A stretch of DNA of 64,000 nt from Schmidtea polychroa. Its lineage: Eukaryota. The stretch covers positions 187,612,001 to 187,676,000 of the forward strand of contig CM097885.1 in NCBI GenBank assembly GCA_044892525.1. The letters run 5' to 3'. The notes under the pieces are model-generated. The model saw only the letters and a list, made by a program, of their open reading frames with translations. It was not told where the DNA came from and ran no database searches. The position numbers were made by a program, and so were the translations under genes. Every line of letters starts with the position of its first letter. Position 1 is the stretch's first letter. This document shows positions 1 through 64,000 of the stretch, piece by piece.

Positions 1-355
1 AAGTAGCATAAATTTTCGGGATTGCCTTTATCAAGTGTTATTTCACTGCAAGAATTTTATGTAATGCAGGAAGATAAAAATTTTTAACGAAAAATATTTA
101 TTCTAAATGACGAATTTTCATGTAATTTTTATTATAGTTCCGACTTTTCTAGCTTCTATATTTCAGCTCCTACTACCGAAAATTTGGCCACCCTTGTAAA
201 ATAAATAAATATTATTAGAAATTAAATTCACAAATCAGAGTTTTGTTAAACTATTCATCCGATCAGATGGAATGAAACGAACAATAAATGCATTCATAAA
301 TTTAGGATTATTTGTAAACAAAGTAAATGGCTATTTGAAATATTTATTTTTCAAG

Positions 356-2618
356 GTATTGGATATGGGATATGTGTGATTGCCACTTATACAGCTTGGT
401 ATTACAACACAATTATGGCATGGTCACTTTATTATTTGGTCGAGTCAATACAGGAAAAGCTGCCTTGGACATCGTGCGGGAATCCCTGGAATACAAATAG
501 TTGTATAACGTTAGAAGACAAAATAAATTTTTCCCTTTCCTATCGTCCAAGATATAAAACAGTAATAATTAACAACACGATGCTTAATATCACAGTCAAC
601 GAAACATTCTTTTCCTCAACCGAAGAATATTTTTAGTAAGTATATAATATTACTTATTTTCATATTAATAATCAAAGAAGACAAAGTTTTTATAATAGAA
701 AATCGCCAACTAAGTATATTAAAATATAACTTTGCTATATATTATTTTCATATTCATTATTTATAAAATATTTCATATTATTATCTTTATTGTTAAATTC
801 ACTTGAAAAAAGCAGTGCCGAAAATTCGTAAATATCAAAGACATCGATATATTTACTGATTCNNNNNNNNNNNNNNNNNNNNNNNNNNNNNNNNNNNNNN
901 NNNNNNNNNNNNNNNNNNNNNNNNNNNNNNNNNNNNNNNNNNNNNNNNNNNNNNNNNNNNNNNNNNNNNNNNNNNNNNNNNNNNNNNNNNNNNNNNNNNN
1001 NNNNNNNNNNNNNNNNNNNNNNNNNNNNNNNNNNNNNNNNNNNNNNNNNNNNNNNNNNNNNNNNNNNNNNNNNNNNNNNNNNNNNNNNNNNNNNNNNNNN
1101 NNNNNNNNNNNNNNNNNNTAGAGAAATAATAACTAAATTAAAAGTAAAATACTTTTAATTTAGATGGAACTCTCTTTTAGTAACTGCAATCTTTTTTTCA
1201 ATTGAAATAAACAAATTTTTAAATTTGTATTCTATATTTCGTATTTTTTATAGTAAAAATAACTTTTATATGATAAATAATTGATTTTTCCGTAATTATC
1301 TTTGAATAATTATATGAAAAGCGAATTCAACAGAAAGATAATAAAATAATAAAATTAGAAATAAATATAACATATTTTGAATTATAGCCAAAATTATAGC
1401 AAAGTACATCTATTTTAATTCAAATAATTTAAAGATTCTTGATAAAAAATGATACAAATAAATTTTGATTTCCTTAATTTAGCCGTCGAGTCCTTCATAT
1501 AACGGACGGCATAGACTTCAACAATGTCGGTCAAATTGAAGTCAACGTCGTGCTTGCGTTAATAGTCATATTCACCATTGTATACTTCTCTCTATGGAAA
1601 GGTGTTAAAAGTAGTGGAAAAGTTTGTTTAATTTATTTTTAATTATATATTTTTATTTTATTGGTTTACAGTCAAACTATTAAAATACGTTGATACAATC
1701 TTGGTTCCGAATTCTGTTTTTAGCATTGGATTTTACTATAATTATTGGGATGATTTGAATGATTTCGTATTTCTTTTATTATTACCATCTTTTATTCTTT
1801 TCGTAAATAATCTATTTTAATTTTTAGTCTACTCTGTCTTTCTTTGTTTTCGGATTGTAGTTTGCTTAATATTTCACCTAAAGTTTTGGCAGTGTCAGAT
1901 TTTGTAGTTAATGTAAAACAAAATATTAACTTATAGTCTAAAGATAAATGAAAATAATATATTAAATTATAAATTTTTATTTCTTCAACCCACGTAATAA
2001 TTAATTATTGCTAAGCCTAATAAGCAGTGGTGAGCTATGCATGTATTTTTTAAATATTTTGTTAACTTTTTAAAAATTTTCAAGCCCCTTGTTGTTCTTT
2101 CAACTGTGATTTTGCGCTTCACTTCAAATTAAAATTTCTATTGTTTTAATGGGAAGATTAATAAATATCTGAAACATGTTACTAAAATCGATACCAAAAA
2201 AAAATTTTCTGGACGCTTTTATATTTTACTAAAAAAGCAAATTCAAAAAAAGAATTTTTTTTCTGGGCGAAAAACACCTAATTTTTTTTTGCGAGCCCTT
2301 TGTAGTTTTTGTCACAGCTCACCACTGCTAATAAGACTTTAAATTTAAAAAAAATCTTTGAAATTTTATGATATATATAATAATTTGCCGCTCCCTCCAA
2401 AAGTAAATTTGTATATTGACATCAACAAATGTTGATATAAGTTATATATTGGGAAGATAAATCATACACCAGCCATTTCCCATTAAAATATGAAAGTAAT
2501 TAAAGTATTAATAAGTAGGTGGGTTTATTAGTTTCAACTTTAATAACATAATGATTAAACATTCCTTGAAATTTTTTCCTTAGTCCTCACTTGTACAAGT
2601 TAAAACATGTCATGCATA

Positions 2619-2655
<37 letters not shown>

Positions 2656-5600
2656 AGAATGTATACGTAAATAACGATTATTGTTATNNNNNNNNNNNNN
2701 NNNNNNNNNNNNNNNNNNNNNNNNNNNNNNNNNNNNNNNNNNNNNNNNNNNNNNNNNNNNNNNNNNNNNNNNNNNNNNNNNNNNNNNNNNNNNNNNNNNN
2801 NNNNNNNNNNNNNNNNNNNNNNNNNNNNNNNNNNNNNNNNNNNNNNNNNNGCTCGATTATTTTGTCAGCTTCATTATTGCGGTTTTTGTGATATTAATAA
2901 AGCTTCAATATATTTTTGGGATAGTTATCGTTACTTATTAATCATTTTATATTAAAAACTTATCTTTGGAACAAAAGGAGTCCTTTGCCAATTTATTAGT
3001 TTGAAACTATTTGTAAATTATAAGAATTTTCTAGACAAGTTTTATTATAAATAAATTTAAGTATTGTTATATGTAGGGGTATTAAAGCCAAGCTTATTGT
3101 ATTGTGTGTTTATATTTGTATCAGAATACAACACAATACATTCACACTCCTAACACAAGGTATCTTCTCTTCGTTCCCTTTATGTAGCTAAAGAAATTTT
3201 AAGGACTTTCTAAAATATAACGAATATCTGATACATTATTCTAAATATCGAGTAAAACATATTCTCTTTTTGAAACGATTTTTCAGAACCATTTATATAG
3301 TGATTCGCATTTGTAATTCGTTTTGCCTAAATTCTTCTTGGTTGAAATTAAACAAAATCAGCGTTCTTTTCGTGAAGCTTGATGTCACGATTCCAATATT
3401 TTTTTCAGTGCAATGATAAATAATCATGCAAAAAGGTTGTCCTTCCAGAACTTGGAGCAATAAAGCGTTTTGCAACCTTCAGCTCATTATCTTACAAAAA
3501 ATCGGTCCAGTAAGGTTAACAAATGGCTTCCAAAGCATTAAAAGTTTTTTCTTTTTGTTCTTTCTTAAATTTTTGTTAGAATTGTCTATTTCCAAAATGA
3601 AAATTCTCTTTTTTTTCATATATTCTTTTTATAAAAAAGCATCATCACATTTATTTTACTAATAAATTATTATTTGCAGTTCCGTTACTCTTACATAAAA
3701 GACACAGCAATCTTAACCCAATCTTTTATGAATCTTCTATAATAATAATAGTTTTGTTCATTTTAGCATTTCAGTAAATATTTTTTTATATCCTTGAATT
3801 TCCTTTTCCCTTTTTTCAAGGAAAAACATTTCGACTTTATAAAACAGCCATTTGCAATTATTGTTTTATAAACCTTTTGAGCACAGTTTCAAGAATTATG
3901 TCATGTTCTGTTATCGTTTTACATATAATTTGTCGTGGGTTCATTCATTCCTTCACCAAGAACTGATAGTGAAAATGTGACTCCAAGTCAAATCCCAGAA
4001 TTTGTAAGATCCTCTCTCACTTTTTGTCGGAGGGTTAAAAATTATTTTTATTAATCTTGTTTAAATGAAGTATTTTTTAATTTTAATTTTTCAAATTTTA
4101 TTATATTTAAAATTTAATTATTATATTATTTATTTCAAATTTTAGATTTTAATATTTTTTAATTATCTAAAAAGAAATTCTCGAATAAAAAAATTAATTG
4201 GTCATATATTATATAACAAGTTTTTAGTTGAAAACATCCAAAAGAATAAATCGTAATATATCACATGAAATGTTTAAAAATGTCTTCACTTAAATGAAAA
4301 GCCTATATGATATAATCTCACTGTAAAAGCTTCGAGGATATGGTCTCTTCAAAATGCCGAAATCGGTCAACATATGTTAGATGAGTTCCGATATTTCTAT
4401 TATGAAATAAACATAAATACTTAAAAGACTAAAAATTAATGAGGAAACAGTTAAAACAATTTTCAAAAATGATTAAACTAATTTCCAAGTTGTCAAGGGA
4501 TAAGTTTTGTGGAAAATTAGATACCGAAATCGGAAAATTGTCTGTAATAGTTGTGGAAATGCCTCCGTCAACAGTTGATCTCGAACTAATGGTAATAATA
4601 CAGCCAAATTATTACAGGAATAGAAAATGGATCAAATATGATTAAGGGAAATCTCCTCACTTATGGTATTGCTGATTGTCAATGAATATTTTTAACGAAT
4701 TTTTATTTGGGAATTTAATTTTTTTCACTTTTTCAGGTCATAATTTTAAATTTTCAATGCTAAATTANNNNNNNNNNNNNNNNNNNNNNNNNNNNNNNNN
4801 NNNNNNNNNNNNNNNNNNNNNNNNNNNNNNNNNNNNNNNNNNNNNNNNNNNNNNNNNNNNNNNNNNNNNNNNNNNNNNNNNNNNNNNNNNNNNNNNNNNN
4901 NNNNNNNNNNNNNNNNNNNNNNNNNNNNNNNNNNNNNNNNNNNNNNNNNNNNNNAGGCAGTATGGATTACAGCTACAACACCTTATATAGTATTATTAAT
5001 ACTTTTAGTCAGAGGCGCACTTTTGCCTGGATCTGGTATAGGAATAAAATATTATCTAAAGCCAAATATGACCAAATTATGGGAAAAAACAGTAATTAAT
5101 TAGTTTATTTATTTTATTAATTTATTATCTTTTGATTAAAAGTTATAAAATGAAATAAAATTTTTAATTTCTTTTAAAATTCATTAATTCATATAATTGA
5201 TATTTCTTTCTAAAAATGAATTTTTAAAGATTATATTTTACAAAAGGTAGATGTTAAATACTGACTCTTCCATATTCCTGATTATGGTTTGTTATTGTTT
5301 CAAAAATAATAATAAAGAGCTGGTAGCTGTATAAAAAATGTCATTTTAAAATTTATTATTTTTTAATTATAATGATCTTTAAATCATTCAGAAATGGTTA
5401 AAAGGAAATTTTAAATTTGAAAATTATTGGACATGAATATCCGATTTTTCCCTTGAAAATGTATGTTTGAAAGTTCCTGTGGTATCAGACCCCAAACAAT
5501 TGTCACATGACTTATCCACAGGACTTATCACTCATTCACGCCAAATTAAAAATTATTTGGTTATATGTTCTGATTAAATATTAAACAATAAATAATTAAT

Positions 5601-8600
5601 AAATATACTAAAAAACGCAAATTGTGCGTTTAGCCAATCATAATTAAGATGTCAGATTGCGCCATAAAAATTTCAATTTCAGTAATTTATTTATTGTTGA
5701 AAACCTTTACAAAAAATACCTTTTATTGTTAATTTGTTTATATCTATTTGTAAAAATATTACAATTTTAATCAATATTTATTTGCTTTGAATATATTTTA
5801 TTATTTCAGTAATTTAGATGATATTTTACTACACGAATACTATACTTTACAGTTTCTAAAACAAAGAAAATCAAAACAAATTAAAACTATTAAATTTAGA
5901 AATAATATTGAAAAAGAGATTTGAGATTTTGACCAAGAAGAATATGAAATTTAGGCATCCAAGCGATGAGACACAAAGAATGGGTGTATATTAAAGAAAA
6001 TATTATATTAAAATTGTTAAATTAATAAAAACATGACAGCAAAAAAGCACCTTAATACCTTTATTTTAAATTTTCATTATAAATGCGATCGAAACCCTTC
6101 AGAAAATCCTGACGAAATGTTAAAATCTAGATTTAAAATCAAAACCGAAAAAGCTTTTGGTGAAGGCCAAACAATTTTTCATAGGCGATTAATCAAACGC
6201 ACATTTTTTCATAGTCCCATTTTTGGCGGATATGAGAGTAGTTACTGTATATTGCTTTTATTTTGCACTGTATCATTGTTTCGTGTCGTTGTTATTCAAT
6301 ATCAACATTCAACCCTTTGCAGCTAACTTGTAAATTGAAGAGTTGAAATTATTTTAAAATAAAATTGAATGGAATTTAAATGAAATAAAGATGAGAAAAT
6401 TTGAAGGAATTCTTTAGTAGAAAACGGGTTTTAAAAATGCATTATTAGATATGAATAGTACAGAAATGCGAATTTGTAGAAAATCAATCAATGATTAGAT
6501 TTTTATTTGAAACTGGAAAACGAGTCGGAGAAAAAGTAGATGATTGGGATCAACATTATAATACTGATTTTGTTGGGAAATGCATGGAAGAGTATGAAAA
6601 GCACAAAGTTGTCTAAAACAGAAAATAGCAATTAACTAATTAAGTGAAACAAAATCCCATAGTTGAAACAAGCGAGAAATTAACAAATTATACTTAAATT
6701 GAGGGGCATAATCATGACAACATGATCAATGATATTTGGGAAGCTAAATGTGGAAAACCCAAATGACAATTAATTAACGTTTATTTGTTTCGATTATTAT
6801 TAAAATGAAGACGAGATTAGGCAAAAAAGAAATTTATAAAAGGAAATCAGATCAGTTAGTGGGAAGTTATATAATGATATATGGAAATAAATTATTACAA
6901 GCTGAATGTTATTGAACCTTTTACTCTATTCATTGGTTGTGATAATCAAATTGTATATTTTGACAGATTGTAATAAATTAATTAATTTACGTTGGGAATC
7001 TTATTATTTATATAAATTTAAAGAACACGAGGAGTCAGTGGCCATTGCTTGTAATACGTATTGTGATGTGCACCCGAAAACTTTCGATGCATGAGGTCAA
7101 AAATTATTTAATTTAATGAAAATAACATTAATCCTCAAAATATGTAATGAAATGACATTGAAATAACACAAGATATACTCAACGAGGATTCCCAATAAAA
7201 ATTATCGTGCATAAAATTTCAAACTAAAATGTTTGCATACATACAATGAGGTTGTGAAAAATAACGTAGGTATTTATAACTGGTTTTGCAAGTGCGAGTT
7301 AGTGTCCGTACATTAGTGCATTTAAACAAATTCAAAAATTTTTAATTAAATTATATATTGCCGTTTTTTATCATTTTTAAATGGTGATTTTTTTTATTCA
7401 ATATATTTTTAAAATTTTATAATTTATTTAATTTTTGTAATTTGAAATTCGCATTTTCTCCTTTTTAATTCTTTTGCATTATACTATTATGTCTTTTCTA
7501 ATTTATTTTAATTAATATACTTCCTAAAAGTTTTAAAATATTTAATTTACTTTATTTGTGATTCCTTCTTGTATTTCGTGACTTTTCATTCATTTTCGTT
7601 CCTTTTTGATAATTTAATTACTATTTTTTTTCTATTTTATTTTTATTCTCTGCCAAAATTTTATTTTTACCTTTATTTCTTGTTATTGCTTCTTTCAATT
7701 TTTTTTCTTGTTATTTCCTTTTTGTTATGTTTGTATTATTTTCTTGCTAAACTTGTTGGACATTTTATTATTTTAGTATTATTTTTATGTTATTATCTTC
7801 TCCAAATTGTATTGTTTACTTGGTGTTTACTCGACCTAGTACTATTTTCACAAAACCATCACAATTAGAATTTTATTTTATATAATGCCAGTTTTGTCTC
7901 AACACTATATTCTTGCAAGCAAAAATGAGGGTTATATATCCCCTCACGCTCAAGTTTGAATTGGTTTTTTATTCACTACTGAACCGAAATATTGTAATTT
8001 ATGTTGTTTATAGGTCTGGATAGATGCGGCAGCTCAGATATTTTTCTCCCTTGGACCAGGCTTTGGCGTTCTTTTAGCTCTTTCAAGTTATAGTAAATTT
8101 AGAAATAACTGCTACCAGTAAAGAAATGTTTAAATTGTAAATATAAAAATAAAAAATTATATCTAGAGACGCCTTAATAACAAGTGCCATCAACTGTATA
8201 ACAAGTTTCATTGCAGGATTTGTCGTATTTAGTGTACTTGGCCATATGTGTTGGAGGCTGAACAAGAAAATGGACGAAGTTGCCGATCAACGTATCAAAA
8301 TATTTTACAAATATTGTTATTTTTTTAATTTAGAGGCTGGACTCGTATTCATAGCATATCCTGAAGCAATTGCGTCTTTGACAGGATCTGTCGTTTGGTC
8401 GATATTATTTTTTATTATGTTAATTTCTCTAGGCCTTGACAGTACAGTGAGGAATTTTATTTTTTAATTATGAATGGAATTATGAACCCTTTCGTTGCAG
8501 ATGATTAAGTCATGATATCGAAGTCCCACTATCATACTGACAAATATATCTTTACATAAATAGTTTCGTTCCTATTAGTAAATTCATTTATTTTTTGAAA

Positions 8601-11600
8601 TGCTTCTGCTTTCTTTACAGCTTTTACTTATTTTCATTACAACTAGAGATCACGTTTATTTTTTTGTAAAACAAATTTTTGCCACTCTCTTTACTAAATT
8701 TTAACAGTTATAACACTTGATAAAGCCTCTGTTGATAATTTGTTACATTTTAAAATAAAAATTAATCTATACTATAGATGTGTATTTGTACAGATTTGTT
8801 TCAGTCTCCTTTATATAAAATNNNNNNNNNNNNNNNNNNNNNNNNNNNNNNNNNNNNNNNNNNNNNNNNNNNNNNNNNNNNNNNNNNNNNNNNNNNNNNN
8901 NNNNNNNNNNNNNNNNNNNNNNNNNNNNNNNNNNNNNNNNNNNNNNNNNNNNNNNNNNNNNNNNNNNNNNNNNNNNNNNNNNNNNNNNNNNNNNNNNNNN
9001 NNNNNNNNNNNNNNNNNNNNNNNNNNNNNNNNNNNNNNNNNNNNNNNNNNNNNNNNTTGACCTACAAATTACTACAAATTAAATTAGGTTTATAGATTTG
9101 ACCTACATATTTTATATAAGTAGACTATAGTCGTAATGAAAATGAATGAAATGTTAAAAGTTAGGTTCTTATATATTGTACAACATTATCAAGAACAGTA
9201 TTAGTAAAAATAAGTGAAGAAATATAAATACAATTTTATTATATTTTTATTATTATGAATAATAAATCCATTAATCCAGTGGTTTCCAACCCGGGAGGCG
9301 CCAAAACCTTTGGGTAAAAAATGATTTTCATACTATAATATCTACAAATAAATAAAACTTCATATTGTAACGAAACTGTAAAAATTCAGTAATTAAATAC
9401 TTAATTTTATTTTTATTAAATTTCTATACATACATTTAATTCGTATATAAAAATTATCCGAAGAGGAAGATTTTAAATTTGTCGCCTTAGCAACGATCTG
9501 TTTCGGTAATGCACAAAACGTCCGCTAGTTGCATGAAACAATAACCTCAAATTTATACGTCACTCGTTTCAAAAGTGTCAACTGAAGCGAATTGGCGGGG
9601 TGTGTTATTGTTATATCGTGATTTCTTTCTGAAAATAATCGTTAGTATATTTTCATATTTATATTTGATTATTATTTATTTTAAATTATATCAATAAAAT
9701 ATTTTTAGACAAATGGATAAATTTTTGAGTGGGTACAAGAGAAAAGTCGATAATTATGAAGATAATGATGCTGATACAAGTGGGAATAATATGAGAAAAT
9801 AAGGAGGTAAAACTCCCAAGAAAAGACAATACTGTTCATCATATTTATCGTTAGGATTTACAAGTTTTGTTATAGATTGCTCGGAAAAACCAATGTGTTT
9901 GTTTTGTTTGAAAGTCTTGGCTTCAGATAGTATGAGACCAGTAAAATTAAAACGGCACCATGAAACTCTACACCCTGAATATGTTAACATGCCCATAGAA
10001 TTTTTTCAAAGAAAATTGCACGAGATAAATATTCAAAAAGAAACGTTCAAAAAAATAGTTTCAGTCGCACCAAACGCATTATTGGCTTCGTACCATGTCT
10101 CATATCGAATTGCGAAATGTAAGAAACCACATACAATAGAAGAAACCATAATTTTACCAGGAGCTGTTGATATGGTTCGAATAATGTTCCGCGAATCGTA
10201 TGCAAAACAGTTGCAACAAATTCCGCTAGCTGATAATACAGTTGGGAGAAGAATCAATGATATTTCTGAAGATATCAGCGATCAATTAGTTTCTCGGCTG
10301 CATACTTCGATATTCGCAATTCAAGTAGACGAGGCAACTGATATAATTAAAGATGCCCATTTGATTGTATATGTTCGACATGTTGCGGAAAATGATATAT
10401 TAGAAGATATATTATTTTGCAACCCCATTCCCGGAAAGACCACATCCATTGAAATCTTTAATATAATTGACAGTTTTTTTTGAAGAAAACGACATATCGT
10501 GGAATAATTGCATTGGACTGTGTACTGACGGAGCTCACTCAATGTCCGTACACAAAAAAGCACCACATGCTATCTGGACGCACTGCATGCTTCACAGAGC
10601 AGCTCTAGCGTCAAAAAATATGAGCGAGGAACTGAACAACATTTTCACAAAAGTTATAAAAATTATAAACTACATTAAGAACAGTCCCTTGAGAGCTAGG
10701 CTGTTTGCAAAACTGTGTGTTGATATGGAAGCTAATTATATTTCACTTCTATATTATTGTGAAGTTCGCTGGTTATCTCGAACAAAAGTCATTCAAAGGG
10801 TGTTTGAATTCAAAGAAGCAATAGCAATCTTTCTCGAAGAAAACCATCATGAAGAGGCACATTTGTGGACGAACAATAACTTAATTGTGAAACTTGCCTA
10901 TTTGGTTGAAATTTTTGGAAAATTGAGCGGTTTGAATAAATCAATGCAGGTATCATAAATGCATCCACTTGTTCAAAAAGACAAAGTAAAAGCTTTCATT
11001 AAAACTCTGAAGTTATGGAAATAAATTTACAAAAGAATGAGTTACATATGTTTTCACTTTCAAAAAAATGTCAAATTCCAGGCATTCTTTACCTTTACAT
11101 CAAGATACTTATAACTATACATATAAAAAAAATTGTATTAAAGTTATTATTGTTTAAAATGTGTTAATATTATTATATATATTAAAAAAAAAGATGGGGT
11201 GGCGCCAAGAAAAAAAGTTTTGGGGGGAAGCGCGGTAGCATAAAGGTTGGAAACCGCTGCATTAACCTCAAGTCATTAACACTACTCCATTTTGTTATTT
11301 TATTCTTTGAAATTGAAATCGTTTTAAATAAATGGTTATAAAATTTTATAAAATATAAATAGTTATAACATAATATTATGTTTTCCCCGAAGTATTTTTT
11401 TAAATTTCTGTGTGATGCGCAACGCCAAAATTTTTAACCGCAGCAAAAAGGCTAAATTGCTAATTTCAATTATATAATATATTAATTAACTTTCTCAATT
11501 TAGTTTGGTGGACTTGAAGCCCTGATCACAGGAATATTGGATGAATGGCCCCGACTTAGGAAACGTCGTGAACTTTTTGTGTTGCTTCTGATAATTTATT

Positions 11601-14600
11601 GTTTTATTGGATCTCTAGCAACTACTACTCAAGTAGATTTTTAATTTTATTAATAAATATTACTTGTGAAACTTCTGAAAGGGTGGATTTTTGATATTAA
11701 ATTGGTTGGATAAGAATGGTGCTCCGATTTCTATTCTGTTCATTGTGTTTTGTGAATGTGTCGCCCTTTGTTGGTTTTATGGCAAGGATAATTATTAATG
11801 TTTTATAAATTCTTAATGTTTCTTGTAGGAATTAAAAGATTTTCAGACGATGTTGAAAGCATGCTTGGATTTCAGCCGCCAACATTTTGGAAAATGTGTT
11901 GGACCTATATCAGCCCTGCATTTTTATTGGTAATTATTCATTTCTTATAATTGTTTCACATTGACCACTTTGTTAAAAATGCTGTCCACATATAAAAGTA
12001 TGGAAGCTTCATTTGTAAAAGATGTCATCAATGTCATATATGTTTCAGTTAATATTCATTGAATATGTTTGATACCTATAGCAGAATATTCTTTGATAAT
12101 ATTTACTGGTTAATATATAATTTATTAAATATTTAATTTTTATTTTTTGATCTATTTTTAATTTAAATTTTTTTAATTTACATATTTTCAAACTATAGAT
12201 CAATATTTATTAATGATACTAATAGATGAATGGTGAGAAGGATAAAGGAATTTACTGATTGGACTGCAAATTGCTCACTAGATAATGAATTAGGAAACTA
12301 AAATGTATTAATGATGTCATTTCGCTATAGAATAGTTAAATCGGTTCCGTTATTCAACAGTTATTGAGTTATTATTGCTAACCTCTGAGATGAATAAAAC
12401 TAGAAATTCAAGACCACTTAGCAATTGCTTCTGATTACAATAATTGGTATAAGCGATATAGTTTCTTTTCTTGCTTCAACTTGAAAATACTCGTGATAAC
12501 TTGAATAAAGTTTTTTAAATTGCTTAACCCAGCGCTACTCAACCTTTCTGTTATTGCGACCCAGTTTACCAACGTAAATATTCTCACCCCCCCCATTTTT
12601 GATTTATCGAAAATTATAGTGTCATAATGAAAACGGTCCGATATTCGTACATTTAATTTTATTGGTAAAATGCGACTGTTTGCTATAAATGCACAGTAAT
12701 GTATACGTATTCCTACCCTTTATACCAACGCCTACTAAAACACAGGCCTAACACAAGTAGTGGGAGGTTGGGGTATTGTCCCGTCTGCTAATTCCGAATG
12801 CATATGAGTTTCGGGAGGTTGTCATTGTATGTGTGTGCAGTATGTGAGCAACTAGTGCCGCCTGGCAGTTAGAATCATAAACGTTTGACAGATGTTACCA
12901 CACCACCGCAATACGTGATCGGTCGTCTCACGCTCGCGAATGTGGCTGTGTGGAATGTAACCATCGCTGTGAACGCACGGAACCTCTGCTCACATATTAT
13001 CAGCATATTTCAAAGCATATCGATGTTCCTAGAACATAGAACCCTGTAACTCCAAGCCAGCGATATGTATGATAGAAGAGCGAGACATACGGTAGAATGT
13101 TTATGTCACGTGGTTCGTACCAATACTTAAAAAAATATATTTATCATGCCATTTAATTCGTATCTGAAAATAATAAAGAATAGTTGTAGAATAAAAATAG
13201 AAATATTTAACAATTTTTATTTACAATTAATCCTCGTTGAATAGTAAATAAATAACAATATTTAATTAATTAATAAATTGTAAGATAAACCACGTGTAAA
13301 ACACGCAAATTGTTAACCACGTTTAATTCTTATGATAACAATTTGCGTGTTTTACGTGTTATTTATCATCTTATAATCCCTGTTGGTTTATTATAACATT
13401 TATGAAAAAAGAAAAACTTGCTACCCAAGATATTAATTGAAATGTTCTTTATATTCCTGAATTACCCTAACATACTTTTTTCTATGTTATTTTAATCATC
13501 TTACTTTCTATTCTCATTAATTTCATATTGTTTTCGTTTATTTACAAATTTATTAAAACCTTTTTCAAACTTTTTTCTTCAATAATGTTGATTATTTTAC
13601 AATTAAATTTAAATCTATAAATAGTATTTACCATCACCTATTAGTAGGGTATTGTGTGGACCGGGAACAAAGACATATGACGTCATCGATGACGTCATAT
13701 GTCTTTGTTCCCGGGTCCACACAATACCCTACTCCTATTGTCATCCATTATATAAATTTTATTTTATATTCTTTTGAATTTCACGATTCTTTAACATCTA
13801 TATATTGTAATTTTGTTTTAGTTATTTCCATACTTTTTAAATGTTTCTATCTATTTCTGATCAATTTTTCTTTTATATTTTTTAGAAGCAACAGAGGCAT
13901 CTTTAGAAAATATTATGGACAAATTTTTATGTGAGCATTGGATGATTGTGAAGCATCAACTAGTGCACAGGCTAGGCATGTTCCAAAAACTAAATCAAGA
14001 AAATATTGCGCAGAATACTTAAACTATGGATTTACGAGCACTGAAGTAAAAGAAGAAGAAAGTCCCTTGTGTGTTATTTGCTCAAAAATTTTGGCAGCTG
14101 ACAGTATGAAACCAAATAAACTTAAACGACATTTGGAAACTCTTCATAGTGAATACGAAAACAAATCCCGACAATTTTTTGAAAGTAAATTAAAATCATA
14201 TGAGAAGCAAAAATTAGTTTTTAAAAACACTTTGTCTGTGAATGAACAAGCTTTACTTGCTTCTTACAAAGTTTCGTATCAAATAACCAGATGCAAGAAA
14301 CCTCACACTATTGGTGAAGAGCTAATTTTCCCAGCTGCAATTGAAATTGTAGAAACCATGTTCGGAGAAAATTTTGCAAAAAATTAAAATTTATTCCACT
14401 TTCCAATGATACAGTTGCTCGTCGTATTGGTGACATGGCTGAAGATGTACAGCACCAGCTTTTTACAAAATTGCGTGGAAAATTGTTTTTAATTCAACTT
14501 GATGAAGCAACTGATAACAATAAAGATGCTCATTTGATAACCTATGTACGTTTTGTGATGGTGTATCAGCTGTAGAAGAATTACTTTTTTGCAAACCGTT

Positions 14601-17600
14601 ACAGCAAAGGGCAACATCAACTGCTTTATTTACCATCTTGGATAATTTTATAAACGAGGCAAATATTGAATGGGAAAATTGTGTTGGAATATGCACCGAT
14701 GGTGCTCGTTCAATGTCTGGAAGATTTCAAAGCATGCAAACACTAGTAAAACAAAAATCTTCCACAGAGAGGCGCTGGCGTCGAAAGAAATGAGTTCTGG
14801 TTTAAATATCGTGTTATCTACAGTCGTAACTGTTGTAAATTATATAAAAACGAGACCTTTAAAATCAAGAATGTTTTCTGAACTTTGTATAGATATGGGA
14901 TCAGTACATACAGCATTACTTTTTCATTGCGAAGCTAGATGGTTATCACGTGGGAAGTTTTTGAAACGTGTTTTTGAATTGAGAGAAGAAATCTGTATTT
15001 TTCTGGAAGAAGAAAATCGACAAGAAGCCATGATGTTTCGAGATACTGTATTTATTATGAAATTGGGTTATTTAGTTGATATGTTTGAGAAGTTAAATGT
15101 CTTGAATTTTCAAATTCAAGGAACAAATACATATATTTTGGAAACAAATGATAAAGTCAATGCTTTTTGTAGAAAATTGGATCTGTGGCTTAAAAATTTA
15201 AAAGAAAAGTAATTGGAAATGTTTCCGAATATAAATGAATTTGTAAAGACATACAAAACCGAACCAGTACATATAAACTTGATTTTATTAACTATAAACA
15301 AACATCTAAGCATACTAGCAAAAGATTTAAAAAAATACTTTTTTGCTGAAGAAAAATTTCTAGCAAGTTACGAGTGCGTTAGGGACTCATATCACAATGT
15401 TCCACAAGGTCTCTTGACTTCTGAAGAGGAAACTTTTTATTGATTTTACAACAAACCGTGAATCAAAAGACAATTTAATAAGAAATTGATTTTTGAATTT
15501 TGGGCTGGTTTGGATGACGAGTTTGCGATATTAAAACGAAGACCTTTGCAGATACTTTTACCGTTTTCAACATCTTATCTTTGCGAAACCGGATTTTCTG
15601 CGGTGGTTTCGTTGAAAACGAAATAGAGATCACAGCTAAATATAGAAAAAGAACTTAAGGTATCCATATCTGGTATTACACCTTCATTTCAAAAAATTTG
15701 CAATGAGAAACAGGCTCAAGGAAGTCATTAATTAATAACATAACATATTTAACTGGTATTTGTTTCATACTAATAAACTTAAATAATAAATATAATAAAT
15801 TATTTATTGGGAATATGTAATTATAAACTGTATTCTTATTTTAAATATATATATATATATATATATAAATTTTTTAATTATACAATTTCGTTCAATTATA
15901 CAAAACCTTCAACAAAGTTTTCATTTTGTTTTTAAATATATTCGGGCCCCACAGGTTGAGAATCGCTGGCTTAACCGATCATACAATGTTTTCTCCAATA
16001 AATTCTTAATTCAATTTGTCTTAGTCTCTTCGTTTCGTTTTGATTCTGTTTTCCCCGTTCTGTCTTCTTTTTTGTTTTTAGCTTTAACAGATAATTATTT
16101 TGTTTTTGATTTTTGCTTCTAGCACATTCCCTTGGGTCATCAATAATTTCCTTATTATCTCTGAAATTTGTCGAGATAGACAATTTTATTTGATTTTTCC
16201 TTTTTTTCCGACTTCTCTAGTGATCCCTTCGTTGTCTCAGACAAGCTGTCAAGATTAGACACTTTCATATTTACACTTGTTTTTGTTTTTGTTTTTTGCA
16301 CGATGTCTACGTACTACACAAGTTACTTATACATCTCGTAATTACACAGCAAAATCCTTTAACATTTCTGTTTTAAATTTGAAACTCATTTTTTGCTGAG
16401 TAGAAAGTAATTATAATATCTTGGTGATATTGTTTTAAAGTTATTATGTAAGCAAAGGGAGATGGAGGGATCCAAATTCACTTTTCAAAATAAACATTTT
16501 ATATAAATATGTTTATTTTGTAGTTTTTTAATTTGTTATATTTTTAATAGATAATCTTCCTTACAAATGTGATTTCATATGAAACTGCCCCGATAACCGT
16601 CATGCGAAAAGATTATGAGTTTCCACCTTGGTCAAAGGCACTGGCTTGTCTTGTTGTGTTGTCCTCAATTATTAATATCCCAATTTTTATGATCATCACA
16701 TTCCTCAATACCAAAGGAAATTTTAAAGAAGTAAGTTTTATATATTTTGAAATTTGAAATTGAATTCTCAGTAACAGGATCCCTAGTCTTGACCCTTTAT
16801 GGCCCTCTATTTGTTTAATTACATTTTGTTGGGGTTAATTAAATTTAATTAGAAATAAAATGAATAAATTAAATAATCCCCATACGATTTAATTGATCTC
16901 TATAGTAAAATAATTTTACGTTTTTAATAGACAAATCTGATTCTTTTTGTGAGAATAGATTAAATAATGAAAAGGGAAAAACGAAAATATAACAAAAAAC
17001 AGCTTTCACGCGACAATGTATATAAAAATAAAGCCCATTTTAAGGAGATCTACTGTTACGGGGCACGTCTGCTAGTCAAATAAATAACACTTGATAAAAG
17101 CAAAGTCGAAAATATGTGTTGCATAGAATTAATTTTTGATCTTTAATTTGTTTCAATGAAAGTAATTATCTGTTCCTCGAAAACCTAGAATGCCAACGAT
17201 CATTAGTATATGAGTTGGGAGCGTGATAAATGTTATTCGTAAATCTGTATAAAATATCTAACAAAACAGCTTGTAAATGCGTGTTAAGCATCCAACATAT
17301 TATCTATTATACAAGTAAACTTTTGTTGTTTTAATCATTAAAATTTAATCGAATTTTAAACAAGACTACATTAGGTCTAGGGTAACCACCTTAATTTTAC
17401 AATCACCCGGAGTCTTTCATAGAAACCCGGATAATTTCAATAAAAACGGATAATTTGTTTTCATTAATTTTTTTCTCATTTTATTCAAAATTATAATTGG
17501 ATAAAGAATTTATATATTAAAAAAATTACATATTAAATTTTTACGCATATTTTCGGCTTCTTCTGTTTGATTGATTGAATAAACATTAATTTTAGTCCTG

Positions 17601-18592
17601 ACTTCTTGCAAAAGGGTCAAAATAAACAAAATTTATTCTCGTTAAATACCCAACTGACCTAAATGAATGTATAATATCAAATTTCTGATGTAAAATATTT
17701 TAAGTTACTTTCAACAAACTAATATAAAAATTCTGGAGAAATGGCTTTACCCGACCGGAGACCGGAGATATGTTGAATCAACGAAGTTCTTCAGGCGAAA
17801 GCTAATTTAGGTCTATATACTTTGTATAATATAAATAAATATAAATAAATATAAAATTATTTTATTGAAATAAATATTATTTAGAATTTTAATTAACAGT
17901 TTAAATTTTACCGATTAAGATGTTTTTGCGCCAGACAAAATATTTATTAAAAAATCAAGAAAGTTTGGCCGGACAAAGTTCCGCCCCCCCTACACCATTG
18001 AATAAATTGTTTAGTTCCTGCAAAAATAATNNNNNNNNNNNNNNNNNNNNNNNNNNNNNNNNNNNNNNNNNNNNNNNNNNNNNNNNNNNNNNNNNNNNNN
18101 NNNNNNNNNNNNNNNNNNNNNNNNNNNNNNNNNNNNNNNNNNNNNNNNNNNNNNNNNNNNNNNNNNNNNNNNNNNNNNNNNNNNNNNNNNNNNNNNNNNN
18201 NNATCTAACAAACTAATTTGAAAATTTTAAACATCAATCTTAAAAATATTATTAAGCGCTTAATATTGAAAATTCGATTATGAAAAGCTCAAGATTAAAA
18301 ACCAATTATAAAACTATCTTTTTCATCCCCGTCTATAAATCCGAAGTCTTAAAGATTTTATTCAGGAAAGAATTTTCAAAATTTAATTTTCGATTTGGAA
18401 AACGATTTCCATCATTAATGAAACGAAAGAAATTTTTTATTATTTTTTTTGTTTAAATTTACAAATTTATTTTCATTTGCTGAAATTTAGCGGATGAGAC
18501 AAATGATAACTCCTGAACCGAGACCATTGATGCTGGATCGACATTACGATGAAGGCAACGCATACGAGATCACTATGGCCGACGCAGTTTGA
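356..18592 (+). CDS. SLC6A4: Sodium-dependent serotonin transporter (SLC6/SERT-like), 5'-partial; exons 356-635, 1483-1621, 4957-5091, 8014-8117, 8167-8291, 8334-8446, 11504-11632, 11682-11781, 11829-11929, 16551-16730, 18491-18592
   Basis: Manual splicing gives one open frame with consistent intron phases. It contains [23 protein letters not shown] (TM3), [28 protein letters not shown] (the GPGFG of SERTs), [33 protein letters not shown] and a C-terminus TPE...DAV*. TM1-2 lie upstream of the window. Confidence 0.93.
2025..2327. mobile_element. hAT-type MITE (303 bp) in a SERT intron
   Basis: TIR CAGTGGTGAGCT (2025-2036) with perfect reverse complement at 2316-2327; perfect 8-bp TSD CTAATAAG at 2017-2024 and 2328-2335. 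Confidence 0.88.
2623..2650. repeat. (TG)n microsatellite
   Basis: Visible TG dinucleotide run. Confidence 0.9.
9277..11259 (+). mobile_element. hAT transposon, Buster family (copy 1), internally deleted
   Basis: TIRs CAGTGGTTTCCAACC / GGTTGGAAACCGCTG (14/15 match); 8-bp TSD CATTAATC / CATTAACC (1 mismatch, central TA). Confidence 0.92.
9713..11030 (+). pseudogene. Buster/ZBED5-like hAT transposase pseudogene lacking the C-terminal dimerisation domain
   Basis: ATG at 9713 (MDKFL), in-frame TAA at about 9800, BED-type C..C/KLKRH..H, QVDEATD, CTDGA, HCMLHR, EVRWLSR; frameshift near 10480 and stop at 10956-10958. Confidence 0.92.
13643..13733. mobile_element. 91-bp palindromic insertion with 6-bp TSD (Polinton-like termini)
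   Basis: Arms 13643-13687 and 13688-13733 are reverse complements except for one extra G; flanked by CCTATT at 13637-13642 and 13734-13739; ends AGTAG...CTACT. Confidence 0.8.
13915..15731 (+). pseudogene. Buster/ZBED-like hAT transposase pseudogene with multiple frameshifts
   Basis: MDKFL start, [44 protein letters not shown], and C-terminal [10 protein letters not shown]...QAQGSH*; several frameshifts and stops. Confidence 0.92.
16897..17074 (+). mobile_element. Possible miniature non-autonomous Helitron
   Basis: 3' end ACGGGCACGTCTGCTAG followed by T is a typical Helitron terminus; candidate 5' end A|TCTCTATAGTAAAA at 16897 is less certain. Confidence 0.45.
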
Positions 18593-19779
18593 TCATTTCC
18601 GAAGATTAATTTAGATAGTTTGATGATCTTGTAATTGCGTTTTTTCTATCATTTGGTTATTTATTTGTTTAAACTTCTGATTTTCACATGCTGGGCTTGA
18701 TTGAGTGATTTTCTTTCCGGGATGACAATTCGTAAAAATTCCGACAGAAATCGAATGTTGATTTTATATATTTTTTAATTTAGATTTGAACTGCAGTTTT
18801 TTTAAAGAATCTTCTATGAATGCTTTTTTGCTGAGAGTTGAAACAAAAATTATGTTATTGAGTATATCTTTATATTATATTCTGTAGATGTGAACTGATT
18901 TTGTTGATGAAATCTATTTAGACTTATTGAGATTTTCCAGTGGGATTTTAGATGTATGAAGTAGAGAAAATTTATTTATTAAAAGTTTATTAGATTTATT
19001 TAATTTTTGTTTTAATTGGATATTTTCATTTATTTTGAGGCCCGATAAATCCCAACCCGTTTAAAGTTTGTTAGTTTAATAAGTTGTTTTTAATCATATT
19101 TTTCAAATTCATTCCCAACAGAAATATATATTACAAAAAAATGTATTATTTTTCAAAATTTCAGAATATTTTATAAACAAATTAACCAACCTGTTATTTA
19201 TTGTTTATTACTCTTATCACTATTCAGTGTTTTAATTTATGTGTGAGCAAAGTCCCGTTACAAATGCGAGATTCTAAATACAAAATGTACGTATTTTGAT
19301 AGGAGATCCAATATAAGTAAGTAAGTAAATAGTAGAGATTGAGAAATAAATGGAAGGATGATATTTCCAAATTTAGTGCGATATAAGCAGGAAAATGTGC
19401 ACACTACTCGATGCATGCACACATACCAATTAATGGCTTGCTGTCGGAATGACGGATTGAATGCCAATTACAACCGGTTCAATTCACATCTATCATAACG
19501 TAAACTGAGTACACAACTTTGTGTTAATTGCTGTTTGTGTTAGTTGATGTTTGTTTTAACAATGACAAAATATGTCAAATTGCTATAGCGTATAAATGGT
19601 TTGCTTTAACAGATTCAATTTGGGAATGGTATAAATTGTTTGTTATTTAGGCCTTATAAAATATTTCTTTAAAATGTAAATTTCAACAATAACAAAATAT
19701 TGAAAATGTGATAATTCAAAAGTTAATCAAAATATTTAACATAAAAGTCTTTGAAGAAAATATTTTATTAAATAAAATT

Positions 19780-21020
19780 TTAGTCGTATTTTTTCATTTC
19801 GGATTTTCTGAATTTATGTAGATATTTTTTGTACGAATCAGAAAAATGTGATCGGCGTTTTTTTAATGATTCAAATTTCTTTTGAAATCGCATTCTTAGT
19901 ATTTTGTCTTTGAACATTTTCCGGTACTTTTCTTTCAACCTGCGTGACTTTTCAAGCCTCAATCTTCTGTATTCTCGTAAAGCTTTTAAGTAGGTAGACT
20001 GTTTTTTAAGTTTTTTTAATTTTAACCTAACATTTCTGTTAGCTATCATCATGTCAGCCACTTGCTTTTGCAATATGATTAACATTTCATTGTACTTCAT
20101 CAATTTTATAAATTTTCTCTTTAAAAAAAGAATCATTTTTGTATTTTCTTTCACTCTTTTTCTAAGATGTTTAATTAATTTATGGTGGTGGATAACAATT
20201 CTTCTCACAATATTTCTCTTTATGGTTTTGCCATATTTTCTATGTTTATATTTTAACTTGCTTAAAAATTTTGATTTTTGTCTTCTCGTGTGTAAATTTT
20301 TCTTTTTATTCTGCTTTGATAACCTTCTGGTTTTATGATGCTTCTTTTGTGTCCAGTGATGATGATAATTTCTTTTCTTGTATTTTTGTTTTATAAATTT
20401 CTTTCTATTGTTTATATATTTATTTGTCAAATTGTGTTTATTCGATTTGTGTAAATTTGAATTTCTACTATTTTTTGTCCATTTTCTTTTCTTTTTCAGC
20501 GTCTTGCGTTGTTTTCGTATTAACTTTTTCGCTTTCGTTTTAGATTTCAGTCTTCTAGGTTGGAATTTTGCATTCTTTCTTTTCATTTTGATTTTTAAAA
20601 TTTTGTTCTTAAAAAAATGTTTGAATATAAATCTACGACTGACGGTAAAATTACCTTTTTAGATATTTTTTCACAAAAGAAAAAAGCATCCTTGACTTTC
20701 TTAAGTTTATACGTGCAGGGACCCTTTTTGCATTTAGCACCTTGATATTTGCATTGGCAGTCATTACAGCCGTCACTAAACCTAAAATACAAAAAATGAA
20801 GAATTTATTAAAACAACTTCCTTATAAGTATAAAATGATGATTTCTTAGTAGTAGCATAAATTAAATTTTAAACAAATAAATGATCTTTTGCTGCAATAT
20901 ATTTATTAAGTGCGAAAATATTCAATTATAAAATAATTCTTTTCAATCTGTCAGGATTTAGGTAGAATGTTTAAATGCTTACTGATTTTCCTTGTAATAA
21001 TTCATTTTCTGTCTTTTCAT
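19780..21020 (-). CDS. Orphan protein: Cys-rich (pacifastin-like) module plus very long Lys/Arg-rich tail; exons 21020-20983 (tentative), 20781-20655, 20607-19780
   Basis: The 828-nt terminal exon is open in very AT-rich DNA; a 47-nt GT-AG intron (20654-20608) joins it in frame to the exon encoding FSDGCNDCQCKYQGAKCKKGPC; an upstream phase-2 donor (CA|GTAAGC at 20983) is also frame-compatible. The true start is uncertain. Confidence 0.65.
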
Positions 21021-23373
21021 TGGTTTAAAATTTTGCAGCAAAATAAATGATAACAATCATTAATACTAATATTACAAAGGGGAATCTGGGCAGTGAGTAT
21101 CATTTTCCGATCAGGAAAAATTTGAGTATGTAAAAACAATGTCAAACCAGACCGAAAAAAGTGATATATTCCAGTAAATTCTCTACCTATATTCATAAAT
21201 ACTAAAAGTATAGTAACCTTGACTCTTACCTGATATAACACAAAATCCAATTTTAAGTAAAATTTGCCCCTTATATAGTATAAAAATGTGAGGATCAACA
21301 AAGTAAAACTAATAAATAAATTACTTTTATTAAAATATAATAATTAATTTTCCTTTTATTCGTATTTTCAATCATTCGCCGTGGTTATGAATACAAGTCT
21401 GGTATGAAATTATTACTAACTTATATAATATAAGCATTTATTTATTTTTATTATTAATTCATTCCATCATTCATCTTCATTATCCATCGATATTTGGTTT
21501 AATATTTAACAAGAATTTTTGGCACTGTCATTTTCAAGTTCAAAAGTAAATAAGAAAAAGATCAAATGTGGCCAAGATAACTAATATCACAGAATTGTTA
21601 TAACTTACATTTAATAAATCATTAAATGGGAATTTTGAAGCATTACCGGTCATTCCTGCAACACATAGCAGCCCTGTGAGATTTAGTTTAATTATTTCAT
21701 TAACGAATTTCTACTTGTCACCCACATTTCTCTACAATGGGATCACATAATATACAAATGTCCCTAAACTCTGATTTCTAACAAAAAATATTAATAAATC
21801 AATGTGAGTAGTTATAAATCAAGGTAAACACCTTACCCTTTATTGGTCCATGTTAAAAGGGTTTATGCTTTCCATAAGGTGTATATTCTACCCTAAAACT
21901 TTCTAAAATTCTCAAAATTAAAGTTGCCTTAAAACTCATTGACTAGAATGATGCATTTGGTGAAAAAAAATAATATGAAAGGGTGGTGTGGTCAAATTAT
22001 TAATATGAAATATATTTTAATTTATCAAATTATTTTGAAATTTTTCGGCATTTTAAAAGGCAAACCTCTCGCATAAAATACGACACATGATGAAACTATG
22101 AAACTAAAAATGATGAAACTATTTCATTTTCTAAAAATAATGATAAAAATAAGGAAAAAATGATGACATGAAAATTATGTAAAAAGAAAACAAAAAATTA
22201 ACAATAAAGAATTCGACAAAAAGCCGATAATCGTCAGACAAGAAATCTTGATTTAGATTAATAAAACAAAAGTAAGTCAATCATTTATAAATTAGCCATT
22301 CAATTCAACCGGTTAAAGAAAATTAATTTACACGATTCAATGATTTTTAAAGAAGTGAATTTGTAACATTTGTTACACTATTCTCATTGTTTGATCTTTA
22401 TATACTGTTTATGTAATTTAATATATTTTATTAACTTCATTTTGCAGCTATTACAGTCGCAGGTAAATATTTGATTNNNNNNNNNNNNNNNNNNNNNNNN
22501 NNNNNNNNNNNNNNNNNNNNNNNNNNNNNNNNNNNNNNNNNNNNNNNNNNNNNNNNNNNNNNNNNNNNNNNNNNNNNNNNNNNNNNNNNNNNNNNNNNNN
22601 NNNNNNNNNNNNNNNNNNNNNNNNNNNNNNNNNNNNNNNNNNNNNNNNNNNNNNNNNNNNNNNNNNNNNNNNNNNNNNNNNNNNNNNNNNNNNNNNNNNN
22701 NNNNNNNNNNNNNNNNNNNNNNNNNNNNNNNNNNNNNNCTATTTACTAAATATTAAAAAAATTACCACAATCCAAAATACCCTTTACAGTATTTTACTTT
22801 ATCGTCTACGCATATCATTTGTATATCACTTTCGTCATCAGAAGAAATAACTGAATTTCCAAAAAGAAAAACCAAAAAAAATATAATTAATATATTTATT
22901 AAATTTAATAACATTTATAAATTTAGGCTAATTTTATTTGATTTATAGATATTTTTTATAGGTAATTTTACCAGCACTAACTTCATATATTTGTTTAAAT
23001 AAATCAACACAAAAACCCTCATATTAGAATATTTATAATATATGAACAAATATAATTTCCTCGCAGATAGAATTTACNNNNNNNNNNNNNNNNNNNNNNN
23101 NNNNNNNNNNNNNNNNNNNNNNNNNNNNNNNNNNNNNNNNNNNNNNNNNNNNNNNNNNNNNNNNNNNNNNNNNNNNNNNNNNNNNNNNNNNNNNNNNNNN
23201 NNNNNNNNNNNNNNNNNNNNNNNNNNNNNNNNNNNNNNNNNNNNNNNNNNNNNNNNNNNNNNNNNNNNNNNNNNNNNNNNNNNNNNNNNNNNNNNNNNNN
23301 NNNNNNNNNNNNNNNNNNNNNNNNNNNNNNNNNNNNNNNNNNNNNNNNNNNNNNNNNNNNNNNNNNNNNNNNN

Positions 23374-24042
23374 ATGAACCATAGAAGAAGTATTTTATGG
23401 GATGATACAATTGAAGAAGAAATTGAACAATTTCAGTCTAGAAGTGATTTTTTTCTATCTATAAAACAATCTACAGTCATTGAACATAAATCGAGGAGAC
23501 CCTCTATTGTTGAAAGTAAAGTACCAAACAACAAAATAGAATTGCATTCATTAACTAAACTAAGACTTGAACCAATGTACCGAAGATCTTCAAATGCTTT
23601 TTGTTCAACAAATTCAACAAATGATGAAAATCCAGTTTCTACTGATCATTATAAATTGATGAATAAAATACTGAATGAAAACTTGAATACAAATCGGTTT
23701 TGTCATAAACTCTCTCAGGTTTGGAAACAGTCCGCGTTAATTGGCTATGAAAGAACTGTGCATTTCAGACTGTCTGAGATGTTTCCCGTTGACTCTCAGA
23801 ACCAACTCATTATTCCGTCAGGAAGAGATCTAAAACGACAGGATGACAGTCAAGAAATCACCGAAAACTCGAAAGATAATTTATGTCATCAAATAATGAT
23901 TGGTCAAATGCTAATAGACTATTTAAACAACTGTGAAAGGAAACCGACAACTCTACCGAAAGGTTTCATATTGGAAAAGGGAAAATTAAATCCGATTTTG
24001 ATTTATAAACAATGGACAAAGGAGAATACAGAATTACTTTAG
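23374..24042 (+). CDS. Hypothetical protein (222 aa; may be the last exon of a gene whose 5' part lies in the N gap)
   Basis: 669-nt uninterrupted ORF with ordinary globular composition starting immediately after a gap; no motif recognised. Confidence 0.5.
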   Translation: MNHRRSILWDDTIEEEIEQFQSRSDFFLSIKQSTVIEHKSRRPSIVESKVPNNKIELHSLTKLRLEPMYRRSSNAFCSTNSTNDENPVSTDHYKLMNKILNENLNTNRFCHKLSQVWKQSALIGYERTVHFRLSEMFPVDSQNQLIIPSGRDLKRQDDSQEITENSKDNLCHQIMIGQMLIDYLNNCERKPTTLPKGFILEKGKLNPILIYKQWTKENTELL

Positions 24043-26199
24043 AAATATGTTAGTAAAAAATCTGTAAAATTTTATCATTTTTTTGTCATATTAGCGCATA
24101 TTGGCGCATTGAAAATAATTGATAACAGATAAACAACTGATCAAAATTATGTTTAATTCACATTTAAATACAATAAGAAATCATTTGTTTCACATAATTT
24201 TACAATTATAAAAATTACAAAAGTTGTACAAAATGTTACTAGTGCGCATGAATGATTTTTAATTGTGTAAAATAAAACTAATTAAAACATTTTCAAAGAA
24301 TTGTTGTGACGGTATTGTGAACATTTAATTTAGGGTCTCAAAATCTTATCATTTATTCCTCATAACAGACTCCTAAATTTGGCAGTAGACGATAGTGTCC
24401 AATCCAAACCACCCCCTTGGAAAATATCTAGGTCGACTCAGAATTTTATGTAGGTCACGAAAACAGGGTGTTTATAAATATATAATGCTTAGTTTCCATG
24501 GAAATGAGCTCCAAAGTCTCTAAATTAAAATGTAGGTGACGCCATAATATAATATAATATAATATAAAAACTTCTATATATTATAATAATCAGTCTTATA
24601 CACCAGTCTTATATTGTAGAATTAAAATCATGTATACTTCCGCACATGACGAGACAGTGATTAACATCAGCATGAAATGTCATATTATAACAGCTTTCAA
24701 ATATTATCAAACATAGATAACCCTATATTATAGAAATAAATTCAAATTCTTCAAAACATGGTGGGATAATGAACAAAAGCTTTAATAAAATATTTAGAAA
24801 TTTTTTTAAAAATATGTAGGTTAACTGAAAGTACTTTAATATGAATGTCACACCACTCTGTTATAGAAATAAATTTTGTATATAAAAAATAATTGAAAAA
24901 TCATTTTTAAAAAATCAATAAAAATACTTTTAATTATACTTTTGATTACACGACTTGATAAAATATCGCACGTATATGATATAAGATATTTACAATATAT
25001 TCCCAACTCAAAAAATTTAAAGTCTAATTTCTTGCTCTCAACTTTAATTTTTTAAATCAACATTTCAATACAAAACATGCGAATGTACATTTATTCAAAA
25101 TATAAAGATTAAAATCATCAGCACACCCGCCCACACACTTGCCGCCACTTCAAAGAGACTGGCACGAAAGTTTGTAAATTTTAACCCCAGTTCCACTAGG
25201 GTCTAGAGGTTTATTTTAAATATTATTAAAATTAATCTTTCTTTTATGTTTAACCAATAATACTATTTTATTAATAATACTTCTCAATAGCAATAATAAA
25301 AATATAACAACATTTCAACAATTATTTATAAATGTAGCAAACAACATTTATGATTGACCTGTTAAATGGTCTTCTTTCTAACAAAGAAACTAACGAGGTG
25401 ATAAATAATCTGCAATTACTTGCTAATTGCTCAGAAAAAATCGTTGAAGATAATCGTATCGATTACAACACTATTTTCAATTTAGAGACAAAATATACTA
25501 CGCTTCTTTATCACACAGGAAGTACGCTGGCTTTCGAAAGGTTTAATGTTGAAGAGAGTATTTAAAATTCGAGAATAAATAATTAAATTTCTTACAAAAC
25601 CAAATTCTGATTTAATACAAGCATTTGAGAAGAGAGAAAAAATTTACTAGGATTGTCCTATTTGTCTGGCATTTTTGAACACTTAAATGAATTGAATTTA
25701 TCCATACAAGGAACTTTTAGCAACATTATCATAGCAAACGAAAAAATATCTTTTAAAGAAAAGCATTTAAAGAAAAACAAAAAGTTTGAATAAGTCGAGT
25801 TGAAAACCATAATCTCAAAATTTTTCCTAGGGTTGATGAAATTATTTTGCAAGAAGACAAATTTATTATCTGTTCAAAAATTAAAAATCATTTGCAAATA
25901 TTAAGCAAATCATTTGATGGTTATTTTTCGACGGGAAAAATTGGTATGGATCAGAGATAGATACAAAATCCATTTCTTTTCAATATTAATGACATTGAGA
26001 ATGAAGATTTACTCAAAGATGATTTCATTGAACTTCAAAGTAGAGCATAGGAAGCTATGCTTTTTGAAAAGCAACTCTTGCAAATTTTTTGTGTACGCAA
26101 CTAGAATCATTCCCAAATCTTGCGAATATAGCATAGGAGGTACTTGTTCCATACGCCACTACCTACCTCTACAAAGCAGGATTTTCAGCTCTAGTAAAT

Positions 26200-27077
26200 T
26201 GGTAAATTATTAGTTTGTCGCGTCTGTGTGCGTTCTCTGTCTACATTTTTATTTGGGTTGTGTGCGCACACAGACGCGTCAAATTGTCAAATTATTAGTT
26301 TATCTCGCGTCTGTGTGCGCTTTTTACTTTGTTGATTTGAATTGTGTGCGCACACAGACGCGAGCAAGAGGTATGTCGCATTTTTATTAAGTTGTTTTTT
26401 GTAATTTTTTAATTTATAGAGTTCGAGGAATCTTTTGTTTGAACTGGTGATTTGTCTGGGTATTTTGAATTTACGGATTTGGATTTAGAATGGATTTTGA
26501 ATTCTAAGTTTTGTTGGGTTAAATGAATTGATTTGAACTCGATTGGAATTTTTTGTGTTCTGGGGTGAAATATGGAAGATAATGAATGTTTGATATGTCG
26601 TATTTCAATGAGCAATATGGCGAAGGTAATATTTGAAAATTGTAAACATGCGTTTTGTATCTGTGGCGCGAAGAGATGTCTTTTCAGCAATGAAAGTTGT
26701 CCATGTGATCGTGGCTCAACAAGATCGTTGCAAATGATTAATGGAAGTTTATCCAAACGATTGGAAATCAACGATTTAATTTCTGCAAATCATGAAATGA
26801 CAGAAGAGGAACTCCAAGAGATGTTTATGAAATTTCCCCAAAGCGATAAAAAGATAAACTTGTTAACTTATGGATATGATATTCTATTCAATCGAGCTCT
26901 TAAAAAGATCAACACAACTCCAATGTTTATTAGCCGAAGTGTTGAACAATTATCCAATCTTTCAAATTCAATCATGGCTCAATCTCAAGTTATTGGACAC
27001 GATAAATGGTTTTGTACAAATAAAGCTTGTGATATGAATTACAATGAAATTCTTCTGATGTGTCTTAGATTTAAACA
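26200..27077 (+). mobile_element. 878-bp TG...CA insertion with 5-bp TSD (solo-LTR-like or integrase-type cassette) carrying a RING ORF
   Basis: TAAAT at 26195-26199 and 27078-27082; element begins TG and ends CA; removing it plus one TSD restores the hAT codons CTA GTA AAT ATT AAA ACT. Confidence 0.82.
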
Positions 27078-27087
27078 TAAATATTAA
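26572..27087 (+). CDS. RING-finger-like protein (171 aa), intronless coding region, element-borne
   Basis: CLIC-x14-CKHAFCIC-x12-CPCDR resembles a C3HC4/CPxDR-type RING with shortened fifth-sixth ligand spacing; a second Cys pair occurs in WFCTNKAC. The stop codon lies in flanking hAT DNA. Confidence 0.7.
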   Translation: MEDNECLICRISMSNMAKVIFENCKHAFCICGAKRCLFSNESCPCDRGSTRSLQMINGSLSKRLEINDLISANHEMTEEELQEMFMKFPQSDKKINLLTYGYDILFNRALKKINTTPMFISRSVEQLSNLSNSIMAQSQVIGHDKWFCTNKACDMNYNEILLMCLRFKHKY

Positions 27088-27759
27088 AACTTAAAATAGA
27101 AATCGTTTAAATGCGATTGATGACATTTACATTGCGCTTTTAAAAATTGAGCCTTGCTTCCGAGAAATTATTAGAAAAAACAGCAAAAAAAATCACATTA
27201 AATTTTGTGTAGCTGTGTGTGTTACTTAAATATATTTTGAATTGTAAGTATTAAATATTAAATATAAATATTAAATAAATAAAGTATTAGAATTCATTTA
27301 AATTTTTGATATGGCGTATTATTTAAACCTGGGATCCTCCGACAAATTTAGGGGTGCTAAATCACTTTATAAAATTTAAAGGGGTGCGGGATTTGAAAAA
27401 GGTTAAGAACCCCTGATTTGCAGTAATATTATTGAGTCTATCATTTTTGGTGATTCTAGTATTCCTTTTTTGGAAATCAATATGGGTTGGAAAATATGAA
27501 CAGGATGAAGTTGTATAAATCACAATAGAAACTCCCATGTTTTTATTTTTTTCAACCGTATGTATAAACAATATAGAAATAAATATGTGCGATGATTTTG
27601 GTAAATTAATAGATTTGCGCAAAATTCAAAATTTTTTTGTGCTACATTTTCGTAAATTAGATGGCTAATTCATGTATCATTTCAATGTATAGCGGTACCC
27701 AAGCTGATGGTTAATTCCCATATTTTATTTGTAAACAATATGTATCCAGTTGGTTGCGG

Positions 27760-28572
27760 ACAATTGGTAGATTTGCACTCAGATTCTTAAACGTATAGGA
27801 ATTTTCGGTATGAAAACTACTAAATATGTGATTATGAATTGTAAAAAGATATTACCATCTCTGAAAATAAATATTTACTTCCAGGAGTCAATATTCACAT
27901 TAGGTTGTAAAGATCTGATTCTGCATTATCACTAATTAGTCTTCCCGGTCAACCAGTATGTCAAGTAGTTCATGCAAAATTACTAGTAAGAAGAGTTCAA
28001 GTTGATCCGTCGGTATTAGTTGAGTCTTAATTCTAAGCATGCAATCTATCCACTAAAAACAAAAGAAATTGTTTTATTTGCAATTATCAAAGGTGCTTCT
28101 TTATTCTATAAGGAACAAATATTTGGAGATAGAATGCCAAACATTAATCTGATAACATTTCAATCTGAAACTCAATATAATGGATCATATACTGCTTCAA
28201 ACTCAATTTTCAAAAACTTTGGTGTTACTTCTTTATCAATTTTGAAAAATGCTGATTATAGGAAACATTCAAGATTTTGATAATGATAATTACTTTCCTA
28301 CATGTGTGCAAAGTATTATGAGAAATATGGTTTATTTGGATAAAAACTTGAATTGTGGTAGAACTCTAGAAGAATTCAAAACCAAATATCCGTTCTTTAC
28401 ATTTGTTTTGGCGCCGGATTTAGATTTGATTCAGAGTCAATTACCTCAAAATGGAAATTTACGATTAGATATAAAGTTTGCATAAGCTATTGCAGAACTT
28501 ATGCATGTTATAATATATGGAGTATTTGAAAAGGTGCAAATCACTGCAAATAGAATGTTGGTTTGAACATAG
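27760..28572 (+). pseudogene. Polinton/Maverick major capsid protein remnant (C-terminal half)
   Basis: KYLLPGVNIHIRL, AKLLVRRVQVDPSV, IYPLKTKEI, YNGSYTASNSIFKNF, FTFVLAPD, GNLRLDIKFA match the Polinton double-jelly-roll MCP pattern as I recall it; stops and frameshifts are present. Confidence 0.75.
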
Positions 28573-28605
28573 TTTGGTTTGAACATAGTTTGATTTGAAC
28601 ATAGT
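28558..28605. repeat. Three tandem copies of a 16-bp unit
   Basis: TTGGTTTGAACATAGT x3 (third copy has one mismatch). Confidence 0.9.
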
Positions 28606-28769
28606 ATGAATGCGGTTGGCAATGTTAAAAAATTGTCATGGAGTAAGATTTTCGCCAGGATGTTATAAAACTATGACCGTGGGCAAAAATTTGATGAAGT
28701 CCTCTGATAAATTTATTTCATTTTTATTTATTGATCAGTTCTATTCAGGTCAATTTGAAATCACTTTTT

Positions 28770-29100
28770 AGGAAACGAGTTTGTTGGAATATATCTATTG
28801 GATAAAATACCATTTTTACCTAATATTCAAGCCATAATCGTCAATACTCATTCATCGCATCTTGGTGGTGAACATTGCATTGGAGTTTATGTAAAACCTG
28901 ACAGGAAACATGTATTTGATCCTATGGGTTCCAATTATCCTGCTTTATTGGTATCAAATTGTAAACAATGGGTACACCTCTTGTATATAATAAAACAAAT
29001 TTTTCAAAATCCAATGACTTAAGCATGTGGTCAATATTGTTTATTATGGTAATAATTAAATTTATTAAAAGGAAAACAATCGACAAATTGTTTAATTTTA
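28770..29100 (+). pseudogene. Adenain-type cysteine protease remnant (Polinton PRO)
   Basis: One frame reads FVGIYLLDKIP..IIVNTHSSHLGGEHCIGVY..FDPMG..FQNPMT*ACGQYCL, retaining the His, Asp, Gln and Cys positions; two in-frame stops. Confidence 0.82.
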
Positions 29101-32100
29101 GATTAGCACTTGCCTTATTTATTAGCATTTGTTGTATTAAATTCTAAAGTGTCTAACATCACCTTTCGCCTCAGCCCATGCATCATCATTCACCAAGTTT
29201 ATATTGCATACTTTCACTACATTTGAACCTTGTGTTCAGTCTTATATACATTCATAGACACCGCTGAGTGACTATGTTACCACATTAAAAAATAAGCCAT
29301 TCAATCATCCACCACTACAAGAACAATAACAGCGAAAATCATAATAAAATATTCGAAGTATTTTAATAAAGACAACAACATAATCACGTAATCAGTATGA
29401 ATCGGTAGCAGTGAGATTTTTTAGCTAGGGATAATGTTAAATACGATTTGGGCTTGAGCCTTAATTTAATCTGGAGACCCACAACAATTTCATGTCATCC
29501 AGACCGATCACCTCTCAATCGACATTCCGGGATAAGTCCATCTTCGAATCGATAGTTGGAATAATTCCCCATTCGTTCAAGGTAGCAGACCGCTTCGCAC
29601 TTTATCCAGTATTTTAGTCGAGAAATTGAGGTGTCGCTGGATGCAGATTCTCTGTGAGCTTCCGTTTTACCATCTTTGCAGGGGACTGAACTTTGTCGTT
29701 CATCGGATTGTAGGCTTTGAATTACTCACATGAATCGGGGGTGTCCCTTATTCGACAGCTTATTAAGTTGTAGTCTGTGGTGATCTTTATTGATATTATT
29801 TATTAAAAAACCAAAAACAGGTTATCCAGATTTTTTTTTTGTATAAAACCTACAAAAATATTTTCATTTGTAAATTAGATTTAAAGAAATTTGTATATAA
29901 ATTTAAAAAGATTTGTTTGAATATTGTATTATTATAAAATTTTGATTTTGATTCATTTGCTTGTTATTTGTCAGTTTATTAAAAATTAATTTTAAATTAT
30001 GGTTTCTAAACGATAAATTATTTTGGAATTATTGTTTGTGCTCTATATAATGCTGAACATCTTGATGTCACCAAGTCAAATTATTAATAGGATAATTAAA
30101 TTCCTTTCGTTTAAATTAATAAAATTTTGACCTAGACTTGTTTAAACTTTGATTTATTATCAAATCTTCTTTCTAACTCTTTTTGTTTGTTTTAATTAAT
30201 TAAGTAAATGGTCAAATGAGACGACCCACATAATACGTATAACGCACGAAGAATAATTAAAATTATTATGAAACACCAAATAAAACAAAAATAAGAAACA
30301 TAACAAAAGTAAAAATAAGTAAAACAAAATAATAAAATTAGAAAAAAGCAATACGTTTGCACATGAAACACATTGCTTAGGATACCTGAATAATAAATAA
30401 TATGAAAAATAAATAAAATTACCTGGGGGAAAGTCGTCATGACAAATGGGACGATCTGTGGGAACGCAGGGAAGAAAACGGAAGTAAAAAGAAGCAAGAA
30501 ATGAGAAATATAATCAAACAAAAGAAAGTAAACAAGAAATTAAAACAAAGGTCGTTATTAATTGACAAGTAAAAAAAGGGAAAGGGAATTTCAAATTCCA
30601 AAATCAAAACGGAGGAAAATTTATATCTTGACAGTTTGTCATAGAAATCGAATTCCTGGAAAAATCGGCCTAACAGAAAAAGGGAAAAGCCGACATATTT
30701 CGAAATATCTCGAAAAATGACACACAACAGCAAAAAATACTACCTTATCTATAAGAAAATGCACGAAGGAGAAAAATGGAAAAACAAAATTATCTAAAAT
30801 ACCACAAATGTTGCAAACTATAAAAGGGAAAGATACCGAGATCCGAGTTAGAAGTTAGAGTTAGTTAGAAAGGAGTTAGAAAAGAGTTAAAAAGGGAGTT
30901 AAAAGAAAAGTTAAAATGAGAATAAAGGAGTTCAGAATTAAGAAGATATATTTGGTTGAGAGGCTAACGAGAATCTTATTAAACCTAATATAAAGGTGGC
31001 AAAGAGTGAATAATTGTGGTTAAAGCAATAGAGCGATCGAGTAACGTATTCATGGGTATTAGAAGCTGCTAACACATCTTCTAAATTATTTTTAAATCCG
31101 GTTCAAAAGGTAACGTCATAATTTCAAGTATTTATTTTTAATGAAATATTGTATAATTTTCAAACAAATTTTCAGCGTTGAATAAAATATTTTCAAAACC
31201 ATTTATTAAAATTTCGATATTTAAAATATATTTATTTAAAAATTATTAACTAATAAAACTTCTTTTAAAAAGTTTGTTTAATTTTTCAATTTAAAAATTT
31301 CAATTTAAAAATTTCAATTTAAAAATTTCAATTTAAAAAATTCAATTTAAAAATTATTTTAAAAGTTAATTATTTATCATTTAAAATTATTTTAATAAAT
31401 CATTGAAATATTTAATTCTCAGATGAAAACATCTCACATTGTGATTAAATCGATCAACGATTAATGATTATTATTGTTATTGGCGAATTGCATACGTAGA
31501 CCTATTCTTCGCGTAGTGACGTAATATGTTCTGGATAGTTGTCTATATTAGAGTTTATTGACTGTAATTGCAACTTGTACAATATATTGTGATTATTAAT
31601 AAAGGTTATTTTGTTCGAATTGTAAATTTGTGAATTGATAAAGCACGGTTGGAGTCAGAGACGTAATTGTTAAATTTATAACTCATCACCGATCCAATAA
31701 ACCCAACAACATCATAGAAAGCATTAAAGCAAAAAGTAAATTGCCGAAAAATGACACACAACAGCAAAAAATACTACCTTATCTATAAGATAAGAATGGT
31801 ATGTAAAGGCGATCATTCGATCAATCAGGAATAAAAAGAAAAGAAAGAAATTAATATAAAAACAGTAAATTAAAACAAAATAAAGAAATGGACCAAGCAT
31901 AATAATTGGAATTTAAGATCAAAAATTAAAAATAAATCACGATCTAAATCACACATTATCGATCCTGATTGGTCGAATGTATTCACAGAGAAATTATATA
32001 AATGGCCATCTCGGTGGACACTACAACTTTCTACAAAAAGATTTTACTGAACCACTGTTTTATCAACCAAAAAACTACTCTTTGTTTTGTAATTCAAATT

Positions 32101-33051
32101 ACCTTTGTTTTTGTAAACCAATCTTTCGACTCTCAATTACTTTTATAAGTCTTAACCTCCTAGGCAACTTCAAAATCAGTTTTGTATTTTAACTACTTTG
32201 AAAAATCTCGAAATCAGTATTATAATTTCCAAACCACATTTTTACCTTGGGAAATTGCTGAATCTTTCGAATAGTTAGATTATTAGCTCGGAATTTGCTT
32301 ATTTGTCAAGACTTCAGAATTGTAAATTGGAAAATTCCATTAGGTAATTGAGTTGATTGTTATACGATAATATGTTATTTCATTCACTATGTATAATTAA
32401 TGCACGAATTTAGTAAAAATTAAACATTCTACTAATTACAATTTGTTCTTCTCATCGTCATTAGTATAACTAGATAAGATTTATAAAATCCTTTGTAATT
32501 TTTATCGGAGGTTCAAAACTTTTACATTTATTAATACGGGTAATTAGGGGAGTAAATATCGTGAAGGGGAGGATGAGAAGGTACTAGTTGCTTTCTCGCA
32601 GGCCAATTCACAAGACATGCTCACTAACAGTAGAATGATTTCGACGAGGGCTCTGCATAGGGATCTTGTAGTGGACACCACTGTGTATTCTCATTTTATA
32701 AAATTACCTTGTGTAAATTGAAATAGCATCGAAAGTCCTGCAAGAGTTGTTATCAATATTTGTTATCAATATCATTAGTACTATTATTATTATCATTATT
32801 ATTATTAATGTTAATGTTTTTAATATTATTATGAGCATTATTATTATTATCATTAGGCAGAGTGAATGCGTATATGTTGGATTAGTTTTTCAGTTTCCTT
32901 CCAATATGGAACTAAGTAATCCGCACTAAACCAAGTGTTGTTTTTGGTTAGTTTTTCGTAATTACTTAGGTATAAAAAATATAAAAACAAAGCAAACAAG
33001 ATTTATTTTATTAACAACCAAATTTAAAATTCTCTAAAATTCCAAAATACC

Positions 33052-36000
33052 TCAAGTATTTATATCGGGCGACATCTGAATTATAACTTTTCCTTTAATC
33101 CCGCCAGCCTGGAGACATTGGAAGGCTTCTGGAGCATTTTCAAAATTAAATTGAGCATGGACAACTGGAACAATTAGGCCTCGATCGACTAGATTGGATA
33201 TAATTGACAGATTGCTTCCGCTGGCACGAAAGAAACCCCATTGATAAAGAGCACCTCGGCTATTAATAAAATTTTTAATGATTTTCCCAGTTATTTCCAA
33301 TCCTGCAATTGGGACTCCAAAACAAGGAGAATATTTATCAGAATGTTTCAATACCGATTGTGTAATTGTTACATATCGCGATGAGGATCCCGGTCTCAAA
33401 TATGGCGCATTTCTTTCAAAGTCATCTGCAATAGTATCCAATATGACGTCATATGTTTCATTTATTGATGACAAATTATCACTGTGAATCTGGATAATAT
33501 ACAATACCAAATAGAAATTTAACAAGAAAAATGGATAAAAATCGATACATTTAAAAATCCTAATTTTATATTTTTATTGATTATTGTTATAATTTATAAT
33601 TATAATTTTTATTATTATCATTATTATTTATTTATAATATTTCTTATTTTTATTCATTGTTTATATATTATTTATAAAATATTATTATTAATATTATTAT
33701 TATTATAATTAATATTTTTATTTATTGTTTATAATTATATATTATTTATAAAATATTATTACTATTATTATTATCACTATTTATTTATTATTTTTATTTA
33801 TTTTTTATAATTAAATATTATTATTATTATATTAATTCAATTTTATAATAATATAAACAAAATAAATTACTAAAATTCATTAATAGGAAAGATATGAAAT
33901 TACATCGTATTTTAATTCGAATAATACATTAATTATATAAAGAAAATACTAAATTTATTCATCTCCTTACCGCATCTGCCCCTAATTCCATGAGCAAATC
34001 TTCAGATTCCTCCCTGCATGTTACTCCTACATAAGCATCCCACGCTTTCGCCAATTGTAATGCAATAGTTCCGACACCGCCACTACCACCAAGAATAAGA
34101 ACTTTTTTACCAGATGCAGTTCCCGCCTATATTTTTATCATATTTCATTTGCTGTTTTGAAATAACATATAAATACTCAACTGACTCATAAACTCGGGCA
34201 CTAATAATTTTAAAAGATACATGGAATTTTATCAATTATAACGGCATTAATAGGTCTAAAAATCGTCTGTTTGTTTTATTTATTCATTTTTAATTTACTT
34301 ATAGGTGGTACTTTGAGAATCCAGTAATAATTAGCACACTAGAAAAGATAAGTAGAAGGATTTGTACAATTTATAATATTGAAATTGAATTTAGAAATCA
34401 GAACTCAAAGTGCAGTGATGAGTAGAGATGAAAGGAGAATAATGGGAAATAATAATAAGAAACCGAGTTAAAAAGACAAATGACGGTCATCAAAAACAAT
34501 TAGTGGATTTTAATAAACTCTAAACAGAAGTTTAACACATTGACGGACAGTAGAGACAAGTGATATATGACGGCTATATATATATGACGGCTATAGACGC
34601 AAGTGTCCGTCAACGTGTTAAAAAACAAAAGAAAAAGTCTAAATTATAAAAGAGAATAAATTAAAGAAAATGATTAGAGTTTTCAGGGCTGTATAAACCT
34701 CGAATCGAAACTGTTTATACGGCTGACCGGCTTAAGAATTGTCTCTGAAGTCGGTGAAATCACCGATCCCGGATGCAACGAAGAATCCAGCTGACTTTCA
34801 TCGAGATGGGAGTGTCCCTGAGGCAACCGAGGTAATATCAAAATATTGCGAAGTGAAATTACGAGTCGGGAATCAGATTAGAGTAAGAGGAAAATTTGAA
34901 GCAATTTATATCTACTCTGTCGAATTATTCAATCGATAATGTGATGATTGATCACACGTCTACTCACTGATGACTACTGACAGCGACGTTGAATGATCAC
35001 AGGAAGTGTTGAATGATTTCTTTATCTGCACTCAATTTATATGCACTGCAATGATTCACTAGGCATTAAGACCGTACAGATGAGTAGAATATCAATAAAC
35101 GAAAACCTCGAAGTACATAAGTTCAAAGTACAATTTGATACCAGCACGCAAGCAATAAAATCGAATCAGAATTGCAAAGCCAGTGAAAGTGTGAAAAACA
35201 GGAATATCAACAATAATATGCCAAGCTGAAACACAGATATCTATACTGTAGAGAGATTGTTTCGAAATTTCGAATACAAATTCATGCAATTCGACGCCTT
35301 CTGAAAAAAAAATCTCGTTAAATAGAAGAGTTTCAAACAGCGTTGAATTGAATGAATTTGTATTGTAAATTTCGAATCATTCTCGTTATATAGGAGATTT
35401 TCCGAGAGCGTTGAATTGTATGAATTTTATTGTTTCTAATTTTTTATTGATTTTTTTACTTTTGTCAATTTACTATAGTAAATTATCACTATATAGTTTT
35501 TTTTAAATTTCCTTTCCCCGAGGCTACGGGAACGATGATGACCGTAAAAAAAACAAAACCTAATTGAGATATTGTTGAAAACAACAATAACGATAAAAAA
35601 ACAATCTACTACAATGGTCAATAATTTCAAGCGTGGACGAATGAGGGTGCCAAAGGCGCGAAGCCCCTCATGATTAAGGTGTCTGATACTATCAGATTTA
35701 TAGATTAAAATGGTTTAAATTGTTAACATAAATTAATATTAAATGTTGTTATTTTTATGACAAATATAGAAATGAAGATTCCATTAAAATTAAAAAGTTA
35801 AAATTTATTAAAGACTTTCAACTTTCAAGTGAACAGCAGTCAACAGTGACAGTCCTAAGAAGAGAAGGGAATTATAAGCCTAATAATTACTGTTGGGTTT
35901 TTGGTTAATTTAAGTCGGTTCCCTCTGACTCCTCGTGTCCTCTAAATCAAAACAATAACGACCAAACTTATATTGAAATAACAAAATTCACAACCTTTTC

Positions 36001-38611
36001 TCACCACTTTACAATTAATAATCTAAGTTACGTTTGACCGATTCTCAGCAGGGCGTTGATGCTTTGTAAATAGATAATATTCACCTTTTATTTCTTTAGA
36101 TTCTCTTGACCCACGTTTTCCTCTCTTTCTGTTTGATTTGATTCTTTTTCACCTTTCCGTATTCCTATTCTATGTCTTCTTTTCCCTAATCCCTTAATTC
36201 GTTTTGCCTATTCTTAACTCGGTTTCTTCTAACCCTACCTGAGGCAAAATACCGATTTGCTCTGATTTTCCCCTTCCTTATATACTCCTCGAAATCGGGA
36301 TGACAAATGGTTATTGCCGAGCCAATCTTTCACTTGACATTTGCTTCCACGTATCTGCTTCAGCTGTCACCCGTAATGGTCCAACGATCAAAGATAATTA
36401 ATGGACCGTCCGGCCTTTCTACACGCACTATCTTCTCCTTGTTCTTTTCCAAATAATTATTATGCCAAGCTAATGGGCCCAAATATTCCTTCTGTTTACT
36501 TTTCTTCTTGTTCACCCAGCTCGGGTTTCCTTCATCTCTCGGGTTCTCCATTGGCTCGGGTTTCCCATTAGCTCGGGTTTTCTATTAGCCAATTAATTAA
36601 TTAATTAACGTTTTCTGTTTTTACATATTTGAATGCTTTTCAACCCTTCCTAACCATTTTCTGATAAATTCCTAATCCTGACCATTAGCTAATCTATACC
36701 TGTCCCGTTTTCCCCATTCGATTTCGATGATTCTTTAATTTATTGATTTTTCTCGGATTTCCGGTTTCTTACCTTTCGTAATTGCTTTTGGCATTTTCTA
36801 ATACTGCTTCCATCACACTTTCCTTTATTATCGATTCTGTGCATAATCCTGCTTTTATTTGTCTTTTTTCTTCACTTACTTTTTATTTAAATTATTAACC
36901 TAAATTTCATTTAAATTTATTTTAATTTACGGCTTTCAACATTACTATCGTCTATTGTCATTTTATTTTAATAATTCGACAAATATTTGTAGATGAAAAT
37001 CCAATGGGGTTAACCCCCTAAACTCCCCCTTTGGCTACGCCACTTGTCTGCATATGTTTCAATTGATTACAACAGACTTCGAAATATCCAACTCATTGTC
37101 AGATAACTTCATGCAAACCAGCTGCTTGCTCCAAAAGTAAATAAATAGGATGAGTTGTCTGACAAACCCGATTTATCCGCAGATTTCGTTTCACCACAGA
37201 TGTTTATGTCTTGATTTAAATCTATCTAACCAACCATTAGACGCACAAAGATCTTTAATAGACATTGTTAAGCCACTTTTTTTCCAATAATTTTAAGTAC
37301 TGTTCCAATTACACAATTATCATCTTCTCTTAATTTTCAAAAAGTTTCGTAGACCATTTTATTTAAATCAATAAAATTCTTCATCGGGAATATTTTAATT
37401 TTTCCCTTATTTTCTAAAAGTGGAACAATATTTTTTCGAATTTTTGAAATAGTTCCTTTATTAGTTTGATACTTAATACAAAGCTTCCTTTCTGGCATCA
37501 TTCCTTCTTTGAGAAATTTTGCAATTTGTAACAATAATAAAAAATTCAATAAATACAGTATTTTAAACAATTAAAAATTCAAAGAAACACCAAAAATAAT
37601 TTTTAATTTTTAAAAAAAAAAAAAAAAAAAAATATCTTAAAATCACGACATAGAATAGAAAAATCGACTTTTTTAATTTTTGCCCCAAAAACCGAGCGTA
37701 TCTGGGGTCTGCCTCAAACCGGGGTCCGACTGTACAAAAAAAAAGAAAAATATAAAATGCGAAGCTTTTTGGTGGTCAGATAAAAAACAAGTACCAAAAT
37801 ATTAATAAAATTTATAAAAATAATTACAATAATAAAAATATAATTATATACTTATAAATATGAAATAAATAAAATAATATTAATATTAATTTTTATTAAT
37901 TTAATTATTTTTTATTTTATCAAAAAATAGAATTATTTGCAGTAATTAAAATTTAATAGTTACTATTTTGCATTATTATTAATACTTTTATTAATATTTT
38001 AATAATATATCATGATAAACTAATCATTATTAATTATTATTTATGATTATATTTTAATGGTTTTTTATTCTAATAATTCTAGAAACCTTCAAATTTGCAA
38101 AATCAACAAGTGCTGTATAAGCAGTCAATCCAGCATATGGAATCGCTGCAGCGTCACTGCAAGTTAATGATTGAGGCTTCAATGCCAACTGATTTTGATG
38201 ACAGACTACATAATCTGAATGCGACCCTTCCTGGAATGGCCACAGTGCTCCGATAACTTCCATTCCAGATTTAAAATATTTCACAGACCTTCCAGTTTTC
38301 ACTACAGTTCCACAAAAATCCCGACCGAGTGTTTTGGGAAATTCGTTAACATTGTAAAATTTTCCTAATATTTTGAAAAGAGATGCTCCATATCCAGTAA
38401 TAATAGACAAATCTATAGGATTCACAGAGGCCGCATCAACTTTTATTAAAACGTGATTAGGATTAGTTATTGCAGGAACTCGATAACTATTTGTTAATCT
38501 TAAATCTTTAATATCTCCAAAATTATAAATTTGCCATGCTCTCATTTTGGAATTAATAGCCTCTGTAGATGCAAAACGAATAATTATAAAACTAAATCTG
38601 TTATGTATCAT
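33052..38611 (-). CDS. RTN4IP1: Reticulon-4-interacting protein 1, mitochondrial (MDR-family NAD(P)H oxidoreductase), 372 aa; exons 38611-38087, 34126-33971, 33489-33052
   Basis: MRAWQI, AASVNPID, TLGRDFCG, AAAIPYAGLTAY, KKVLILGGSGGVGT, YQWGFFRASG, GKVII; two phase-0 GT-AG introns give a continuous frame; N-terminus resembles a basic presequence. Confidence 0.92.
34536..34617. mobile_element. piggyBac-type MITE (82 bp)
   Basis: TTAA on both sides; TIR CACATTGACGGACA versus reverse complement CACGTTGACGGACA. Confidence 0.75.
37060..37732 (-). mobile_element. pogo/Tigger transposon 5' remnant in RTN4IP1 intron 1
   Basis: TA|CAGTCGGACCCCGG terminus at 37732; psq-like HTH (KLCIKYQTNKGTISKIRKN) and CASNGWLDRFKSRH..CGE in broken frames. 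Confidence 0.75.
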
Positions 38612-41600
38612 TTTCGCTACTTCTAAAATCAAAAATATAAATACCATTAAAAATAAAATTAATAATTCATTATATAAGTTTATAAAGCATTATATTTAAA
38701 ATCAATTTTGGTTAATTTTAATTAAATTTGAAATGCGACAATAAAGTACATGGAAGTTTGTATTTTAAACAAATGAAATATTTTAATTACATAATTTCAT
38801 AAACATTGTTTGGTTGCCTGCTTCTAAGTAGTAAGGTATATAATTTAAATGACATAAAATAAAACCACATAACTATATGTTTGATTTTGTCTTAAAATAG
38901 GTTTTTAAACTATCAAACACAATCTTCTTTATTATATATATAGGTGTATTCATTTCATTTTCAACAAATATTATGCTGAATTCTATTTTTGTGATTTAGT
39001 AGATCAAAATCTTCTGCTGAATTTGTATTTTAAATAAAGTTTCAAGATTGTTTGATTTTTGTCGTTAAAAAGTGAATATATGGAATCAGAATAAAAATAT
39101 TATTCCTACGAAAACATTAATAAACCCATAAATATATAGGGATTATCATTTATCTAGAAATATCTTATTTAATGACTCTGTAGCATATACTGACCTATAT
39201 ATAACTTAGGTTAATAACAGAGTTTAATAACTATTCGTTTCAGTAATGTACAATTACGAATTTGCAATGTCATTAAATTATGTAACCAACTTTTATACGC
39301 AATAAATGTATTTATGGGCATGTGTGGATTCTGGCTTATGCATTTATTTTTATCCTCATTTTTTGGACTTGAATTCCTAAAGTGGTATTGAATATAACTC
39401 ATGAGCTGGTTGTGTCTCATGATCTCCATTTTGTATGAGTAACTATTTGTTAGGATCCTTCTCCACTTGTGGGAGTGCAAACTTCCTGCGAAATATATGA
39501 TAAAATATTCTTTCAAAAGAACGTTTGAAGGGTATTACAAATCGGATAGACATCATGAGCGGTCTTGAAATTAATTATGTCATGAAATATGCATTTTTCA
39601 TAAAGATGAAAAACACGAATATGCTAAAAACTTTGTGGAAACAGATATTTTGGTTAAACTAGCATACTTTGAAAAGTTACATGCATTATCTCCATTGTTT
39701 TTCATTCTCTAAATAGACTACTCAAGTAAAAGTTTTCAATTTTATTTATTATTAAAAAAGTCAGTTACTTACTTAATCAATAGAATAATTGGTAAAAAAT
39801 AACCAACGTTTATTCTCATCAGTAAAACAACAGATAAGCAAAAGCATCAAGTTTACTAAAAATTAAAATATAAAAATGTCTTTCAAACACTAAATTTATC
39901 AAAAATCAGATAAAATAAAAAATGAACATAAAAATAAAATTAAAATAATTACAAAAGAACCAAGTTCCACGCGAAATTAAACATAACATTATCAACACAG
40001 GCCACAGGGAGATTACCGATGAACGGTGTAGTAGGAACCACTCACTCCTCGTAGGTCAATATTATTCTTGTAGCTTATATGGGTAGCTATGAACCGAAAA
40101 AGGTTTAGAGATTTTAATGCATGAAAATGAATTTATTTTTTGCTAACAAAAGAAAGCAAAAATTCAATTCAAAACTTTAATCGCATAATGAAAATTCTAA
40201 TCTACATAGGCATAATACTAATACAAATTTCGACTTCTTCATGTTGGCACAAATTCAGAAAAATTTGGTCTATCCAAAACAAATTTGAATTATTTTAATT
40301 CTGATTAGATTAAATTGAATTTGAATTTTTATCAATTTTAATGGCGTTTTTTTGTAATTTATGATTTATCTTATTTTCTTATTTTTATATTTAATTTAAT
40401 TCTAATTCATTTCGACACCATGATGACTATGGCCATTTTTTAGAATATTCTATGCTACTTTAATAATTTTAATATATAATTTCTATTGCTTTAAATTTTT
40501 GTTATTTTATTTTAGTTTTTGGTAATTTAATTTCTAAATGTTTTATATTTTACTTGACTTCAACTAGTTTGGGGCGGCCATAATTGATTTTGCCATTTCA
40601 TAGAATATTCTAGCATTTCTTATCATTTCTATTATAATTTCGACTCCTAATTCATTTTTAATGACATTTTGTGGAAATCTTTTTCATTTCCACTACATTC
40701 TCTTATCGTCATTAACTCGCATTTGTTTATTTTCAGTTATTTATCAATGCTATGCTTGAGTTTGTTTCGTGCAATATTACTTGCTCTTGTTCTTGTTTTA
40801 TTTACCCAAAACGATACTTATGCAATTGGAGACTAGCCCCATGTTCCTCGAAGCGCTATTACTACTATTTTAAAACGTATTGTACAAGACAGCAGCATTG
40901 TAAAATGCAAATAATAATATTCTCTTTACGTTATAATTTAAGAATCAATAAATTAATGATAAATTAAAGAACAAAAAAATGATTAAATTAAGAATTTCCA
41001 GATTTTCAGGAAAGGTCGAATGAGTTTTGTTAATTTTTTAATTTGAATTTTATGTTTTATATTATTAGCCACATATAATTATTTTATTTATCCATTTTGG
41101 AAAAATGGCTAATATATATGAAATAATGTTTTAGGTTTTTTTCCAAATTTGTAAATTATAAAGTTTTAATATTCATAATAACCATTTAAAATGAAATTCG
41201 TTTTCATACTTAATGTTTTTTTCTTTATTTTCTTGACAACTCATATTTATAAAAATTGAATTCAGCAATATCTTTAGTGTAGAATTCTTAATTTTAATTT
41301 GCCACTTTTTCCCAAATAATAAAATTCGAAGTTTTTATTCAATTCCATTTCTACGTTTTTTTAGTTTTAAGCATGAATTACTTTAATTAGGTTCTTTGAG
41401 AACCCTGAAAATTTTTTAGCAGATATAACCTTGAATTCCTTAAAAATAACAATCAATAAATCTCATAAATATAAACCAAATCGAGTGAAATAAGTATAGC
41501 TACAAAGCCGTAAAACGATAACGCAAGGGAGTGCCTAATTGCGCAAAAGCATGAGATAATCTATTTAAATTACTTTTACAGTTTGGATTTAGTCTAACGG

Positions 41601-43367
41601 GAAGTGCGATTAAAGTGCTTTGTAATAAATCCTTAGTTAGTGAATTATTTTCTTCATTAATCTACAGTTAAGGATTGTTACCTTCTATCACTAACTTTAA
41701 CTCATAGGAAATCTTGCTAACATAATTTTGAAAGCAAAGTTCAAGGTGACGGCCATTTTCTATCTGACGCACATTTCCAAAATTTTTATTTATAGTCTTG
41801 TAAACATGCTTACATTATGAATATTATAGCAAAGTCGTTCAGGCATGAATTATGCTTAAACAATTGCGCCGTTGTAATATTTCAACAATAATCAGCTTCA
41901 ATATATTTTAAAGGCTGTAAAATTCTTAATATTTAGTTTTTTCAGAATTACCATTTTTCTTACTTTTTGCGCTTGTTCTTTTTAATTTGTTAATTTTTTA
42001 AAATTTTTATTTCTCCGGATTTTTGTGTTATTATCCTACACCAATGTATTTCCAGACAGATTTTGCCTAATTTGTTTTCATTTTTTCAATTTAGGATTAT
42101 TTATTTACTTTAAAATTTACTAAATTAAATATTTGAAATAATTTTGTTCATTCTTTATTTTCCACCATTTTGAGTAATTAGAATAATAATTTTAGAAAAT
42201 CAGATTTTTGTTATTGTTTGGTTGTTTTATATGGTTCAGTAGGATATTTCAGAGCCTAACTTCACGTACTCTTGATCAAAGGAATGACTTATCAGAAGTT
42301 ATATAATTAATATTAATATTTTACTTTACTTAACAATCTCTCAAATTCTGCCATTAATTTATTAGATTGAGAGGCAGGTAACCTTATGGGACCTTATATT
42401 TTTGTCTTCAACCAGAAAAGCAATTTATCTAAGTCGAGAACTCTTTAAGTAGGAAACTATGGTCTCGTTAAAATTTCCATTAAATTATCTTCTCACAGGG
42501 ATTTCGAATCAATTTGATTTTAAATTTATTTTGCTTGGCAGGTTGACGTTTCGTTTGTTAAGCATGAAGCTTTTCATCAAATTTATGTTAATTAATTAGT
42601 TTGTATTCCTTTAAAACGTTTTGTGGATCCCTAAACAATTTTATATTAGTATATTCATGCTCATTTCATTATTTGTAATTCATGTCCTCCCAAAATATTC
42701 ATTTTTAATTAATATTGCCACTTCAATTTTTATTCTATGAATTTTATTACAATGAACTTTTTATTATTTTGCACACATTTGTGTGTATTTAAATTTTATT
42801 CTATTCTAATATAGACAATCCCTACAGTATGTTTTTATTTAAAATGTAATTTCAGTGCAACATCTTGATTTACAGTCGATTTATTTGTAATTGTTTTGTA
42901 ATGAAACTTTACTTATTTGTTTTCATTTTAAATCAAACTTTTATAAATTAAATTTCCTCTGCTAACAACTTCATGGTTAGTAAGTATCCGCTAAACGTTC
43001 TAACCATTTTAAAACTAATTTTCATAGATCCTCCTTATTATTGTCCAAGCTTGTTTATATTTGTGTTGAAAATTCAAAATTTTCAATATCTTTATTTTTG
43101 GCAATTTTTAGAGAAATTATGCATCTATTTGATAATTTATCAATATTTAAATAATTTTTTACTTTTTGTACTTTGAAATTTAATTATTCTGCATGTACTA
43201 ATTTAGAACATTTAAATGGGTATTTATATATTTTAAATGGAAATTCGTTTGATTTTTTAAATATAATTCATATTTATTTGTTTAATGAATATGAATTCAA
43301 GGTCAAATATTAAGATATTATTTTTTTAAATTTATTCTATTTTAATCTTTTTCGATACATTTCTTCA

Positions 43368-45208
43368 ATGTATCTTTTAGTTTTCTCTCTCAATTTCATT
43401 TTATTATTAACTTCGTCAGTTTATTCTCAAAACATGATTCAATATGAAAATCAATGTAAACTATCAACTAAACTAATGAGTGAATTATTATCAAATATTA
43501 CAAGTTGTTTGATTGTGAATGCGGGACCAAAATCAACTTGTTTAAATTGCAATTTTAATTATAACAAATTTTTGATGGAAAAAGCAGAATTTGATAAAAT
43601 AAAGGCAGTTAATGGAATGAAGTGCGTCGATGCACTCGGAACTTCTGATAAATATAAAGTTAATATTTTTTCATAATTTTCAAATTTATAATTGACATTG
43701 ATTATTTTTTCAGTTAGTCTCTAAAATGTTGACAAATATGACAAGTGTTTGGAATCATTCGAATTGTCAATTCTGTTTTGCAAATTCAACATCTTCTCAC
43801 TATGATTCATTAGTAGCTGAATTTGTTAGAAAGCATCAAATTTTTATTGATTGCTTACAGAAATATACTAATTCTAATATTTCTTTATGTGATAGTACAG
43901 ATTTCCCATATAATAATGCTTCGTATAACACAACAGGCTGTTCTGATTGTTCTGTTAAATACAATGATATGTTGAAGTAAACATTTTATTTTCATTTTCA
44001 GTAATTTTATTATTTCAATTTAAAAAAATAATTTATATTTTTAATTTATTCAAATGAAATGAAATTTTATATTATTATACATTTTTAAAGTATTTTGCAA
44101 TTCATTTGTTAGCGATTATTTGCGATATTCTGAATGCATTTTTGAGATTGGGTAAAATTTGAATTTTAGGTCCCACGCATGAGGCAAATAACCTCTGCTT
44201 TGAATGAAAATGAAATAATAATAATAATTAATATAATAATGATTACTTTATTATTATTTTACAAATATCTATTTTTTATTATTGTACTTATTTATTATTA
44301 TTATTTTATAAAATATTATATTTTTTATTATTATTTTATAAATATTTATATATATTATTATTATTCATTATTTTATAAAATATTATATTTTTTATTATTG
44401 TAAATATATTATTATTATTATTATTATATGTAAAAATTTTTTTAATTTTTTGTAAATATTTTTTATATATTATTTTTATTATTATATGTAAAAAAATTTT
44501 TTTATTTTTTTGTAAAATTTTTTTTTGTAAAAATTTTATTTTTATTATTTTATAAATATTTATATTTTTTATTATTATAATTCTCTATTAATATTATTAT
44601 TTATTATTATTTATTATTTTATAAAATATTATATTTTTTATTTTTTTGTAAATATTTATAGTTTTTATTGTAATTATTTGACAAAAATTTCTAATTTTGT
44701 AATAAAATAATTGCAAATAAATAAAATTTATATTTGTGACAATTTTAGAAATTATTTGGATTTACGCAAAGACAATTTATCGGAAGTTTGTGGAGATGTG
44801 GAGAACTTGTTGCTATGTGCCCAATCAGCGTATGAAGTGCATTTCCAATGTCCCAGATCGAACCCGAGCTTCATGAATCTGTGGCCGATTATTGCAATCC
44901 TTGCAGCTACCCTCCTGTTCTACAGCTGCTCGACAATCTGCCATGAAACCAATCAAATACAAATCTACAATCAATCTCGAGTTGTTGCTTGTTTCGGGCC
45001 TGAAGGCAATTCGATGTTCGGAACATCTCTCACGTCTCAGATGCACCAGGAACAGCAGCACAGTTCCAGCATCCGATTGCCGCCTCCTTATAATCCCAGT
45101 TATGAGTTCGACAATGAGAATTCATTGGAAAGTCCACCAAAAATTACCTCATCGTTTCTTTCTTTTCCGGTGAAACCTGAAATCAAATCGTTCTCTATTC
45201 AGGACTGA
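43368..45208 (+). CDS. OSTM1: Osteopetrosis-associated transmembrane protein 1 homolog, 337 aa; exons 43368-43658, 43714-43976, 44749-45208
   Basis: Signal peptide; Cys pattern ITSCLIVNAGP..CLNC, WNHSNCQFC, CSDCSVKY, VCGDVE, HFQC; many N-X-S/T sequons; single C-terminal TM segment; splice phases consistent (0, 2). Confidence 0.88.
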
Positions 45209-45320
45209 TTGAGTGCAAATATCTATTTATTGTGTTGTTGTTTCTATTGTGATTATTTCTATTTTTCTTAGATATAGTATTTGTTCAATATCATTTCGGC
45301 CTGTAAATTTGGATTTCGTA

Positions 45321-45789
45321 TTTTTGATTTGAATAAATATTTATTTGTTTTTATTTCACTTAATANNNNNNNNNNNNNNNNNNNNNNNNNNNNNNNNNNN
45401 NNNNNNNNNNNNNNNNNNNNNNNNNNNNNNNNNNNNNNNNNNNNNNNNNNNNNNNNNNNNNNNNNNNNNNNNNNNNNNNNNNNNNNNNNNNNNNNNNNNN
45501 NNNNNNNNNNNNNNNNNNNNNNNNNNNNNAGTAATGATAATTATAAATTATAATAAATNNNNNNNNNNNNNNNNNNNNNNNNNNNNNNNNNNNNNNNNNN
45601 NNNNNNNNNNNNNNNNNNNNNNNNNNNNNNNNNNNNNNNNNNNNNNNNNNNNNNNNNNNNNNNNNNNNNNNNNNNNNNNNNNNNNNNNNNNNNNNNNNNN
45701 NNNNNNNNNAATTATAATAAGTGTTTTTGATTTGAAAAAATATTTATTTATTTTATTTCACTTAATAATAATTATAAATAATTATAATA

Positions 45790-45830
<41 letters not shown>

Positions 45831-46213
45831 CAATAATAAAATATAATAATAATAATAAATAATAATAATTAATTATAATTATAATAATTAGTAATGATAA
45901 TTATAAATTATAATAAATATTAATAATAAATTATAATAAATAATAATAGTAATAATTAATAATAATGATAATAAATATTTTTGATTTGAAAAAATATTTA
46001 TTTGTTTTTATTTCACTTAATAATAATTATAAATTATAATAATAACAATAATAATTATTATAAATTATAATAAATAATAATAGTAATAATTAATAATAAT
46101 AATAAATTATAATTATAATAATTAATAATTATAAATTATAATAAGTATTTTTGATTTGAAAAAATATTTATTTATTTTATTTCACTTAATAATAATTATA
46201 AATAATTATAATA

Positions 46214-46248
<35 letters not shown>

Positions 46249-46900
46249 TAATAAAATATAATAATAATAATAAATAATAATAATTAATTATAATTATAAT
46301 AATTAGTAATGATAATTATAAATTATAATAAATATTAATAATAAATTATAATAAATAATAATAGTAATAATTAATAATAATGATAATAAATATTTTTGAT
46401 TTGAAAAAATATTTATTTGTTTTTATTTCACTTAATNNNNNNNNNNNNNNNNNNNNNNNNNNNNNNNNNNNNNNNNNNNNNNNNNNNNNNNNNNNNNNNN
46501 NNNNNNNNNNNNNNNNNNNNNNNNNNNNNNNNNNNNNNNNNNNNNNNNNNNNNNNNNNNNNNNNNNNNNNNNNNNNNNNNNNNNNNNNNNNNNNNNNNNN
46601 NNNNNNNNNNNNNNNNNNNNNNNNNNNNNNNNNNNNNNNNNNNNNNNNNNNNNNNNNNNNNNNAATTATAATAAGTATTTTTGATTTGAAAAAATATTTA
46701 TTTGTTTTTATTTCACTTAATAATAATAATAATAATAATAATTAATAATAATAATAATAATGGTAATTAATAATAATTATAAATAATAATAGTAATAATT
46801 AATAATAATTATAATAATTATAATTAATACTAATTATAAATTATAATAAATTATAATAAATAATAATGAATTATAATAAATAATAATAATAAAAATGATA
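45321..46900. repeat. AT-rich satellite: conserved ~45-bp unit spaced by (AAT)n-type tracts, with ~420-bp higher-order period
   Basis: TTTTGATTTGAAAAAATATTTATTTGTTTTTATTTCACTTAAT recurs near 45321, 45724, 45978, 46148, 46394 and 46678; gaps interrupt the array. Confidence 0.85.
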
Positions 46901-47449
46901 ATATCAATAATCATTGGTCAATAAATTCTGTGTTGAAAAATGTTATATCAATGAATCTGTGACAGTATAGAATCTATACTATAGATACTATAAGACATCA
47001 TATTTCGTCATGTGATTGAAAACCATTTCGATATCAATATAATAAAATATAATCTGTAATTATCAATTTCTTTATGAATTAATAGAATAATTTAGAGATC
47101 TGATTGGATCTCAACCTTTAAAAATAAGTTTCAAAATTGTTGATTTGTAATTTTCATTGGCTGGTAAAAATTACCATTGAAAATTAATTATTTTAACAAA
47201 TCTTCGTTTTGGTTGTATGAGAGGTTTTTCTAAAAAAAATTTTTTTTCAGTTGGCAATATTTGTAAATATTTATTTCATTAAAGTCATGATGAATAATAC
47301 AGCCTAACTTAGAAATAACGTATATGAATATTTAATATTTTTGACGGACAGATCATTCCAAATTTGACACTTCGAATAGGACTATCGAGAATTTTCTATA
47401 TACTTATCGTGGAACAATAAAAGTTTGCAAATGTTTAAATGACGTAACG

Positions 47450-47760
47450 GAATAAAATCATTACCGTAATATTTCAGCAAAATAATAGATTATTCCTTAA
47501 CCTTGCTGACTTGCACCTGTTCCATTACATATAATGTGAAAAATTCAAAATATCCTTATCTCCATTTTCGAATTTATATCTATATGAACTATTCACAAAA
47601 AATGTTAAATAAAATAATACATTCTTTATCAATTCGTTTTGGTATATGTGAATAATATAAATACATGTTCTTTCACTACACCATTCTTTGTAGGTTACTT
47701 TCGAGTCAGTTTTAGAATGATTTGTTCATAGAAGAATATTTATCAAGTACTATAGCAGTT
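47450..47760 (-). pseudogene. Possible highly degenerate Sola2-like transposase fragment
   Basis: VTYKEWCSERT followed, across frameshifts, by H..VMEQVQ..K and YYFAE resemble the YKQW...DFAENY region; weak. Confidence 0.3.
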
Positions 47761-49929
47761 TCAAAATGGAGGTATATTCTATCTTTCTAGAGAACCGCGA
47801 AAAGTTTAATTTTTAATGAATATTGTAATTTCTATTAAAATATTTTTTACTATGAATCAGTAAAGATCTCGATGTTTATTTTTGATATTAACGAATTTTC
47901 GTCAATCTTTTTTTCCTTTTTTTTCGACATCTTTATTCATTCATAGTCAAAAAGTTTCTAATAAATACAATGACAATTGAAAATAAATCAGAGGTGAAAA
48001 TTGAAAAATGTTTTTTTAATATTTTAATTTCTGTTTACATTTATTCTTATAGTACCATATAGTACCATTATGTATGAGAAAGATAATTTTTCTTTATGCG
48101 TTTACCTCAGAACTAAAGCAGGATGAAAGTAGGATGAAATCTAAAATTATTTAATTTAAAAGCGATTAGAAATTTTGTATTAGTTGTAACTTCTCCATGA
48201 ACTGTGCAAAAATGTGAATTCTCCGTACTCAATAATTTTATTCCATAATATTTCTTTTTCGTGGGTTTCTACTTCTCCAGTTCTATCTAAATTTACATTC
48301 GAAAATGAATTTTAAAATATCTATCAATTTTTGAATCTTCCGGCGAATTTCTGGCAGACTAACACCAGGAAATATAACTCATTTCAAATTTACAAAGAAT
48401 TATTTACATAAATCAACATAGAGCTAGGCTTTAACATTGCGATAGTCCATAGTAAGTCTTTAATAGTCTATAAAATGGTTTCGCATACCAGTGAAAATGA
48501 AAATAGCACTTTCACACTGTGTAAAACGAATCATTCGGAATCAGTCATATTTCATTGTGAAGTCAAAATATATTTCACTGTACACTTTTAAAATTTGTTG
48601 ATTAAATCAATAAATTATATCTTATGTTTAATTAAATCCTGTTAAAAATTTTAACTTATTAGTTTTAACTCATTGATTCTTAACATCATTCGTTTAGGTC
48701 TGACAACGCCAACTTTTTAAGGCATATATATCTAATCTCTGTTGTTTAAGTCTTTGTAACGTTATGCATAAATGTTAGACAATTTATGTAAATTTGTACT
48801 ATCCTTTAAAAATGTGATATCTGGTGAATAAATGCTGAATAAATCAATGCAATGAGAGAAAAAATAATAAACTTTGAGTTTTAGGGTAATTCATAGGTTA
48901 TGGTAGACAGGTAATAAATTTATCTGTGTCTTTATGGCAATAATATAAATAAGCTATTGTGAACCATAAATTTATCTAAATGTAAGCCAATATAAGCCAA
49001 TATAGAAATTAATAATTTGCATCTTTTTATATTAGTTTAATTTTGAATATTATTAAATTATTTTATTAATAATATTTTAATTATATTTTATTAACAATAT
49101 TGTCACTTTGCAAATATTTTCTGAATATTTCTAAAATTGTCCTCTCACTCAATGAGATGTGATAAATTTAATGAAATACGAAAGTTTTGTGCAGAAAATT
49201 TGTGTGCAAATTGTTAAATTATATTATTAGGGAATTGGAATTTTGGGAATTTCGTGTGCAATCATTTGCATATCGTGTGAACAATAAAAGAAATTGGATT
49301 ATATTTCCTGATTTTTGTGTGGAAAATTGTTTCATGAAAATTTTAGAAATATGATAAAATTAAAATATTTTTAATATTTTTAAAATAAATTAAAATAAAA
49401 ATACTTATTTGTAATTTCTTCTGTATGAAACCAATCAAAATATTAAATTAACACACTTGCACTGGAATGACGTGATATGCGGGTCGACTGTTATCTGTAC
49501 TAGAAGCTTGTGTGATCTTTGCTAAGTTGACAGTTCAATCAATATGTTGTATATTTTAAAGCGTTAAACTTACTTTTATAAGTTAAAATAACAACAAATA
49601 ACTCCGAATTGCTTTGGATGGGTTCGCACATTAATTGACCAGTGCCGGTGGCTAATTATTTCGGTTGGACTTATATTTGTTTATAATAAATTTAAATATT
49701 TTGAAGAGAAAATTGACAAATTTAACAAATATTTAAAGAATTTATAACTTAGTACTCTACTGATTTTACTTATTGAAAATTATTATCAAAGGGATAATAA
49801 CGGACAAATCAAGTTCAAAATCCGTGGAAATGGTCTGTATTTGAAATTGTGTCGGTTTGGCAATTTTTTTATATAAATGAAATATAAATATTTAGAATAC
49901 AATTAAATTAATCGAGAAATAAACATTAA

Positions 49930-50212
49930 CCCTTTGTCTGTTCACATAGTAAATTTTTGTCTTCACCATAAGTTCACGGTAATAATTTCGTTCAAATTAC
50001 GTGAACCACATGTGATGCACAAAGTAATATTTAAAATTTTTATAAGTCAGACGTTCTGTGCATCACATGTGGTTCACGTAATTTTTACTCGTTTTTAATC
50101 AGCATCAAATTTTGTTAAAGAAAATAAGACAAATTGTGCACCACATATGATACACAAGCGTATCGAGTTAAACGTCTGTTCATCATATGTGGTGCACAGG
50201 ACAGTCAAGGGG
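49930..50212. mobile_element. piggyBac-type MITE (283 bp) with two internal hairpins
   Basis: TTAA|CCCTTTGTCTG ... CAGTCAAGGGG|TTAA; internal inverted repeats AAATTACGTGAACCACATGTGATGCACA and GTGCACCACATATGAT. Confidence 0.8.
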
Positions 50213-51944
50213 TTAAATTGCATTTCGTAAAGTTTAATTTCGAACCAATGGACAAAATCTAAGGTAAGCCATAAATGGCAAATGCGTTATTTGTAATAAA
50301 AAATGAATTTTTATTGGTTTCTATTATATAAAATTATAAACCCATTAGTATTTAATAATTTTTAATAGATGAAGAGAGTGGAGCTGAAAAAAGAAAGGAA
50401 AATATAGAGAAGTCTTAGAAATTACCAATTTGCTATTGAAAAGTAATAAAATATCCTAGAACGATCTTCCTACAACCTGAATATTGTGGAAGAAAGTAGA
50501 ATATTTGATTCTCCGAATGAAGAATTTCAGTGTAGTAAAATGAAGTTTTTACAGCTGCAGATAATGTATTTTGCATTGTAAAAGTTAAATAAATTAATAT
50601 ACTCAGTAAAAAGATATTTCGAACTACAGATAGATTTATGACAGTTCTTCGGACAGACTACGAAAATCGAAAATTTCATCTTAATTTCCTTTACATAATA
50701 TTGCAAAATGGAGAAAATGTCTTAAGATCGTCTACGCCAGTTACTGAATACAAACTACAAATAAAAAAATTGTAAGCACAATTCTGATTGCAGCCTTGCT
50801 TTCTGAGGTGACTCCACAAAAAATAAGTTTTTCAATAAAACTGAACTACTCAGAATATATGATATTATTTGAGGTGAACATATTGTTGGGTTATTATTGT
50901 TAAAGTAAGTCATTCTCACGCTCTTTGTTTTCAATATTTGTTTTAATCTTACGGGTTACCATCGTTTTGGATATGAATATGATTTTTCCTTTTTCTAAAT
51001 TTGATTTAATTTGCTTCCTTACTCCTTGATCATTTTTTGTTCAAATTTTCCACTAATTTTTTTGTACTCATTTGTAGGAATCTCTTTGTAACTTGTTGAT
51101 TCTTCTTCGAAACTGGCACTTGAGTACCAGTGTTGTTTCTTTTTATATTGGTTTTCCTCTTGTGATTTTTGTAATTAAATAATCGAATTAGCCAACAACT
51201 AAAATTTGCTCAAAGTAAAACTATTAAGCAAGCGACCTCTCGGTTATAGCTCAAAATATTTTTTCGCTAATTCAAAATTAATCAACTTTATTGATTTTAG
51301 ATGGAAGCCTAATCTTATTTTTCTATTATTTACCGCTCGCGTTCTCCATGTGGCCAATAAATAATTTATTTATTTTTAATCAATTTCAACTTTTTGAATT
51401 TCAACTTTCTGGGCATACCCCATTGATATTATATTATTAATTATGTATTTGATTCAGCATTTCCTATCCATAGATACCCGTTCCCAACTGAAATACGTCT
51501 ATTTTTAATTAATTTATTAATTTTTGGTATTATATTCATTTACATATTTAAGTTTTTCTGCACATCTAAATTTACTTTGCGCCCTAACCTAACCCTAACC
51601 GCCAACACGTTTTTATAAATAAAGATCTAAATTGTCTCTAAAATACGCTAATATCCCGATTTATGATTGAAAATATGAAAAAAATATATGTTGAATATCT
51701 CTAAGCAAGAAACCGTAGAACGCCTTGATCAGCCAAAATTGGATTACGTAATATAATTATTGAATAAACATGTTAATAAAGTTGATCAGATAACAAATTA
51801 AATATGAAATCTACAATGAATATTTTCATCTTCAATGTATTTCGAAAATTTTTTATTACATATATCAATCTGAGTGATAAAATTTAAATCATTCATGTCA
51901 CATGATGTGTTCACTCATTAATTATTATAATAATTATGATGATA

Positions 51945-51953
51945 ATAATTATG

Positions 51954-52024
<71 letters not shown>
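51945..52024. repeat. (AAT)n microsatellite
   Basis: Pure TAA/AAT run. Confidence 0.95.
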
Positions 52025-52026
<2 letters not shown>

Positions 52027-55018
52027 AAATTTTCTGTGACCAAGCTAAAAAGCAAAGCAATGTTCAGTGTATCAGGTAAAATATGAAATGAAGGTGATTC
52101 AACACTGTTGCATACTTTCCTGGCCTGAAGAGAAATTTTCGCGTCTTCAGCATAGTACTGATGAGACCCAAAAGCTCGATTATTAGTCTACTTAGAATGC
52201 TTACTTAATAATAATATTTAAAACAATTAAATAATAATTTAAGCATTTTGCTGCGAATAATATATTTAATACAAATGAAAAAAATTGTCANNNNNNNNNN
52301 NNNNNNNNNNNNNNNNNNNNNNNNNNNNNNNNNNNNNNNNNNNNNNNNNNNNNNNNNNNNNNNNNNNNNNNNNNNNNNNNNNNNNNNNNNNNNNNNNNNN
52401 NNNNNNNNNNNNNNNNNNNNNNNNNNNNNNNNNNNNNNNNNTCCAAAAGAAAAATGTCAGAATCAAAGAAGCAATTCTCATCATAAACAGACGGCCAAAA
52501 ATCAACACTAAAGAAGAAATCAATGAAATCATGAATTTGATTTGTTGTCATTGACCTTGAGAATATCTGACAATATATAAAGAAGTTAAAAAAATATAAT
52601 AAATTAAAAAGTAATAATTAAAATAATATAGAAAATTTTAGGAAATATACTTTCAAAAGATAGGATTTAAAAATCAAAATTGACACATTTATTGAAATAT
52701 TTAAATAGCGTATATAAGTAGTTATTGGAGGCTTTATTTTAAAATATTTTGAAATATTTTATTCGGCTTCTAGAAGCTAATTATAGAAGCTTTATAAAAA
52801 AATTTAAAAATTTTTAGTTTGTGTCATTTTGAAATTTGAAATGGTATTTATTTTATTTTTAATTTTAATTTTCAAAAAAATTTTTAAAATTTTTAATAAA
52901 TAAAAAAATTCATAAAACGAAAGTATATATTATATTTAGAACCAATAAGAATTAAGAGAAAGGAAATAAAAGAAAGATTGAAAGGTATTTTCGAAAAGAA
53001 CATTGCTAAATTCCAGGAGATTGACAAGGACTGTCTTATAGTCGAAAATTTTTTCATTAAATACATTATTTGCAGCAAAAGATNNNNNNNNNNNNNNNNN
53101 NNNNNNNNNNNNNNNNNNNNNNNNNNNNNNNNNNNNNNNNNNNNNNNNNNNNNNNNNNNNNNNNNNNNNNNNNNNNNNNNNNNNNNNNNNNNNNNNNNNN
53201 NNNNNNNNNNNNNNNTTAAGATCATATTATTGGTGGGTTACAGGTTAGCAAAATATTTTATCCTCTTGTAATGTTTCCAGCATCACCCAGAATACAAACA
53301 ATGTCCCACCACTTGATACCCGTCGAGTTTTTGACGTTGGTAATGTATCAAAGTGGGCTCGCAAAATGAGAGTGCACTACCTGTACTATAATTTTCGGGC
53401 ACTCCTTTGGGTTCATACACATTTGTTAAATAGATACATGTTGAATAAGAGTATACTTGCGCCGTTAAATAAATTTTGACCGTCCATAAAACCGATCAAA
53501 ATGACCCTTGCGATACCAATGCAATACCTTCGATGATCCCAATAAACCTTGAGAAAAACCGTTCGAAATGAGCCATTGATCGCTGAAATACTGTGTCAGG
53601 AACTTTCAATAATCAACTTTGAGTTAGCTGGCCCCTACTTTTTAAGTCGATTTGACCAAGTTTTTATAAAAATTTTTGATTCTTAAAAGTTGTTGAACTA
53701 TCTCATATTCATTGCCCACTAAACACATGCACACATAAAGTCAGTTTTTCTACCACCCCGGTATATATATTTTTCTTATTTGACCTACTTTGAGTTAGCA
53801 GGCCCCTTCCTTTAAAGTCCATTTGACTTACATAAGAATACTAGGAATTTTAGGGAAAAAATCCCCAGTAGTTAGCCGGCCCCTATCCATATACAAAAAG
53901 AATTTATTATTATTGATACAACTTCATAAATATTGAAGAATAATTGATACTTTGACTACCGGTAAAAAATATGGAAACTTGCACATCACAATTTATAATA
54001 TCATTTTGTTTTTTACCACATGGATAGTTACTAGTAAACTTACTTTTACAGTTCAATGTCATATTGACAACGTCCTGTGAACTTTCTATTAGAGTATGAT
54101 AGATTAACTATAATACCCCAAGGACTAGTTAACTTGCCGTTGAAATATTTTATTTTTATACTTAGACTTTTTCTCTATATAAAGATACACAGACACAAAG
54201 GTAATTTAGATGCTGCATGCCAGTTGAACTGACTAAGACATAACATTTATTTTAAAACCAAATAAAAACATGCGCTTTATGATGCAACAGGGCCAATACA
54301 TGTGGAAGTTAACTAGTCGTCAGTAGTCAAAGTTTAATACTACTTATTTATTTATATTCTACATTCGTATAATAAAAATTTGGAAATGACAGTGTCGAAA
54401 ACTCGTGTTTGATATTGATTGATAGTCTATAAAAGAAATGGGGATAAATGAAATTGAAAAAAATCAATGTTGTTAAAGATACAATCTTTTATTGTTAGTA
54501 TTTCTTCTTGGTTTCTACTGTAAAGTTTAACATTTTTGTTCAAAAACTGACAGTTTAACAGTGAAACAAAACTGAAAAAATTTGTCAGTGGATAAGCTAG
54601 TCCTCGAAATAAAATGGTGAAATTCTTCTTTTGTAAAATTGCTTTCTGAAAAAGTTTCTATTCATGCTTCTACCAAAAAATGAACGCTTTATTGCATTTT
54701 TAAAGTAACTGTCCAACGTTACTGGATCTTCCATAGAGTCACGATATCTGAAAGGATATTCAATATAGATGTTATATTTTATATATGTTACAATTAGAAT
54801 ATAAACTTAGACTAGTTAAAGTTTACATTACAGTTAAAGTTTTAAATTCAGTTAAAGTATACAGTCGCTTGTAAATTTTTAGTAGTAAAATTTTTAGTAG
54901 TAAAATATTTAGACAATAATAAAATAATAATAAAAGGTATATTATCTCTAGGTAGTATGCTATATTGCAACATGGCATACTAGAATAACATTTATGTATT
55001 TTATTAGAGAATGTGTAA

Positions 55019-56394
55019 CTAGCTTACACGTCGCGTTCAAGTACACAAAAATTAATGTCATGATGTCATGACAATCGGAAGACGATTGTCCAGGCAACAA
55101 AAGTTGTTTAATCTCATCCCACTTAGGATTGCACGTGAATGTTATAAAATATCTGGACTGCCGTATGTACGAACATAAGTCATTGCATTTGTGCGTATTC
55201 GTGTAAGTGCAGTGAGCTTCCTGTGAATGTAGCTGGCAGTATGACGATTTATCCCAGTTCATTGGGATTGCTATCAGTACCAACTGCGTCACCTAAATGA
55301 ATGAATACAAAATGTGATTGATCATTACATTGACTTTCTTAATGGTCTTCTCATGTGTTTGTGGATCTTTCATTTTGATGTTGAAATGATATCCATCTTC
55401 TCCTTGTCAAAATAAAATTGGATGATGCAATGCATCATAGGAGCGATAAGTTTCGGAGACTCGTCGAACATTACCATCTCTGCGATGAAGAACTATATCA
55501 CGCGAGTTAAATTCAGTGCCAACTATGGCGATAGCTACTTCATGAATTGTTGGTGCATTGTATTGTCTTTCGTGTTGACCGGTTGGTGTTTTGTTGCTCG
55601 AGGGCTGTCCTGAACAGATGAACTAATTCGTTGTGTTGATTGAATAAACTTTGTAATGCAGCACCAATTTGTCCATTAGTGCTGATATTGAATTGACAAC
55701 GTTGATCAATTTGTTCATCAGTGGTTCCCATGAAATAAATTTGGAGGAATTTATGATCCTAATCCGACAGTGGTAGAAGAGATCCAGCGCGATGATAAAT
55801 TTACCCTTTGACTTTGAACGTTGGCATGTAATTTTCACATGATTTCTGTTGTTCCGAACGATGTCATTTGGAAACATGAATTGTACTTGCGTCTGTTTGC
55901 CAAAAAATGTTTCAACTGGCTTGTGTCACCTGATAGCAACGTTGATAATGATTCCGGTAGTAAATGTAATTCTGGTAATTTCAATTTTTCACCTGGGCAG
56001 CACAATCCTGGAGTTTCAGTCTTGAATTTTAATGCACTGCAAAATTCGCATAATTTGTCCATTTTTTCCAATAACGGCACTACGATGAAGAACTTAATCA
56101 TAATAAGCATCCGCCGTGGAACGCAGTAAAATTCAAATCAGCGTGCATTATCCGTCTGGTTTGAACATTGCGTTCCCGATTGGTTCGCAGTCTTGCTCTT
56201 CGTTGGTCACTTATTTCATTTGAACGGGTTTGAGCAATGCGTATTATATGGGCTCCCAATCTTAATTCTCGTTGCTCTTCTGTTTCATTTGAGCGGGCTT
56301 AGGCAGTACGTAATCGATTGGTTTCCAATCTTTATTTTCATTGCTCGTCTGTTTCTAAAATTCGTTATACCTTTTTCTTATTATATATAATAGA
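55019..56394 (-). mobile_element. Internally deleted Helitron with both termini
   Basis: 5' A|TCTATTATATATAATAAG at 56394 and 3' CTAG|T at 55019; RepHel fragments CEFCSALKFKTETPGLCC, KYNSCFQMTSFG, HNELVHLFRTALE, ITFTCNPKWDEIKQLLLPGQ. Confidence 0.85.
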
Positions 56395-58284
56395 TCGTCC
56401 AATTGATTTCCGTTTGGGGGGGGGGCATAAGTCTTCTTATATAAATATTATTTTTAACTACAATTTTTTATATCTAAACAAATTATTTTTATTGGAGTTA
56501 TTATTCCTATTTAAATTAATTTCTATTGAAATTTTTCGTAAATATTAAAAACACTTTTCGACAGTCATTGGTATTTTCAAAAATGCAAAAACAATGTCTA
56601 AATATGATAAAAATTTATTTTTACACAAATTTTACACAAAATTTACACAAAAATAAACATAAATTATTATTTACTGTTTGTTTACTGGATTTTATATCAG
56701 TATTTGAGAAAATACCAAGAATCTCTCTCATTGGTTAAAATAGTTTCTCAATTAAAAAAATTTTATACCTAAAACCTTCCCAGGAGTGTACTCAACAACT
56801 TCTTAAAGTTTCTTGGCGATCGGATGAACAGTGTAGTAATGCATACAGGACNNNNNNNNNNNNNNNNNNNNNNNNNNNNNNNNNNNNNNNNNNNNNNNNN
56901 NNNNNNNNNNNNNNNNNNNNNNNNNNNNNNNNNNNNNNNNNNNNNNNNNNNNNNNNNNNNNNNNNNNNNNNNNNNNNNNNNNNNNNNNNNNNNNNNNNNN
57001 NNNNNNNNNNNNNNNNNNNNNNNNNNNNTATACCAATTAAAATATTGGAATTAAAAACTAGATTAAATTAAAAAGTATCTTTATTGAAACATTATATTAA
57101 AATTTAAAATAGTTAAGCCTTCTTAATTACGGAAATCGGATATTATATAATTGGGTAGAGGTGAGCTTTCTAACTCACTTCCAGTAATCTAGACTTTTTA
57201 GAGAAACTTTATAGTTTCATTTATAGAATTTGTTAGAACTTTTTGCGTATTAAAACATTTTAGATTGGTTAGGCTTGAGTAGTTAGTTAGTGGCCCTTGT
57301 TCGATACCCTCTCTCTCTGGTGCAACAAATGTCAATCTGAAGCTCGAGCTATGGACCACTATCGTCATGTGAAAAATGCACTATAGTAAGAGAGGTTTTT
57401 GAAGCTCAGACATTTTGTATTGGAAATTTTAGTGTCAAGCGTATTTAGTCATAGAATGTTTAATAACTAAACTATGGTTATATCAATTAAAAAAGTAAAC
57501 AAAGATATATTTTAAATTAAGATTATGTAATTTAAAAGCTAGATTAAATTAATGTTACGAAATAAATTGTCTCCTCTTACTGATGAATGTTTGGTTGGTA
57601 ATTTAATTAGGAAAAATTTTTAATGAGATGAGGTTTTGAATGTTTTTGTTTATGTTTGTAGTTTGTTTACTAATGTAACGCTGAGTGGTATTGATTTTTG
57701 TTTATTATTATGGAATAAAATATCATTGAACATTTTTTTTGGATGGAACAGTGTTGGGCTATTGAGTTGGTGATAAATTTAAATGTTAATTTGACTCAAA
57801 ACGTGTCTTTATACGATCCACAAATAACACTTGACAACAGAAATCTTTATTGATAATCACAAATAAACTTTCACTTTAAACTGACAATCAACTCAACACT
57901 CTGCACTCTATACAGTGCTTATTGCAACACTCGGTGAGGAATAGCACTTGCGTATAACACCGGATTAAAAGTTCACAAATTACTGATTGGTTTATCAACT
58001 GGGACTTTGAGCTGGTTTTCTTTGACATTCACAAATTTATAAGAATATTGTTGTTTTCCTTTTTACCTGATTTCGAAATTCCTTTTCCTTTTTGTACTAA
58101 TTAATTAGTACTGACCTTGGTTTTTCTTTTCTTGTTTAATTTCTTTTGCTTCCTTCCTCTTTCTCATTTCTCATTTCTTTTTACTTACGTTTTCTTTTCT
58201 AAGTTCCCATAGATCGTCCCGTTTGTCATGACTATCTTCCCCCAGGTAATTTTATTTATTTATACTATTTATCATTTAGGTATC

Positions 58285-58800
58285 TCAACAACAATGTTTC
58301 ATGAAGATCTTGAGTTATCTATTTCAAAATTTAATTTTTTTTTACAACGAATGATGTCAGCAAATCGAAGGAGTTTATATGGGTTCCCAATTAGCCCCAA
58401 CGATGCCATCAATATTTTTGCCAAACATAGATAATGAAATTGCGTCTTTCTAATTTGTTTATAAATTGTATGTGAATGATATTTTCTTATATTTAAAAAT
58501 CATATTTTGCATAAAAACATTGTATTCATATGTGAAATAGAAAGAAATCCATTGATTGCATTCTTGGACGTGTTAATACAGCGCAAAGCAAAACAGTGCA
58601 AAGGGAAGATTTATATAAAACCAATTAATTTGTCTTTGACTTTTTTCTGGAAGTTTTGCTGAATTCAAATAAGAGAAATAAGGTGAAAATATTGATTTAT
58701 CGTTTATGGTCTTTATCTTCTACTTTTGCAAATTTAGTAAAAAGTGTTGATAAATTGGTTGAATCGTTCTTGAAAATGGGTATTCATAATAATTTTTGTT
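58285..58800 (+). pseudogene. Penelope-like element reverse transcriptase remnant
   Basis: QIEGVYMGSQLAP, LYVNDIF (YVDD motif), IAFLDVLIQR..IYIKP, and a frameshifted NGY thumb region are characteristic of PLE RT. Confidence 0.8.
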
Positions 58801-61056
58801 AATGATGATGAAAAACTGAGTTNNNNNNNNNNNNNNNNNNNNNNNNNNNNNNNNNNNNNNNNNNNNNNNNNNNNNNNNNNNNNNNNNNNNNNNNNNNNNN
58901 NNNNNNNNNNNNNNNNNNNNNNNNNNNNNNNNNNNNNNNNNNNNNNNNNNNNNNNNNNNNNNNNNNNNNNNNNNNNNNNNNNNNNNNNNNNNATTATGAT
59001 GAATTTAAAGCATAAATCAAAACCTGAAATAATCCTGATTGAGACAAATATACTGAAATTACAAAAAATAATGTTTAAATTAATACTTATTTTTTAAGTA
59101 AATGAATAAATATTTAAAATGGTTTGATTTATTTATAGATCAATTGTAATTGTGTAAATATTTTATGAAAATGTTATTTATAGGGTTATTCATATTTATA
59201 AAGTCTTTTTACAAAATCTATAAACCAGCTTATAAAATATTAAAAAATTAATTAAATAAACAAAATAAACAAAAAATATTATACATGTATAATTATTTCA
59301 CAGAAACATTATAAAACCGACAAAAATCCATAATTAGAATTTTTCCAGGAGATAAATGGAGAAGAAACTGTTGACTTTTAAATTGAATAAATGTATCCCC
59401 ATTAAAACCTCCATCGACTATTTTCCACAATCCCACCTTTATTTTTTATACACATTAAACTTATATTTTGTCAACAATTAGCAGGTAAAACCTGAATTGA
59501 AGGATAATCTTAATATGAAGTTGATCTTTTTACTGGGCTAGTCTCTGATCAACTGCTTCATTTCGTTCATGCTAGGTAGTTAAATCTGGAGTTGCAAGGG
59601 GGAACCTCAATCATAGATAGAGCCCAAATAGTGATTGATAATAGATAAGTCGAGTAAAACATTAGTAATTTTGTTACTGCAGAGTGAATGCGGAACTGGT
59701 TGAGTGAAAGCTGAGTGAATGCATGAGACACTGATGCATGAAATATGAGATAAATAAAATTTTAATTACAGAAAGACTACGCTGAAAACGGGGAGGTCCA
59801 CCGGGAATTAAGTTGGAAGGTCGGTCATGGAGAAGTTCAAGGTGGGATCCTGGAATCGAGGCTCTGAATTAAGGAAAGGAGTTCAACCTCCAGGGTACTC
59901 ACACTATGAACGTGGTTTTGATGAAGAGATAACCAACCCTCAACCTCGCTTGAATCATGAAGTACAAACCTCAATCGGGAAATGAGACGAGTGGGACGGG
60001 AAGTCCGTGAGGGTACGGTTAAAAGCACGGACGGTGAGCTAGTATATAAGTGAGAGAATAATACGATTGGAAGTAGCGGAGAGACTGACATTAATCGAAT
60101 TTGGATGTCGCCTGTTATCATAATCAATTACATATGATCTTATAACCGAAATCACAGATTTTTGATTTAACTTAAATAGTAAAGATAGCTAATTAAAAAG
60201 AAAGGCGAACATATCAGTGGTTCACGAACCCGTTTGAATGTTTACCTATTATAATGCACTGAGATGCGTTCACTTTTCGCGAACATCCGCTCATTCGGCA
60301 CATTATCAATGTTGTTCACTTAGGAATGTTTTTTGTAGGTCTTGTAGGAACATCTTATATAATAAATAAGGTATAAAATTCCCATTGCAACAATAAATGA
60401 GTTGTCAAAGCATTCTATCGATCTTTGAAATTATTAGAAGTAGCGATCTGAACTTTTGTCATTTTTATTTTTTAATTTATATATATTTCAAACATTATAA
60501 TGTATATCATTATACATTGCCTATTTAATATATTGTTTGATTGTTTCCTCTGTTAAAAAATAATAAAAGCAACATTACTCCCTATTGTTTAAAATATCAT
60601 AAATAAATAAAATAATTAACCGGAAATTTTTGTAATTCACAATATATAAATGATATAATACCATAATTAGTAATTACGTTCTACTCTGTCAATAATGGAC
60701 ATGGCGGTGACCTTTTTTGTGTCCACTACTGAAAGAAATAGTGGACATGTAATTTTATATTTTTGTGGTTACACATAATGATTCTACATAGTGGTTATTT
60801 ATATATTATTATAAAAATCGACACTTTAAAAAAATTAGATGTATTATACTAGATATTCAATAAATCAATTTTGACATTCAAAAATTTATTTATAAATGGT
60901 GTATTATAATAAAACAAATTTTCTTCGTTTATTTAATATTATCTCTTGAAACATAATTTAATATACTTGGGGTTCTATTCTTTTTATTTTCATCAAAAAC
61001 ATTCTTAAGCTTGAAAATTAGTGTCATGTTTTTGGATCATTTTCTATTAAATATAA

Positions 61057-61560
61057 CTATAATTTTGTCAACATATTATATGCAACGAGATGAGTAATAA
61101 TCTCACATTCCCCTATATCATTAATTGATTCGCTGTTATCATCCAAATGATCATCATCTTCGTCAATAAATCCCTCTTTGATATCTACAAATAACATTTC
61201 ATCATCATCAACATTTGGATAACAATAATAATTATTTTCATCAAACTCCGGCTCTTCTAAATTAAACAGGTCATTTGAATTGAGTTTAGAATTATTTATA
61301 ACTTTATGAAAACAATTCGCAACTGTTTCCGTTGTTACCTCATCCCAAGCTTCAAGAATTGACATTAAAGCATCCTTCAATTTGATTTCTTTTATAAGAT
61401 CAGTATAAATAAAGTTTTGATTATTATCTTGTTCAAAACAAAACTTTCGATTCAATTTTTTTCTGTATAGTCCTTTAAAGGATTTAATTATTCTTTGGTC
61501 AAGTGGCTGAATTTTTGAAGTGCAATTTGATGGGAAGGACAGAAGCTTACTTAAATCATT
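61057..61560 (-). pseudogene. pogo/Tigger transposase 3' fragment (DDE_1)
   Basis: LSFPSNCTSKIQPLDQRIIKSFKGLYRK, AWDEVTTETVANCF, acidic tail. Confidence 0.85.
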
Positions 61561-62945
61561 AACGGAAAGATGGGCTGGGGTAGGGCCCGTCACAGTCGTC
61601 AGTCTGTCGGAATCTCTCGAATGACGCCATTGTCGAATGTTTCTATGTAGATTTTAATTCATTTTCGACGCAAGACAATTTTGCGTCCTCATAAGTGCAT
61701 TGGCTGTGACGTATAGTTTGTTGTTTCAAGTAAAAGAGTTAGAAGTGAATTATCTTCACAAAGTTATGTATGTACACATATAATAATAAAAAAACCGAAG
61801 TAAAGGTAGGTAACATAATAAGTATTATATTTTTAAAATACATATTATACATATTTTTTCCAAATAAGATACTTAACTACTTTTTTTAAGTCTATAAGAA
61901 TTGGCAAAAAAGGAACAAATTACACCAAACACCACTGAGATACATTCTCTATAGTGGTGGTTGGCGTGTAGAACAATTTTTCTCACCAATTGGCTTTATT
62001 AATCAATTGATATTTATCATTTACTGAATTGCTTTGGAATGTTTTTTGGAAATTAATTTTAGCCATTTTAGAAATGGCTTTCAGGTAAGATTATTTAATT
62101 TTAAGTAAAGTTTAAGTCTTGAATTTTGATCCATATAGATATGAGATCATTATTCAAGTTCTTAAATTTTACTTTTAGTCAACATTATAATTATAAATTA
62201 TTTTTAATTAATTTTCAGGGATTTTTGATATTTTATGACAAGTATTTTGGAATATTTTCGAAAAAATGTGAGTTAGATATGTTTTTAATTATAATTAAAT
62301 AAATTAATTACCAAAAATATATACTTTTCTAAAACATTTTGGGAAAAATCCCTGAATAATAAAAATAAAATAATTTTTGTAATTTTTTTTTCTGAGCTCA
62401 ATATGAGAAGCTTCTTTCAGGAAAGCAAATATGGATTGAAAAGACATTGAACAAAATTCTTCTGCTCTTGAAATTTCATTAAAAATATATTTTTAAAAAT
62501 TTTCAGCGATCTTATTTTATCCAAAAATTGTCTAAAATAGAATTATTATAGAAATGTATCTCAGCGGTGCATTTCGATGAATCAAAAGTTTGTATGTGTT
62601 TTTTAGTATGTGTTGTGTTTATGTGCAGTTTTTTATTTTTCTTCCACTTTTCAGATTTCTATAGTATAAGATGTATCTGACTGCACTCTAAATGAACACA
62701 TCAACGTAAAATCAAAGTAAGTATGTATGTATCTATAATGTAAGATTATTGATTTTTTTGTTATATTATAGGAAATGCATCTCAGCGGCGTTTGGTGTAT
62801 TATTGTTGGATATTTAAAAAACTCAAATGTGCAGACAGTGCCGTGATAAACACGTTCTAACAAGTCCGTTCGTGCTAGTCGGCGATCACCGCACATGGGA
62901 GGCGGCCACAGATGCGATGAAACTATGTATTTATAGTCAATAAGT

Positions 62946-63127
62946 ACACCAATCCCTCGCTTTACGCGTTAGATACGTTCAAAGAAACTAACGCGCAAAT
63001 CGAAACCGCGTAAATCGAGACTTCAAATTCATATAAAAATGATAGATAAGTTCCAGAAAATAAAAATTTGCGTAAATCGAAACTTCGAGTTTATATAAAG
63101 TTCCAGAAACTCGCGTAAAACGAGGCA
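62946..63127. mobile_element. Tigger-like MITE fragment
   Basis: TA|CACCAATCCCTCGCTTTACGCG with inverted partner CGCGTAAAACGAGG near 63113-63127 and internal CGCGTAAA repeats; right end truncated. Confidence 0.5.
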
Positions 63128-63554
63128 TAAAAAATACAATTTTATTTAGAAACCGATTTAAAAACTCGACATTTAAATTTTAAATTGTAAAATTTATAAC
63201 ATGTTCATAGTTAAAAGGTATATTAAAAGGAATAATTGTAATTTAATTATTCCGCCTCCTTACTACTATATTCTACTATATTTATAGTATAGGAACACAC
63301 AAACTTACCTGCGTGTAGAAATTTATTGTTCCAAAATTTGATAACTTGATTATAAGAATTGTGAAGGTGAAAGAAAAATAATTGAACATACCAACACAAA
63401 ACACACAATAAAAAATGCATGAAAAATTTCAGAATTGCGTGAAAAACAAGCACGCGTAATGGAGTGAGTTAAATGTGAGTAATCTTATGCAATATATGCA
63501 TTTGCGAGACACTTGCCACCAAATATGTTTAATTTCATTTAAAAAATATTTTTC

Positions 63555-63910
63555 CTTGACTTCCCTATCATCAATGGATTTAGTTTATCTCCAGTCAAAT
63601 TAACGAAAAATAATAATGTTATTCGCTCTTTTGAGAATTTCACGCTTACATAGTCTTCTTGAATCACCAATGTCCTTGGCGGTGTACATTTAAAGAATAG
63701 TCCAATGTGGTCGCAGTTGTAAATATCGATAGGTTTATATTGCTTTAGTTTATTTTCATAGATTGTTCTGAATTGATCAATGTCATTATCATTTACTAAT
63801 CTAGCTTCACCAGATATTAATTTGCTAGTGATATTGTGACGTTTATTAAAACTTTCGATCCAACCATTTGAAGCTTTAAAATTATTTAAGTCGAAACGAT
63901 GGCTTACTCA
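63555..63910 (-). pseudogene. pogo/Tigger transposase 5' fragment (Tc5 HTH and start of DDE_1); not in the ORF track because it lacks a start codon
   Basis: FKASNGWIESFNKRHNITSKLISGE, IYNCDHIGLFF, FSKERITLLFFVNLTGDKLNPLMIGK. Confidence 0.88.
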
Positions 63911-64000
63911 CTTATCATCTTGTTAATAAAGTGTCACTTACTTTTATTACTGTTGAAATTCATTGAGCAATGTTAAAAAGTGACAGAAAAATAGAAAAAA

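Follow-up and report, generated by a model that had tools for sequence, protein, structure and literature searches.

In the window, i.e. the whole 64-kb stretch of DNA analyzed here, an intron of a transporter gene holds a decayed hAT element of the Buster type, and the noncoding 5' part of this hAT carries in turn a palindrome of 91 bp (hereafter the 91-mer; Table 1). On sequence comparison, the host gene encodes an SLC6 transporter for monoamines, in the SNF family and its NET/DAT/SERT group. The label of serotonin transporter (SERT) given to it in the original prediction is not established, as the sole fragment tested has its highest score with noradrenaline transporters (73 bits, compared with 62.5 bits for dopamine and serotonin transporters alike). 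The nesting of the palindrome in a hAT copy is borne out, and this hAT also contains a weak match to the Spin-doc zinc finger (E 8e-4). A second Buster-type hAT, with a target site duplication (TSD) matching at 7/8 positions, lies in an upstream intron of the same gene (9277-11259). Elsewhere in the window are a Helitron-like fragment (54960-56137, PF14214) and DDE fragments of the pogo/Tc5 type (61057-63907, PF03184 and PF03221).

Table 1. Location of the features discussed, in positions of the window
Feature	Position	Strand	Evidence or remark
Intron of the monoamine SLC6 transporter gene, 4.6 kb	11930..16550	+	Holds the hAT; flanking exons in frame
Decayed Buster-type hAT, 8-bp TSD GCTTAACC	12530..15968	+	Host of the 91-mer
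TSD, left copy, 6 bp	13637..13642	+	Empty-site joint 13636->13734
Left terminus, outer 35 bp, 5'-AGTAGG end	13643..13677	+	Lacks one base of the right arm, at ~13660
Subterminal unit, 18 bp, ending in the first TGACGTCA	13668..13685	+	Second copy after 13697 in longer members
Palindrome P, 20 bp, putative junction of two ends	13678..13697	.	Self-complementarity, fold, loose ends
Right terminus, outer 36 bp, ..CCTACT-3' end	13698..13733	-	Contigs leaving at 13733
TSD, right copy, 6 bp	13734..13739	+	Empty-site joint
Broken Polinton relic	27474..29040	+	Two conserved upstream genes, double jelly-roll capsid gene (3' part only), protease

The self-complementarity over the full length, with one extra G, that had been read from this DNA is exact: the element (13643-13733) aligns with its own reverse complement except for one indel between the arms, where a CCCGGG run is one G longer in the right arm. 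Its inner 54 bp (13661-13714) form a perfect loop-less palindrome, and the runner-up in the 64-kb window, at loops of 0-8, has a perfect arm of only 14 bp. Perfect palindromes with arms of 27 bp are expected by chance ~5e-10 times per window. Folded as DNA, the 91-mer reaches -51.4 kcal/mol (z -15.2), a value matched by 0 of 200 shuffles. The perfect CCTATT repeats said to flank it are present on both sides, and a 6-bp direct repeat of this kind has a chance probability of ~7e-4. Within arms of 45 and 46 bp, P starts 35 bp inside the tip and is itself a perfect palindrome; it contains both TGACGTCA motifs of the element (at 13678 and 13690), i.e. 2 of the 3 copies in the window, and when folded alone it forms an 8-bp stem with a 4-nt loop (-7.2 kcal/mol). 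The 91-mer has no room for coding sequence, and genes for pPolB, rve integrase, ATPase, protease, and capsid are absent from it.

The window contains four further short palindromes (13284-13367, 35253-35384, 49994-50084, and 50135-50198), which are 75-80% symmetric and have no sequence in common with the arm. The first is an imperfect 84-bp palindrome located 270 bp to the left of the 91-mer; contigs from other hAT copies extend over it, so it is part of the hAT family and not a second insertion. The second belongs to a MITE-like stretch (35253-35433) made of an imperfect 132-bp palindrome and an internal repeat. The last two are imperfect neighbors with a common core of the CACAT(A/G)TG type, unrelated to the arm.

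A search of public runs returned 22, all of them contigs. Six runs from two studies of organism A match 52-63% of words, and the 16 runs of organisms B and C match 15-17%. Four of the 22 were aligned to 13100-14300, namely X19 and X1 (organism A), X8 (B), and X12 (C). The best-matching runs may include the source sample; nonetheless, the empty site is found in three organisms. Specifically, each of the 4 runs has one contig in which another hAT copy skips exactly 97 bases, and the letters that fit either side of this skip number 6 in X19, X1, and X12, and 4 in X8. It follows from the 97-base skip that the host hAT originally carried one CCTATT, to which 91 bp and a 6-bp duplication were added. 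The 91-mer is thus a true transposon insertion with a 6-bp TSD, measured at one site, in agreement with the duplication originally proposed. No contig bridging flank and arm at the filled site is among the pieces listed for the 4 runs, so the filled allele is known from the window alone. The contigs of the three organisms cover the hAT over 13100-14300 with few differences, which suggests either that A, B, and C are close relatives or that the hAT was transferred horizontally. Organisms B and C also have a hAT copy without 13281-13830 (a 550-bp skip).

Analysis of contig depth reveals that the arm is shared by a very abundant family. Summed depth over 13674-13714 reaches 1,025,015 in X19 and 202,949 in X1, compared with ~2,000-8,000 and 130-520, respectively, for the hAT flanks, a contrast of several hundredfold in organism A; these depths are sums over overlapping contigs and do not represent copy numbers. 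In X8 and X12 the same stretch has a depth of 0, which in contig data does not prove absence. An estimate of ~2,900-6,700 ends, derived from the X1 depth, was rejected as a count and retained only as "very abundant".

Among the contigs listed, 42 in X19 and 50 in X1 part from the element at 13733 and have dissimilar flanks (agreement 0.44 and 0.42, respectively), and this divergence fixes the end of the element at CT-3' and indicates many insertion sites. The terminal five letters are doubled behind 13734 in 15 (X19) and 18 (X1) of the contigs listed. Terminal reiteration of this sort serves in sliding or jumping back (PMC2175359, in excerpt), and we count the doubled five-letter tip in favor of a Polinton-type family. 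A subfamily of 16 listed contigs in X1 differs just inside the end and keeps the last bases. In single contigs of X19 and X1 (13733->13661), the element end is followed by 11-15 other letters and then by the arm again, hinting at nested or tandem copies.

Inside the element, loose ends cluster at the borders of P. Among the contigs listed, they occur behind 13697 in 11 (X19) and 7 (X1), behind 13696 in 5 (X19), before 13678 in 36 (X19) and 19 (X1), and before 13680 in 25 (X19) and 38 (X1), the last with a median of 115 and 67 further letters, respectively. Contigs that read through P continue with a second copy of the 18-bp subterminal unit and not with the mirrored arm. For example, 17 of 18 letters of the second unit match in an X19 contig when compared by eye, and a joint in X1 that jumps back from 13695 to 13669 is consistent with such a unit. 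As such, longer members carry P natively within their end, the 91-mer consists of two ends joined inside P, and the arm forms the terminus of a longer family with very high abundance in this species. The "two fused termini" of the original prediction thus hold. Since the 91-mer mirrors itself, one set of ends, seen on either arm, may account for the loose ends at both 13678 and 13697, so that P at both ends of a long copy is an assumption. The contigs do not separate the 91-bp form from longer members and give neither the length of the latter nor the proportion of loop-less copies.

Given these ends, we consider it likely that a Polinton/Maverick-type family gave rise to the 91-mer as a derivative without genes, with two ends joined at P. 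This judgment covers the reading as a whole: the insertion, its 6-bp TSD, the exact ends, the abundant family, and the native position of P are observed, and we infer the Polinton identity, the integrating enzyme, and the route. The AG..CT ends together with the 6-bp TSD suggest a Polinton. In excerpts of PMC8097293, vertebrate Mavericks have 6-bp TSDs, terminal inverted repeats (TIRs) of 46-1,447 bp, and ends of the (AGT)2, (AG)3, or (AC)3A type. The 91-mer shares with Polintons the 6-bp TSD (at one site), the 5'-AG..CT-3' termini, and the TIR length. The Polinton-type ends that had been claimed therefore stand for AG..CT and the TSD and not for the tip motif: AGTAGG matches (AGT)2 at 5 of 6 positions, exact (AGT)2 or (AG)3 is not found, and the published motifs are from vertebrates. 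Because it lacks Polinton genes, the 91-mer is not an autonomous Polinton.

Decayed Polinton genes reported 14 kb away are indeed present, in the form of a capsid/protease relic damaged by stops, frame shifts, and the loss of the 5' part of the capsid gene. Three pieces of the relic capsid show 76-83% identity to residues 168-406 of P0001, whose model (pLDDT 85) matches the capsids of iridovirus, PBCV-1, and mavirus in a fold search (best E 8e-17), and which in this prediction is folded as a double jelly-roll capsid. Capsids of the P0001 type are not named by Pfam and have 0 matches among PDB sequences; the fold search alone succeeded. Integrase, polymerase, and ATPase matches are not found in the window. 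Upstream of the relic, two tandem GC-rich units (26196-27087), each with inverted arms, are possibly Polinton accessory DNA, and a 172-codon open frame that follows them has a weak RING-finger match (E 0.003).

Capsid searches of metagenomes yielded 69 loci from 266 candidates, and those of viral contigs gave no confirmed relative among 9, 39, and 10 candidate stretches. Two related contigs (L001 and L019) carry an rve integrase, an A32 ATPase, and a long polymerase-like ORF. The latter ORFs match 1 of 5 (L001) and 2 of 5 (L019) motif patterns and have no Pfam polymerase match, only an endonuclease VII stretch. Judged by their genes, Polintons are shown to be present in this genome, with relatives found beside an rve integrase, an A32 ATPase, and a polymerase-like ORF. 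This gives the proposed Polinton origin a neighbor with Polinton genes; the arm is not tied to any gene-bearing Polinton. Specifically, no copy of it occurs near the relic or elsewhere in the 64-kb window, its exact pattern has 0 matches in viral, metagenome, and prokaryote-genome contigs, and its best local score against the 69 capsid-bearing loci, which are from other samples, is 34, compared with 28-34 for 30 shuffles, the matches being 11-12 bp long. A paired TIR comparable with the arm is likewise not visible in the contigs of the 69 loci. Two of these loci have features of their own: L015 has an intergenic palindrome around TGACGTCA (~1351-1375) that loosely resembles the subterminal unit and is not significant compared with shuffles, and L058, with a distant capsid gene (27%), has inverted short repeat units near a contig end (~90-220) in a foldback-like layout.

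The missing direct link between arm and Polinton genes, in the window as in the 69 loci, leaves room for another cut-and-paste superfamily with a 6-bp TSD (hAT6, IS3EU/GingerRoot, MULE/foldback, or an unnamed one) that formed the same junction at P, which we regard as unlikely, if worth serious attention. TSDs of 6 bp are also made by hAT6 (PMC12730594, in excerpt) and IS3EU/GingerRoot (PMC10045372, in excerpt), those of MuDR/IS256 span 4-10 bp in the same excerpts of PMC10045372, and very high abundance with internally repetitive ends is typical of MITE or foldback elements, e.g. Galileo (PMC3573991, in excerpt). However, the symmetry of the 91-mer, the skip of 97 bp, and the loose ends found at 13733 fix its ends as AG..CT. 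By contrast, IS3EU/GingerRoot elements end in TA..TA or TG..CA according to passages of PMC10045372, and in TAYGG..CCRTA according to those of PMC12730594. Anole hAT families start with YARNG in the part of PMC3014272 that describes them, and the arm does not fit this start.

Contigs as the only data in 22 of 22 runs, the numerous longer members that bear P, and the lack of a bridging piece among those listed would all be compatible with an assembly artefact, i.e. a long element collapsed by an assembler that joined its two ends at P. We nevertheless find this quite improbable: the shared stretch of only 20 bp would fall short of the words or overlaps that assemblers commonly use, a mirrored copy would not show the single indel that separates the arms, and the window lies on a piece of >187 Mb, which suggests a long-read assembly.

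A host function, either as an RNA hairpin (mirtron- or miRNA-like) or as a CRE enhancer that acts on the transporter gene and is under selection, would suit the strong hairpin, the two TGACGTCA motifs, and the intronic position. It is very improbable, because 11 of 11 Rfam matches lie far below the gathering scores (the best with 34.6 of 73 bits), other hAT copies lack the 91-mer, and the end of the family itself includes the motifs. The CRE sites noted in a SERT intron are therefore real as two TGACGTCA in the core, and they belong to the family's end, in a host gene that is an SLC6 member of the NET/DAT/SERT group; these CRE-like sites are family cargo, and the data show no link to the transporter gene. 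Finally, a TA-specific Tc1/mariner MITE that starts with GGGTATT and is flanked by CCTATT by chance is refuted by the empty site and does not overturn the original prediction that had raised it: TA does stand on either side of the inner 83 bp, but this frame predicts a skip of 85 bp and a TA target duplication in place of the 97 bases seen in 4 of 4 runs, and family conservation reaches 13733, four bases past the proposed end.

How could a Polinton-type family give rise to the 91-mer? An rve-type integrase would have inserted the 91-mer, or a longer parent, into the hAT and duplicated 6 bp. With P borne by the end of the family, the order of tip, arm, P, arm, and tip would point to a junction made inside P, for which we propose two routes. 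In the first (route A), an in-place deletion between two P copies, a longer copy would have resided at this site until slippage or microhomology repair between the P copies dropped its interior. A palindrome inside a TIR is a direct repeat across the element, so such a deletion keeps the ends and the TSD; route A requires P at both ends of the long copy, and we hold it tentatively, well short of an even chance.

In the second (route B), a snap-back at P during replication would have preceded integration. As P forms an 8-bp stem with a 4-nt loop, a new strand can fold back once tip, arm, and P have been made; in this scenario the protein-primed strand would then copy itself, and the product, a tiny palindrome with two identical ends, would be integrated by helper enzymes. 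Protein-primed replication of phi29 is known to yield short palindromic DNAs as a by-product (PMC2175359, in excerpt), and in yeast mutants, inverted repeats of 5-9 bp with spacers of 3-12 bp drive palindromic duplication (PMC7999016, in excerpt). We give route B about the same weight as route A, or slightly more, still short of an even chance, and the data do not distinguish between the two origins offered in the original prediction, a minimal nonautonomous derivative and the scar of a TIR collapse. Going further, the 91-mer could be an integrated defective mini-replicon and not a scar, with helpers that copy a palindrome of 91-92 bp and insert it at many sites, a proposal that we consider somewhat doubtful. 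Here, the snap-back of the Polinton polymerase would take place at a hairpin that the element carries within its own end.

Replication and integration of Polintons are known largely from a sequence-based model with a racket-shaped intermediate (PMC4196379), and two ends that meet without a loop, inside a clean 6-bp TSD, would offer a natural way to read out that model. Should 91-mers be numerous, each with a TSD of its own and without a longer allele, then it was in this form that they were integrated; they would bound the DNA needed for integration and represent defective palindromic replicons in a virus-like element of animals. If they are scars, they would be the TIR counterpart of solo LTRs, and their counts would serve to date and measure Polinton insertions that have since been lost. 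In both cases, the family carries pairs of TGACGTCA motifs across the genome. The mini-replicon, if true, would be the smallest Polinton-type mobile unit, with a cis requirement of at most 45 bp per end, and the lowest step in a series of foldback satellites without genes that this genome contains. The 91-mer may thus mark the smallest piece that such elements can insert; the present weight of this is moderate, given a single intronic copy and an inferred parent.

Nonautonomous Polinton families are present in Repbase. Other examples include Tlr1, described as "non-autonomous polintons" in excerpts of PMC5499653, and polB-less polintons (bioRxiv 10.1101/2025.02.07.637071). Like the 91-mer, nonautonomous Polintons keep their TIRs and rely on helper enzymes; unlike it, those described are kilobases long and protein-coding, and none is a loop-less pair of ends. 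We find no description of a miniature or loop-less Polinton in the full-text literature, a search whose scope excludes Repbase and most subscription papers.

Outside Polintons, the geometry of route A has a counterpart in Tn10. Foster et al. in 1981 reportedly described its nearly precise excision, a deletion between symmetric sequence present in both inverted ends. The Tn10 remnant is a small palindrome of ~50 bp between intact target duplications of 9 bp. It is similar to the 91-mer in this geometry and differs in coming from a bacterial composite transposon. For route B, Esteban et al. in 1997 are said to have explained palindromic by-products of phi29 by template switching. These by-products are also inverted duplications of one end formed under protein priming, with the geometry of route B; phi29, however, is a phage without integration, whereas the 91-mer is fixed in a chromosome with a TSD. 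The two-TIR and solo-TIR copies of Galileo are similar in being gene-less, with internally repetitive TIRs, but Galileo falls within the P superfamily, has TIRs of 300-1,200 bp, and retains a short middle in its two-TIR copies (PMC3573991, in excerpt).

Set against Polinton/Maverick elements themselves, as far as excerpts of PMC8097293 describe them, the 91-mer is similar in its 6-bp TSD, AG..CT ends, and AGT start, and its arm of 45-46 bp sits at the lower bound of the Maverick TIR range. It differs in being tiny compared with elements of 12.7-24.6 kb, in having neither genes nor spacer, and in its AGTAGG end. Overall, the 91-mer probably works like the end-pair of a nonautonomous Polinton.

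Follow-up and report, generated by a model that had tools for sequence, protein, structure and literature searches.

The insertion and its target

What kind of element has split the decayed hAT transposon in this stretch of the Schmidtea polychroa genome (781 Mb, AT-rich, with four large contigs), and does the open frame inside it encode a protein in its own right? The window, by which we mean the whole stretch of 64,000 nucleotides that was analysed, contains an insert of 878 bp with TG at 26200 and CA at 27076–27077. The features that define it are as follows.

25491..26199, + strand: dead hAT, part 5' of the insertion; this extent is common to other hAT copies
26195..26199, + strand: left target-site duplication (TSD), sequence TAAAT, present as a single copy at the empty site of other hAT copies
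26200..27077, + strand: solo LTR (TG...CA), almost certainly of a BEL/Pao retrotransposon, RING-cargo type
27078..27082, + strand: right TSD, TAAAT
27078..27419, + strand: dead hAT, part 3' of the insertion
27085..27087, + strand: TAA that closes the ORF by accident, in flanking TSD/hAT sequence

The preliminary description of a TG...CA insert between TAAAT duplications in a dead hAT is borne out by these coordinates and by the empty site found in nine of 11 other hAT copies, where the flanks are joined directly and read ..ALVN-IKT.. (one empty-site copy has a match to the Pfam domain Dimer_Tnp_hAT, E 1.3e-8). Its further point, that removal of the insert restores the hAT frame, holds locally; elsewhere in the hAT, other stops and frameshifts persist.

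A young and abundant BEL/Pao family

The insert belongs to a BEL/Pao family that is young, multi-copy and abundant. A search of the genome with its DNA gave at least 55 matches (from 40 of 2,175 candidates), and a protein search gave at least 188 (from 150 of 1,535 candidates). Of the 32 copies examined that have no PBS behind them, 13 retain an LTR start that can be recognised, along with 5-bp TSDs that match, and 12 different 5-mers are represented (four more matches were set aside as doubtful); the TSD of the insert is therefore not a product of chance. Other copies that share the TG/CA ends and have differing 5-bp TSDs, as anticipated from the window alone, thus exist, and so do the anticipated LTR pairs around gag/pol.

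One RING-type LTR copy is followed directly by TGGTAGCAGAGC, a PBS that we take to match tRNA-Met. This copy is 99.4% identical to a second one lying 4.5 kb away, and between the two are the PBS, a ubiquitin domain (E 1.7e-18), a DUF1759 Gag (E 1e-12) and a protease-like region. The pattern of LTR end plus PBS occurs 184 times in the genome, 42 times with RING-type ends, and 14 of these 42 junctions lie within one tandem array. Head-to-tail arrays, in which RING-type LTR-interior units share LTRs, were observed at 21.645–21.705 Mb of contig C2 in assembly G000 (L113–L125) and at 134–147 kb of C54, with 14 units at ~4.6 kb.

Twenty relatives were retrieved via their protease, 18 of them chosen for long ORFs. 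A PBS follows CA immediately in all 20, LTR pairs at 98.5–100% identity are present in 17, and most of these 17 also have a polypurine tract before the 3' LTR and a 5-bp TSD, the length typical of BEL/Pao elements. The ORFs of two relatives were scanned for domains; each holds ubiquitin, DUF1759, RVT_1, Peptidase_A17 (E 5e-45) and DUF5641 in a single ORF, a combination that identifies the family as BEL/Pao. Young relatives are ~7.7 kb long and have single ORFs of ~2,200 aa, which start ~200 codons inside the 5' LTR and hold one or two ubiquitin domains. RING-type interiors are 92–94% identical to the domain-scanned relatives, and none of the RING-type elements inspected has an unbroken gag-pol.

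The LTR pairs, the PBS and the BEL/Pao domains leave hardly any doubt that the insert is the solo LTR of a BEL/Pao retrotransposon, which was one of the two readings first offered for it; such a solo LTR would have arisen by LTR-LTR recombination, an established mechanism. The other reading, in which a RING gene is spread by a non-autonomous cassette or as a viral segment, was wrong, since the RING-type LTR flanks gag-pol in pairs. A LINE-like element, which had been suggested by 5'-truncated matches, was dropped after the TSDs and LTR pairs were found. In locus L031, the truncated 5' LTR is immediately preceded (6977–7087) by an inverted fragment of the 5' end of the LTR.

One frame from the LTR into ubiquitin-Gag-Pol

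Within the insert, the ATG at 26572 lies just after an in-frame stop and opens a frame of 506 nt that continues up to the CA end.

26572..27077, + strand: LTR reading frame, ATG to LTR end, without internal stop; consisting very probably, for the most part, of the 5' end of a host gene of the RING family, now eroded
26590..26712, + strand: degenerate RING finger of the C-P-x-D-ending type, with Gly at one ligand position

The preliminary description had reported a 169-codon open RING-like frame. It is indeed open to the LTR end, but the TAA that closes it lies outside the element and its RING match reaches 17.6 bits against a Pfam cut-off of 27. In 5' LTRs the frame runs over the PBS into ubiquitin-Gag, with read-through across the LTR end of 657 codons (through Gag) and 338 codons (through ubiquitin) in RING-type elements. 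As the stop is outside the LTR, the LTR ORF is not a self-contained gene. We find it scarcely credible that a stand-alone RING ligase gene resides in the 3' or solo LTR in the manner of MMTV sag, or that the unit is a non-autonomous cassette mobilised by an integrase. The frame is open in many solo copies and the RING motif is recognisable; however, the LTR itself lacks a stop, so that in every solo copy the frame is closed by a different chance stop and the open frames differ in length between solo copies, the RING-type unit flanks gag-pol in pairs, and singleton changes are neutral, as detailed below.

How general is this read-through? At least 100 open codons before and at least 1,000 after the LTR end are found in 12 of the 20 relatives, a set chosen for long ORFs (one of the 12 has a foreign insertion upstream). 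Loci from the protein search (L036–L065) and those chosen for long ORFs (L135–L154) both favour open frames. A less biased set was found by DNA pattern and comprises 42 junctions, after 6 duplicates and 12 tandem copies had been removed from the 60 retrieved. In 21 of these 42, at least 100 codons upstream are open in the Gag-side frame, against one for the other five frames together; copies share ancestry, so that such counts are not counts of independent events. The spacer between LTR and PBS is 0 nt in 33 of the 42, 3 nt in eight (seven from one lineage) and 2 nt in one, and it is 0 or 3 nt in 97 of 100 junctions among those listed. Ubiquitin is in frame in 21 of 37 junctions (p 0.003), and the 16 out-of-frame cases are read as post-insertion decay.

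An alternative that we regard as very improbable is that the piece held in the LTR (its cargo) is never translated, being a passive passenger that lies in U3 or is untranslated, with Gag-Pol made from an internal Met and the open frame a relic of capture. An in-frame Met is present 18 codons past the LTR end, so that the LTR AUG is not required; moreover, two young elements are without an upstream in-frame Met, and a fragment captured from coding sequence starts out with its own frame open. What passive carriage leaves unexplained is the 0- or 3-nt spacer, the presence of at least six different host pieces in one frame with Gag, and the finding, described below, that eight of eight shared indels keep the frame against an unbiased non-coding control. 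We consider it probable that the cargo is translated from the LTR. At locus L083 (1501–2475), the leader between PBS and ubiquitin has taken up a host-like DEAD-box helicase piece (E 1.5e-6), likewise in frame.

Origin and decay of the RING piece

The RING of the window falls short of Pfam's RING families, with a score below the cut-off and an incomplete set of zinc ligands, one position being Gly in its subfamily. The best-preserved LTR copies score 22.9, and two host relatives score 42.7 and 36.5. Of 44 copies, 21 have lost the RING core (48 nt) by deletion; the core is retained in 23, of which 11, the window copy among them, have a changed ligand position, so that one or the other defect affects 32 of the 44. 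The proposal that the LTR encodes a ubiquitin-ligase-like protein is not supported, given this loss of the core, the absence of an own stop, the continuation into ubiquitin-Gag and the replacement of the RING piece in sister LTRs.

In public protein sets no relative of the LTR ORF was found with queries of 94–300 aa or with a profile of 12 copies. Within the genome, the RING cargo matches a large and divergent family of single-exon ORFs, mostly of 410–550 codons, with an N-terminal RING (L263–L352, many at 109–125 Mb of contig C2 in G000). The C-P-x-D ending is present in 88 of 90 motif matches, the two members scanned have only RING families above the Pfam cut-off, and LTR context was found around none of 30 ORFs tested. 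The closest members share 73–80% DNA identity with the cargo and are collinear over the first 100–170 codons, and the longest LTR variant matches the family at E 1e-19; the exact parent is not among the 90 host-family loci. We infer that this family is very probably the source of the RING cargo. An 87-nt segment of host members is retained in the longest variant and absent from the window type, which indicates that the cargo has been shrinking by in-frame deletion.

Several other candidates for the LTR ORF were set aside. A Helitron Rep fragment was rejected since Helitron_like_N scored 17.5 bits against a cut-off of 28.9, TSDs are present and what the region does align to is the host RING family. 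A match to NV_polyhedrin was below the cut-off. Generic viral RING clusters in the ESM Atlas (0.91–0.93, fewer than 170 shared features) were a lead only, superseded by the host family, and an AlphaFold model of the ORF had a pLDDT of 33 and was not used. A tandem array at ~232.97–233.27 Mb of contig C1 in G000 (L241, L252–L262) has a period of 916 bp and a 226-codon RING frame per unit, with more than 100 units among those listed.

The frame is kept while the RING is lost

Comparison of copies separates constraint on the frame from constraint on the protein. In the RING cargo, all eight shared indels are multiples of 3, against 12 of 28 singletons (p 0.005), and the non-coding stretch upstream of the ATG has no indel phase bias (13/12/10). 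Shared substitutions have a pN/pS of 0.60 (31/13), with no stops against 2.2 expected, and singletons have a pN/pS of 0.97 (107/28), with 7 stops against 7.5 expected. The shared value does not differ from that of singletons (p 0.30), is not clearly below 1 (p 0.09) and exceeds that of Gag (0.08–0.17; p 0.0015); ubiquitin stands at 0.30 (shared) and the leader at 1.09. Weak protein-level constraint on the RING cargo may exist, but as judged from these substitutions and indels it is the reading frame that is protected and not the RING ligase.

Swappable host cargo in sister LTRs

The RING is only one of several pieces found in this position. Among 60 LTRs, the last 450 nt fall into 19 clusters, eight with at least two members. 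A six-frame Pfam scan covered 12 LTR windows and 146 of 170 ORFs (two loci were left out for size), and 8 of the 12 LTR-end frames have matches to host families, namely proteasome, EAP30, TCP-1, Ras, dual-specificity phosphatase and a second, sub-threshold RING. The remaining 134 ORFs gave two matches only, both artefacts on the reverse strand of a tandem repeat. The RING, phosphatase, EAP30 and proteasome pieces each have more than 100 matches.

Some of these pieces can be traced to their source. A host gene with a single exon matches the EAP30 cargo at 96–99% identity over ~300 bp, the cargo being in sense orientation and in the host frame, and the TCP-1 cargo is 98.9% identical to a host gene over 443 bp, with 6 nt at its junction shared with the adjoining Ras piece. 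Neither of the two traced pieces spans an intron. A multi-exon chaperonin gene, examined for intron loss, is not the TCP-1 donor, and the donor of the proteasome cargo was not among 14 loci examined.

Gag DNA is 99.2–99.9% identical between elements with four different cargos, and LTR content is thus exchanged faster than the interior diverges. In three solo LTRs (L197, L198 and L200) the start and end are of RING type with a proteasome piece between them, an arrangement that is evidence of nested replacement of cargo.

Might the cargos (a RING ligase fragment and pieces of proteasome, ESCRT-II, chaperonin and phosphatase) instead be functional accessory proteins, released at ubiquitin and used by the element to disarm the protein quality control of the host, either as decoys or as dominant negatives? 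The identified pieces lean to ubiquitin-proteasome and trafficking genes, several types exceed 100 copies, and shared pN/pS is below 1 for both the RING and EAP30 cargos (the latter 0.23, on 9 changes only). We nevertheless consider this improbable. The RING is lost or altered in most copies and its shared pN/pS is no different from that of singletons; each cargo covers part of a domain from a subunit of a complex and is exchanged freely between backbones that are 99% identical; and abundant housekeeping mRNAs would presumably be captured most often anyway.

Our main reading, to which we assign a probability of roughly 0.78, is that the LTRs of these BEL/Pao elements hold exchangeable host fragments in frame with ubiquitin-Gag-Pol. 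The RING piece would likely form a dispensable N-terminal extension whose translation starts in the 5' LTR; it was probably captured by template switching and is possibly cut off at ubiquitin. The LTR-borne ORF is thus as unusual as the preliminary description held it to be, but for a different reason, which is swappable in-frame host cargo and not a ligase gene.

Candidate cis-elements and a proposed mechanism

Two further features of the LTR may bear on how such cargo is expressed.

26218..26364, + strand: two tandem hairpins, arms 26218–26232/26264–26278 and 26304–26320/26348–26364, z −6.8
27019..27024, + strand: AATAAA, candidate polyadenylation signal

The hairpin arm motif is present in 45 of 60 loci and is common to LTRs of different cargo types, which makes the twin hairpins near the LTR start a probable cis-element; in Rfam no family reached its gathering score, and the matches, of hairpin type only, were far below theirs. 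In 48 of 60 loci an AATAAA falls within 90 nt of the LTR end, and a transcript of the 3' LTR that ended after it would be without a stop codon.

We propose that transcription starts upstream of the cargo and that polyadenylation occurs after AATAAA near the LTR end, which would give a short U5 and a long R region holding the cargo. Reverse transcriptase would switch onto a co-packaged host mRNA while the ends are copied, leaving sense cargo in both LTRs. A scanning ribosome would meet the cargo AUG first and start there, so that only in-frame, stop-free cargos would keep Gag-Pol made; the in-frame Met beyond the LTR could serve as a fallback start.

Release of Gag at ubiquitin, by a host deubiquitinase or by the protease of the element, would render the content of the N-terminal extension nearly irrelevant. 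Gly-Gly is kept in 40 of 48 ubiquitin motif matches, and the ubiquitin insert of pestiviruses is a host cleavage site. The canonical C-terminal end of ubiquitin is LRLRGG, and the ubiquitin adjoining Gag ends in LRLCGG or LGLAGG; with these non-canonical ends deubiquitinase cleavage may be weaker. We put the odds of cleavage at about even. Evenly poised, too, is a broader proposal, in which an animal LTR retrotransposon would use its own LTR as a gene-capture cassette. Pieces of host mRNA would be swapped repeatedly into the R region, where they would supply the start codon of Gag-Pol, and a captured ubiquitin, cleaved by enzymes of the host, would keep them apart from the capsid protein; the 5' end could then change freely, and thousands of solo LTRs, each a promoter plus host exon, would be scattered through the genome.

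Relation to known systems

Coding frames that overlap an LTR have precedents. The Gag frame of Ty1 has its start in the 5' LTR, which leaves the PBS inside coding sequence, the overlap being short and Ty1's own sequence, and in MMTV the ORF in the LTR, sag, is a complete separate gene. Both resemble the present family in the overlap, but neither is swappable host cargo.

BEL/Pao 'Flow' families are present in Schmidtea mediterranea (de la Chaux and Wagner 2011, PMC3118150). The elements described here resemble other BEL/Pao elements in their TG...CA LTRs, 5-bp TSD, DUF1759 Gag, Peptidase_A17, RT and DUF5641 in one long ORF. They differ in that this ORF has its beginning ~200 codons within the 5' LTR, reads over the PBS and includes ubiquitin, a word absent from the main text of that paper, and in that the LTRs hold host pieces.

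In LTR-mediated retroposition as outlined by Tan et al. (2016, PMC5131818), capture occurs by template switching and the retrocopy replaces part of the internal ORFs. The nearest plant cases are Bs1 of maize, described both there and in PMC13317346, and BARE-2 of barley, described in PMC13317346. Like LTR-mediated retroposition and Bs1, the present family has partial host coding pieces in sense orientation, sometimes as mosaics, and the junction microsimilarity noted by Tan et al. has a counterpart in our single 6-nt case. Unlike in LTR-mediated retroposition, the cargo here lies inside the LTR, at both ends, and is repeatedly exchanged, with gag-pol whole and in frame. BARE-2 likewise took foreign sequence into its LTR by template switching, which is our proposal here too; its donor, by the same account, was the retrotransposon Wis-2 and the effect a new promoter, and not in-frame host coding sequence.

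Two further systems are analogies. Cytopathic pestiviruses, as treated in PMC13517609, also have captured cellular ubiquitin, in one or two copies, within a polyprotein and with mosaic cellular inserts; those are RNA viruses with dead-end variants, whereas here ubiquitin is a stable feature of a successful retrotransposon and its cleavage is putative. The planarian giant Gypsy elements Burro similarly have LTR-retrotransposon polyproteins with extra RING and ubiquitin-pathway domains, which the description in PMC6431247 places internally in elements of ~30 kb; ours are BEL/Pao elements of ~7.7 kb with variable LTR cargo. No description of in-frame swappable LTR cargo was found in the literature covered (Repbase and most subscription journals were outside its scope), and a term look-up in PMC8532177 and PMC9289625 gave nothing relevant. 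Polyubiquitins dominate among the 120 matches listed in a ubiquitin-Gag search of public proteins, a result with no bearing on relatives elsewhere.

That the window copy itself is an ordinary solo LTR, and that it is the architecture of its family that is unusual, is well supported at sequence level. In known LTR-mediated capture, host pieces sit in the interior in place of genes; here they sit in the LTR of whole gag-pol elements, and each captured piece therefore multiplies along with the family and persists in all of its solo LTRs. LTR capture of this kind contributes on a large scale to exon shuffling, and in annotation to spurious paralogues of host genes. It also provides a natural setting in which to ask how a protein N-terminus is released from constraint by a ubiquitin spacer and a start codon further upstream. 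That host-like LTRs might blunt piRNA silencing, or turn silencing against host genes, is speculation, now testable.

Other features of the window

At 28759–29022 of the window, a broken frame has a weak adenovirus-type protease match (Peptidase_C5, E 0.021, below the cut-off) and is possibly a decayed Polinton. Inverted copies of another dispersed repeat, 84% alike, lie at 30392–30508 and 58160–58276, and the same repeat is also present in L031.
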